DNA of 41,874 bases, taken from Fidelibacterota bacterium (GTDB lineage Bacteria > Fidelibacterota > Marinisomatia > Marinisomatales > TCS56). Positions within the stretch are counted from its first letter, which is position 1. Each line of letters opens with the position of its first letter. The DNA lies in NCBI GenBank assembly GCA_043822705.1, contig JBDRBK010000099.1:1-41874 (forward strand), given 5' to 3'. Under the pieces are notes generated by a model. The model worked only from the letters and a program-made list of their open reading frames with translations, had not been told where the DNA came from and searched no databases. The position numbers were made by a program, and so were the translations under genes. This document shows positions 1 to 41,874 of the stretch, in pieces.

Positions 1-770
1 TCGCAGTGGCCGCCGGTATAGGGCGATTTGGCGTCGATGGCGGAGGCGATCAGCTTGATGAATGACTCAAACAGAATTTCCAGGTCTTTGATCAGTTTCT
101 TGTTGGTGATGGCCACCGCCGCCTGACTCGCCAGTGCCTCCACCAGATTTTGGATTTTCGGTGAGAAGGCGATTGTGTCGCCTGAAAGCGGATCCTGAGC
201 GTTTAATAGTTGCAGAACACCGATGATTTCTTCTTCATGGTTTTTCAGCGGCACCGTCAAAAAAGACTGGGAACGATAGCCGGTCTTCTGATCGAAGGCC
301 TTGGTACCGGAAAAATCGAAACCTTCGGCTTCGTAGGCGTCGGGTATATTGACCGTTTCGCCGGTCAGACCGACATAGGCGGCATTCATGAACTTGTTCG
401 GCTGACCATCATCCAGATAAAGTTTGACCGGATAAAATGGTATGTCTTTCCCGGATGTGCCACCCATATGAAAATTCAGTGAATCGGTCATCATGATTTC
501 AAATTTCAGCGCTTTTTCGGCTGTCATCATATACAAAGTACCGCCGTCGGCATTGGCGATCCGTTTGGCTTCCAGAAGAATCATCTCCAGCAATTTATTC
601 ATGTCTTTTTCGCGTGACAGCGCCAACCCGATATCGGTCAGATTCTGGACCTGGTCCTCCAGATCGCAGATATAGGATTTAATATCCGCCGGAATCCCGG
701 CGAGCAGGTTTCTCAGTTCTTCGGGAGTAAAATGCAGCGAGGCGGGGGATTTACGGTTATTCGTGGTCAT
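1..770 (-). CDS. GAF domain + HD-GYP family phosphohydrolase (putative c-di-GMP phosphodiesterase), runs off the window start
   Basis: Not in the ORF track. Manual translation from ATG at 770 gives MTTNNRKSP...IGLALSREKDMNKLLEMILLEAKRIANADGGTLY...VNIPDAY...FDQKTGYRSQSFLTVPLKNHEEEIIGVLQLLN (GAF), then IASAIDAKSPYTGGHC, the typical HD-GYP entry. The HD motif itself lies beyond the window. Confidence 0.85.
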   Translation of the reverse strand, partial: MTTNNRKSPASLHFTPEELRNLLAGIPADIKSYICDLEDQVQNLTDIGLALSREKDMNKLLEMILLEAKRIANADGGTLYMMTAEKALKFEIMMTDSLNFHMGGTSGKDIPFYPVKLYLDDGQPNKFMNAAYVGLTGETVNIPDAYEAEGFDFSGTKAFDQKTGYRSQSFLTVPLKNHEEEIIGVLQLLNAQDPLSGDTIAFSPKIQNLVEALASQAAVAITNKKLIKDLEILFESFIKLIASAIDAKSPYTGGHC

Positions 771-803
771 GATTTTTTTATTTCTAGGGGATAAGTTTTA
801 GCA

Positions 804-832
804 AACTTACTACAGGGCTGATCGATTCTCAA
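804..832 (-). promoter_or_regulatory. Putative housekeeping promoter for the GAF/HD-GYP gene
   Basis: Minus strand TTGAGA-N17-TAAGTT(TG), ending 34 bp before the ATG at 770. Confidence 0.5.
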
Positions 833-883
833 CGGTAAGTTACCGGAATGCGATGCAGTTCACACCGGAATACAACGATTCAA

Positions 884-2395
884 TTACTGGCATAATTGAT
901 CGTAGGTATCCTTGACCTCATCCATGGCCAGTTGGAGCGCCAGAATGATATAGTCATGGATCAGAATGTCTATGTTTCGCAACCGTGGATTGGCTTTCAA
1001 AGCTTCTTCGATCGTATCTCCGGTGGCCTTTAACGCCGCGCATAATTCCGACCGCCGGACGCCTTCGCTGTAACGCGCATGGGCCAGGGATTGTGCGAAA
1101 CTGATCATCAACGAGCGGTCGCCATTGCGCACTGATGAAATCAGATGATTATAGACGACTTCGATATAATAGCGCACTCGTTCCTCCTCCAGGTTCTGGT
1201 AGTAGCGGAAAATACCGGCACGCCGGGGATCAAGAATAAATTGCAAAACCAGTTCCATTATATCGACACGCATGCTGATCATTTCCTCGGCCAGGACCAA
1301 GTTGGATCGGCGTCCCGAAGGTGAAACCATCCGGGCGGTATTTTTCTGCTGCCATTCCTGTGGCGAACTTTTCAAATTCTCGATCATGAACAGCAGCCGG
1401 CGCTGGATCGAGTGGCGGTTCAACGGCTGCCAATCCAACTTTTCGCGCGTATAGGATGAATCGGAAGCGAAAACCTTGTCAATATAGGCCACCATCCACA
1501 ACCGTTCGAACGGGCGCCGGCCGATCAAACGTCCGCAGAGATCGCGAACTGCGATCCCGATCCAGGCCAGGTATTTGGGCAGGAAAATTGAGCGTTTATT
1601 CTTGCCATAAAAATACCTGGTCGTGAGATTGAAAAATTCCAGGTGCGAGACCGGTTGGTCGCTGCTGGCGATAAACATTTCGTTGTCGCCCAGTTTGGCG
1701 GTTTTCACCAGGATCTGATGAATCAGCTTGAGCAGACAATTGATATGGATATAGGGCAGGGCCGATTCGCCGCGCCCGGCGATAATCCGTGAATTCCAGC
1801 GACGGGACAGCCAGGTCCGGAAAAAGAAATACAACGGCAGATATTCGCACCAGTCACTGAATACGGCGGCGAACCGGATCGTGGCGCAGGGGAAGTACTG
1901 GGAATATTCCGCTACCAGCGCTTCACCGGCCCGTTTCGATACGGCATAGGGGTATCCAGCGTCGGGGGACGACTGTTCCGTGATGAACTCTCCGGGTGCG
2001 GGATACTTGCTGGCGACCAGTGAACTGGCGAACAGGAAACGTTTGATTTTCATCTGCCGGGCATGTTCCAGCAACAGACGCGTTCCGAATACGTTCGTGG
2101 ATTCATAGGACGGATGCGGCTGGTTTCCGAATTCATAATAAGCGGCCAGGTGAATAATGAAATCGATGGTGCCGGCGGCGCTGATCTCCGCCATGGTCTG
2201 AGCCAGCAGCTGCTCCTGTGAAATATCCACCAGCACCCAGTGGATGTTTTCATGTTGGGCCACCCGCGCATCGCGTTGAGTGCGCCGGGCAAAAGCATAT
2301 ATGCGAAACTCCTTTTTCATCTGGTCGACCAGGTAGCGGCCGATGAATCCGGAGGCGCCGGTAATGATTACCGCCCGTAATTTTTTCCCGGTCAT
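884..2395 (-). CDS. NAD-dependent epimerase/dehydratase (extended SDR) with a C-terminal helical, globin/RsbRD-N-like extension
   Basis: TGASGFIG, HLAA and YAVSK (YxxxK) motifs, plus about 140 extra all-helical C-terminal residues. Confidence 0.85.
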   Translation of the reverse strand: MTGKKLRAVIITGASGFIGRYLVDQMKKEFRIYAFARRTQRDARVAQHENIHWVLVDISQEQLLAQTMAEISAAGTIDFIIHLAAYYEFGNQPHPSYESTNVFGTRLLLEHARQMKIKRFLFASSLVASKYPAPGEFITEQSSPDAGYPYAVSKRAGEALVAEYSQYFPCATIRFAAVFSDWCEYLPLYFFFRTWLSRRWNSRIIAGRGESALPYIHINCLLKLIHQILVKTAKLGDNEMFIASSDQPVSHLEFFNLTTRYFYGKNKRSIFLPKYLAWIGIAVRDLCGRLIGRRPFERLWMVAYIDKVFASDSSYTREKLDWQPLNRHSIQRRLLFMIENLKSSPQEWQQKNTARMVSPSGRRSNLVLAEEMISMRVDIMELVLQFILDPRRAGIFRYYQNLEEERVRYYIEVVYNHLISSVRNGDRSLMISFAQSLAHARYSEGVRRSELCAALKATGDTIEEALKANPRLRNIDILIHDYIILALQLAMDEVKDTYDQLCQ

Positions 2396-2508
2396 TGCCC
2401 AAGGATATAGTCCAGTGATCTAAAAGTCAAGTTATGATTTTTAACTGTCTTCTGCAAAATATATTGCTTTTTATCCGGCAATCGGTGTCAATTACGAGTT
2501 TTAATATT

Positions 2509-2526
2509 TATGAGCATATGCTTATA
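2509..2526. promoter_or_regulatory. Palindromic operator upstream of the DUF134 gene
   Basis: TATGAGCATATGCTTATA, 16/18 self-complementary, 8 bp before the start codon. Confidence 0.55.
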
Positions 2527-2534
2527 TTACAGCT

Positions 2535-2972
2535 ATGCATGACGAAGTCAAACGACCGGTTGGACGGCCGCGACGCCTGCGGCGGGTTGCCTGTCGGCCG
2601 GCAGTTACTTATTTTAAGCCGGCCGGAATACCGCGCCGGGATTTACCGGTGATCGAGCTGACCCGCGATGAATTGGAAGCGGTCCGCTTGAGCGATCGGG
2701 ATGGATTATACCAAGAACAGGTCGCAATTGCCATGGGCGTATCGCGTCCGACCGTGGGTCGGATACTGAATACGGCCCGGCAAAAAATCGCCAGCGCCTT
2801 GATCGACGGCTGCGCGTTGTCAGTGGCGGGTGGTGCATTCATCGATATCGACGAGACCGATCACTTTTGTGCGCGTTGCCGGCACCACTGGCGACAACCG
2901 GATCAGTCCGGGCCATGCCCCCACTGCGGGATCGAGCAGCTATTTCCCGCCGATAGTCAAAAAAACAATTAA
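2535..2972 (+). CDS. DUF134 family HTH protein with C-terminal CxxC...CxxC metal-binding ribbon
   Basis: GRPRRLRRV...YFKPAGIP...DELEAVRLSDRDGLYQEQVAIAMGVSRPTVGRIL; CARC and CPHC. Confidence 0.9.
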   Translation: MHDEVKRPVGRPRRLRRVACRPAVTYFKPAGIPRRDLPVIELTRDELEAVRLSDRDGLYQEQVAIAMGVSRPTVGRILNTARQKIASALIDGCALSVAGGAFIDIDETDHFCARCRHHWRQPDQSGPCPHCGIEQLFPADSQKNN

Positions 2973-2990
2973 TCTTCTGCAAGGATTTAA

Positions 2991-3371
2991 ATGATGAAAA
3001 TAGCAATCGCTTCCGACGACGGAAAAACAATCGCCGGCCACTTCGGTCGCAGTCGTGGATTTGTAATATGTACAGTAGAGGAAAATGCGTTGGCCGGCCA
3101 GGAATACCGTCTCAATGATTTTACCGGGCATGCCCATGGTGGCGAGCACCAGCAGGGTAGCGTTCACAGTCATCAGGCAATTCTGCATTCGCTGGCTGAC
3201 GTCGCCTGCGTCGTATCGCGCGGAATGGGACAACGCATCTATAACGACCTGCTGGGTGCCGGTATCAGACCGTATATTACCGATCAGACCGAGGTGGCCG
3301 CGGCCATGGCGGCCTATCTGGCAGGCACGCTGTCAGACTTTCCCGACCGTGGCTGCCAGCATCAGCACTGA
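2991..3371 (+). CDS. NifB/NifX-family (dinitrogenase FeMo-cofactor-binding domain) protein, His-rich
   Basis: MKIAIASDDGKTIAGHFGRSRGF, GMGQRIY and a C-terminal CQHQH. Confidence 0.88.
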   Translation: MMKIAIASDDGKTIAGHFGRSRGFVICTVEENALAGQEYRLNDFTGHAHGGEHQQGSVHSHQAILHSLADVACVVSRGMGQRIYNDLLGAGIRPYITDQTEVAAAMAAYLAGTLSDFPDRGCQHQH

Positions 3372-3407
3372 TCGGCAGCCACTGCACATAGTATAGTTTC
3401 ACTCCAT

Positions 3408-3436
3408 TTGCATCTGGTGTATTTGGCAGTTAATTT
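3408..3436 (+). promoter_or_regulatory. Putative housekeeping promoter of the signalling/EPS operon
   Basis: TTGCAT-N17-TAATTT, 22 bp before the Hpt ATG. Confidence 0.45.
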
Positions 3437-3458
3437 CTACCAAATATAAGAGCGCCGA

Positions 3459-3809
3459 ATGAAAAACCATTTCGACCAGTCGGCATTGGAACGATTGGAA
3501 AAAATCGGGGGGAAAAAGCTACGCGGACAAATCATCGCATTGTTCCTCGAGCGCACTCCGGCTAAAATTGCCGAGGCACAGGCCGGATTGGCGGATGGGA
3601 ATTTGACAGTCGTCGAACGAGCCGTGCATTCGCTGAAATCAAGTGCCGGCAACGTCGGCGCCGTTTCCATCCAGGAATTAGCCCAGCGCGTCGAATCACT
3701 GGCTGAAGCCGGTCAAGCCGAAATTATCACCGATCTGCTGGAAGAATTGTCCGGATTATTCACCTTGATTAAACCGCTACTCGAAAGGGCTCCTGCTGAT
3801 GACCGGTAA
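3459..3809 (+). CDS. Stand-alone Hpt phosphotransfer protein
   Basis: AVHSLKSSAGNVGA Hpt motif. Confidence 0.9.
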   Translation: MKNHFDQSALERLEKIGGKKLRGQIIALFLERTPAKIAEAQAGLADGNLTVVERAVHSLKSSAGNVGAVSIQELAQRVESLAEAGQAEIITDLLEELSGLFTLIKPLLERAPADDR

Positions 3810-4167
3810 AAAATTAATTGCCGTGGTGGAAGACAATCCTGATAATCTGCTGCTGGTGCAGGCGATACTGGAAGATTACTATGATTTATTCACCTACGAA
3901 AACGGGGACGACGCCCTGGCCGGCATCAGAAACAATCCACCGGATCTGATTTTACTGGACATTTCGCTTCCCGGGATGGATGGCGTGGAAGTGCTGCGGG
4001 AACTCCGGGCCGACCAGTCGACCCGCACAATTCCGGTCATTGCCCTGACCGCCCATGCCATGAGCGGCGATCGCGATAAGTATCTGGTCCTGGGGTTTGA
4101 CGGCTATGTCAGCAAACCGATTGTCGATGAAACGCAGTTACTGAACGCCATCGAATCAAGTATTTGA
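3799..4167 (+). CDS. Single-domain response regulator (DivK/CheY-like)
   Basis: VEDN, LLDISLPGMDG, ALTAHAM and SKP. Confidence 0.93.
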   Translation: MTGKKLIAVVEDNPDNLLLVQAILEDYYDLFTYENGDDALAGIRNNPPDLILLDISLPGMDGVEVLRELRADQSTRTIPVIALTAHAMSGDRDKYLVLGFDGYVSKPIVDETQLLNAIESSI

Positions 4168-4229
4168 CCGGTTTCCAAGAAATCCGATGAAGAGTCATAA
4201 GCAGCTTCAGAATAAACACGGAAAAATAT

Positions 4230-7200
4230 ATGTTTGATGCAATCATTGAATGTTTACTGGCTGTAGTCACCGGCAGTTTATTTCTGTTTTTGTGGTACAC
4301 TGGCCGGAAAAAAAATCTGTTTACGGTGAAGGGCTGGCTGGCGGTAGTGGCCGGTACCGGTTTTATCTTTCTGGGCAGCGTCCTGGATCTGTTGACCAAT
4401 TTTTTATATCTCAGAGAATTATTATTTACCGGTGTCGAAAAGTATTACGGGGAAAAACTGGTAGGTTATTTAGGGGGCTTTTCGTTGCTGCTGCTGGGAC
4501 TGTACTACTGGATCCAAAGTATGCAAAACGATCGGCTGCGGAGTGAACGGGAAAAACAATACCGGCAAATTATCGAACGCACCTCCAACCTGGTTTATAC
4601 AGCGGATATCAATGGAAAATTCACTTATGTGAATCCCGCGGCGGAGAAATTCACCGGATACAGCGAAGCCGAATTGACTGCGATGTATTACACCGATCTG
4701 ATACGAAAGGATTGGCAAGAGAAAACCAGAAATTTCTATATAAACCAGTTTATCAATCAAATTGCCGAGACCAGTTTCGAATTTCCAATTATAACCAGAA
4801 CCGGCCATGAGCATTGGGTCGAACAGGTCGTCATACTGCAATTTGAGCAGGAGCGGATCAGCGGTTTCCATAGTATCGTGCGTGACGTCACCCGCCAAAA
4901 AAATGCCGAAGAAGCTTTGTACCGATTGAATGATCAGTTGGAAATGCAGGAGAAACGGATTCGTGATCTTTACCGGCTCTCGGCGCAATCCGGCGTCGAT
5001 ATCGACCAGCAGTTGGATGAAACACTGAAAATCGGGGCCGGGGCGCTTGGTCTGGACATTGGCATAATCAGCAGAATCCAGGGTGATATATACACGGTAC
5101 TGTTTTTTTATGATCCTGCGGGAAACCTGTTTCACGGCCAAACCTTTGAGTTGGGAAAAACCTACTGTAGTCTGACGGTGGCAGCGGATGATATCGTTGC
5201 CATAGATCATATGGGTAAATCGAGCTACAGCGGTCATCCCTGCTACCGGGCGTTTCAGATGGAATCATATATCGGATCGCCGATTCTGGTCAACGGTCAG
5301 CGTTTTGGCGTCCTGAATTTCAGCAGTCCCAAACCACGTAAAATTCCGTTCACCCAATCGGATCGTGATTTTGTCAAACTGATGGGCAGTTGGGTCAGTG
5401 CGATGCTGGAGCGCAAACAGGCCTACGACCGTATCAGCCACAGCGAGGAGAAAATCCGTGCCATCCTGACGACAGCCGTAGACGGGATCATTACAATCAC
5501 GGCCAGCGGTCGAATTGAATCATTCAACCGAGCGGCTGAACAGATTTTCGGCTACAGTGCCGACGAAGTGCTCGGGTCGAACATCAATATCCTGATGCCG
5601 GAGCCACATAGCAGTCAGCACGATGGATATCTTAACAAATATCTTAAAAGTGGCCAGGCGAAAGTCATTGGCAAAGGTCGTGAAATGGTTGGCTGCCGGA
5701 AAGATGGCACGATCTTTTCGATGGATTTATCGGTAGGCGAGGTGCTGCTGAATGACCAACGGCTATACACAGGAATTGTACGTGATATTACCGAACGGAA
5801 AAAGGCTGAGCGCGAGCTGCAGCGCGCCAAGCAGTCAGCCGAGGTGGCCAATCAGACCAAGAGTGAATTTCTGGCCAATATGAGCCATGAACTGCGCACA
5901 CCGCTGAATTCAGTGATCGGTTTTTCAAATATATTACTGAAGAATAAAGATCAAAATTTGAGTGCCGCAGATATAAAATATCTCGAGCGGATTCTCGCCA
6001 ACGGGAAGCATCTGCTGGATCTGATAAATGATGTGCTGGACCTGTCAAAAATTGAGGCCGGCCGGGTGGAACTGGAAATTATTAATTTCTCGGTGGCCGA
6101 GTTAATCGCCGAGTTGATCGAACAATTCGAAAGCCAAGTCAAAGATAAGGGCTTCAAACTGGTCTGTAAATTGCCTGCTGATCCGGCGCCGTTGCTGACC
6201 GACCCCAGCAAACTGAAACAGGTATTATTGAATCTGTTGAGCAATGCGGCAAAATTCACCCGGGAAGGCAACGTCACCATCGAATTAATTATCGATCCGA
6301 CTACTAAAATTCCGGTGCGAATTGATGTCAGTGACACCGGCATCGGGATTCCCGAAAACCGCCTGGCGGCGATATTCAACGAGTTTGAGCAGGTTGAATC
6401 CAGTACCAGCCGTAAATACGGCGGCACCGGTCTGGGGCTTTCGATCAGTAAATCCTTGTGCGAATTGATGGGCTTTAATCTGACTGTCAGCAGCACCGCC
6501 GGCCAGGGCAGTACCTTCAGCATCCATCTGGGTGATCAATCCCAGCTGGCTGACCGGCCGCCGGTACGCACCCGGGACACCGGACGCCGCAAATCCAAGG
6601 CGGCAGCGGAATATTTATCGTTGGCAGGGCGGCGCATTCTGGTGATCGATGATGACCCCGATTCCCGGACGCTGATCGAACAAATTCTGGACGAAGCCGG
6701 GTGCGAAATAATTACTGCGGACACAGGACAGAATGGACTGGAACAGGCCCGGACCGGGCAACCGGAATTGATCGCCCTGGACTTAAAAATGCCGGGAATG
6801 GATGGTTTAAAAACACTGCAACAACTGAAGGCCGATCCACAGACGAAGACCATACCGGTAGTCATCGTCAGTATTGTTGCCAACGACAATCGCGGCCATA
6901 TCGTCGGCGCCGTCGATTATGTACAGAAACCGCTGCAACGCGACGAATTGCTTTGGGCGGTCCACCGTAACCTGATCCGGGGCGGAAACCGCGTTCTGAT
7001 TATCGATGACCAAGTGGCAGTCCGCCAGCAGATCAGGAAAGCACTGAAAAACAGTGGTATCGAGATCACCGAAGCGGCCGATGGCCGAGAGGCTCTGAAG
7101 ATACTGCAAAACCAGGATCAGGATTTGATCCTGCTGGACCTGCTGATGCCGAAAATGGATGGACGAGAATTATTGCGGACGCTGCGGTCGGACGAAAAAT

Positions 7201-7364
7201 ACGCTTCGTTACCGGTGATAATAATCACCGGGGCCGAAATTGCAACCGCCGAGAAGGAGTATTTGCAGTCCGAGGTCGAAGCGATCGTCGCCAAGGATAA
7301 TAATCTGACCCTGGAACTGCCGCGGATTGTCGCTGAAGTACTGAATTTACCGGTGGCCGGCTGA
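4230..7364 (+). CDS. Hybrid sensor histidine kinase: TM-PAS-GAF-PAS(FixL-like heme)-HisKA-HATPase-REC-REC
   Basis: N-terminal TM helices; FLANMSHELRTPLN H-box; NLLSNAAKFT, DTGIG and GGTGLGL; two receivers; second PAS reads LMPEPHSSQHDGYLNKY...VIGKGRE. Confidence 0.95.
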   Translation: MFDAIIECLLAVVTGSLFLFLWYTGRKKNLFTVKGWLAVVAGTGFIFLGSVLDLLTNFLYLRELLFTGVEKYYGEKLVGYLGGFSLLLLGLYYWIQSMQNDRLRSEREKQYRQIIERTSNLVYTADINGKFTYVNPAAEKFTGYSEAELTAMYYTDLIRKDWQEKTRNFYINQFINQIAETSFEFPIITRTGHEHWVEQVVILQFEQERISGFHSIVRDVTRQKNAEEALYRLNDQLEMQEKRIRDLYRLSAQSGVDIDQQLDETLKIGAGALGLDIGIISRIQGDIYTVLFFYDPAGNLFHGQTFELGKTYCSLTVAADDIVAIDHMGKSSYSGHPCYRAFQMESYIGSPILVNGQRFGVLNFSSPKPRKIPFTQSDRDFVKLMGSWVSAMLERKQAYDRISHSEEKIRAILTTAVDGIITITASGRIESFNRAAEQIFGYSADEVLGSNINILMPEPHSSQHDGYLNKYLKSGQAKVIGKGREMVGCRKDGTIFSMDLSVGEVLLNDQRLYTGIVRDITERKKAERELQRAKQSAEVANQTKSEFLANMSHELRTPLNSVIGFSNILLKNKDQNLSAADIKYLERILANGKHLLDLINDVLDLSKIEAGRVELEIINFSVAELIAELIEQFESQVKDKGFKLVCKLPADPAPLLTDPSKLKQVLLNLLSNAAKFTREGNVTIELIIDPTTKIPVRIDVSDTGIGIPENRLAAIFNEFEQVESSTSRKYGGTGLGLSISKSLCELMGFNLTVSSTAGQGSTFSIHLGDQSQLADRPPVRTRDTGRRKSKAAAEYLSLAGRRILVIDDDPDSRTLIEQILDEAGCEIITADTGQNGLEQARTGQPELIALDLKMPGMDGLKTLQQLKADPQTKTIPVVIVSIVANDNRGHIVGAVDYVQKPLQRDELLWAVHRNLIRGGNRVLIIDDQVAVRQQIRKALKNSGIEITEAADGREALKILQNQDQDLILLDLLMPKMDGRELLRTLRSDEKYASLPVIIITGAEIATAEKEYLQSEVEAIVAKDNNLTLELPRIVAEVLNLPVAG

Positions 7365-8893
7365 TGGATAATATGAAACAAAAATATATAGAGCGTCTGG
7401 GAACGAAAATCGCCGAACTGGAGAGTGCCCGTGGCAGGATGGATACTGCGCCCGAGGAAGCATCCGATTCAATCCGGCGACTGGCCCATTCCCTGCATGG
7501 TTCCGGGGCGACTTATGGCTTCCCCGAAGTGTCCCGTCTGGCCAAAGTGGTGGAATTAGCCGAAACCGACGATTTACCGGACACCCTGGATCATTTGCTG
7601 CACTACCTCCACCAACTGTCGACTACCGGAATCGTCGAACGTATGTCAATCCTGCTGATAGAAGACAACGAAGATGACGCCCTGATAAGTGCAGCAATTC
7701 TGGAACCGTTGGGGCATACGATCCTCATCGCCCCCTCTGTCACCCGGGCTCAGGAACTCCTGAATGAAAATGACATCTCCCTGATTCTACTCGATCTGGT
7801 TCTGCCGGATATGGATGGCCGGAATTTACTGACCGCTTTAAAGGATAATTCTTCCACTACCAATATTCCTGTGATAGTGCTCTCTTCCTGGTCCAGCAAA
7901 TGGGTGAAATCAGAGTGTTACGCATTGGGGGCCGACGGTTATTTTGAAAAACCGGTTGATGCTGAAATATTACAGGCCGCGGTAGCAGCCAAAATCCGGA
8001 AATCACGGCAGATCAAACAGGAACTCCGGCTGGACGTTTTGACCGGTCTGCCGAACCGGGCTGCATTCAATGATGATTTTCAGCAGTTGCAGGCGCTGGC
8101 GGTTCGTGAAAAATTACCCCTATCGCTGGCTATGATCGATCTGGACCATTTCAAAGCAGTCAACGACCAGTACGGACACCCGGTCGGTGACGATGTTCTG
8201 CGGTACATCAGTCAAACGATACTCAGCGTCCAGCGTAAATCGGATATCCTGGCCCGCTGGGGCGGTGAAGAATTCTGCCTGCTGTTCTATAACGCCAATC
8301 CGGCCGGCGGACGCAAAGCGCTGGAAACCGCCCTCACCAAACTTAAACAAACGCCGCTGGTCACCAGGACCGGCGCCGCAATCCCGGTGACTTTTTCGGC
8401 CGGCATCGCGGAAGTCGGAGCCCGGGAAACGGTTGAAGATGTAATCTACCGGGCCGATGCATTGTTGTACCTGGCAAAGGCGGCCGGCCGGGAACGGATC
8501 ATTATCGGTGTCGACGAGGCCGTTTCCAGTTCAAAGCGAATTCTGTTCGCCGAGGATGATGATCTGACCGCCGAATATGTGGTTCATCGGCTGGAAAAGA
8601 CCGGTTTCACGGTAAAACATTTTTCCACCGGGCATGACTCGCTGCGCGCCGGCACGACCGAGCAATTCGACCTGGCAATCCTGGATGTTAAAATGCCCGG
8701 AATGGATGGTTTCGAATTACTGCGGCGGCTGCGGGAACTGCCGCGGAACAAATCCCTGCCGATTATCATGCTGACATCCATGGGCCGGGAAAATGACATC
8801 GTGCGGGGCCTGGAACTGGGCGCCAATGATTACATGCTGAAACCATTCAGTTCCAGCGAATTGATCGCCCGGGTGCAACGGCTGTTGAAATGA
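7364..8893 (+). CDS. Diguanylate cyclase response regulator, Hpt-REC-GGDEF-REC
   Basis: LAHSLHGSGATYG (Hpt); DLDHFKAVNDQYGHPVGD; RKSD I-site followed by RWGGEEF; C-terminal receiver. Confidence 0.93.
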   Translation: MDNMKQKYIERLGTKIAELESARGRMDTAPEEASDSIRRLAHSLHGSGATYGFPEVSRLAKVVELAETDDLPDTLDHLLHYLHQLSTTGIVERMSILLIEDNEDDALISAAILEPLGHTILIAPSVTRAQELLNENDISLILLDLVLPDMDGRNLLTALKDNSSTTNIPVIVLSSWSSKWVKSECYALGADGYFEKPVDAEILQAAVAAKIRKSRQIKQELRLDVLTGLPNRAAFNDDFQQLQALAVREKLPLSLAMIDLDHFKAVNDQYGHPVGDDVLRYISQTILSVQRKSDILARWGGEEFCLLFYNANPAGGRKALETALTKLKQTPLVTRTGAAIPVTFSAGIAEVGARETVEDVIYRADALLYLAKAAGRERIIIGVDEAVSSSKRILFAEDDDLTAEYVVHRLEKTGFTVKHFSTGHDSLRAGTTEQFDLAILDVKMPGMDGFELLRRLRELPRNKSLPIIMLTSMGRENDIVRGLELGANDYMLKPFSSSELIARVQRLLK

Positions 8894-9255
8894 GCACCAA
8901 CCTGCTGATCATCGATGATGATGAGGATATCCGGCTGATCGTCGAAGCGGTTCTGGGCGATTCCGGCCAGTTTACGGTTACATCCGCCGCGACTGCGGAC
9001 GCGGGTCTGCGCCTGGCCGCGGCAATGCTGCCCGAAGTGATCCTGCTGGATGTGCTGCTACCGGACTTGGACGGACGGGAATTATTTTCCCGGCTAACCG
9101 CGTTGCCGGGACTCCGTGATACCAAAATAATATTTATGACTGCCAAATCGGATTCTTCCGTCACTGCCGGACTGACCGCCTGCGGCATCATCCGGAAACC
9201 GTTCAACCCGTTGAATCTGGCTGAACAGGTCAACCAGCTAATCCGAACGGATTAA
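8890..9255 (+). CDS. Single-domain response regulator
   Basis: IIDDD, LLDVLLPDLDG, FMTA and RKPF. Confidence 0.9.
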   Translation: MSTNLLIIDDDEDIRLIVEAVLGDSGQFTVTSAATADAGLRLAAAMLPEVILLDVLLPDLDGRELFSRLTALPGLRDTKIIFMTAKSDSSVTAGLTACGIIRKPFNPLNLAEQVNQLIRTD

Positions 9256-10325
9256 TGATCAGTACGATTCGCGAACTGATCGGCGCGGATACTGTATTTG
9301 ACCTGACCCTGACGGTTCTGATCGTTGTCATCGCCGTCCTGTTGGTGATAACAATCATCCTGGGATTGGCCGTACTACTGCTGCGCTATAAAAACTACCT
9401 GACGGCGCGGCGTCTGAATCGTCTCGAAGATCAATGGTCCGCGCTGATCTTTACGGCGATCGATTCCGGTACGGGGGAATTGCCAGCACAGACCATCAAA
9501 CGGAACCGGCAGCGCCTGTTTTTACAGTACCTGATGCGCTACGCCCGGCGCTTGCAGGGCGAAGAATTCGCGATCATCCGGCAACTGGCCCAGCCTTATC
9601 TGCCGATCCTGCTCGAGCGCTCCTGGCACGAAAATCCGGAAGACCGGGCCCGGTCGCTACAGATTATCGGGCGGTTCGGTTTCCAGGACTATTCCGATTA
9701 CCTGGTCGACGCCCTGGACGATCAGTCACCCATGATCGTGATGATCGCAGCCGCGGCGCTGGCCGGTACGAAATATCCTCAATATATCAACCCGATCCTG
9801 GCGGCGATTGCACATTTTGAACAATGGAATGTGAGCTACCTGGCCGCCCTGCTGGCCCGGTTCGGCCCCGAAGGAGCCGAATCACTGCGACGAACATTAA
9901 TAGATGCGACGGCACCGCTGCACATCCGAATCGCCGGTGCAGCGGCATTGGCCACCATCCGCGACCTGAGCGCCGGTGATCTGGCACTTGACCTGTTGCT
10001 GAAGACGGCCGACCCGGAGTTGCAGGCCGCCGCATTGCGGTTGTTACAGACCGTCGGCCGCCAGACGCACCTGGCGGGAATCCGGCAGTTCGCCACGGCA
10101 CCGGAGTTTATGGTCCGCGCCAACGCCTGCGCCGCCCTGGGCCGGATCGGTACCGACACCGATATCGATTATCTTCGCCGGGGATTGGATGATCCATCAA
10201 ACTGGGTCGCCTTCCACGCCGCCCATGGCTTGTTGAATCTGGGCGATCGGACTACCCTGCAGAATGTTGCCGAATCGGCCCATGCCCGCTCGGAGCTGGC
10301 CCGGCAAATCCTGGCGGAAAACTGA
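9255..10325 (+). CDS. Membrane-anchored HEAT-repeat protein
   Basis: One long N-terminal TM helix; repeats such as ALDDQSPMIVMIAAAALA, VRANACAALGRIG and LDDPSNWVAFHAAHGL. Confidence 0.85.
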   Translation: MISTIRELIGADTVFDLTLTVLIVVIAVLLVITIILGLAVLLLRYKNYLTARRLNRLEDQWSALIFTAIDSGTGELPAQTIKRNRQRLFLQYLMRYARRLQGEEFAIIRQLAQPYLPILLERSWHENPEDRARSLQIIGRFGFQDYSDYLVDALDDQSPMIVMIAAAALAGTKYPQYINPILAAIAHFEQWNVSYLAALLARFGPEGAESLRRTLIDATAPLHIRIAGAAALATIRDLSAGDLALDLLLKTADPELQAAALRLLQTVGRQTHLAGIRQFATAPEFMVRANACAALGRIGTDTDIDYLRRGLDDPSNWVAFHAAHGLLNLGDRTTLQNVAESAHARSELARQILAEN

Positions 10326-10329
10326 CACG

Positions 10330-11757
10330 ATGACGATTATCATCAGAATTCTCCAGATACTGGTGGAGAACCTCAACTACCTGGTGCTGTTCTATTTCCT
10401 GGCTCTGAATCTGTTTTACCTGATCACAACAATCTTTGCTTTCTTCGCCCTGCGGGTCTACGCCCGGCGCCTGAAGGCAATTAATGTGGAAGAGCTGATC
10501 ACCACCGCCGGCGCCCCGCCGATTACTCTGCTGGCCCCGGCCTACAACGAGGAAGCAACCTGTGTCGAGTCGGTCCGGGCCCTGTTGGCACTGAATTATC
10601 CCGAATACGAAATTATCGTAATCAACGACGGCTCCGCCGATAATACGATGTCCCGATTGACCGAAGCATTCGATCTGCAACCGGCCGCCCGGGTGCCCAT
10701 GGCCGAGATACCGTCGGCGACTATCAAAGGACTGTATCGCAGCCAGCACCAGCCCAATCTGTGGGCCATCGATAAGGCCAACGGCGGCAAGGCCGATGCC
10801 CTGAACGCCGGCCTGAAATTCTGCCGCACCCCGCTCTTTTGCGCCATGGATGCCGACAGCATTCTCGAACGCGATGCCCTGATCCGGATTGTGCGCCCGT
10901 TCTTGGAAGACGCCCGGACGATTGCCGCCGGCGGTATCATCCGCATCGTCAACGACTGTACCATCAAGGCGGGAACGCTGATGGAAATCCGGTTGCCGAG
11001 GAATATCTGGGCCAAATTCCAGGTGCTGGAATATCTACGGGCGTTCCTTTCCGGCCGGATGGGCTGGAGCGCCCTGGACGCCACCCTGATTATTTCCGGG
11101 GCGTTCGGCATGTTCAAACGTCCGGCGGTGGTCGAAGTCGGCGGATATGCCACCGACACTGTCGGTGAGGATATGGAACTGGTGGTCCGGCTGCACCGCC
11201 GCTTCCGCGAGCAGCGGATACCCTATAAAATATCTTTCGTACCGGACCCGGTGGCCTGGACCGAATGCCCGGAATCGACCAAAATCCTCGGCCGCCAGCG
11301 GGATCGCTGGCAGCGCGGTTTATTCGAGGTGCTGACCCGTCACCGGATTATGTTCCTGAATCCCCGCTACGGCCGGATCGGGCTGCTGGCCTACCCCTAT
11401 TTCTACCTGCTGGAAATGCTGGGACCGGCCATCGAAATGCCCGGCTATGTCGCCTTTCTGGTAGCTTTAATTATGGGAACCGTTTCGGTGCCGTTTATCA
11501 TCGCCTTCTTCATGGCAGCATTTATTTTCGGTGTGGCTTTGTCGGTGTTCTCGGTGGCGCTGGAGGAACTGACCTTCCGCCGTTACCCCCGCACGATCGA
11601 CCTGTTAAAACTGTTTATGCTGGCAGTCGTGGAAAATTTCGGTTATCGCCAGTTGACGATTTACTGGCGCATGCACGGTTTTATATCCGCCTTGCGGAAG
11701 GTGCAGGGCTGGGGTAAAATGGAGCGCAAAGGATTTAAAACGGAGACCAGCACATGA
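10330..11757 (+). CDS. Processive family-2 glycosyltransferase (PgaC/IcaA-like polysaccharide synthase)
   Basis: PAYNEE, INDGS, NGGKADALN, DADS, TVGED and QRDRW (QxxRW), with flanking TM helices. Start moved to ATG 10330, just after the HEAT gene stop. Confidence 0.92.
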   Translation: MTIIIRILQILVENLNYLVLFYFLALNLFYLITTIFAFFALRVYARRLKAINVEELITTAGAPPITLLAPAYNEEATCVESVRALLALNYPEYEIIVINDGSADNTMSRLTEAFDLQPAARVPMAEIPSATIKGLYRSQHQPNLWAIDKANGGKADALNAGLKFCRTPLFCAMDADSILERDALIRIVRPFLEDARTIAAGGIIRIVNDCTIKAGTLMEIRLPRNIWAKFQVLEYLRAFLSGRMGWSALDATLIISGAFGMFKRPAVVEVGGYATDTVGEDMELVVRLHRRFREQRIPYKISFVPDPVAWTECPESTKILGRQRDRWQRGLFEVLTRHRIMFLNPRYGRIGLLAYPYFYLLEMLGPAIEMPGYVAFLVALIMGTVSVPFIIAFFMAAFIFGVALSVFSVALEELTFRRYPRTIDLLKLFMLAVVENFGYRQLTIYWRMHGFISALRKVQGWGKMERKGFKTETST

Positions 11758-13091
11758 TCAACCGGCTTGGATTTTTTCGATTGCTGATTCTGATATCACT
11801 ACTCGGCGGCACCCTGTCCGCACAGGAGGCGCTGGCGGCCCCACCGACCGGCTTCTCCCTGGAACAGGCCCGGAGGCTGCTGGACGCCGGGCAATTCGAA
11901 GCGGCGGTCGTCGCCTTCAATCTGCTGGCGATGCTCGATTCGAGCAACTATGATTATCTGTACGGCGCAGCGCGGGCCAATTCGTTTGCCGGTAATGACA
12001 GTGCCGCCCTGGACTTTTACGCGCGCCTTTTGCGTACCTTTCCCGGCGATGCCGACGCGCTGCTGGCCCGGGGACGGGTGTACGCCTGGCAAAAACAGTA
12101 CAGTAACGCCGAAAACGATTTATTGCAGGTGCTCCGGGACCATCCCGACTACCTGGACGCCTGGTCGGCCCTGACCGATCTGTATATCTGGTGGGCTCGG
12201 CCGGATTCGGCCATTATGGCCTGTTCCAACTGGATCGACCGGGCGCCGCTGGATCCCGACCCGTTGCTCCAGCGGGCTGGTATTCAGCGCAGCCGGAATA
12301 ATTACCCGAAAGCGCGGCAGGATCTGCTGGCCGCACTCCGGCTCGGCGGCGACCGGAGCATTATCGACGAACAACTCGCAACCTTGCAGCGCAGCAGCGG
12401 ATCGACTCCCTGGGCGGCTCAGATTAATCTGCAACAGGAACGGTTTTATATTTCCGCCCGCAACCGGTCTACTACCAGCGCCGGAATCAAGCGGGAATTT
12501 GAAAAAGCAACGGTGATCATCGACGCTATGCGCGTGGCACGCGGGGATGACCGGGACGGGGCGATCGCCATCGACACCTATTTCGACGGCTGGTCGCGGT
12601 CCTACGGCAACTGCTTTATACAAATCGCCCCGCAGCGGAAGTTTCTGCCGCACAGCAGCGGTTACCTGGAATTGTACCAGGGCTTCGGCCACGGTTGGGA
12701 AATATCCGGACGCTACGGGCATATGAATTTCCCGGGTACGCAGGTCGACCTGTACAGTCTGATGCTGGCAAATTACTGGCAGGACTGGTACCTGCGCCTG
12801 CGAACCCAATGGGTGCCAGCCGCCGGCGGAACCGAGTATTCATTCACTCTATCAGCCCGGCGCTATTTCAGTCTGGCCGAAGATTTTATCGATTTCAGCG
12901 CCGGTTGGAGCAGTCTTCCGGAGACGATCATGGCCGCCGATGATTTATTACGACCGGTCGCGCGGGTTTATCTTCTGCACGGTGAAAAACTGCTGATTGA
13001 AAAATATATTATTGCACTGATCGCCGGTTACCGGCAGGAACAAAACAACGATTCGGTCACCCTGGCAATCGGATTGGTTTATCGCTGGTAA
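11754..13091 (+). CDS. TPR + YaiO-family outer-membrane beta-barrel (putative polysaccharide export pore)
   Basis: Signal peptide, TPR helices, beta-strand-rich C-terminal half (FLPHSSGYLELYQGFGHGWEISG) and terminal aromatic residue (GLVYRW). Confidence 0.8.
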   Translation: MINRLGFFRLLILISLLGGTLSAQEALAAPPTGFSLEQARRLLDAGQFEAAVVAFNLLAMLDSSNYDYLYGAARANSFAGNDSAALDFYARLLRTFPGDADALLARGRVYAWQKQYSNAENDLLQVLRDHPDYLDAWSALTDLYIWWARPDSAIMACSNWIDRAPLDPDPLLQRAGIQRSRNNYPKARQDLLAALRLGGDRSIIDEQLATLQRSSGSTPWAAQINLQQERFYISARNRSTTSAGIKREFEKATVIIDAMRVARGDDRDGAIAIDTYFDGWSRSYGNCFIQIAPQRKFLPHSSGYLELYQGFGHGWEISGRYGHMNFPGTQVDLYSLMLANYWQDWYLRLRTQWVPAAGGTEYSFTLSARRYFSLAEDFIDFSAGWSSLPETIMAADDLLRPVARVYLLHGEKLLIEKYIIALIAGYRQEQNNDSVTLAIGLVYRW

Positions 13092-14278
13092 TGCCGGAAA
13101 GTACATCCAGAAAAATCATCCGCTATGTCCGCCTGCCTTTTGAGGTTCGACTGCTCCGGCTTATTTTTACCGTTCTGGTGGTCGTGCCGCTCACCATGTG
13201 GCTGGCCTGGCTGTTACTCCCCGCCACCAACCTGGATATTTTTATTGTCGATAAAGCCGTCTTCGACGACAGTTACCAGGAGCACCGCTCACTGAACTGG
13301 GTCCTGACCAATGAGAAAATCACCCGGCCCACTGGCAATCCCTACCGCGTCGACCGGGATTACTGGGGTGTATTCCCGCTGCCGGAAAAACAGTTCAGCG
13401 TCCGCGACATCGCCGGGTATGATACGACCCGGATCGACAGTCTTGCCTCGGCTCTGGACCTGGCCTATTTTGCGGAGTCCTACGGTTTGTACCGGTCGGA
13501 ATGGCTGGGAATCGTCGAAGACCCTCCCACACTACTGTACGGCGGGTTGCTCGATGAAGAAGTCGAATTACTGCGCGCATTGAAAACCAGGGGCAAGACG
13601 ATCGTCGCCGAATTCAGTTTTTTAGCCCCGCCGACAAGCTGGCGGAACCGGGAAAGGATTCAGGAAAGTTTCAATCTGACCTGGTCCGGCTGGACCGGTA
13701 AATACCTGGAATCGCTGGATACGCTGGACAATCCCGAATTGCCGAACTGGGTAGTGCGGTTGTACCGGGAGCAGCACCGGGGCGATTGGCCGTTTTCCGA
13801 ATCGGGAATTGTTTTGGTGGATTTCCGCGGCCCGATCGTGATCCTGGAAAACCGAACCCATTTGACACAATCGGTGCCAACAATCGAAACCGAATACAAC
13901 GAACGTAAACTGATCAATCTGCCGCGGCATATCGAATACCCCTACTGGTTTGACATAACCTACGGAAACCCTGATTCCAACCAAGTGATTTCCTGGTACC
14001 GTCTGCACACCAATGCAGCCGGTGATTCGATCCTGGCCGCCCACCGGATTCCACCGCACTTCCCGGCGGTGATCGCCCATCGGGGACCGGATTACACGTT
14101 CTATTATCTGGCGGGCGATTTCAGCGATAATCCGGTCAGGTTAGCCAGCGCCAAGCTGCGCTGGATTTACTGGTTCCAGACCTTCTTCCACAACCCGCAG
14201 ATCGCCACTGACCGGCGGGATTTTTTCTGGCGCTATTACCGACCATTGATTGTGCACATCCTGCGAACGGTCGACTGA
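13091..14278 (+). CDS. Membrane-anchored periplasmic protein of unknown function, last gene of the EPS module
   Basis: N-terminal TM; translationally coupled (TAATG); aromatic-rich with WSGWTGKY, YPYWFDI and YYLAGDFSD. Confidence 0.75.
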   Translation: MPESTSRKIIRYVRLPFEVRLLRLIFTVLVVVPLTMWLAWLLLPATNLDIFIVDKAVFDDSYQEHRSLNWVLTNEKITRPTGNPYRVDRDYWGVFPLPEKQFSVRDIAGYDTTRIDSLASALDLAYFAESYGLYRSEWLGIVEDPPTLLYGGLLDEEVELLRALKTRGKTIVAEFSFLAPPTSWRNRERIQESFNLTWSGWTGKYLESLDTLDNPELPNWVVRLYREQHRGDWPFSESGIVLVDFRGPIVILENRTHLTQSVPTIETEYNERKLINLPRHIEYPYWFDITYGNPDSNQVISWYRLHTNAAGDSILAAHRIPPHFPAVIAHRGPDYTFYYLAGDFSDNPVRLASAKLRWIYWFQTFFHNPQIATDRRDFFWRYYRPLIVHILRTVD

Positions 14279-14284
14279 TCCTTT

Positions 14285-15055
14285 TCAGATATAATAACGG
14301 TCTTTATCCACCTCATCGCGCAGGATACGTAATTCTTCGTCGGTAGGCGGAGCATTGGTCCCGATTTCGTCGGGGATGATCAGGTCGAAGGCGGTGTTTT
14401 CGATAACATCCGCCACGGATACGCCGGGATTCACGGCCAGCAGTTTCATCCACTTGGTCTCTTCGTCAAAACCCAGGATAGCCAGACCGGTGACCACCCG
14501 ATAGGGACCGGTTCCGGGCGGCAGTCCGGCCGCTTCCCGCGCCCCGGGTCCGCTCAGGTAGCCGGGTGTGGTAATGAAATCCACCTTGGGTATGAAACGC
14601 TGCCGGCCATGCTGCATGATGATGATCGTCCGCCAGCAGGTCGAGCCGACGTCGTTGGCGCCGCCGGAGCCGGGCAGACGCACCTTGGGATGTTCGTGGT
14701 CGCTGCCGATCATGGTCGAATTCAGGTTGCCGTACATGTCGATCTGGGCCCCGCCCAGAAAACCATATTCCACGAAACCGCGGGTGGCCGTTTCCATGAT
14801 ATCACAGATGCCGGCCGCCGCCAGTCCGCGGTTGAAAGTGCGCATGTCCCCGACCGCCAACGGCAGTTTATCCAACTGGGCGCCGACGCCGCCAAACTCG
14901 AAAATCGAAATCAGGTTGGGGGCGTGCATCCGCTGGGCCAGGGCCGCTGCCAGCATCGGGATGCCGGTGCCGATGAAACAGGTGGCATTGTCGGCCATCA
15001 GCCGGGCCGAGATGCAAATCAGTAATTCCGATGGATTATAACGCTGTTCGCTCAT
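14285..15055 (-). CDS. Family I CoA-transferase beta subunit (glutaconate CoA-transferase GctB-like)
   Basis: FIGTGIP, IFEFG (candidate catalytic Glu), GFLGGAQIDMYGNLNST and RLPGSGGAND. Start placed at ATG 15055 (MSEQRY). Confidence 0.9.
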   Translation of the reverse strand: MSEQRYNPSELLICISARLMADNATCFIGTGIPMLAAALAQRMHAPNLISIFEFGGVGAQLDKLPLAVGDMRTFNRGLAAAGICDIMETATRGFVEYGFLGGAQIDMYGNLNSTMIGSDHEHPKVRLPGSGGANDVGSTCWRTIIIMQHGRQRFIPKVDFITTPGYLSGPGAREAAGLPPGTGPYRVVTGLAILGFDEETKWMKLLAVNPGVSVADVIENTAFDLIIPDEIGTNAPPTDEELRILRDEVDKDRYYI

Positions 15056-15056
15056 T

Positions 15057-16040
15057 TTACTGCCCCTCCCGCAAGCGCAATTGTTCCAACCGGTCCGCTC
15101 CCACCAGTTCCAGGTAATCGCGATGGTCCCGCGGCTCATAAATCCAGCGATTTAGGTAATCCGCCACCGGGGCCGTATCCTTGGAGCGGGCGACATAATC
15201 CCGGATATGGGCTTCGTCGCGCTCGTAGCAATAACTCATTTCACCGGGATGGGCACCGAAGGGCGCCTCGACGACGGCGTCGACCAGGTAGTAGGGAATG
15301 AGCGTCCGGTCCGGCCGCTGGCGGGTGAGATCGACATCGACAATTTCCTCGGCGGATATAATCAGCCGTTTGGAGGCCCGCGCCATTTCGGCGGCGAAAC
15401 CGGAGATGCCGTCGATCTGGGCGTTGCCGTACTTGTCGGCCCGGTGGACATGGATCAAGCCCACGTCGAGGATCAACGCCGGCAGCAGACAGACCTTCAT
15501 CCCGGTGAAGGGACATTCGGCCACTTTGGCGGCGCTGTACTTGAATGTGTCGGTGCCCAGCATGACCCGCGTCGGCAGGAAGGGCACGCCCATGGCGGCG
15601 GCCTTGAAACGCCAGGACAGGGCGGCATTGGACCATTCCACCACCTTTTCGACATAGCCCCCCTCCACCGAGCGCCGGGCGCTGGCGGAGAGTCCGTAGA
15701 CCTCGAACCCGATGTAGGTCCAGTCCAGTTTTTTGATCGCATTGGCAGCCGCCAGCAGATCCGATTCATAGACACCCTGGCCGGCACAGCGTAATTCCTT
15801 ATAACCCTGGCGGATCACTTCCCGCACCAGCGACATTGGCGCCCGCACGGTGCCGTACAGTTCGATCCCGATATAGTCGCCATCCTTCAGGAATGTAACG
15901 ATCGCCTCCTGCTCGGTCATTACTTTGTCGACCAGCGCCTTGGATTTTTGGGTGCGGTTCCACTCCCGGAAGGCGTCCAAATCCGGTGGCTGAATCAGTT
16001 CACCGGTTCCACTGTCCAAAATATTCATTCGATTCCCCAT
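15057..16040 (-). CDS. Family I CoA-transferase alpha subunit (GctA-like)
   Basis: AAAMGVPFLP, DVGLIHVHRADKYGNAQI, IISAEEIV and VVEAPFGAHP. Confidence 0.9.
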   Translation of the reverse strand: MGNRMNILDSGTGELIQPPDLDAFREWNRTQKSKALVDKVMTEQEAIVTFLKDGDYIGIELYGTVRAPMSLVREVIRQGYKELRCAGQGVYESDLLAAANAIKKLDWTYIGFEVYGLSASARRSVEGGYVEKVVEWSNAALSWRFKAAAMGVPFLPTRVMLGTDTFKYSAAKVAECPFTGMKVCLLPALILDVGLIHVHRADKYGNAQIDGISGFAAEMARASKRLIISAEEIVDVDLTRQRPDRTLIPYYLVDAVVEAPFGAHPGEMSYCYERDEAHIRDYVARSKDTAPVADYLNRWIYEPRDHRDYLELVGADRLEQLRLREGQ

Positions 16041-16344
16041 TCAGTTTCAGCGTTCAACTTGATTAAAATATAAGTAAATGAATTTAAAATGGCTGCCAAT
16101 TTGATGTGGTAATTAATTAACAGTACCGGCATTCCCGCCGGTCCACAACCCATTGCACCGCAGATCAATTCTTCCACCAATTGGAATGATATTTTGAACT
16201 GAATACATCACCGGTGCACTATCCCGGAACAGTTAAGTAGCGGTAACTTTATTGATTCAGAAATATCTGAGCGATATATTCAGCAGTGATGAGAGGGATA
16301 ATATTATTTTTCATAACCTCGCAATAATTCTTCATAAATAGTTT

Positions 16345-17023
16345 TTAGGCTGATACCTACAGTGGTTACCCACAGAAAGGGTTGAGCGAGATGGGATTAC
16401 AAGAAAGTTGGATCAATTTCCTCCACCGGGCAGCGACGGGCACCAAAAAGACCCGGACACTTCTTACGCCGATCGGTGTGATGATCTTCTGCACGTTCGC
16501 GACATTGTTTGTGTTCGCCGCAATCATTGTCGACAGGCTGCTACATCTGCCCCGCCTTTTGCCTGAAGGAGCCAGGCTTCCACTATCAATACCAGTGATG
16601 ACGCTAGGGGTTGCAATTACCGCTTGGTCTGCGTTTCATTTTCTGAAAGTGAGGGGAACGCCGGTGCCCTTCAATCCGCCCCCTCAAGTGGTTAAGACCG
16701 GCCCCTATCGGTACACCAGAAATCCGATGCTTACGGGGGTCGTCCTGTTTTTATTCGGCGTAGGATTCGGTGTCAACTCTGTTTCGCTCGTGTTCTTCTT
16801 CACGCCACTATTCATTTTGATCAATGTGTGGGAACTGAAGCAGATTGAGGAGCCTGAACTGATGAAGCGTTTGGGAGATGAGTACATCGAATATCGAAGC
16901 CAAACTCCAATGTTTCTACCAGGGTTCAGACCAAGAACGAAGTCGAATGCCTAATAAAGTGCTTGAAGGGACTGTTGCTGCCGGCGCCCGCATCTCAATC
17001 GCCACTTAGCTCGGGCATTGCAC
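16345..17023 (+). mobile_element. Possible solitary integron-type gene cassette with degenerate attC
   Basis: TTAGGC at 16345-16350 before the ORF; complementary GCCTAA(T) overlapping the stop at 16949-16955; then an attC-like layout GCCTAAT-AAAGT-GCTTGAAGGGAC...GCCACTTAGC-TCGGGC-ATTGCAC. Confidence 0.45.
16391..16954 (+). CDS. Isoprenylcysteine carboxyl methyltransferase/PEMT family membrane protein
   Basis: GTPVPFNPP, TGPYRYTRNPM and EEPELMKRLGDEYIEYRSQTPMFLP. Confidence 0.9.
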   Translation: MGLQESWINFLHRAATGTKKTRTLLTPIGVMIFCTFATLFVFAAIIVDRLLHLPRLLPEGARLPLSIPVMTLGVAITAWSAFHFLKVRGTPVPFNPPPQVVKTGPYRYTRNPMLTGVVLFLFGVGFGVNSVSLVFFFTPLFILINVWELKQIEEPELMKRLGDEYIEYRSQTPMFLPGFRPRTKSNA

Positions 17024-17141
17024 ATATCGGCAATTATTCAATAGGTTGACATAAGGCACTTACGACCTCGTTGTATCTGAAATAATCAGAGTATGATTTG
17101 TTAACTCACTCGCTAAAGTAAAGCCGTCAATTATTATAGCA

Positions 17142-17160
17142 ATTAGTAACGATTACTGTT
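17142..17160. promoter_or_regulatory. Putative PerR/Fur-family operator
   Basis: Inverted repeat AGTAA-CGA-TTACT (17145-17157) abutting the -35 of the perR promoter. Confidence 0.55.
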
Positions 17161-17161
17161 A

Positions 17162-17190
17162 TTGATTTGTATTAAATAATATTCTAAGTT
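17162..17190 (+). promoter_or_regulatory. Putative promoter of perR-ahpC
   Basis: TTGATT-N17-TAAGTT, followed by an AAGGAG RBS. Confidence 0.5.
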
Positions 17191-17213
17191 CGACGGTAAC
17201 AAAAGGAGCAACA

Positions 17214-17588
17214 ATGCGCTACAGCCGACAACGGGAAGAAATATTGAATATCGTGCGGTTGAACCCGGTTCACCCCACCGCCGACTGGGTTTATGAGCAA
17301 GCCCGGAAATCCATACCAAATATTAGTCTGGGCACGGTTTATCGCAACCTGAATCAGCTGGTCCAAAACCGGCAGGTCCGGGCGGTCAAGTTTGAAGGTT
17401 GCGTGCACTACGACGGCAATCTCCACGATCATGTTCACTTCACTTGCTCCGAATGCCAAAATATATTCGATGTTCAGCACTCAATCGACGACCTGCTGAA
17501 CCAATTCAGTCCCAATTGCGACCACCTTATAACCGGCGGACGGCTCGAACTCACCGGTATCTGCAAAAATTGTCAAACACTAAACTAA
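17214..17588 (+). CDS. perR: Peroxide-responsive Fur-family repressor PerR
   Basis: HPTADWVY, SLGTVYRNL, YDGNLHDHVHFTCSECQNIFD (Asp at the PerR-type position) and CKNC; upstream of ahpC and sodB. Confidence 0.82.
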   Translation: MRYSRQREEILNIVRLNPVHPTADWVYEQARKSIPNISLGTVYRNLNQLVQNRQVRAVKFEGCVHYDGNLHDHVHFTCSECQNIFDVQHSIDDLLNQFSPNCDHLITGGRLELTGICKNCQTLN

Positions 17589-17606
17589 CGTAAAAGAGGA
17601 AATAAA

Positions 17607-18251
17607 ATGCTGGTAACCAAACCCGCCCCCGATTTCACCGCCCAGGCGATCATGCCCGACAATTCTTTCAAGGAAATCAATCTGGCCGACTATAAAGGCA
17701 AAAAAGTGGTCCTGTTCTTTTATCCCCTGGATTTCACTTTTGTCTGTCCGACCGAAATCATCGCTTTCGATCATCGCTTAGCCGAATTTGAGAAACGCGG
17801 GGTCCAGGTACTGGGTTGCTCGGTCGATTCCCAGTACAGTCACTGGGCCTGGAAAAATATCGTTGAAAAGAACGGTGGAATCGGCAATGTGCGTTATCCG
17901 CTGATTGCCGACCTGAACAAATCCATCGCCCGCGCCTACGACGTGCTGGTGGGATCGGAAGAAGCTTTCGTAGCCACCGATGCCGGCGAATTCAATACTT
18001 CCGTCGGTGGCGGCGTCGCCCTGCGGGCTTCATTCCTGATCGATGAAGAAGGAATCGTGCGGCATGCCGTGATCAATGATCTGCCGCTGGGGCGGAATGT
18101 CGATGAAATGCTGCGGATGGTGGACGCCCTGACATTCAATCAGCGGCATGGCGAAGTCTGTCCCGCCGGCTGGGAAGATGGTCAGGATGGAATGAAAGAC
18201 ACCGCCGAAGGCGTCGCCAGTTATTTGAATAAACACGCAAGCGACCTGTAA
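17607..18251 (+). CDS. ahpC: 2-Cys peroxiredoxin (AhpC/Tsa family)
   Basis: [13 protein letters not shown] and GEVCPAGW. Confidence 0.95.
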
Positions 18252-18267
18252 GCTTGTTTGCGCACCA

Positions 18268-18302
18268 GCGGGTGGCGGGGTTCGCCCTTCCCCGTGACCC
18301 GC
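18268..18302 (+). terminator. GC-rich hairpin between ahpC and sodB (terminator or mRNA-stabilising stem)
   Basis: GCGGGTGGCGGGG pairs with CCCCGTGACCCGC; weak U tract. Confidence 0.4.
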
Positions 18303-18361
18303 ACTTACTGTCTTTTCGGCTGATTTGCATTTAAATTCCAATTTATCAGGAGAACAGAAAA

Positions 18362-18943
18362 ATGGAACATCAATTACCAAAACTGCCTTGGGGCGATACG
18401 GCCCTGGAACCACATATTTCCCGGGAAACGATCGCCTATCATTACGGCAAGCACCACCAGGCCTATGTGACCAATCTGAATATACTCGAGCCCGGTACCG
18501 AGTTTGAAAATCTGACGCTGGTCGAGATCATCAAGCAGGCACCCGCCGGTGGGATATTCAACAATGCCGCCCAGGTCTGGAATCATTCCTTCTACTGGAA
18601 CTGCCTCAGTCCCAAAGGCGGCGGCGAACCAGCCGGCGCTTTGGCCAAGGCGATCGGCAAGGCTTTCGGATCGTTCGCTGATTTCAAGGAAAAATTCACC
18701 GCTTCGGCGGCTACCAATTTCGGCTCCGGCTGGACCTGGCTGGTGAAAAACGCCGCCGGTGGGCTTGAGATAGTAAATACCGCCAATGCCGGCACACCGC
18801 TTACCACTGACAAAAAGCCACTGCTGACCGTCGATGTCTGGGAACACGCTTACTACGTTGATTACCGGAATGCCCGCCTGGAATACCTGAAAAGCTTCTG
18901 GAACCTGGTCAACTGGGAATTCGTGGCAGCCAACTTAGGTTAG
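18362..18943 (+). CDS. sodB: Fe-superoxide dismutase
   Basis: [16 protein letters not shown] (Fe-type AQ signature) and DVWEHAYY. Confidence 0.95.
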
Positions 18944-18945
18944 CT

Positions 18946-19090
18946 CTCAGCGGTTGCTGAGCCCGACCGCTGCAACCTGATTATCCTCCGCACACCGATC
19001 TGCCCGCAACAAGGACCGGTAGCAACGACTATTGTAAATCATTGACCGTTGCTAGCGGTCGGGCGGGCCGGATTCCCCCGGTCCGGTCGC
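18946..19090. repeat. Cluster of nested inverted repeats after sodB
   Basis: GCCCGACCGCTGCAAC (18961-18976) and GACCGGTAGCAACG (19014-19027) can each pair with CGTTGCTAGCGGTCGGGC (19047-19064); small hairpin CTCAGC/GCTGAG at 18946-18961. Confidence 0.55.
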
Positions 19091-19110
19091 TCGAGTGCTG
19101 TATATCTCCA

Positions 19111-19200
19111 CACTGTAGCATTCTGCTACAGTGCTCATAAGCTCTTGTATTTTGCTGTATTAATCTTTCGACTGGTAATAGCCTGTAGTATTACTCGACA
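19111..19200. promoter_or_regulatory. Putative sigma54 enhancer (UAS) sites
   Basis: Perfect palindrome CACTGTAGCA-TTC-TGCTACAGTG (19111-19133) and a second TGT-N11-ACA, TGTAGTATTACTCGACA (19184-19200), about 80-170 bp upstream of a -24/-12 promoter. Confidence 0.7.
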
Positions 19201-19278
19201 CTAATCAATATTAATATTCTTATAGTAGTGATGCTATATGTCCATATTAATATGTTGTTTATGAAATATATTTCCATG

Positions 19279-19294
19279 TGGCACATCAATTGCT
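19279..19294 (+). promoter_or_regulatory. Sigma54 (-24/-12) promoter
   Basis: TGGCAC-ATCAA-TTGCT, an exact match to TGGCAC-N5-TTGCW, 33 bp before ATG 19328. Confidence 0.85.
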
Positions 19295-19327
19295 GATTCT
19301 ATTTCAGCAACATAAAGGAAGTGTGCC

Positions 19328-20020
19328 ATGAGTGTCATCATATTGGTAATATTCGTCTTAGCCTGTCTGAGTATCGATTATTACCTCAAAAAACGAAGAA
19401 AACGTGTGATTGAGAAAAGCCCCATCCTTCACAATAAAACATTTCAACTGCGACAAAACCGGGTGCTGGTACCCCAGGGTATCTACTTTGCTAAGTCACA
19501 CGCTTGGGCTTACCTGATAGAAACAGGCCTAGTGCGGGTTGGTCTTGATGATTTTTTAAAGCACATAATCGGCCGTGTGACCAGAATATCGGCTTCCGGT
19601 AATAATGCTTCAATCATTCAGAACGAAGCATTGTTGAATCTCGAGCAGGATGAAAAAAAACTGACGATTGCGGCTCCGATATCAGGCAGGGTAAAGCGGA
19701 TTAATCCCGAGATTCTGAATAATCCGCAAAATGCACTGGGCTTGCCTTATAAGGACCGGTGGATCTACGAACTGGAGCCCGCTAACTGGGAAGAGGAAAC
19801 AAAAAACCTTCACCTGGGGCGTACTGCTTCCAAATGGATTGAAAAGGAATTTATCCGTCTAAAGGAGTTTTTCGCCTACTTAATGAGTGGGGACGGATCA
19901 TCAAGTGCCTATGCCACCATTCTGCAGGATGGTGGGGAAATTGCTGAAAAAGTTCTGGAATATTCTGGTCAGGAGACCTGGCAGAAGTTCCAAGTGGAAT
20001 TTTTGGACCAGCAATCCTAA
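19328..20020 (+). CDS. Membrane-anchored glycine-cleavage-H-like protein lacking the lipoyl lysine
   Basis: YFAKSHAWA, VRVGLDDF, APISGRVKRINP and PYKDRWIY; N-terminal TM; LQDGG tail. Confidence 0.82.
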   Translation: MSVIILVIFVLACLSIDYYLKKRRKRVIEKSPILHNKTFQLRQNRVLVPQGIYFAKSHAWAYLIETGLVRVGLDDFLKHIIGRVTRISASGNNASIIQNEALLNLEQDEKKLTIAAPISGRVKRINPEILNNPQNALGLPYKDRWIYELEPANWEEETKNLHLGRTASKWIEKEFIRLKEFFAYLMSGDGSSSAYATILQDGGEIAEKVLEYSGQETWQKFQVEFLDQQS

Positions 20021-20112
20021 ATACTAATTGGCAACAAATCGTGAATTCGCAGTGGGCAGGGTTTAATCTGCTGCTGCAAACCCAACTATTATAGGACAAT
20101 GGGAGTTAATGA

Positions 20113-20976
20113 ATGAGTATCGATAGAAGAAATTTCATTAAGGCATTGGGTGTTACTGGTACCAGTTTGATCGGAGCCCGGTCACTGAACGCCAAGACAG
20201 TGAAACCATCGGTCGAAATGAAAGGCATACTGATTGACACAACTCTATGTGAGGGTTGCCAGTCATGTGAATATGCCTGTGCTGAAGCAAATAACCTTCC
20301 CGAGCCGGGGGATTACCCTGAAGCCGGTGTAAATCGTAATTTGACTACTGAACAATTGACCGTGGTTAACTGTTATGATACATCACGAGGTGAAATATAT
20401 GTAAAAAAGCAGTGTTTCCATTGTAATCAACCAGCCTGCGATGCTGCCTGTTTGACCAAGGCCATGAACAAGACTGATGATGGTCCGGTCGTCTGGCGGG
20501 AAGAAAAATGCATGGGTTGTCGCTACTGTATGATATCCTGTCCGTTTGAAATCCCGAAATTTGAATACGACAGTCCTGTCCCCAGCATAAAAAAATGCAG
20601 CATGTGCTGGGCTCGCCAGCAGGAGGGCGAACTTCCCGCTTGTGTCGAAAACTGTCCTAATGAAGCAATCCTGTTTGGGACCAGGCGGGAATTATTGGCA
20701 GAAGCCCGGCGCAGAATCAGTATTAACCCGGATCAGTACTACGATCATATCTATGGTGAAGAAGAGGCTGGTGGAACGGGAATCTTGTATCTGTCGGCGG
20801 TCTCCTTTGATGAACTGGGATTCAATACCGGAATTCAAAAGGAATCCTATCCCAAGCTGACCAAGGGTTTCCTGTACAGCGTACCGTCCATTTTTGTTCT
20901 ATGGCCGATGATGCTGCTGGGATTATACAAATCGACTAATGGAGAGCAAACTGATAATCAGGGGGAAGAGTTATGA
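20113..20976 (+). CDS. Tat-exported 4x[4Fe-4S] ferredoxin subunit (HybA/HmcB/NrfC-like) with C-terminal TM
   Basis: SIDRRNFIK Tat motif; CEGCQSCEYAC, CFHCNQPACDAAC, CMGCRYCMISCP and CSMC...PACVENCP. Confidence 0.92.
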   Translation: MSIDRRNFIKALGVTGTSLIGARSLNAKTVKPSVEMKGILIDTTLCEGCQSCEYACAEANNLPEPGDYPEAGVNRNLTTEQLTVVNCYDTSRGEIYVKKQCFHCNQPACDAACLTKAMNKTDDGPVVWREEKCMGCRYCMISCPFEIPKFEYDSPVPSIKKCSMCWARQQEGELPACVENCPNEAILFGTRRELLAEARRRISINPDQYYDHIYGEEEAGGTGILYLSAVSFDELGFNTGIQKESYPKLTKGFLYSVPSIFVLWPMMLLGLYKSTNGEQTDNQGEEL

Positions 20977-22214
20977 ACCATTCCGATAGCATTACCGCAG
21001 ACGGTGTGCGATCACAAAGTTTAGGCCGCTTTCTGCTTAACGAATTAAAGCCGAAAGGGGAAATATTTACACCATTTAATCTGATTTCGGTCCCGGTGAT
21101 TATTCTGGGATTGATCATCATCTTCATCCGGTTCTGGAAGGGTTTGGGAGCGGTAACCAATTTATCGCAAACCGTCCCCTGGGGCCTGTGGATTGGCTTT
21201 GATGTGGTTACCGGAGTGGCTTTTGCCGGCGGAGCCTACGTATTAACTTTTATGGTTTATGTACTAAATATTAAAAAATACGAGCCAATAGTGCGGGTCA
21301 CGGTATTAAATGGCTTCCTGGCCTACCTGTTTTATGCGGGAGCCTTACTATTGGATCTGGGACGCCCATGGAATGTAATAAATCCGATCATAGGTAATTC
21401 ATTCGGTACCAGCAGTGTACTGTTTCTGGTAGCCTGGCATTTCATGCTCTATATGTTTGCCACCTTGATAGAATTCTCACCGGCCATCGCCGAATGGCTG
21501 GGGATGGAACGGATCCGGCGAATCCTTAAAAGCCTGACTGTTGGCGCTGTTATCTTCGGCATTACCCTATCCACTTTGCACCAGTCCGGCTTGGGGGCCC
21601 CCTATCTGATGGCCAAGGATAAGATTCATCCACTATGGTACACGGAATTCATCCCGATCCTGTTTTTCGTATCCAGCATATTTGCCGGACTATCGATGGT
21701 CATCTTCGAAGGTTCAATTACCTACCGGGTATTTTCCCACCAGGTTTCCAAAGATGATCATCGACATCACAATGCACTGTTATTCGGACTTGCCAAAGTC
21801 TGTGCCGGAGCAATGTTCGTTTATCTGTTTCTGAAACTATTGATTCTGGCACATGAACAGCAGTGGTCCCAGCTTTCGACTGGTTTCGGGAACTGGTACC
21901 TGCTGGAAATAATTGGTTTCGTGTTGTTGCCAATGATCCTGTTTATCAGCAGTATTAAGCAACAAAATCTGATCCTTGTAAAAATCGCCTCAGTACTGAC
22001 ACTGGTGGGAATCATCCTTAACCGCTTAAATGTGACCGTAATCGGTTTTCATTGGGATGCGGCTGTACGGTATGTTCCTACCTGGATGGAAATAGTGGTG
22101 ACCTTGGCGATAATATTCATCGAAATCTGGGTTTTTCGCTGGATTGTCAACCGCATGCCTGTTTTGAATCATGCTATTCCGGCAACCAGAGCAGTTAAAA
22201 TATCAACTGATTAA
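20973..22214 (+). CDS. NrfD/PsrC-family integral membrane quinone-interacting subunit (HybB/HmcC-like)
   Basis: TNLSQTVPWGLWIGFDV, LDLGRPW, LSTLHQSGLG and HPLWY; about 10 TM helices. Confidence 0.92.
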   Translation: MNHSDSITADGVRSQSLGRFLLNELKPKGEIFTPFNLISVPVIILGLIIIFIRFWKGLGAVTNLSQTVPWGLWIGFDVVTGVAFAGGAYVLTFMVYVLNIKKYEPIVRVTVLNGFLAYLFYAGALLLDLGRPWNVINPIIGNSFGTSSVLFLVAWHFMLYMFATLIEFSPAIAEWLGMERIRRILKSLTVGAVIFGITLSTLHQSGLGAPYLMAKDKIHPLWYTEFIPILFFVSSIFAGLSMVIFEGSITYRVFSHQVSKDDHRHHNALLFGLAKVCAGAMFVYLFLKLLILAHEQQWSQLSTGFGNWYLLEIIGFVLLPMILFISSIKQQNLILVKIASVLTLVGIILNRLNVTVIGFHWDAAVRYVPTWMEIVVTLAIIFIEIWVFRWIVNRMPVLNHAIPATRAVKISTD

Positions 22215-22224
22215 GGGTATAAAA

Positions 22225-22953
22225 ATGGAAAATTTCGTTCATACCAATATTTTTGCCACCAAAGGAATCGAATATTTAATCGTAATCGGGTTTCTGCTGC
22301 TGGTTATTCCTTTCTGGCGCTACCTAAATTCACCAGTCAGACTTTCCCCGGTGCTTGGTTTTTCCACAATTCAGGCTGCAGTGAAACGGATCACAGGCAG
22401 TATTCCCGAGGGTGTCTTCCTGGATCCGACCCATTCCTGGGCTTTTCTGGAATCATCTGGTATGGCCCGGGTCGGGGTTGATACATTCTTGTTGTCGGCC
22501 ACCGGACCGGTGAATTATCGTGAATTAAGAAATCCCGGTGATAGTATCAGTCGGGGGGATGTGATCAGCCTGCTGGAGCAGGATGGGAAACAGCTGAAAA
22601 TTTACTCTCCTATCTCCGGTGTCGTCGGGCAGCGTAACCGTAAATTGTCCAGATCATTTGAATCGAATGAGAATTTTTATTCTCAAGGCTGGCTCTACAT
22701 GATTAAACCGGATAACTGGAAACATGAGGTCGGCAAACTATTGTTTGCAAAGAAAGCCGAAGAGTGGATTAAATCAGAATTTGACCGCTTGAAGGATTTC
22801 TTTGCTTTCTCGACCAGTAAATACGGTTATAATCCGGAATTGATAGTACTCCAGGACGGTGGTGCCCTGGTGGATCAGGCGCTGGAACAGATGCCCGCGG
22901 ATATCTGGGCTGAATTTCAGACTGAATTCATTGATGCCAACAAGACTGAGTGA
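22225..22953 (+). CDS. Second membrane-anchored GcvH-like protein lacking the lipoyl lysine
   Basis: IFATKGIEYLIVIGFLLL TM, THSWA, ARVGVD, YSPISGVV, YSQGWLY and LQDGG. Start moved to ATG 22225. Confidence 0.82.
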   Translation: MENFVHTNIFATKGIEYLIVIGFLLLVIPFWRYLNSPVRLSPVLGFSTIQAAVKRITGSIPEGVFLDPTHSWAFLESSGMARVGVDTFLLSATGPVNYRELRNPGDSISRGDVISLLEQDGKQLKIYSPISGVVGQRNRKLSRSFESNENFYSQGWLYMIKPDNWKHEVGKLLFAKKAEEWIKSEFDRLKDFFAFSTSKYGYNPELIVLQDGGALVDQALEQMPADIWAEFQTEFIDANKTE

Positions 22954-22982
22954 TAACCAGCTGATCTTTATCAGGTAGAATA

Positions 22983-23741
22983 GTGAAAGCGAAAAATCTA
23001 AAGTGTATCTGGATGGAGGCCGGTGTTGTGGACTACCAATTATGCCGGTTGAATTTTGAATGCGAGACCTGTGATATCCATTCCAGAGTTACCAAACCCG
23101 CTATAGCAGTAGGGGTTGAGGAGTCGCGATCACAGAGATTGATTAAAATTAATTTTAAGTCACCGGCGACAGATTCATTTGTCGCCGGTGTGCAATATTA
23201 TCCGAATCATGTCTGGATTAAACGTGTCAGTCGGAATCGGGTGCTCACTGGATTGGACGATTTATTCTTTAGCCTGTGGAACGATATCAGCCGGATAATT
23301 ACCAAGGATGTTAATGCACTGCTGACAGCTAATAGCAGTTTTGCCTGGCTGACTACAGCCGATGGATTAGTGAACCTGAAACTTCCTTTCAGTGGAAAAG
23401 TGATTGCCATAAATCCACTCCTGTCCGAAGATGAAAAAAACAATCTGGAAATAATCAGGGAACTTCCGTTAGAACAACTCTGGTTACTGAAAATGGAGCC
23501 GGTGGAAGGCGTGTTAAATCAGAATACCTGGTTGACCAAACAACAGTATATCAAACAATTGATTGATGACACCAGGTTGATTCATGCCACAATTTCTAAT
23601 GATTACCAGGCCCGATCCATTCCTCCACCGGCGATGATTGAAACCCTGCAGGCTTACCAGCGAAAAACCATTACCCTGACGAGGCCGGCGCTCAAGCACC
23701 TGGTTGATAAATTATCACGCGGCACCCATCAATTTCATTAG
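22983..23741 (+). CDS. Soluble GcvH-like protein with N-terminal Cys cluster
   Basis: CIWMEAGVVDYQLCRLNFECETC (CX12CX5CX2C), then YYPNHVWI, TGLDD and LPFSGKVIAINP. Confidence 0.75.
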   Translation: MKAKNLKCIWMEAGVVDYQLCRLNFECETCDIHSRVTKPAIAVGVEESRSQRLIKINFKSPATDSFVAGVQYYPNHVWIKRVSRNRVLTGLDDLFFSLWNDISRIITKDVNALLTANSSFAWLTTADGLVNLKLPFSGKVIAINPLLSEDEKNNLEIIRELPLEQLWLLKMEPVEGVLNQNTWLTKQQYIKQLIDDTRLIHATISNDYQARSIPPPAMIETLQAYQRKTITLTRPALKHLVDKLSRGTHQFH

Positions 23742-23807
23742 CCGGGGAGTTGTTTTAAGACGGCTAATATATATGTAAATTTGGGCGGAGTTGATTAAAT
23801 ATTACTA

Positions 23808-25439
23808 ATGAAACCGGAACAGATTAGCACAAGGTCCTCGATTTATCGGCGTATAATCCTTTCCTTGCTATCCATTTCCCTGGTTTTCTTCAGTCTTCTG
23901 GCCTATGTCGTTTTCAGTGTAAACCGCAACCAGTCCGAAAAAATCATCCGGCAGTGCGGTAATCGGGTATCTTTTATAATCAACCGCGCCCTGCATAAAT
24001 CCATGTTGATCAATGACAATACCGAACTTCGAGAAATCATTGTCGAGTTAACAAAGTTGTCGGGTTTGTTGCAGATTGATATTTACGACCAGCAAGGTAA
24101 TCTTAAACATGCCACAGGTCAATTGTCAGGACTTGAATCGGAGCAGAACATCGCTGAAAAAATAGAGCAGATCCATCATCAAATCGATGCCGAATCTTAT
24201 TCTCCTGAACAGTTTTATACTATATCCCGGATTGGCAATATCGGTCGGATTCTCAAATTGTCCACCCCGATTCTGAATGAACCGAATTGCACTAATACGG
24301 CCTGTCATATTCATAGTGGTGATGATCCTATTCTGGGATTATTGCAGATAAAACTATCGCTTTCAGAGATCGATAAGACCAGGGCATCTTCGGAAATATA
24401 TTATTTTGCTTTGGTTTCAGTATTCATTCTTGCCAGCATAATAATCATGGTAACATTTACCGAGCGCACTATTCACCGTCCCATGGCCCATATTGTGCGG
24501 GCCAGTAATGAAGTAGCCAAAGGGAATCTGGATATCCGTATACCGGTGCAGGATTTTAAGGATGCCGATGTATCGCATGTGGGCACGGCTTTCAATAATA
24601 TGCTGGATGAATTGGGTCAGGCCAACAAAAAACTGCGACGCTGGTCCAAGGACCTGGAAGAGACAGTCAGAATAAAAACCGAAGAAATTAAACGGACACA
24701 GAATGAATTAATCCGGATTGAACGCATGGCCTCTCTGGGCAAACTGTCGTCGTCGGTGGCGCACGAGATCAATAATCCCCTGTCAGGTGTTTTAACGTAT
24801 TCCAAGCTGGTTGCTCGCCTGCTGAAAAAAGATCCGGTTGATCCTGAGGATATGCAGAATATTTTCGGTTATTTGGAGATGATCGAATCGGAAACCAAGC
24901 GCTGTGGTAATATCGTCAAGGGACTGTTGGATTTTTCACGCCAGGAACCGTCCCGTCATGAAATTGTACCACTGAACAGTATTCTGGTGGAAACACAGAC
25001 CTTAATGGAACATTCCTTCAAAGTGGCCCAGGTAGATTTTGAAACTGATTTTTCCGCTATCGCCGACCTGATCCAGTGTAATCCAAACCAGATCAAGCAG
25101 ATATGCATTGCCGTCCTGGTTAATGCCATCGAAGCAATTACCAGAGAAGGCCGGGTGACTTTCACATCTGGCAATAATGATGATTTATCGGAAGTAAATA
25201 TTACGATTACTGATAATGGTTCAGGAATCCGATCTGAGGATAAGGATCACATCTTCGAACCATTTTTTACCAGGAAAAAGGATGGCGCCGGTTCGGGACT
25301 CGGGTTGGCAGTTACTTACGGCATCGTTCAACGGCATAAAGGTCGTATCGAGGTGGAATCAGAATTAACCAAAGGTACAAAATTTGTAATAACGTTGCCG
25401 GTTTACACTAAAACCAAGGATATTTCCAATGCGGGATAA
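23808..25439 (+). CDS. Membrane sensor histidine kinase (NtrB-like, HAMP) with periplasmic CX4CH motif
   Basis: Two TMs; NEPNCTNTACHIH; VAHEINNPL, DNGSGI, FEPFFTRK and GSGLGL. Confidence 0.93.
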   Translation: MKPEQISTRSSIYRRIILSLLSISLVFFSLLAYVVFSVNRNQSEKIIRQCGNRVSFIINRALHKSMLINDNTELREIIVELTKLSGLLQIDIYDQQGNLKHATGQLSGLESEQNIAEKIEQIHHQIDAESYSPEQFYTISRIGNIGRILKLSTPILNEPNCTNTACHIHSGDDPILGLLQIKLSLSEIDKTRASSEIYYFALVSVFILASIIIMVTFTERTIHRPMAHIVRASNEVAKGNLDIRIPVQDFKDADVSHVGTAFNNMLDELGQANKKLRRWSKDLEETVRIKTEEIKRTQNELIRIERMASLGKLSSSVAHEINNPLSGVLTYSKLVARLLKKDPVDPEDMQNIFGYLEMIESETKRCGNIVKGLLDFSRQEPSRHEIVPLNSILVETQTLMEHSFKVAQVDFETDFSAIADLIQCNPNQIKQICIAVLVNAIEAITREGRVTFTSGNNDDLSEVNITITDNGSGIRSEDKDHIFEPFFTRKKDGAGSGLGLAVTYGIVQRHKGRIEVESELTKGTKFVITLPVYTKTKDISNAG

Positions 25440-26766
25440 ACTTTCCATTCTTATTGTCGATGATGAACTCTCGGTCCGGGATTCATTGAGCAACTGGTTT
25501 GCCGCCGATGGATATGATGTCAGCAATGCGGGCAATGCTGTTGAAGCGCTCCAGAAACTGGAGTATAAGGAATTCCAAATTATTCTGATTGATATAAAAA
25601 TGCCGGGGATGGATGGTCTTGAATTACACCGTCGCATCAAGGCCACCAATAATAAAGCAATTGTGATTATCATGACCGCCTTCGCCTCAGTTGACTCGGC
25701 AGTAGAGGCACTGAAAGACGGTGCCTACGATTATATCTGTAAACCATTCGACCCGGATCAACTCTCACAGATAATTCACAAGGCATCTGAAATTGTGGTA
25801 ACTGAATCCGGGACTAAAATTACCGAAGAACAACCACGGGAGTTGGAAAATGTTGAAAACATAGTCGGCAACAGCCCGGCCATGATGGAAGTATTTGAAC
25901 AGGTGAAAGTGCTTTCCGGAACAGATTCGACGGTCATCATAACCGGGCAGAGCGGCACCGGTAAGGAACTGATCGCCCATGCTATCCATATTAATTCCAA
26001 TCGCCGTTATTTTCCCATGATTATCGTTCACTGCGGTGCCGTCACCGAAACCTTGCTGGAAAGCGAGTTGTTTGGTCATGAGCGGGGTGCTTTTACCGGG
26101 GCCAGCTATCACCGTAAAGGTAAATTTGAAATGGCCAACGGTGGGACATTATTTTTGGATGAGATTGCAACAGTCTCATCCAAGATGCAGATTGAGCTGT
26201 TGCGGGTCCTGGAATCCAAAACCTTTACCAGGGTTGGTGGCAGTAAGGAAATCAAATCAGATTTCCGGGTAATCGCCGCCACTAATCGGGATTTAAAGAA
26301 CATGGTGAAGGAAGGTATGTTCCGGGAGGATCTGTATTATCGTTTGAACGTATTTAATATCCATGTTCCATCTTTAAAGGAACGCCGGGAAGATATCCCT
26401 GCCCTGGTCGATCATTTTATTAAAAAATATGACCAGCTAATGAATCGGTCAGTCCGGAAAATTGAGGCCGTTGCTCTGGAAGCGTTGTCCCGCTATGATT
26501 TCCCGGGTAATGTACGCGAACTGGAAAATATAATTGAGCGGGCCATTGTTTTATGTAAAGGCGATACCATCAAACAGAAAGATTTACCAATCGCCGATGA
26601 GTTAATTGATACCAGCACGGAAAGTATCACTGAAATTGAAAAAAACCATATTCAACGGATTCTGAATAAGTACGATTGGAATATTTCCAAAACTGCCAAA
26701 TCACTGGGGATTGATCGTGCTACCCTTTATAACAAGATCAATAAATATGGTATTAACAAGCCGTGA
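25429..26766 (+). CDS. Sigma54-dependent response regulator (NtrC/AtoC family)
   Basis: Receiver domain, GQSGTGKEL, ESELFGHERGAFTGA, LFLDEI, FREDLYYRL, PGNVREL and Fis-type HTH. Confidence 0.96.
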   Translation: MRDKLSILIVDDELSVRDSLSNWFAADGYDVSNAGNAVEALQKLEYKEFQIILIDIKMPGMDGLELHRRIKATNNKAIVIIMTAFASVDSAVEALKDGAYDYICKPFDPDQLSQIIHKASEIVVTESGTKITEEQPRELENVENIVGNSPAMMEVFEQVKVLSGTDSTVIITGQSGTGKELIAHAIHINSNRRYFPMIIVHCGAVTETLLESELFGHERGAFTGASYHRKGKFEMANGGTLFLDEIATVSSKMQIELLRVLESKTFTRVGGSKEIKSDFRVIAATNRDLKNMVKEGMFREDLYYRLNVFNIHVPSLKERREDIPALVDHFIKKYDQLMNRSVRKIEAVALEALSRYDFPGNVRELENIIERAIVLCKGDTIKQKDLPIADELIDTSTESITEIEKNHIQRILNKYDWNISKTAKSLGIDRATLYNKINKYGINKP

Positions 26767-26865
26767 ACCAGAATCCCAGTCAAGCAGTTGCCAGCTATTA
26801 AATTACCGACCAATTCTTGTAGTTAAAAGGTGGGAAAGATTTCATCCTGTTTGTAATCGAGTATT

Positions 26866-27393
26866 ATGGTCACTTCCGGTACAATATACTTGGTTCCCTT
26901 TTCAATCGAGATCGATCATCTGCTGCTTCAACTGCAGGATATTATTCAACAACAATTTAAATATCATACCAGAATCAAAGAGCAGCATTTCGACCTGAGC
27001 CGATATTTTAATCCGGACCGGGTACAATACTCGGCCAATGATATTTTAGCTCATCTACTGGAATTATCTGTTGAGAATAATGATAAAATCATTGGTCTAA
27101 CCGGGGTTGATATATATATCCCGGTGCTGACCTTTATATTTGGTCAAGCCTATTTGGGCGGGCGCGCTGGAGTAATATCGGATTACCGTCTCAAAAACGA
27201 ATTTTACGGAATGCCCAATGATCAAGAATTATTCGAACAACGATTGACCAAGTGTATTATCCATGAACTGGGACATATGTTCGGGATACTGCACTGTAAC
27301 AGGCTGGATTGCGTTATGCGTTCGGCAACATATGTAGAGGAAATTGATCAGAAATCGATTTATTTATGCCAGAGATGTGCACAGCAATTATGA
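26866..27393 (+). CDS. Archaemetzincin family zinc metalloprotease (M54)
   Basis: FIFGQA, HELGHMFGILHC...CVM...CQRC. Confidence 0.9.
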   Translation: MVTSGTIYLVPFSIEIDHLLLQLQDIIQQQFKYHTRIKEQHFDLSRYFNPDRVQYSANDILAHLLELSVENNDKIIGLTGVDIYIPVLTFIFGQAYLGGRAGVISDYRLKNEFYGMPNDQELFEQRLTKCIIHELGHMFGILHCNRLDCVMRSATYVEEIDQKSIYLCQRCAQQL

Positions 27394-27902
27394 TCAATCG
27401 GGAAATAATACCTGATCGAACAATAGTCATTATAACCCGACCAATATGGCCCTTGAATTTGCCAAGTTGTCAAATGAATTAATTTTTGCAGGCTGTTCAA
27501 TTACAATCCATCGGATATTGGCCATCAGTGCATGATATTGCCGTGCTTTCTGGACTACTGAACTAAGTGATTATCAAAACCTTGCTGTTGCCCATATATT
27601 TCCAGTGGTTGGGTGATTAATTCGTCGGACTTTTTTATATCCCATCGGATTAAGCTGCAAATATTTCAGTTGAACGATGGTTTCAGAATCTGCACCACCA
27701 TGTGACAAAAATTCAATTCGCATAGTCAATGAATCATAATAGGAATCGTGGATTTGGAGATAACCGCGGTCCTGCCGTAATATATAATTTTTTCATGTCG
27801 ACGGCATTCCAATAGACAACGTCAATAAAAACCGCGGTGATTATTAACCGCAGATTCATACTATAATCGATTGATACCAATCAGAGAGTAGAAAACAATA
27901 GA

Positions 27903-28940
27903 CTATTCAGTGAAGGATTTAACCTTTTCCGTCCAGACACCTTCGAGTATCTGATATTTTGCCTGAGAAGCACCACCTAAACTGTCCAGAGTGAAAATCA
28001 TGTGAAGATCATTGAATCGTTCATTATTAATGTATAGACGATCATCCAAACTGCGAAATCCATATTCAACGAACGCCATTTGTGCCTCGTTACCCCATAA
28101 AAACGCCATGAAATCAGACACTGATTCTTCTTTTTCAGGAGATCTTTGCTGGTCGATTTTCAAAGCTTTGGGTTCACACATAATGGTCCATTTGGGAACG
28201 ACGACAGTACCACCCATCACACGTCCATCACTTGGATTTATTATTTCCGATTCATATGTGATAATGGTATTGCCCCGACCGTTAATATACTGCTGGCGCC
28301 CAAGGATCGCTGATGCTGGTTTCAGGTTTACTTGTTTCCATATTTGCCGCATGCGTAGGATGGCCAGGTGTTCGTCTCGCGTTGAATACTTAAAAGCCCC
28401 ATATAAGGCTAACACAGTCCATTGTCCCAGGCCTGAGAAATTGGAATTGCACATAATCAGCTGAGTATTCTGTTGCGCCAAATCATCGAAATCTGTGATG
28501 GAGTCAAGTTCTGCGGGATTGTATAATATTAAGATGGGAGTGTAAGCAAGAGTGCCTTCGAAGGGTGATTTCAACCAAGACGCTTCTGACAATACACCAT
28601 GATTGTACAATCGTAGCGCATCGATCTCCGAGGCTAAAATGGCGATATCTATATTTTCCCTAGTGATGAGGTGGTTTGTTAGCATTGTTGAACCACCATA
28701 GCGGGTATGAATTTCAACATTCAGATTATCATTGGATTTCTGCAACTCTTTGAAGGCCGGCAGAATACGCTCTTCCATCACATCTCTCATCGCGCTAAAG
28801 CAATAAAGTTCAATCGTAATATCTGGCGATTGATTGCTGCAGCCTGCTATTAATTGGATGAAAAGCAAAAGTCCCGATGCACGCATAATGGTAGTTAAAA
28901 AACCATTGAGGAAGCGGAAGCGATTGGAATGAATTTTCAT
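27903..28940 (-). CDS. Orphan Sbp/CysP-like anion-binding lipoprotein
   Basis: LIAGC lipobox; YGGS, ITDFDDLA, SGLGQW, ITYESE and EAQMAFVEYGFR. Confidence 0.7.
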   Translation of the reverse strand: MKIHSNRFRFLNGFLTTIMRASGLLLFIQLIAGCSNQSPDITIELYCFSAMRDVMEERILPAFKELQKSNDNLNVEIHTRYGGSTMLTNHLITRENIDIAILASEIDALRLYNHGVLSEASWLKSPFEGTLAYTPILILYNPAELDSITDFDDLAQQNTQLIMCNSNFSGLGQWTVLALYGAFKYSTRDEHLAILRMRQIWKQVNLKPASAILGRQQYINGRGNTIITYESEIINPSDGRVMGGTVVVPKWTIMCEPKALKIDQQRSPEKEESVSDFMAFLWGNEAQMAFVEYGFRSLDDRLYINNERFNDLHMIFTLDSLGGASQAKYQILEGVWTEKVKSFTE

Positions 28941-29496
28941 GTTACCCCCATTTTATTATGGTATCAGGTGTAAATGATACCGTAATGAAGTATTGAAACA
29001 TATATAATGTTACCACAGCAATAATACCTTTCGCAATATATACCAGTATTCAATTATATGCCTCTAACCGAGCTCCTTGGCATGGTTTTTACAATTTTCT
29101 AAATTAGTGCTAGCTAATATTTAATCGAGCATAATTCTAATTGTGTCTTTAATTATGTTCTTTTTTCATGATATAGTATAGATACCCACGACTTCACAGA
29201 TATGGTCGTTTTCAAAGTACAAGCTTCGCTTGTCCTGCAACTTTCTGACACTACGATCACATTCCCGCGTCAGGAAAACACAAGCTGTGGCTCTCACCCC
29301 CACTATGACGGACAGGGAACTCCCGCTGGATCAGATGATGAATCCCGGAACGAAAATCATAGCCTGTATTTTTACTATATTGGTAAGGCTGATAGACCTA
29401 AGCGCATAGCCAAAATCTGCGGTTTATGAGTTTATCAGATATATGTTTCCAAGACTCAATGTCTACTTGGCTAATATTTGCCGGATTCCGTCACCA

Positions 29497-31476
29497 TTAT
29501 TCCGAATGATGTCGTTCGTAATATTCTTTAGCTTGGAAGGAAACGTCTTCAATTGTTGTTATACCTTCCTCAATGGCAGCTACTTCTTCCATAATCCGTT
29601 GATAATCGACCGGGTGCTTGTGTTTGTACTCGGCAATTGTCATCCGCCCATGAAGCCAGGTCATGCTCATTGGGTATTCCTTGGGATGCAGCATCACAAA
29701 GAAGAAATGCCAGACAAGAATTGCCAAGGTCGCCAGCCATGCTTCGTACAGATGGAAGACTTCGGCAACCTTAATCATCCATAATGGTGAATACTGGGTA
29801 AAGAATACCGGGTACCAGAGAATAAATCCCGAGATAATCATTACGATTGTTCCCCAGATCAGCGCCCAGTATTCAGCTTTTTCAGTGTAATCGAACCGGT
29901 CGAACTGCGGCTCATTCTTGGTCAGGTGCATACTGTAGAGCATCAACTGATAAAAACCCTGGAAATCGCTGATTGCTGGCAATAGTGCCTTGAAAAACTG
30001 ATTGCCGCGTTTTGTTACAATAACTTCAACAAAATGCCAAATTGAAAGTGCAATCAACAGAATTGCGGCTGCCCGGTGGACTATTCCACGTACCGTTTCG
30101 GTCAAACCAATCTTCCCCAGCAAGTCTGCCCAGAATGTGTCCAGATATTTCAAGGCAAACCCAGTAATCACCAACGTAAAAAAGGATATTATTAGGATGA
30201 CATGTTGCCAGACTTGTGATTTGGTGTAGCGTTGGATGTAATCCTGGGGTTCTTCATTTTTGTACTTATGGATCAGCAGCTCTACAAATATGATAAGATT
30301 GTGCATTAACATACCACCGATCACCACTACAATCAGAAAAATATAGACGATTTTAACAAAGTATTCCACCGGTTTTTCGGCAAGAATAACGGACTGATGG
30401 GTATAGGATTGCGAGAATATTTCGGTAGCTCCCGGGTGACATTCAGCACAGGTTTCACGTAAATTGGACTTATGAATTGCGGAACCGGGATCGCTGACGG
30501 GCAGAATGTAATGGGCCAGATGACAATCATAGCAGGTAGCAGCATCTGCGTCGCCTTTTATTACGGCTAATCCATGATAACTATCCTGATAACTTGAAAC
30601 TTTACCTGTCATCAAGCCATACTTGCTGATCATCCGCTCATCATTATGACAGCGGGCGCAGGTCTTTTCGGCGGCACTCCGTTTTGAAACCGGTGAACTG
30701 GGATCATGAATATCCACAATTTCATGTTCACCGTGACAATCGATACAACTGGGAGATTCTCTTTCACCCCGGGCCAGTGCCTCCCAGTGCACGCTCTTGG
30801 TATATAACGCATAAATGGTATCATGGCATACGCCACAGGTAGTAGATATATTTGAATGGCTTATGGTCGAAGTGGGATCGGTATTGGTTTTGATGTCATG
30901 CACGCCATGACAATCATTGCATGTTGCAGCCAATAGATTCCCATTTTCACCCAATTGTTTCGCATGATAACTTTTTGAAAACAGTTCTACCGGGTGCAGG
31001 TCAGGGATATTGTACTTTTCGACTAGTTCGGGTTGGGCATGGCATTGACCGCAGGTATTCGCCAGCTTCGGGGGATAGGTCAGAGATTCAGAATCTGTGG
31101 CCGGCAAGATATTGTGGCTACCATGACAGCTGTAACAGTATGCCGCATCCATGTCAGAATCTTCCCGCCAGATCGATATGCCATGAGCGCTGGTATTATA
31201 CTCTTCACTGGCTTCCTCATGACAGGCTCCACAGGATTCACATACATCCTGGCAATCAGTTTCATAACCGTCTGAATGATCGATTCCAAGTTTCTGAATT
31301 ACCTGATGGCAATCCAGACATTCCAATTCCGCATGGATTGATTCCTCAATGGATACTTCACCATGGCATTCCTGGCAAGATTCACTGCTAAAATCCTCAT
31401 CATAATCCTGAGCCCAGAGGAAACTTGCAGTAAGAATTACCATGATTAATTGCACTGGACGACAAGTCGTAACCAT
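29497..31476 (-). CDS. CbcL-like multiheme cytochrome c (11 CxxCH) fused to an FdnI-type cytochrome b membrane domain
   Basis: Signal peptide; 11 CxxCH counted; TM domain with His in QH, VHR, WHF and FHLYEA; FDRFDYTEKAEYWALIWG. Confidence 0.92.
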   Translation of the reverse strand: MVTTCRPVQLIMVILTASFLWAQDYDEDFSSESCQECHGEVSIEESIHAELECLDCHQVIQKLGIDHSDGYETDCQDVCESCGACHEEASEEYNTSAHGISIWREDSDMDAAYCYSCHGSHNILPATDSESLTYPPKLANTCGQCHAQPELVEKYNIPDLHPVELFSKSYHAKQLGENGNLLAATCNDCHGVHDIKTNTDPTSTISHSNISTTCGVCHDTIYALYTKSVHWEALARGERESPSCIDCHGEHEIVDIHDPSSPVSKRSAAEKTCARCHNDERMISKYGLMTGKVSSYQDSYHGLAVIKGDADAATCYDCHLAHYILPVSDPGSAIHKSNLRETCAECHPGATEIFSQSYTHQSVILAEKPVEYFVKIVYIFLIVVVIGGMLMHNLIIFVELLIHKYKNEEPQDYIQRYTKSQVWQHVILIISFFTLVITGFALKYLDTFWADLLGKIGLTETVRGIVHRAAAILLIALSIWHFVEVIVTKRGNQFFKALLPAISDFQGFYQLMLYSMHLTKNEPQFDRFDYTEKAEYWALIWGTIVMIISGFILWYPVFFTQYSPLWMIKVAEVFHLYEAWLATLAILVWHFFFVMLHPKEYPMSMTWLHGRMTIAEYKHKHPVDYQRIMEEVAAIEEGITTIEDVSFQAKEYYERHHSE

Positions 31477-31733
31477 AATTACACCCGCTTATTGAAATTA
31501 ATATGACTGTTAGAACCGTTCACTCAAAGTAAAACCAATCCAGATGTTCAAAATGAATCATTGTAAAGGGTCATATTTAATAATTGTAATTATGACTTGC
31601 TTCATCGATGATTATTAATGATCAATTACTCAATATTTCCTGAAAGCAACGATACTGCTATCGGCAAAACCGGGATCAGTTTATCAAGTTTTAAATGACT
31701 AATGTGACTCACTCATATCTCTGAAGTAGGAAT

Positions 31734-34244
31734 TTAGGAAAATGTGCCGGCCAATATCAACACCAACAGGGCGAGTCCAATCAACAGGAAACTGTAGGCC
31801 GCAATCCGGAATATCAACCGTTTCCAGCCAGGTAAGGGATTGGTAAGCATAGCCTGGTACTGGACCACTGTCAATGCTTCTTTCTGCAGGGGCCGTTCCT
31901 CTTCGAAACGTTCTTCGGTGAGATGGCCGGAAAAGATTGCCTCGTCCATGGGAAAAGTACCGGGGCGCAGGTGTGTGTTGAAGAAATGCACCGTGAAGAT
32001 AAAACCTGTTGCCAGCAGTGCTTCTTCGGAATGAATGATGTGGGCCGCATTGATCATCCAACCGGGGAACCAGCGTGAGAAAATCTGCGGGAACCACAAC
32101 GTCAATCCCGAGGCACCGATAGCGAACATGCCCCAGAACACGGCGAAATAATCGAATTTCTCCCAATAGGTCCAGCGTCCAAATTTGGGTTCCGCTTTCC
32201 TGAGGCCGATGAAATACAGGACATGATTATAAAAATCCTTGAAATCCTGCCAGTTCGGCACCAGGCTGTCCGGCCCCCAAAACACGCCCTTCTTATTTTT
32301 CACAAACGCCGTTTTGAACATGATTCCCAGGTGGAATACAAAAACCAGCAGCATCAGCCCGGCGCCGACACGATGGGCGATGGCGGCGGTACCGAAACCG
32401 ATCACGTTGTGAACAAACCAGTTCGCCAGTATGGAATGACTGTATTTCAGCGGTAGACCGGTCATCGCCAGCGTCAGGAAGCTTAAAACCATCCCCACAT
32501 GCAGGGCGCGCTGCTCCGGTGTAAAGCGCCGGACCCGGTGATTGGACTTGGGCGGTTTGGCGATCGGGCCGTGCATAATCCGTTTTATCAGTAGCCGAAT
32601 CAGCCACAGTATTGTGTGCCCGCCAAAAATCACCAGAACGCTGGTCAGCAGAACCACCATCGCTTTGTGGATGAAATTCAGGGCCGGATTTTCTTCCGCC
32701 ATCATCGGTGTGTAATGTTGCAGGTACTGGACAAAATTCTCATTTACATCGGTATGGCAACGGGAGCAGGTGGCCACAATATGCGATTTGTGGATCGTGG
32801 ACTGGGGATGATTACTGGGTAGAATGGAATGATTATCGTGGCAGGAAATACAGGTGGCGAATTTTTCACCCTGGTAACCCAACTGGTACATTTGCCCGTG
32901 ATAAGAAGTGTTATAGCCTTCCAGCACATTGGGGTTGAGCTGGAACTTCATGGTCATATCACGGTCGGAATGACAGCGGGCGCAAAGCACAACGATCGAC
33001 TCCCCCATGAATCGCTCATTAGCCTTCTGGATTCGCTGCTCGTCATGGCAGGTGATACAGGTCGGCGCTTCCAGATGTCCTTTCTGATAGGAGATGTAGT
33101 GACTCGATAATTGGTATTGCTGCTGCTCTTTAGGGTGGCAGTCGGCGCAGGATTTTTCCAGGGCGCGATCGGCGGGGTGGTTGGGTGCCAGATAATGATA
33201 GGTATGGCAGTTACCGCAATTGGATGGTTCCCCGGAGGCCACTTTATTGAGTTCGTCGCGATGAATCCGGCCATGGGCCTCTTCCTGCTCGACGATCAGC
33301 GTGGACTGATGACAGCGCAGGCAGACCTGGTCCAGTTTGATATCAAACACGCTGGAAGGCGCGGAGCCAACCATTTCGGTTTCGTGGCCGGTATGGCAGA
33401 CGACACAGGTTTCCAGCCGCGGATCGCTGTTTTCCTTGGGCCGGTGGATGGAAGCTTCGTATCCCAGGTGACAGTTGCTGCAGACCATGTCCAGGCGGGC
33501 AACCGATACTTCGCTGGCGGGATTGCGTGGCGACAAAACCCGGTGACGGGCATGGCAATCGGAGCAGACCGGTGCCTTCAGATTGCCGGCCAGCACCTGT
33601 TTATAATGTCCGCTGAGATCGTAATTCCGAACATTTTCGGCATGGCACTCCCGGCAGGATTCGGTCAGGTGAATTTTCCATTCACCAGGTGTGTAATCGG
33701 CACGTTCCTGTTTATTATGAGGCGAGTGACAGGATACACAGGTTACATCAGAGGTCTCCGTCTGCTGATCCCAGTGGGCGGAATGGAAGAAATCGTCCAG
33801 AACATCTTGGTGACAGACACCGCAGGCCTGGCGCGGTTGTCCCTGCCAACTGACTTTATGCTTGCCGTGGCAATCCGAACAGGTCGGGATCGAGGTATAG
33901 CCTTTTTCCTGTAGCGGCCGGAAGAAACCTTCGATGAATTCCGTCTGGGCGTCCTCGTGGCAACTGCCGCAATCAGGCAATTCCACCAGCGGATCATGCG
34001 GGAAATCCTCGACACCTTCCAAAGCGGTGTGGCAATCAATACAATTAAAACCTTCGTGGGGCGTGCCCTCCAGGTCGGCTTCGGTCACATACAGCGATAA
34101 TTCCAACCCGCGACGCCGGACCGCAAGGTCTTGGTCGTCATGGCACATCGTACAAGTTTCATTGTCCTGCCCAAGTAAAATCAGGGGAATCCACAGCAGG
34201 ATTGAAAATTTCAACGGATTCCCCCTCCGTATAAATTCTATCAT
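31734..34244 (-). CDS. CbcL-like multiheme cytochrome c (17 CxxCH) fused to a cytochrome b membrane domain
   Basis: 17 CxxCH counted; FGRWTYWEKFDYFAVFWG and IIHSEEALLATGFIFTVHFF. Confidence 0.92.
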   Translation of the reverse strand: MIEFIRRGNPLKFSILLWIPLILLGQDNETCTMCHDDQDLAVRRRGLELSLYVTEADLEGTPHEGFNCIDCHTALEGVEDFPHDPLVELPDCGSCHEDAQTEFIEGFFRPLQEKGYTSIPTCSDCHGKHKVSWQGQPRQACGVCHQDVLDDFFHSAHWDQQTETSDVTCVSCHSPHNKQERADYTPGEWKIHLTESCRECHAENVRNYDLSGHYKQVLAGNLKAPVCSDCHARHRVLSPRNPASEVSVARLDMVCSNCHLGYEASIHRPKENSDPRLETCVVCHTGHETEMVGSAPSSVFDIKLDQVCLRCHQSTLIVEQEEAHGRIHRDELNKVASGEPSNCGNCHTYHYLAPNHPADRALEKSCADCHPKEQQQYQLSSHYISYQKGHLEAPTCITCHDEQRIQKANERFMGESIVVLCARCHSDRDMTMKFQLNPNVLEGYNTSYHGQMYQLGYQGEKFATCISCHDNHSILPSNHPQSTIHKSHIVATCSRCHTDVNENFVQYLQHYTPMMAEENPALNFIHKAMVVLLTSVLVIFGGHTILWLIRLLIKRIMHGPIAKPPKSNHRVRRFTPEQRALHVGMVLSFLTLAMTGLPLKYSHSILANWFVHNVIGFGTAAIAHRVGAGLMLLVFVFHLGIMFKTAFVKNKKGVFWGPDSLVPNWQDFKDFYNHVLYFIGLRKAEPKFGRWTYWEKFDYFAVFWGMFAIGASGLTLWFPQIFSRWFPGWMINAAHIIHSEEALLATGFIFTVHFFNTHLRPGTFPMDEAIFSGHLTEERFEEERPLQKEALTVVQYQAMLTNPLPGWKRLIFRIAAYSFLLIGLALLVLILAGTFS

Positions 34245-34251
34245 AGGCGCT

Positions 34252-34845
34252 CTATTTTTTCAGTTCAGCCGGATAGGGATGGGCTATCTCCTTTACACGA
34301 TCGGCAAATTTGAACGGTTTGAAAGTCGGGCTTTTCTGGTTGTGGCAGGTGACGCACAGCGCTTCGTTCGGTTCAATCAGACCAACCGTCTTACCGTCGA
34401 CGGTTCCGGCAAAGATATCCTTCATGACTTTGCTGGATTTGTAGGCACTGCCCGGTCCATGGCAGGCTTCGCAACTGACCGATTGCAGACCGGCCATTGT
34501 CTTGACTTCCTTGGTGGGTTTGCCCTTATCGTCGACTGCTTCCCAGAATTTGGCATCTTTTACGGCGTAGCCGCCAGCCCCGAATCCGGTGGTATGGCAA
34601 GCCAGACATTCGGCAGCTTCCCAAGCCGGACCGGCAATTCCTTTATCCTTGGCAATCTTGGCGGACGCTTCATTCTTCAGTGTTTCGAATGCCTTGGCAT
34701 GCACATCGGCTTCCCATTTGGCAAACTGGGCGCCTTTGGCTTCGCTCTTATGGCACATTTTACAGCCATCGACTCCGACGTATTCAAAGCTCTGAGCAAA
34801 GACCAGACCAGTGGCAGCCAAAATCAGTATCATTCGTTTAACCAT
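34252..34845 (-). CDS. Periplasmic tetraheme cytochrome c (c554-like family)
   Basis: Signal peptide; YVGVDGCKMCH, CLACH, VSCEACHGPGS and CVTCH. Confidence 0.9.
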   Translation of the reverse strand: MVKRMILILAATGLVFAQSFEYVGVDGCKMCHKSEAKGAQFAKWEADVHAKAFETLKNEASAKIAKDKGIAGPAWEAAECLACHTTGFGAGGYAVKDAKFWEAVDDKGKPTKEVKTMAGLQSVSCEACHGPGSAYKSSKVMKDIFAGTVDGKTVGLIEPNEALCVTCHNQKSPTFKPFKFADRVKEIAHPYPAELKK

Positions 34846-34939
34846 TATTTCCCTCCACGATATGGTTTATTGGTTAATCCAATATTAATAATTTTCAATG
34901 ACAAAGCGAACAATTTATGTACTGCTGCTGCAACCGTTT

Positions 34940-35770
34940 TCAACCGCCGTGGCAGCGCCTACAGGTATTATCGCTTGCTGGTTGATGACAAACCAGGCAT
35001 ATGTCCGGTTCCTGTTCCGCCCGTTCGCCATGCAGCCCGCCCCGCGTGGGCGATGCCCAGTCGGGCAGGTTATGATCCACCGGCATGACCAGATTACTCC
35101 GGTGGCAGGACAGGCAGTCCTTTATCGGGTGGTGGCAGGTGCTGCAATCATTCAGCGCGGCATACGCTTCCAGTCCGTGGGCGAGCATGAAAGCCGCTGG
35201 ATGGTTGGCCGGTTCGACGTTCTGAACCAGATGGCAGGCGTCACAGGTGGCCTGCTGGTGACAGGTGCTGCAACTGCTCTTGGTCTGGTGCATCACTTCG
35301 ATCCCGTGCAGCCAGGACCAATCAGCCGCATGTGATTTCGGCGCGGCTGAGGAATGACAGGATTGACAATCCGACCGGGTCCATAATCTGGCGGGACCGC
35401 CCCCCGATTCTTCTTCAACGTAGGCATGACAGGTAGTGCATTCCTGACCTGAACCGATGTGATAAGCGTGTGAAAAGTCCAGCCCGCTGAGTCGCTGCGA
35501 ATCAGTGAAGGGCAACGGTTCGTCCGGATCTGAGTGACAGGCTTCGCAATCCTCGGTCGCGGTATCGCCGTCGTGGCAACCAATACAGGTATCCTTTTCC
35601 GGCAGTAACCGCGGCGGGATTGCGGTCGATTTACCCACATCGGCATGGCAATCACTGCAGGACATTTCCAAATCTTCAAGGTGCAACTGGTGCGGGAACA
35701 TGATATAATCACCGCTCCAGGCTGTTGCCAGTAAAAAGGTTGTGATAAGGAATAACCTAAAGCGCCACAT
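34940..35770 (-). CDS. Periplasmic 11-heme cytochrome c (c3/c7-like repeats)
   Basis: Signal peptide; 11 CxxCH in 276 aa; FPHQLH and FSHAYH distal-His motifs. Confidence 0.92.
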   Translation of the reverse strand: MWRFRLFLITTFLLATAWSGDYIMFPHQLHLEDLEMSCSDCHADVGKSTAIPPRLLPEKDTCIGCHDGDTATEDCEACHSDPDEPLPFTDSQRLSGLDFSHAYHIGSGQECTTCHAYVEEESGGGPARLWTRSDCQSCHSSAAPKSHAADWSWLHGIEVMHQTKSSCSTCHQQATCDACHLVQNVEPANHPAAFMLAHGLEAYAALNDCSTCHHPIKDCLSCHRSNLVMPVDHNLPDWASPTRGGLHGERAEQEPDICLVCHQPASDNTCRRCHGG

Positions 35771-36914
35771 TGATCACAACTCCTCCCCTGGTGTCATAAT
35801 TATAGTAGGGATTGCGGAGAAACCGCCCGAATATCCGGATCGCCATCAGTGGCGCCGGCTGCCACTCGGTCCAGCCATACAGTCCGATCGATTTCTGGGG
35901 CTCGATCAGATCATCATAGGTCCGGGCATTGATCGAAAAACTACCACCGGCAGTGACTACCCGGCTGACCGGTTTTCTTAATCCCGCACTAACGCCAAAC
36001 AGGGTCTGTTTATCCTGATAACCGCCGACAAAAGACAGTGAATACGGACCAACCGCCGCCGTGCTGCGGAAATAATTAATATTGGACTCGCTGAACCGGT
36101 GAACGAATTGATTCCACCAGATCAGCCGTGTACCAACTCGGGATGTCACTCCCAAGGTAACAATCGGAGCCGCAGTAATACTGCGATTGATCCAGGGATA
36201 GGGATCAGCCTGTAAATAACGTTTCTGACGAAAGCCGGCGCTGATCGTGTGTTGTCTAAAAGCTTTTGACAATCGGACGCGGGCTTGATAAGCCTTGCTG
36301 TCAGTCAAGGACCAGGCCAGGTTGGAATACAGTTTGATATCGCTTGGTAACGGCCGGGTCAGGCTGCCACCCGCGTAAGAATTGGTTTCGGCTCCATCGT
36401 TTTCGGTCCAGAAAATGACTGTCCGGTTGTTACCGAGACGGCCCTGGCTCCAAGACACCAGATACAGTTGCTTATCGACAAAAGCAGTATCGCTGAAATC
36501 GCTGACGGCTTTAAAACCACCCAATACTTCGAGGCTGCCCAGCTTGCCCAGCGAATAATTAAATTTGGCACCATCCACCCGACCGCTAATGAAACTGTTC
36601 CAAGTGGCAATTCGACCCAGTTCGAGATTGATTTTCCCGAGATCAAAACCGGCGGTCAGGTTGTAAACACGGAACGGATTGGGCAGAGAGCCGGTTTCCG
36701 AGCCGATTTCGATTTGCGATTCCAGTGATAGTCGCGAACCGAATGACTGGCGGTAGGTCAAAACTGAGCACCAGAAGGTGGCCTCATCCGCATCCAGCAT
36801 ACCTACCCGCGGATACAAGGCGGTTGTGCTGATGGAAATATCCGGTTTGACGGCTAATACTAGTCCGGATAAAATAATCAAAACAGTTATGTTTTTTTTC
36901 AGATTGGCAGTCAT
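35757..36914 (-). CDS. Putative outer-membrane beta-barrel (porin of a porin-cytochrome conduit)
   Basis: Signal peptide; alternating amphipathic strands rich in G/Y/F/W; ends GGVVINVAL; overlaps the 11-heme gene. Start placed at ATG 36914. Confidence 0.7.
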   Translation of the reverse strand: MTANLKKNITVLIILSGLVLAVKPDISISTTALYPRVGMLDADEATFWCSVLTYRQSFGSRLSLESQIEIGSETGSLPNPFRVYNLTAGFDLGKINLELGRIATWNSFISGRVDGAKFNYSLGKLGSLEVLGGFKAVSDFSDTAFVDKQLYLVSWSQGRLGNNRTVIFWTENDGAETNSYAGGSLTRPLPSDIKLYSNLAWSLTDSKAYQARVRLSKAFRQHTISAGFRQKRYLQADPYPWINRSITAAPIVTLGVTSRVGTRLIWWNQFVHRFSESNINYFRSTAAVGPYSLSFVGGYQDKQTLFGVSAGLRKPVSRVVTAGGSFSINARTYDDLIEPQKSIGLYGWTEWQPAPLMAIRIFGRFLRNPYYNYDTRGGVVINVAL

Positions 36915-36947
36915 ATTATTTAATAGCAACTGTTTAAGGATTTAAAC

Positions 36948-36975
36948 GGTGGCCCAACCTTGTAGTTGGGCCACC
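36948..36975 (-). terminator. Perfect 11-bp hairpin upstream of the porin gene
   Basis: GGTGGCCCAAC-CTTGTA-GTTGGGCCACC; GTTT follows on the minus strand. Confidence 0.6.
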
Positions 36976-37084
36976 ATATTCATCAACTGTCCTAATTTAA
37001 ATAGATCAGAACTCCAAATCACACCTATTTTAATGCTTGATCAAGAACCTGATTTGTAGGCTTATCGGCAGCTGCAGCTTATTT

Positions 37085-37319
37085 TTATGCACTAATAGAA
37101 CCGGCTGGCTTCATGCCAACACGACAGCAACCTGCAACAGTGGCCCCTTCCATGGTAAATTCCTGAAGGGCTACTTGATAGATATGGCAACCTTCACAGG
37201 TATACCGATCAGACGCAGTAATTTTATCTAAACCAGGATCACAACCAGCGCAAAACAGTAAAAATAAACCTGTTAACAGGCCAAATCGCCAGACAGATTT
37301 TTTCGTGAGTTTTGTTCAT
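37085..37319 (-). pseudogene. Frameshifted/truncated lipoprotein c-type cytochrome remnant
   Basis: Reading 37315 to 37085 gives TKLTKKSVWRFGLLTGLFLLFCAGCDPGLDKITASDRYTCEGCHIYQVALQEF...SISA*, with a lipobox and CEGCH. The ATG at 37319 overlaps the merR stop (ATGA) but is one base out of frame at an A4 run. Confidence 0.65.
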
Positions 37320-37771
37320 CGTTTTACCGTTAAAAACATTTCGTTCAGCTTTCCCGCTTTACAGGCAGCGCGATAAACATTGCACTCGCGGCACTCGCCC
37401 CGATTACAGACTTCGGCACTACGATTTTCGGTCAGCCAGCACACCTTTTCGCCATTCATGTAGACCGGGCAACGCTCCTGCTCTTCGCTGGTACAGGGTT
37501 TCATTTCCCAGCATGGTATCAAGGCCAGCAGCAGGCGCACACCGGCGATATTCAATCCATTCCTGGTAATCTGGATACGGAAACAGTTGATCCACTCCAG
37601 ATCCTTCTGCGAATATAGTCGGCGATTGGTGCCGGTTTTATAGGGAATGATCAGGCCTTCTCGTTCGTAGAGGCGTAATGTCTCGGGCGATACACCCAAT
37701 TTTTTGGCCGCGATGCCGATTGATATTACCGGCTCGAATGGATCGGCCTCGATCGAGATGTTCAATGACAT
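37316..37771 (-). CDS. MerR/HspR-like regulator with a Cys-rich 'two-CW' C-terminal domain
   Basis: ISIGIAAKKLGVSPETLRLYEREGLI...RRLYS; CWEMKPC...RCPVY...VCW...VC...CRECNVY. Confidence 0.88.
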   Translation of the reverse strand: MSLNISIEADPFEPVISIGIAAKKLGVSPETLRLYEREGLIIPYKTGTNRRLYSQKDLEWINCFRIQITRNGLNIAGVRLLLALIPCWEMKPCTSEEQERCPVYMNGEKVCWLTENRSAEVCNRGECRECNVYRAACKAGKLNEMFLTVKR

Positions 37772-37897
37772 AGTGTATATTACCTGTATTGTATTATGCA
37801 GAAATTAGCTGGTATTCAATACATCGTGCAAGAATAATGGATCGAATATCCTGTTATTCACTTCCACTATTTCAGACTCCCAAGTCGTAATATTCAC

Positions 37898-37926
37898 TTG
37901 ATTGCAGCGATCAGGAACTATAAGTT
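37898..37926 (+). promoter_or_regulatory. Putative promoter of rrf2-usp-rrf2
   Basis: TTGATT-N17-TAAGTT, the same hexamers as the perR promoter. Confidence 0.5.
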
Positions 37927-37954
37927 CAAATAAGATAATAAAGTCCGAATTAAA

Positions 37955-38422
37955 ATGCTTTACTCAAAATCAGCCGAATATGCCATCCAGGCGATGATCT
38001 ACCTGGCGGAAAAAAATTCTCCAAGTCCGGTCATGATCAGTGAAATCGCCAAAGCCTATAAAATACCACAGCAATTTCTTGCCAAAATCGCCCAGATACT
38101 GGTGCGCCATCGGCTTCTGATCGCGGTCCGCGGTCGTAACGGCGGTGTAAATCTGGGGCGGTCCGCAGCGGATATTTACATCCATCAGGTAGTCCAGGCG
38201 GTTGATGGTCCCCCGCCCGAACATGAACAATGCGCCATCGGACTTGATTACTGCTCCGATGAACAGCCCTGTCCGCTGCACGATAAATGGTCGGTAATCC
38301 GGGAACAGATCAAGGAGATGTTAGAGTCGGAAAATCTCGAACATCTTGCCAAACAGGTGATCGAAAAACGGATTGCCATGCGCGAACTGGGCCTGGAAGA
38401 ATTGATCGGTGCCATCAAGTAA
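37955..38422 (+). CDS. Rrf2-family transcriptional regulator with Fe-S ligands
   Basis: SKSAEYAIQA, VRGRNGG and CAIGLDYCSDEQPCPLH. Confidence 0.92.
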   Translation: MLYSKSAEYAIQAMIYLAEKNSPSPVMISEIAKAYKIPQQFLAKIAQILVRHRLLIAVRGRNGGVNLGRSAADIYIHQVVQAVDGPPPEHEQCAIGLDYCSDEQPCPLHDKWSVIREQIKEMLESENLEHLAKQVIEKRIAMRELGLEELIGAIK

Positions 38423-38446
38423 TGATTAATAAAACATTAGTCGCCT

Positions 38447-38917
38447 ATGGAAACACAATTTAACATTTCAAAAATCCTGGTAACCACTGATTTTTCCAAT
38501 TATTCCCGTTCCGCCTTTCCCAAAGCAATCACCCTGGCCCGCCAATTTGATGCATCGATCCTGTTACTGCACGTCATTCAACCGGTAATAACACCTTCCG
38601 AATATACCTGGGGAATCCAGCCGATCGAGCTCCAGCATGAGCATGAACAGCATTGCGAACAAGCGCTCCAGAAGCTCATCAGCGACTATTTTCCAGACGA
38701 TTTGCAGGTTGCCGGCCGGATCGTGCACGGCATCCCGTTCAAGGAAGTCATCGAAATCAGCCGCAGTGAAAATGTGGACCTGATTATTATTGCGACCCAT
38801 GGACTGAGCGGCCTCAGCCACATTCTGTTCGGCAGCACGGCGGAAAAAATCGTCCGCAAATCAGCCTGTCCGGTCCTGGTCGTTCGCGATCCCGCCCATA
38901 AATTCGAAATGCCCTGA
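38447..38917 (+). CDS. Universal stress protein (UspA family)
   Basis: KILVTTDFS and DLIIIATHGLSGLSHILFGSTAEKIVRKSACPVLVV. Confidence 0.93.
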   Translation: METQFNISKILVTTDFSNYSRSAFPKAITLARQFDASILLLHVIQPVITPSEYTWGIQPIELQHEHEQHCEQALQKLISDYFPDDLQVAGRIVHGIPFKEVIEISRSENVDLIIIATHGLSGLSHILFGSTAEKIVRKSACPVLVVRDPAHKFEMP

Positions 38918-38927
38918 TCCTGCGCTG

Positions 38928-39335
38928 ATGCTGATTACGCGGTCATCCGAGTACGCCATCGAACTGGTGATTTATCTGGTCAACTGGGAATCGGACTCGT
39001 ATGCACCGCTGCATCAGATTGCCGAAAAAACCGACCTTTCGTTTCATTTCCTGGGGAAAATCTCACAGATTCTAGTTCGTCACAATCTGCTGAAAACGTA
39101 CCGCGGTCCCAACGGCGGTGTCGCCCTGGCGCGACCGACCAATGAAATCACCCTGTTCGATATCGTAAACGCGGTCGAAGGCGATGCCTTTCTCAACCAG
39201 TGCTTCCTGCGGCCGAATAAATGCGCCCATGAAAAACCCTGTCCGATTCACCAGGTCTGGGCCAAGGTCCGGGAAGACCTGCGTAATGTGTTCCTGACCG
39301 TAACGATTGACGAATTCAAAAATCATAATCATTAG
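38928..39335 (+). CDS. Second Rrf2-family regulator with Fe-S ligands
   Basis: TRSSEYAI, YRGPNGG and CFLRPNKCAHEKPCPIH. Confidence 0.9.
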   Translation: MLITRSSEYAIELVIYLVNWESDSYAPLHQIAEKTDLSFHFLGKISQILVRHNLLKTYRGPNGGVALARPTNEITLFDIVNAVEGDAFLNQCFLRPNKCAHEKPCPIHQVWAKVREDLRNVFLTVTIDEFKNHNH

Positions 39336-39590
39336 ATAACGATTAGGGGCAATACTCTCACGCTGCCCCCATCCTGGAAAATTATCGTTTTCGCCCCCTA
39401 TCCCGTTCTGATTTCAACCACCGCTGACCAAAATACCCGGCGACAGCCTGCAGGAAAAATACTCCAATTTCAAAACCTCCCTTCGGATCATCATGGTCCG
39501 ACTCCCGGTCTAAGTTATCTGGAACAACTGCTTGTACCGTCAATTGATTCTTATTGCGGACTCTTTTTTCAGATTTGATCATTTGCGGGC

Positions 39591-39619
39591 TTGACATTCT
39601 GGTGAGCAACCTGTAAGAT
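39591..39619 (+). promoter_or_regulatory. Near-consensus sigma70-type promoter with no downstream ORF
   Basis: TTGACA-N17-TAAGAT. Confidence 0.7.
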
Positions 39620-39624
39620 AGGGT

Positions 39625-39722
39625 TCCCGAACGGGTGCAACGCCCGTTACCGGCTCGCAGAGTTCCCATACCGGTGAGCCATATAAGGCCAGCCAGCCCA
39701 TCCCGCTGCTGGCCTTTTCTTT
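39625..39722 (+). ncRNA. Candidate ~100-nt structured small RNA of unrecognised family
   Basis: Lies between a strong promoter and an intrinsic terminator (AAGGCCAGC/GCTGGCCTT + TTCTTT); hairpins AACGGG/CCCGTT and GGCTCGC/GTGAGCC. Confidence 0.55.
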
Positions 39723-40168
39723 ATAGCAGCGTTTACAGTTCAACTTACAGTATCAGTTACAACCTGCTATTATTCATCATCGGGTTCTTGCGGTTTTGAA
39801 GGCCACATTAGTTTTATTTGAACCGGCAATGCTTACATACTGCCATCGTCCTGGACAATTATCATTATAGATCTTCATCACATTCTGATCTCCACCAACG
39901 ACAGGTGAAATGACTAGCGGTCAGCAGCAGGAAAATGCTCCAATTTTGAAGTTTTCCCGTGGATTATCCTGATCGAATTCCAGGTCACAGTAATTTGAAC
40001 CACCTATTTGTTCATTGCATTGGAACAGTGTTCATCTTCAGGATTCAGTACTTAAAAACCATGAAAAGAGCAGCACAGTGATAGTAGCAAGTTGAGCTTA
40101 ATTACATTGCAAAGTAAATTGCAAATCAGATCACATTGTCTCTTGTAAGCTACTTAATAACAAAAGTG

Positions 40169-40251
40169 TACCGGGGAAGGGACTCGAACCCTCACGACCA
40201 AAGATCACCAGATCCTAAGTCTGACGCGTCTACCAGTTCCGCCACCCCGGT
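40169..40251 (-). tRNA. trnL: tRNA-Leu(TAG)
   Basis: Acceptor stem ACCGGGG/CCCCGGT plus A discriminator; D-arm GGCGGAACTGGTAGACGC; anticodon arm TCAGA-CTTAGGA-TCTGG; long variable arm; GGTTCGAGTCC; CCA not encoded. Confidence 0.96.
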
Positions 40252-40337
40252 ATAGTCGGATAATATCCCTGTAAAAAGCACCGGAAGTTAAGACAATCTG
40301 CGGTTGTCTAAAACAACCGCCGGCCGAAAATCGCCGG

Positions 40338-41874
40338 TTATTTGACCAGCAACATCTTGCGGATCGCCGTATTCTCGTTGGCTTTCAGGCGATAGAGATA
40401 AATCCCGGTGCCCACCAACTGTCCGGATTTATTTTTACCATCCCAATCGACGGACCACTCTCCCGCCTCTTGAATCTGGTTCACCAGCGTAATGACCTCG
40501 CGCCCCATCATGTCAAAAACCGTTAGCCTGACCTGGGAGTTTTCAACAATATCATAGCGTATCGTCGTCACCGGATTGAAAGGATTCGGGTAATTCGGAT
40601 GCAGGGCGAATTTGTCCGGAATCGCGGGACTCGCTTCGGTGGCGACCGCGGTCAGATATATTTCGTACCCGGCGGTGATCGTCGACAACGGTTCGTTATT
40701 CTGACCTAGTGCTTGCGAGGAGGCGATAATAACCAGCAAATCTTCCGGAACCGCAGCTACATCAAATTCGAATTCGATTTTCAAAAACGGACCGGCTGCT
40801 GGTGACAGCCCCGCCGGACCGGTCACGCTGACGAATCCGCTGCCGTTATCCCGTTCGCCGGTGGTATCGCTGACAATTACATCCGGCCAGACACCCTCCG
40901 GCAGCGGATACACACCGGTCACGGTTAAAACTTCCGGCAAATCGAACAGCTCGAACGAGGCGGCCGTCAGCATGGTTCGGTTGATCACCTGAATTTCGAA
41001 TGCACCACGGCCGTTGGACCAGTCCAGATCCAGGTTCATAATTGAAAAAACGGCATCCGGTTCACCCAGGCTGACCGGATTGACAATAATTTCCGTGTAC
41101 AACCGGCTGCTGTCAGTACCAATCAACTCGGTCGTTACTGCCGGCCAGTCGACAACAATGGTCGTATCGGCGGCGGCCCGGACCACCAGCAGATCGGCGA
41201 TCCGCCGGATTCCCGGCAACAGCGGGTTGGCATTTGACAGATCGTTCGCCGAAAACATAAAAACACTATCCTGATAGCTGCTGGACCAGTTCCAGCCGGT
41301 CCAGTCCAGATTGGTGACGCGTTCGATTTTTATTCCCGTCACCGCCGCGGCCACCCCGGCCAATTCCACCTGCAAACCAGCGACCGGCAGCAGATTATGA
41401 AGCACCAGCACCACCCGGGCGGTATCGCCGCCGACGGCTCCGCCGATCACCAGCGTCTGGGTGTCAACCTGAATTTCAAATCCGGCCCCGGTCTGGGTCC
41501 ACTTGATGCCGGTCCCGGCTGCGTCCCGGATATCGGCTGCGGTTATATCGAGGGCGACGATAGTCGGTTCAGCCGCCTGCGCGCGAAATACCAGCCGGCA
41601 GACCGCCCCTGCACCGGCCGCCAGCAAATTACCCGAACCAGCGGCACTGATCTGTGCCGGGCCGGTCCCCGGATCAGTACTGGTAAAACTGAACCCGGTC
41701 ATGCGCTCGGTGACCAGGACGGTGTCGATCCGCAGATAATCGGGCCAGTCCGCCACAGTCAGTGTGAATGCGGAAATTTCACTTTCATTGTTGAAAAACA
41801 CGTCCACGGTGTCGGTGAATCCCGACCGGGCGCTACCGCTGCCAAGCAGCAGTTCGATCCATTCTTCCGGCCGG
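40338..41874 (-). CDS. Secreted protein with cohesin-like beta-sandwich repeats and a FlgD/T9SS-type C-terminal sorting domain; 5' end outside the window
   Basis: The frame stays open to the window end (RPEEWIELLLGSG...). C-terminus FALHPNYPNPFNPVTTIRY...WDGKNKSGQLVGTGIYLYRL...RKMLLVK. Confidence 0.85.
   Translation of the reverse strand, partial: RPEEWIELLLGSGSARSGFTDTVDVFFNNESEISAFTLTVADWPDYLRIDTVLVTERMTGFSFTSTDPGTGPAQISAAGSGNLLAAGAGAVCRLVFRAQAAEPTIVALDITAADIRDAAGTGIKWTQTGAGFEIQVDTQTLVIGGAVGGDTARVVLVLHNLLPVAGLQVELAGVAAAVTGIKIERVTNLDWTGWNWSSSYQDSVFMFSANDLSNANPLLPGIRRIADLLVVRAAADTTIVVDWPAVTTELIGTDSSRLYTEIIVNPVSLGEPDAVFSIMNLDLDWSNGRGAFEIQVINRTMLTAASFELFDLPEVLTVTGVYPLPEGVWPDVIVSDTTGERDNGSGFVSVTGPAGLSPAAGPFLKIEFEFDVAAVPEDLLVIIASSQALGQNNEPLSTITAGYEIYLTAVATEASPAIPDKFALHPNYPNPFNPVTTIRYDIVENSQVRLTVFDMMGREVITLVNQIQEAGEWSVDWDGKNKSGQLVGTGIYLYRLKANENTAIRKMLLVK

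Follow-up and report, generated by a model that had tools for sequence, protein, structure and literature searches.

Lipoate-free GcvH-fold proteins in a sigma-54-linked cassette with a haem-motif kinase, an Hmc/Nhc-type FeS/NrfD pair and an archaemetzincin

Described relatives of the locus

In NifL-NifA and PspA-PspF, a sigma-54 activator is under the control of a partner that does not bind DNA and that in some cases senses redox state or is associated with the membrane. The operon analysed here, which lies in a 41,874-nt window (the whole stretch of DNA studied), may be likened to these pairs by analogy alone, with no homology between them. A second parallel is BccR/cbcBA of Geobacter sulfurreducens, where an inner-membrane quinone oxidoreductase is expressed from a sigma-54 promoter, under an RpoN-dependent regulator, when the redox potential falls, and where two hypothetical proteins are encoded in the same operon (bioRxiv 10.1101/2021.04.15.440034). 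As far as the available text of that preprint goes, the likeness lies in the sigma-54-driven control of a quinone-linked membrane module, but the oxidoreductase there is a b/c-type cytochrome pair rather than an FeS/NrfD pair, and that text mentions no M54 protease and no GcvH-fold protein.

The membrane part of the operon resembles the Hmc and Nhc complexes of Desulfovibrio (HmcABCDEF and NhcABCD), the latter a cytochrome c3:quinone oxidoreductase according to the available text of PMC8076601. Like them it has a Tat-exported 4x[4Fe-4S] protein (G2), an NrfD-type subunit (G3) and, after the NrfD gene, a candidate for the small transmembrane (TM) partner, here with a weak match to HmcD; in some related cassettes a multihaem cytochrome is encoded as well. 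HmcB and HmcC are the best NCBIfam matches of G2 and G3, with scores below the equivalog cut-offs (Table 1). HybA/HybB of E. coli hydrogenase 2, which likewise join a Tat FeS subunit with a C-terminal TM helix to the NrfD-type HybB, come second with lower scores, so that by family scores the pair is nearest to HmcB/HmcC, not to HybA/HybB as the original prediction had labelled it. That prediction was right in seeing no hydrogenase: [NiFe] hydrogenase small and large subunits and maturation genes are all absent from the operon. There are further differences from Hmc/Nhc. None of the eight genes encodes an HmcA/NhcA multihaem cytochrome c, Pfam searches found no domains of the HmcE/HmcF arm (cytochrome b plus HdrD-like, Hmc only) in the operon, the presumed small TM partner continues into a GcvH-fold domain, and a haem-motif kinase, a sigma-54 activator and an M54 protease are encoded in the operon itself. 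The sole haem motif among the eight genes is the CX4CH of the kinase; the claim that the operon lacks a cytochrome thus stands for separate subunits, but not for the kinase, in which this motif is invariant (74/74).

Three of the remaining proteins share their fold with GcvH, with LbpA of the sHdr system and with GcvH-L of Firmicutes, but they lack the lysine of the lipoyl column and have an extra TM helix or a Cys motif and, in G1 and G4, a C-terminal helical tail with DGG. Literature searches found no paper describing the cassette, in keeping with the suggestion that it has no described counterpart.

Operon layout, control region and signalling genes

All eight open reading frames are intact and open, lie on the plus strand and span 19328..27393. 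Spacing between the genes is tight or overlapping, and they share a single sigma-54 promoter and paired candidate activator sites, which argues for one sigma-54-dependent, self-activated operon; taken jointly with the rest of the explanation developed below, we give this reading roughly an even chance.

Table 1. Coordinates of genes and control elements in the window.
Feature	Position	Strand	Description	Support
Upstream activator site 1	19114..19130	+	Putative; TGTAGCATTCTGCTACA, TGT-N11-ACA palindrome	Read from sequence
Upstream activator site 2	19184..19200	+	Putative; TGTAGTATTACTCGACA	9/10 specified positions matched; 70 nt after site 1
Sigma-54 (-24/-12) promoter	19279..19294	+	TGGCACatcaaTTGCt	Exact match; 34 nt 5' of gene 1 ATG
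G1	19328..20020	+	230 aa, lipoate-free GcvH-fold protein	Pfam GCV_H E 6e-14
G2	20113..20976	+	287 aa, 4x[4Fe-4S] HmcB/HybA-like protein	HmcB 305 bits (cut-off 420), HybA 220 (cut-off 263)
G3	20973..22214	+	413 aa, NrfD-type quinone-interacting membrane subunit, HmcC/NhcC-like	HmcC 403 bits (cut-off 550), HybB 252 (cut-off 450)
G4	22225..22953	+	242 aa (database gene call) from ATG 22225, ORF opens 22171; lipoate-free GcvH-fold protein	GCV_H E 1.5e-15
G5	22983..23741	+	252 aa, GTG start; soluble Cys-motif GcvH-fold protein	GCV_H E 1.6e-7
G6	23808..25439	+	543 aa, sensor histidine kinase	Pfam HAMP, HisKA, HATPase
G7	25429..26766	+	445 aa, NtrC-type response regulator/sigma-54 activator	Sigma54_activat 231 bits
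G8	26866..27393	+	175 aa, archaemetzincin (peptidase M54)	NCBIfam archmetzin NF033823 161 bits (cut-off 145)

Similar control elements accompany related loci: of 61 such loci, 54 have the promoter motif TGGCA[CT]-N5-TTG ahead of gene 1 (expected 0.0035 per 500 nt) and 45 have TGT-N11-ACA sites there. A simple motif search of the 3.34-Mb genome to which the window belongs, a 93%-complete MAG, found a single such pair of sites, and a single pair with a promoter, both at this operon, so that its structural genes form the apparent regulon of the activator. If the operon is the sole target of the activator, a pure sensor makes little sense, and the FeS/NrfD module must therefore also be an effector. 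Two further genes, for CbcL-like fusions of multihaem cytochrome c and cytochrome b, lie 2 kb downstream on the opposite strand.

The prediction of a sigma-54 module with a two-component system and an archaemetzincin was borne out. G6 has two TM helices flanking a periplasmic domain with CTNTACH, a CX4CH haem motif whose residues (C161, C166, H167) are present in all 74 homologues, suggesting a haem-c periplasmic sensor kinase with covalently bound haem; a second CXXCH, upstream of the first, is found in 69 of the 74 and is lost in the clade of the window. G7 consists of REC, an AAA+ domain with GAFTGA and HTH_8, and these domains, the kinase, the -24/-12 promoter and the upstream sites make up an NtrC-type two-component system with its sigma-54 promoter. 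G8 is an archaemetzincin by family score, by its zinc-site motif HELGHMFGILH and by its Cys4 site (C-X4-C...C-X2-C), and HExxHxxGxxH is kept in 58 of 58 orthologues. To our knowledge, no role has been established for archaemetzincins in archaea or humans. In the membrane pair, the cysteines of G2 fall into four clusters, as is usual for 4x[4Fe-4S] proteins, and G2 has a predicted twin-arginine signal (DRRNFIK) and a C-terminal TM helix.

The GcvH-fold proteins

GCV_H matches place G1, G4 and G5 in the H-protein barrel-sandwich fold, and an AF2 model of G4 (pLDDT 78) matched GcvH (1onl) in Foldseek with a TM score of 0.81 (E 1.4e-9), with GcvH-L (5a35) also matched. At the same time, the three proteins score 32–52 bits against the GcvH equivalog TIGR00527 (cut-off 115.85) and 32–56 bits against the NCBIfam GcvH models (cut-offs 116–117), and none has the lipoyl-lysine of the hairpin (ESVK). 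Alignment to the genome's own canonical GcvH, encoded on contig C110 adjoining gcvP, and to solved GcvH structures puts E (G1), G (G4) and D (G5) in the lipoyl-lysine column, exactly as predicted. Unlike canonical GcvH, moreover, they have neither P, T and L proteins nor a ligase near them, as had also been predicted; in a search of the genome, BPL/LplA/LipB-family matches fell only on other contigs, with none in the cassette or nearby.

The order of parts differs between the three. G1 begins with a TM helix followed by KKRRKR, a cytoplasmic GcvH-fold domain and an LQDGG tail. At its N terminus G4 has a conserved stub and a TM helix (TKGxEY); a GcvH-fold domain and the same tail come next, the tail with Q210, G212 and G213 in each of 120 homologues. 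The helix of G4 gives the weak HmcD match (NF045712; E 0.002–0.004, 17–18 bits against a cut-off of 34) that is seen at E<=0.01 in 6 of 24 family members. G1 and G4 flank the Tat FeS/NrfD pair as described in the original prediction, and positive-inside signals would put GcvH domains of the G1/G4 type in the cytoplasm. G5 lacks the hairpin lysine and the DGG, but the cysteine motif claimed for it is real: C8-X12-C21-X5-C27-X2-C30 (CX12CX5CX2C) is invariant in 11 of 11 orthologues. This region is of low confidence in the AF2 model (pLDDT 79), and the database call of G5 begins at residue 11, which cuts off the first cysteine. The family of this Cys type counts 1595 clusters and is nearly always located in this cassette.

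One position to the right of the lipoyl column, G1 and G4, but not G5, have a lysine. Among 120 homologues in the G4 family, 116 have K at this position (K122) and two have R, and the residue could be a modification site. The three proteins might then be true swinging-arm carriers, to which lipoate or another group is covalently bound (at the shifted lysine in G1 and G4, at cysteines in G5) and which pass reducing equivalents, or a sulfur or one-carbon group, to and fro between membrane module and cytoplasm, and lipoate/biotin ligase-family genes do exist elsewhere in the genome. There is even a precedent in the available text of PMC6067878, where LbpA of sHdr, a lipoate-binding relative of GcvH, serves a redox system other than glycine cleavage. 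Against such carriers stand E, G or D in the canonical column, the scarcity of a canonical K in the Cys-type family (6 of 126) and a cassette with neither ligase nor partner enzyme. Moreover, shifting the lysine of lipoyl domains by a single position is reported to abolish their lipoylation. Other membrane-tethered variants have K or R at a nearby basic position and soluble variants have no basic residue there, a pattern that fits an electrostatic role rather than a modification site. We therefore regard carriers as very improbable, and a signalling adaptor as the best reading of the H-protein fold in these proteins.

Distribution of the cassette and a proposed circuit

In a survey of 80 related genome loci, with denominators that vary by gene, we found the FeS protein in 71 of 71, the first GcvH-like protein in 63 of 64, the kinase in 68 of 68 and the activator and M54 each in 58 of 59, while no flanking gene was common to more than six loci. 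The gene set is thus conserved together (58–71 of 59–71 loci per gene) across phyla, and gene order and content are kept in Marinimicrobia, Bacteroidales, Lentisphaeria and Chlorobiota-labelled MAGs. It is scarcely credible, then, that unrelated neighbours became linked by accident and that the GcvH paralogues are decaying duplicates: this conservation already contradicts it, and the frames are intact and have family-specific invariant motifs. GTDB species representatives contain 539 loci and metagenome contigs at least 508, and the operon in the window is the Marinimicrobia version of this widespread cassette.

The invariant core of the cassette is the kinase, the sigma-54 activator, M54 and one or more lipoate-free GcvH-fold proteins, and this core is also found without the FeS/NrfD pair. 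The redox module that had been placed at the centre is thus present in the window, but is not the invariant part. Among the activators, 32 have an adjacent M54 and five lack it despite room downstream, and cassettes of a REC-GcvH type have neither M54 nor a sigma-54 activator; M54 is therefore not universal in cassettes. Fourteen of the 32 activator-M54 pairs have no NrfD homologue in the locus, and the kinases of NrfD-free loci have PAS/GAF or [FeFe]-hydrogenase-like sensor domains, which points to redox sensing there too.

These distributions bear on the possibility that the locus encodes an ordinary Nhc/Hmc-like respiratory complex (a periplasmic-donor:quinone or quinol:acceptor oxidoreductase) whose catalytic partner or cytochrome is encoded elsewhere, with the GcvH-fold proteins in structure or assembly, M54 in maturation and the two-component system merely setting expression. 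HmcB and HmcC are the best family matches, G3 is extremely conserved (mean column identity 75% over 24 loci from several phyla), related cassettes include a gene for a multihaem cytochrome or for an NrfD-cytochrome fusion, the CbcL-like genes lie close by in the window, and the operon is seemingly the only target of the activator. We nevertheless consider such a complex unlikely: for the 14 pairs above, GcvH-fold protein, M54, kinase and activator co-occur with no FeS/NrfD genes in the surrounding stretch, the fold is fused elsewhere to REC and kinase cores, unlike structural subunits, and an NrfD subunit without cofactors, as presented in the available text of PMC8076601, offers cytoplasmic GcvH domains no electron route.

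We favour instead, at about even probability, a self-regulated redox-sensing device with the H-protein fold as signalling adaptor, for which we infer the physical contacts, the direction of electron flow, the signal and the protease substrate. In the window, the core device is combined with an Hmc/Nhc-type module (periplasmic 4x[4Fe-4S] protein and NrfD-type quinone subunit), through which quinone pool and periplasm would exchange electrons. Covalently bound haem would let the kinase sense the redox state of the periplasm or of the quinone pool, and the kinase may replace the cytochrome subunit of Hmc/Nhc. Once phosphorylated by the kinase, the activator would bind the two TGT-N11-ACA sites and fire the sigma-54 promoter, giving more of the module by positive feedback. 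The TM helices of G1 and G4 would keep these two on the cytoplasmic side of the membrane, and G5 would be soluble with a putative four-Cys metal site of Fe-S or Zn type. All three would work in signalling as adaptors or sensors that contact other proteins and link the membrane module to the kinase/activator, not as lipoyl carriers, and the zinc protease may trim or remove one of the GcvH-fold or signalling partners.

Domain fusions support the proposal that the H-protein fold has a signalling role. In three loci (L085, L086, L087) a haem-motif kinase of the same kind lies with FeS/NrfD/cytochrome genes, and no response regulators other than REC+GcvH and TM+REC+GcvH proteins are found next to them. 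One protein (P0196) joins a Cys-motif GcvH module to the HisKA/HATPase core of a kinase, and Bacteroidales proteins combine a PstS-like periplasmic domain, a TM helix and a GcvH module. Some genomes have the fold as the output domain of response regulators, and in P0196 it is a kinase input domain. A wider reading, possible but doubtful, is that lipoate-free GcvH modules and archaemetzincin form a new, widespread class of sigma-54-linked redox signalling in anaerobes, where the fold would serve as response-regulator output, kinase input and membrane-tethered transducer on quinone modules, and M54 would cleave the adaptors, perhaps at the DGG tail, to reset the switch and control the activator. 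If this is true, the H-protein fold, among the oldest carrier folds, gains a second role as a signalling domain, archaemetzincins gain a functional context in bacteria, and periplasmic or quinone-pool redox sensing would tune an Hmc/Nhc-type module in many anaerobes of sediments and the subsurface (Bacteroidales, Marinimicrobia, Ignavibacteria-like and delta-proteobacteria-like lineages). The cassette also occurs in cultured Sunxiuqinia strains, which makes direct testing possible.

Layout and conservation of the cassette

The cassette occupies 19328–27393 as eight ORFs on one strand, with genes that overlap or are separated by short gaps. Upstream of it we found a perfect match to a sigma-54 promoter, TGGCACatcaaTTGCt, together with two TGT-N11-ACA sites, and nowhere else in this 93%-complete genome of 3.34 Mb do paired sites and promoter occur in combination. 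Across related loci, a sigma-54-type promoter lies 5' of the first gene in 54 of 61 cases (background 0.0035 per 500 nt), and TGT-N11-ACA sites are found there in 45 of 61. A scan for terminators gave 3 sites where 8.7 were expected, and none downstream of G8 on the + strand. A search of public sequencing runs listed no RNA run that contains this DNA, and the DNA runs it did list contain only a small share of it.

Features of the cassette and of its surroundings in the window
Feature	Position	Strand	Assignment
Upstream trio	17214-18943		PerR-like Fur-family regulator, peroxiredoxin (AhpC/PrxC-like), Fe/Mn superoxide dismutase
TGT-N11-ACA sites	19114; 19184		
Promoter	19279-19294		sigma-54
G1	19328-20020	+	GCV_H-fold protein (family search)
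G2	20113-20976	+	Tat-signal 4x[4Fe-4S] protein; top match HmcB, 305 bits (cut-off 420), next HybA, 220 bits
G3	20973-22214	+	NrfD-type subunit; top match HmcC, 403 bits (cut-off 550), next HybB, 252 bits
G4	22225-22953	+	GCV_H-fold protein (family search)
G5	22983-23741	+	GCV_H-fold protein (family search)
G6			HAMP/HisKA/HATPase kinase (family search)
G7			REC + sigma-54 AAA+ + HTH activator (family search)
G8			M54 archaemetzincin, 161 bits (curated cut-off 145); contains HELGHMFGILH
Solute-binding protein	27903-28940	-	lipoprotein-like, SBP_bac_11
Cytochrome fusion 1	29497-31476	-	multihaem cytochrome c domain fused to cytochrome b561/FdnI-like membrane domain
Cytochrome fusion 2	31734-34244	-	same fusion

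A degenerate-pattern scan for relatives of G4, run on a single genome from each GTDB species, found 539 loci that encode one. The gene order in the best 80 of these is GcvH-like, FeS, NrfD, TM-GcvH-like, kinase, activator, M54; counting only those of the 80 with enough flank, the FeS gene is present in 71/71, the first GcvH-like gene in 63/64, the kinase in 68/68, the activator in 58/59 and M54 in 58/59, with HExxHxxGxxH in all 58. The synteny survey that the original prediction had proposed as a check therefore finds the gene set kept together (58–71 of 59–71 loci per gene). The flanking gene families are each common to at most six loci, indicating that the cassette is self-contained. Its carriers are labelled Marinimicrobia/Neomarinimicrobiota, Bacteroidales (including the cultured Sunxiuqinia dokdonensis DH1 and S. 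elliptica, loci L031 and L046), Lentisphaeria and Chlorobiota.

The G+C content is 0.41–0.50 across 16001–32000 of the window and 0.51–0.60 on both flanks, so that this segment could be an island or otherwise compositionally distinct; the synteny of two related genome loci, L006 and L138, speaks against a misassembly.

Three GcvH-fold proteins without the lipoyl-lysine

We aligned G1, G4 and G5 to the canonical GcvH of the same genome, whose gene adjoins gcvP on another contig, and also compared a profile of 23 G4 homologues with solved GcvH chains. Both alignments bear out the claim that the lipoyl-lysine has been replaced, placing E (G1), G (G4) and D (G5) in that column, and the ligase-family genes (PF03099) are confined to other contigs, in agreement with the prediction that no lipoate ligase is nearby. 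In an AF2 model of G4 (pLDDT 78), a GcvH barrel lies between a TM helix and a helical tail, and the model matches GcvH structures with a TM-score of 0.81. The first reading had missed a lysine one position after the lipoyl column in G4 and G1. Among G4 homologues this residue is K in 116/120 and R in 2/120; K or R is likewise seen in other membrane-tethered variants, and neither is present in the soluble REC-fused forms. We read it as a putative electrostatic contact, not an acylation site. Complex prediction for G3 with G4 gave a score of 0.35, against 0.37 for the control, which speaks neither for nor against binding.

The third paralogue, G5, had been credited with a CX12CX5CX2C motif, and this motif is invariant in 11/11 orthologues. 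The public gene call begins at residue 11 and thereby drops the first Cys (window 22983–23012); conservation of all four Cys makes the GTG at 22983 the better start. The Cys region has a low-confidence fold in the AF2 model, and its segments matched no Pfam family at E<=1 apart from one sub-threshold zf-CHY match (E 0.0016), which leaves Zn and Fe-S both as candidate ligands.

G5 is present in 10 of the 80 genome-contig loci, all labelled Marinimicrobia or Lentisphaeria. A word-based homologue search returned 5 matches, and an exhaustive profile search, used instead, returned 1595 relatives at E<=1e-3 among 1.84 billion cluster representatives. Among the best 150 of these 1595, CX10-14CX5CX2C occurs in 141 and a DGG tail in 120, and of the 126 in which the hairpin could be located only 6 have K at the canonical position. 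For the metagenome scan we used a closer subset of the Cys-type profile as seed, the first broad alignment being too diverse for locus scanning. This yielded 508 Cys-type relatives, from which 80 loci were kept; most have the same cassette, in which the Cys-type gene comes after the TM-GcvH-like gene and before the kinase. The third paralogue is therefore common in the cassette and missing mainly from its Bacteroidales version.

One of the 24 G4 homologues in our alignment matched the ubiquitin-like SAMP1 model (E 8.5e-5), which, beside the DGG tail, brings to mind the double-glycine processing sites that occur in other systems. The idea that the DGG tail strictly accompanies M54 was rejected, as several M54-adjacent Cys-type proteins, including G5 of the window, have no DGG. 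A G4 homologue in a Rikenellaceae-labelled MAG (L021, 8001–8705) has an in-frame stop and could be a pseudogene or reflect a sequencing error.

Signalling architectures and the invariant core

The original prediction saw the H-protein fold as a structural or signalling subunit, and domain architectures favour the second option. A REC+GCV_H cluster was flagged in the protein Atlas. We sampled 61 genomes from the phylum of a related locus (L036), took five loci and scanned three of them, L085, L086 and L087, with Pfam. Each of the three encodes a Tat-FeS protein, NrfD, a multihaem cytochrome (or an NrfD-cytochrome fusion) and a kinase with two haem motifs, followed by REC+GcvH and TM+REC+GcvH proteins; no sigma-54 activator or M54 of their own accompanies these REC-GcvH units in the stretches read. 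Of the other two, L088 resembles these three in ORF layout and L089 is of the activator/M54 type with a Cys-GcvH protein. In one cluster representative, P0196, a Cys-GcvH module is fused to HisKA/HATPase. The first GcvH-like protein of most Bacteroidales, about 560 aa long, carries a signal peptide and a PstS-like binding domain (profile matches in the PDB to 4gd5 at 3e-7 and 4omb at 1e-6), then a TM helix, RSKRKEK and the GcvH module. Found as a response-regulator output, a kinase input and the cytoplasmic terminus of a receptor-like protein, the GcvH fold is, to judge from these architectures, a signalling module; they provide the strongest support for the signalling-subunit idea, the mechanism itself being one we infer.

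An Asp/Glu within the membrane helix of the G1 type was dropped as a candidate conserved feature, since by eye only about 10/17 short forms have it. In L086 (12402–18470), two cassettes lie in tandem on one contig, the first of the REC-GcvH type and the second of the activator type, and the second encodes a longer protein, of 519 aa, whose C-terminus is formed by the GcvH module and DGG tail. Next to the REC-GcvH-type cassette of L087 (652–7423, - strand), the following five genes comprise four for multihaem cytochromes, with 4 to 16 haem motifs, and one for a 421-aa protein that matches nothing in Pfam, a run reminiscent of an outer-membrane electron conduit.

Between the two TM helices of the window's kinase sits CTNTACH, a c-type haem motif in a predicted periplasmic sensor domain. 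C161, C166 and H167 are kept in 74/74 kinase homologues, and a second CXXCH upstream, present in 69/74, has been lost in the window and its four closest relatives. A PDB sequence search with the periplasmic domain gave no match below E 1, and hence no solved relative.

Of 31 metagenome loci at least 9 kb long, 29 carry the activator, 26 the kinase, 24 FeS, 24 NrfD and 20 M54; several of the loci without M54 stop short of its expected place. M54 is adjacent to 32 activators and missing beside 5 despite at least 900 nt of room. In 14 of these 32 activator-M54 pairs, there is no NrfD homologue within the stretch covered. Three reduced cassettes illustrate this: L158 has a PAS-GAF kinase, activator, M54 and Cys-GcvH followed by a 1477-aa HdrA/GltD-like flavo-FeS protein, L157 has a kinase with an [FeFe]-hydrogenase-like sensor domain, and L155 has four GcvH-like genes. 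Such cassettes define an invariant core of kinase, sigma-54 activator, M54 and GcvH-fold protein, with inputs that are consistently of a redox type. In L157, the N-terminal half of the kinase (2529–4559) is a domain resembling the [FeFe]-hydrogenase large subunit plus ferredoxin motifs, and the same cassette also holds M54, a sigma-54 activator and a GcvH-like protein with a double Cys motif.

Relation to known systems and proposed function

Among known complexes, the Desulfovibrio Hmc/Nhc and E. coli HybAB complexes come closest to the FeS/NrfD pair; their cytochrome or hydrogenase subunits are absent from the window's operon, and the pair's matches to them all fall below the curated cut-offs. 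The pair described as HybAB-like scores higher against HmcB/HmcC than against HybA/HybB. The principal alternative explanation is a conventional Nhc-like respiratory complex in which the GcvH-like proteins are structural subunits; the fusions with REC and kinase domains, and the cassettes that have no FeS/NrfD, weaken it.

The analysis shows the gene content and promoter of the cassette and the motifs, folds, topology signals and domain architectures of its proteins. From these we infer a redox-signalling scheme, in which the FeS/NrfD pair would join the quinone pool to the periplasm, and the kinase haem would report redox state, possibly replacing the missing Hmc/Nhc cytochrome. The activator would then turn on its own operon, the GcvH-fold proteins would connect the kinase or activator with the membrane module, and M54 might process one of the partners. 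Since the operon seems to have no target besides itself, the FeS/NrfD module probably acts as an effector as well, which would make the cassette an inducible electron-transfer valve instead of a pure sensor.

Of the control circuits that have been studied, BccR/cbcBA in Geobacter is the most similar in logic: at low potential, a sigma-54 activator switches on a quinone oxidoreductase, and the operon encodes two hypothetical proteins (bioRxiv 10.1101/2021.04.15.440034); GSU0597 is named just 'hypothetical' in the Geobacter passages retrieved. The retrieved portion of an NrfD-family review lists NhcC genes in two Bacteroidetes and one Chlorobi species and contains 'glycine' 0 times, with no glycine-cleavage-like partners (PMC8076601). 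Full-text literature searches found nothing joining NrfD and GcvH, HmcB, HmcC and glycine cleavage, archaemetzincin and sigma-54, archaemetzincin and glycine cleavage, or NrfD-like and HmcD, and 'GcvH-like', in the excerpts returned, denotes lipoylated carriers. The system is real, conserved, built of known parts and apparently unpublished: the observation is confirmed and its interpretation partly supported, and the mechanism outlined above is a proposal.

Several neighbours deserve mention. The regulator, peroxiredoxin and dismutase trio lies directly upstream on the same strand and also precedes the cassette in L006, and may be a lineage-specific tie to oxidative stress. Both cytochrome fusions are candidates for CbcL-like quinol oxidoreductases, and homologues of the first come after M54 in L036 and L138. 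The solute-binding protein gene, convergent to M54, is not conserved beside the cassette in related genome loci; its product resembles sulfate/thiosulfate-binding proteins, scoring far below their cut-offs, and is a curious neighbour in view of the PstS-like oxyanion-binding domain that the first GcvH-like protein carries as a fusion in Bacteroidales.

Follow-up and report, generated by a model that had tools for sequence, protein, structure and literature searches.

The window analysed here, a 41,874-nt stretch comprising contig JBDRBK010000099.1 of an uncultured bacterium, carries what is probably a Pcc-type porin-cytochrome cluster of the Ignavibacteria kind in reduced form, a design already known in other bacteria. 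Its five genes probably conduct electrons taken from quinol through the periplasm as far as the outer membrane, in a copy without the lipoprotein cytochrome gene present in nearly all relatives examined. Taxonomic placement of the host in Marinimicrobia/Fidelibacterota agrees with the FCB lineage proposed in the initial annotation, and all five genes were found on the minus strand in the order given there, with 43 CxxCH motifs in sum (11 + 4 + 17 + 11, the barrel having none; Table 1). Among 38 window ORFs examined, four contain CxxCH and 34 have none. The five ORFs are intact and keep their conserved residues, with a GC3 of 0.46 in the fifth gene, the 11-heme c+b fusion, versus 0.56-0.63 in the other four, and a heme-c assembly family (PF01578) was found in the host genome (G000). 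In most relatives a MerR-family gene stands at the cluster head, and the MerR-family protein is, judging from its family and position, likely a regulator of the cluster; a promoter scan (22 sites versus 16.0 ± 4.3 in shuffles) was uninformative.

Table 1. Features of the cluster and its flanks in window coordinates
Feature	Position	Strand	Details or basis
Outer-membrane β-barrel gene	35757..36914	-	385 aa with signal peptide, no CxxCH
11-heme c cytochrome gene	34940..35770	-	276 aa, 11 CxxCH
Soluble tetraheme c554-like cytochrome gene	34252..34845	-	197 aa, 4 CxxCH
17-heme c + cytochrome b fusion gene	31734..34244	-	836 aa, 17 CxxCH
11-heme c + cytochrome b fusion gene	29497..31476	-	659 aa, 11 CxxCH
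Spacer, 94 nt, site of the relatives' lipoprotein multiheme gene	34846..34939	.	gene absent here
Decayed 5' stub of lipoprotein multiheme candidate selenocytochrome gene	37085..37306	-	alignment to L032 gene start
Hairpin, 11-bp stem, upstream of barrel gene	36948..36975	-	sequence
MerR-family regulator, Cys-rich C-terminus	37316..37771	-	PF13411, synteny

The barrel and the adjacent 11-heme cytochrome

The AF2 model of the first protein (pLDDT 91.7, pTM 0.80) is a barrel of 22 strands, as the annotation's β-barrel claim required, with no plug domain, so that the pore would be open if empty. Its best fold matches were 22-strand TonB-receptor barrels (Z 20.3, rmsd 4.4, 320 aligned), and the match to MtrB (Z 16.6, rmsd 4.7, 320 aligned, 7% identity) is one of generic barrel fold. 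Likewise, Foldseek returned generic barrels only, with no solved Pcc porin among the matches listed, a result that excludes nothing, and a PDB sequence search with the barrel profile gave nothing meaningful. No Pfam or NCBIfam family, including the NCBIfam ext-operon models, matched the barrel, and family-based screens therefore miss it. There was no MtrB/PioB-type family among 46 homologs, and PF11854 was not found in the host genome. The barrel is present in 63 of 301 genomes of the phylum (~21%), and in 40/40 relative loci a 10-12-heme gene lies directly after it, which accords with the porin-cytochrome logic that had been proposed.

In the window this gene overlaps the barrel gene by 14 nt. 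Its product packs 11 hemes into about 257 mature residues, with a c7-like N-terminal half and paired CxxCH repeats in the C-terminal half, and all 11 CxxCH motifs plus 10 further His are invariant in 40 sequences. Profile comparisons matched it to GSU1996 (best PDB match 3ov0, E 1.5e-28), ActA and c7, with no MtrA-family match and none to TIGR03508, so the view that this protein does not look like MtrA stands. Its own model was mediocre (pLDDT 69), and gave zero Foldseek matches at E ≤ 0.001. Complex modelling with the barrel, which had been suggested as a check, scored 0.52 versus 0.00 for the best of three controls, with contact agreement of at least 48% and partner pLDDT of at least 69 across runs. 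Of 157 solved complexes, 116 pass the mark used, as do 2 of 215 mismatches; the support is nonetheless weak, because scores at or below 0.60 include only 18 of the solved complexes yet both mismatches. The 11-heme cytochrome is likely the partner of the barrel.

Homology of the barrel to Ignavibacteria-type barrels extends over its full length (hhalign 98.0% and 99.2%; about 14% identity), and of 26 loci in Ignavibacteria-type genomes, 25 have a 10-12-heme gene directly after the barrel gene. All four soluble or outer-membrane parts of the cluster have homologs in Ignavibacteria-type clusters. In one such locus (L072) the order is tetraheme, barrel, 14-heme cytochrome and then a lipoprotein with atypical motifs, and all four have a homologous counterpart in the Marinimicrobia cluster; 400-aa 14-heme homologs were also found, with one cluster named Ignavibacteriae. 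A genome-contig scan with a single protein query gave six loci, of which three (L074-L076) were unrelated Aquicultor/actinobacterial multihemes; L073 had no significant barrel match. Matches occurred in 100 of 121 Ignavibacteria-class genomes, a figure that is not a cluster count because many are short ORFs (about 190-250 aa), probably ActA-like, and the loci inspected were the top 25.

The small size of the porin had been taken to indicate a distinct pathway, and here the annotation is not supported. Shi et al. 2014 (PMC4245776) describe the porins of Pcc clusters, with 18-22 strands, as "much smaller than MtrB"; an adjacent gene encodes a periplasmic cytochrome of 5-14 hemes, and an outer-membrane lipoprotein cytochrome accompanies the pair "in most cases", clusters of two genes also being accepted, with 12-14-heme cytochromes of 338-344 aa. 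That paper and PMC6295460 also describe c+b fusions beside pcc clusters. The window has a barrel of 22 predicted strands and an adjacent cytochrome within the 5-14-heme range, smaller than the cytochromes of the published two-gene clusters, and no outer lipoprotein cytochrome. Its layout resembles Ignavibacterium album IALB_1840-1837, as given in PMC4245776, in having a small porin, an adjacent periplasmic cytochrome and an associated periplasmic cytochrome, and the outer lipoprotein cytochrome is variable in Pcc clusters as in the relatives. However, the 11-heme cytochrome is shorter, two c+b fusions lie in the locus and the lipoprotein has been lost. Orthology with the IALB_1840-1837 proteins is presumed; homology was shown to other Ignavibacteria-type barrels, whose loci are arranged like the published I. 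album cluster. I. album, a carrier of a pcc cluster, did not use Fe(III) or Mn(IV) oxides.

Profile comparisons support the view that the locus is not Mtr, with neither an MtrA- nor an MtrB-family match. It shares with Shewanella MtrCAB (PDB 6R2Q) the logic of barrel plus multiheme cytochrome, but the barrel has 22 strands rather than 26, and the cytochrome is of c7 type; across MtrAB/PioAB/MtoAB the contrast is with 26-28 strands and a decaheme MtrA/DmsE. Geobacter ExtABCD, ExtEFG and OmabcB have, in the available text of PMC6148476, a three-part layout of 18-21-segment barrel, dodecaheme periplasmic partner and replaceable outer lipoprotein. In the window the third part is missing, and the redox lipoprotein that defines a three-part conduit (Jimenez Otero 2018) is not in the cluster, whereas predicted quinol oxidases, which the same text does not describe in the Geobacter clusters, are.

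Periplasmic and inner-membrane cytochromes

The tetraheme protein matched PF13435 and cytochrome c554 (PDB 1bvb, E 1.9e-8), in line with its first description as c554-like. At 48 bits against a curated cut-off of 400 for NF043010 it is c554-like only and not the Nitrosomonas cytochrome c554 (CycA). Its identity to the tetraheme encoded ahead of the L072 barrel is 43%, and it is likely a soluble periplasmic shuttle.

Both large proteins are, by sequence comparison, c+b fusions of the CbcL/MtrH/MtoC type, as had been suggested: each joins N-terminal CxxCH motifs (17 and 11) to a C-terminal cytochrome b561/FdnI-like domain with five hydrophobic segments and conserved His. PF01292 and TIGR01583 matched, PF01292 exceeding its cut-off only for the 11-heme c+b fusion. 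Candidate heme-b ligands are H582, H624, H638, H738 and H753 in the 17-heme fusion and H425, H467, H481, H575 and H590 in the 11-heme fusion, and the five His are kept in 45-48 of 48 membrane domains. According to the accessible portions of PMC6295460 (Zhong and Shi 2018) and PMC13591261, this family has 3-23 N-terminal c motifs, a HydC/FdnI-like b domain of 4-6 helices with conserved His and lengths of 416-1034 aa, a range that includes both window proteins, and its genes often adjoin porin-cytochrome genes. CbcL has nine hemes there, whereas the window has tandem paralogs (29% identity) with 17 and 11. Members occur in both oxidisers and reducers (PMC6295460), and belonging to the family does not tell which way the electrons flow.

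The 17-heme fusion is 61-80% identical across the phylum, and its ortholog occurs with the barrel in 37 of 40 ortholog genomes versus a base rate of 63/301, the genomes being kin and not independent. The gap between the two fusion genes is 257 nt here versus 3-28 nt in eight relatives.

Outer parts lost from the window and kept in relatives

Of 47 relative loci, 45 have a gene for a lipoprotein multiheme cytochrome (4-25 hemes) after the 11-heme gene. The window has no such gene, and none of its four cytochromes carries a lipobox. Because this gene is absent and the upstream gene is only a decayed stub, the locus encodes no predicted surface cytochrome, and the original proposal of a route to the surface complete in one locus is not supported. 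A related-strain contig (~93% alike) spanning 34030-35694 likewise has no lipoprotein insert, and two further loci (L033, L127) are missing this gene yet keep the upstream lipoprotein selenocytochrome. The nearest relative (L132), with the same flanking genes, keeps the lipoprotein gene. Unlike all other loci examined, the window has lost both lipoprotein cytochromes, which fits decay, and on this comparison it is a reduced copy of the cluster and the least complete example examined. Homologs of the lost genes were not found in the host genome (assembly 93% complete). An OmcE homolog on contig C59 (7tfs, E 1.1e-23) may provide a surface cytochrome from elsewhere in the genome.

The upstream stub retains a lipobox and one CEGCH, a 44th CxxCH, and 40 aa of it align with the beginning of the L032 gene at 65% identity; it has no in-frame ATG, GTG or TTG, and a frameshift or an ACG replacing the start codon accounts equally well for this. 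DNA alignment showed an eroded TGA region and deletion of the rest of the gene and of the rhodanese gene, and no full copy was found in the host genome. Both the absence of a start codon and the position of the deletion edge were read from the assembly and one contig, whose first 845 letters are not listed as placed on the window. The hairpin resembles an inverted repeat after the rhodanese gene in L032 and L033, and by this resemblance marks the far side of the deletion.

In many relatives the intact upstream gene encodes a lipoprotein with 9-11 hemes and an in-frame TGA, accompanied by a rhodanese lipoprotein; 35 of the 63 barrel genomes have the upstream cytochrome gene. The TGA is single in 19/19 upstream-gene loci examined and sits near the N-terminus (GG-U-GG). 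No NCBIfam family matched, NF040886 included, and SECIS folds were suggestive in four loci, read without a control. By pattern, no Cys-type homologs were recovered at the TGA position (29 U and one with neither among 30 matches, some genomes being counted twice and the stop-free homologs L118-L123 and L130 not being captured), so that Sec/Cys pairing does not confirm Sec. The protein is a candidate multiheme selenoprotein, with a hint of sulfur respiration. Like the ExtHIJKL/MccSep polysulfide reductase in the accessible parts of PMC13510729 and PMC5877670, the module clusters a rhodanese lipoprotein, a porin and a multiheme protein with in-frame UGA; MccSep differs in having five hemes and a periplasmic location, against 9-11 hemes, a lipobox and a TGA close to the N-terminus in the relatives.

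Proposed electron route and its alternatives

In the favoured reading, the b-heme domains of the fusions would oxidise quinol, by analogy with CbcL, and the 17 and 11 c-hemes of these proteins, perhaps differing in potential, would conduct the electrons to the periplasm. From there the c554-like tetraheme would carry them to the 11-heme protein, arriving at its c7-like half. The C-terminal half of that protein would thread the plugless barrel, and the outer acceptor would be met by the tip of this cytochrome or by a partner such as the OmcE homolog. Against this reading stand the lack of a lipobox in all four cytochromes, the loss of both lipoprotein genes, the small size of the 11-heme cytochrome next to those of published two-gene clusters, the observation that I. 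album did not use Fe(III) or Mn(IV) oxides, the deviant GC3 of the fifth gene and the gap before it, the mediocre model of the 11-heme protein and the silence of the c+b family on the direction of flow.

It is unlikely that the cluster has instead partly decayed, the barrel/11-heme pair no longer reaching the outside and the c+b proteins and tetraheme feeding periplasmic reductases only. The two separate losses, the lipoprotein gene kept between the same flanks in L132 and the missing homologs in the host genome all favour decay, but the five ORFs are intact with conserved residues, the loss between the 11-heme and tetraheme genes is common to the related strain, and 26 of the 36 differences listed in the 17-heme gene, from 40 of 684 rows, fall at third codon positions. 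Electrons might also flow inward, from Fe(II), reduced humics or partner cells, as through MtoAB with an MtoC-like protein, the c+b proteins reducing quinone. Clusters without an outer cytochrome are, according to PMC4245776, typically those of Fe(II) oxidisers, and the presence of the CbcL/MtrH/MtoC family in oxidisers as well as reducers (PMC6295460, as available) would allow it; we consider it quite improbable, since the variable lipoprotein cytochrome of 45/47 relatives is the pattern of Geobacter reductive conduits, and there is no match to the MtrA/MtoA or MtrB family.

Least probable of all is a solute channel with no heme wire, in which the barrel would let a soluble substrate such as polysulfide or selenite through to cytochromes in the periplasm, the role suggested for Geobacter ExtI. 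The open pore of an empty, plugless barrel would suit this, as would the rhodanese lipoprotein and candidate selenocytochrome directly upstream in relatives, an echo of extHIJKL. However, the barrel accompanies the 11-heme gene in every relative locus and the selenocytochrome in little more than half of its genomes, it matched no ext-operon model, and the complex score with the 11-heme protein was weakly positive.

A broader reading, which we regard as speculative and rather unlikely, makes the full cluster a surface sulfur-respiration machine. Electrons from the two quinol oxidases would run along a porin-cytochrome wire with a 22-strand barrel to an undescribed lipoprotein selenoenzyme of 9-11 hemes and a rhodanese lipoprotein, where polysulfide or elemental sulfur would be reduced at the cell surface; the window's lineage would have dropped the head and coupled the wire to an OmcE-type nanowire. 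Were it true, it would mean an unrecognised outer-membrane respiratory route in about one-fifth of the genomes sampled from a phylum that is major marine "dark matter", and a new selenoprotein family.

The window copy, being the least complete, is not a good place to start. More promising as a lead than anything else here is the candidate multiheme selenoprotein of the relatives, a TGA-containing lipoprotein cytochrome that is directly testable as a selenoenzyme. We found no report of porin-cytochrome systems in Marinimicrobia in the open-access literature. The cluster amounts to a natural experiment, in which the core stays constant and the outer heads are exchanged, and if it works as proposed, trans-outer-membrane electron transfer would be encoded in roughly 21% of the sampled Marinimicrobia genomes (63/301).

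Cluster composition and the barrel–cytochrome pair

Examination of the five minus-strand genes gave CxxCH counts of 0, 11, 4, 17 and 11 (43 in total), as the initial annotation had claimed, with junctions in that order of a 14-nt overlap, 94 nt, 7 nt and 257 nt; CxxCH is absent from the remaining 34 of the 38 window ORFs examined. The proposed FCB host also holds, as the closest named homologs are from Ca. Marinimicrobia, which corresponds to Fidelibacterota in the FCB group. The heme-c assembly family is present in the host genome (G000), and none of the four window cytochromes carries a lipobox.

The barrel matched no Pfam or NCBIfam family, either as a single sequence or with 46 homologs. 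Using AlphaFold2 with the 46-homolog alignment, we obtained a predicted structure of 22 strands behind a signal helix with no plug (pLDDT 91.7), which supports the original beta-barrel call. Structure searches with this model returned generic barrels, headed by 22-strand TonB receptors (Z 20.3, rmsd 4.4, 320 aligned) and with MtrB at rank 15 (Z 16.6, identity 7%). Look-alike, unnamed clusters in the Atlas belonged to Zixibacteria, Myxococcota and Ignavibacteriota. In the 11-heme protein, the 11 CxxCH motifs and 10 other His are invariant across 40 sequences, and the N-terminal half is c7-type (GSU1996 match, E 1.5e-28); the name MtrA is absent among its 27 PDB profile matches, in agreement with its earlier description as unlike MtrA. 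In complex prediction the pair scored 0.52, and the best of three controls reached 0.00; contact agreement between runs was at least 48% and partner pLDDT at least 69. The mark for this score was reached by 116 of 157 solved pairs and 2 of 215 mismatched pairs, and since only 18 solved pairs and both mismatches lie above it at ≤0.60, the predicted pairing is graded weak by the tool.

The tetraheme protein is c554-like, yet well under the CycA cut-off. The 17-heme and 11-heme c+b fusions are paralogs (29% identical) with five His kept in 45–48 of their 48 membrane domains, and their CbcL-type designation stands, both matching the CbcL/MtrH/MtoC description in the accessible text of PMC6295460. 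Clear 17-heme fusion orthologs (about 59% identity or above, leaving out nine weaker matches) occur in 40 genomes, 37 of which also have the barrel, although kin among them are not independent cases. The 11-heme fusion splits into two clades and lies 3–28 nt behind the 17-heme gene in eight relatives; it is therefore a cluster member despite the gap and low GC3 in the window.

Relatives and published porin-cytochrome clusters

The barrel was detected in 63 of 301 phylum genomes, its own included and a few as fragments only. We fetched loci from 40 of the other 62, comprising the 20 top scorers (taken nearly in order) and a further 20 scattered along the ranking, two of the 40 (L058, L059) being near-identical, and in all 40 a 10–12-heme cytochrome gene directly follows the barrel. 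With extra loci added, the 11-heme gene was present in 48, one without room downstream; in 45 of the 47 scored, the next multiheme gene encodes a lipobox-bearing cytochrome of 4–25 hemes (41 called with a permissive pattern, four by eye), while in L033 and L127 the tetraheme gene follows straight away, as in the window. Several relatives have HybA/HybB-like genes within the cluster.

According to Shi et al. 2014 (PMC4245776), porin-cytochrome cluster (Pcc) porins have 18–22 strands and are "much smaller than MtrB", partner cytochromes have 5–14 hemes, some clusters consist of two genes and lack an outer cytochrome, and c+b proteins adjoin pcc genes; the Ignavibacterium album cluster encodes a periplasmic cytochrome and a porin, along with a cytochrome of 400 aa and 14 hemes and an outer one whose motifs are atypical. 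Among 26 loci from Ignavibacteria-type genomes, a barrel lies 5' of the 11–14-heme homolog in 25 and a multiheme gene 3' in 24. Alignment of these barrels to the window's family covers 362–369 columns, with probabilities of 98.0% and 99.2% against 0.2% for a reversed control. L072 follows the published gene order: a tetraheme (43% identity), then the barrel, the 14-heme protein and a lipoprotein with atypical motifs (34% over 111 aa). From these matches to other Ignavibacteria-type loci, we infer that the window cluster is probably of the same kind as that of I. album. Our search of the open-access literature found no report of a porin-cytochrome system in this phylum.

Genes lost from the window copy

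A related strain's contig crosses the 11-heme/tetraheme junction without the insert, and loss of the lipoprotein gene is therefore not an assembly error; L132 has the same flanking kinase, regulator and zincin genes and retains it. Upstream, many relatives also have merR followed by a lipoprotein cytochrome gene joined through an in-frame TGA and then a rhodanese lipoprotein gene. Of these last two genes, all that remains in the window is a decayed stub, together with the hairpin located behind the rhodanese gene in relatives. No second copy of the lost upstream genes was found in G000 (93% complete), which does encode an OmcE homolog outside the window (7tfs, E 1.1e-23).

Features in the window, host genome and relatives
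Feature	Location	Strand
Decayed stub of TGA cytochrome gene	window 37085-37306	
TGA lipoprotein, 9-11 hemes, TGA near N-terminus	L032:14235-15698	-
TGA lipoprotein, 9-11 hemes, TGA near N-terminus	L031:2418-3866	+
Pair of multiheme cytochromes bearing T9SS C-terminal sorting domains, encoded immediately upstream of barrel gene; possible alternative surface head	L069:1-4819	
OmcE-like tetraheme along with 13-heme, 12-heme and 5-heme genes (lipobox in the 5-heme one) and a heme-free 679-aa protein; near-duplicate start on contig C172	G000:C59:6238-17468 (L104)	
Another large multiheme cluster (17, 23 and 8 hemes), possibly a further conduit; proteins of 521 aa and 425 aa on its flanks, neither with a Pfam family	G000:C5:4268-14164 (L105)	
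GcvH-like, HybA/HmcB-like Fe-S, NrfD/HmcC-like, two further GcvH-like, kinase, sigma-54 regulator and archaemetzincin genes, convergent on conduit	window 19328-27393	+
Divergent Rrf2-Usp-Rrf2 trio, kept beside cluster across own family	window 37955-39335	+
tRNA-Leu gene, close to window end	window 40168-40251	
Genes resembling an exopolysaccharide locus (HEAT-repeat, GT2 glycosyltransferase, TPR-YaiO barrel), behind a hybrid kinase and GGDEF set	window 9255-14278	+

With the redox lipoprotein absent, the window does not yield a three-part conduit, and a complete pathway in one locus, as first proposed, is less likely. This absence does not lower the case that the cluster works like a porin-cytochrome system; in Geobacter, as described in part of PMC6148476, the outer lipoprotein is likewise the component replaced. 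We judge it likely that the cluster functions as a Pcc-type heme wire running from quinol to the outer membrane. That what is left after these losses is a relic appears unlikely, inward electron flow through the same proteins more unlikely still, and a barrel acting as a solute channel is the reading we find least probable.

A candidate selenocytochrome in relatives

At all 19 loci examined, the lipoprotein CxxCH ORF is fused in frame via a single TGA (context GG-TGA-GG or AT-TGA-GD) to an 8–10-heme ORF, usually with the rhodanese lipoprotein next. Of the 301 genomes, 66 encode the TGA protein, and 35 of those also have the barrel; some homologs, such as that in L043, have no stop at the site. 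SelA and tRNA-Sec are present in G000. We infer that selenocysteine may be inserted at the TGA. The protein had no NCBIfam or PDB match, differs from MccSep, which is periplasmic with five hemes (PMC13510729, accessible text), and is absent among the cytochrome rows examined of a 2026 selenoproteome table (PMC13188914, in part); no published report of it in this phylum was found in the open-access literature. In other families of the phylum (L121-L126, L128, L130) the TGA cytochrome heads a different cluster of 8-heme, 6-heme c+b, 3-heme, 18-heme, 520–625-aa heme-free and another multiheme protein, with no match to the window's barrel family. The TGA lipoprotein cytochrome is a candidate for an undescribed selenoprotein, and most of the upside of the find lies in this candidate selenocytochrome module of the relatives.
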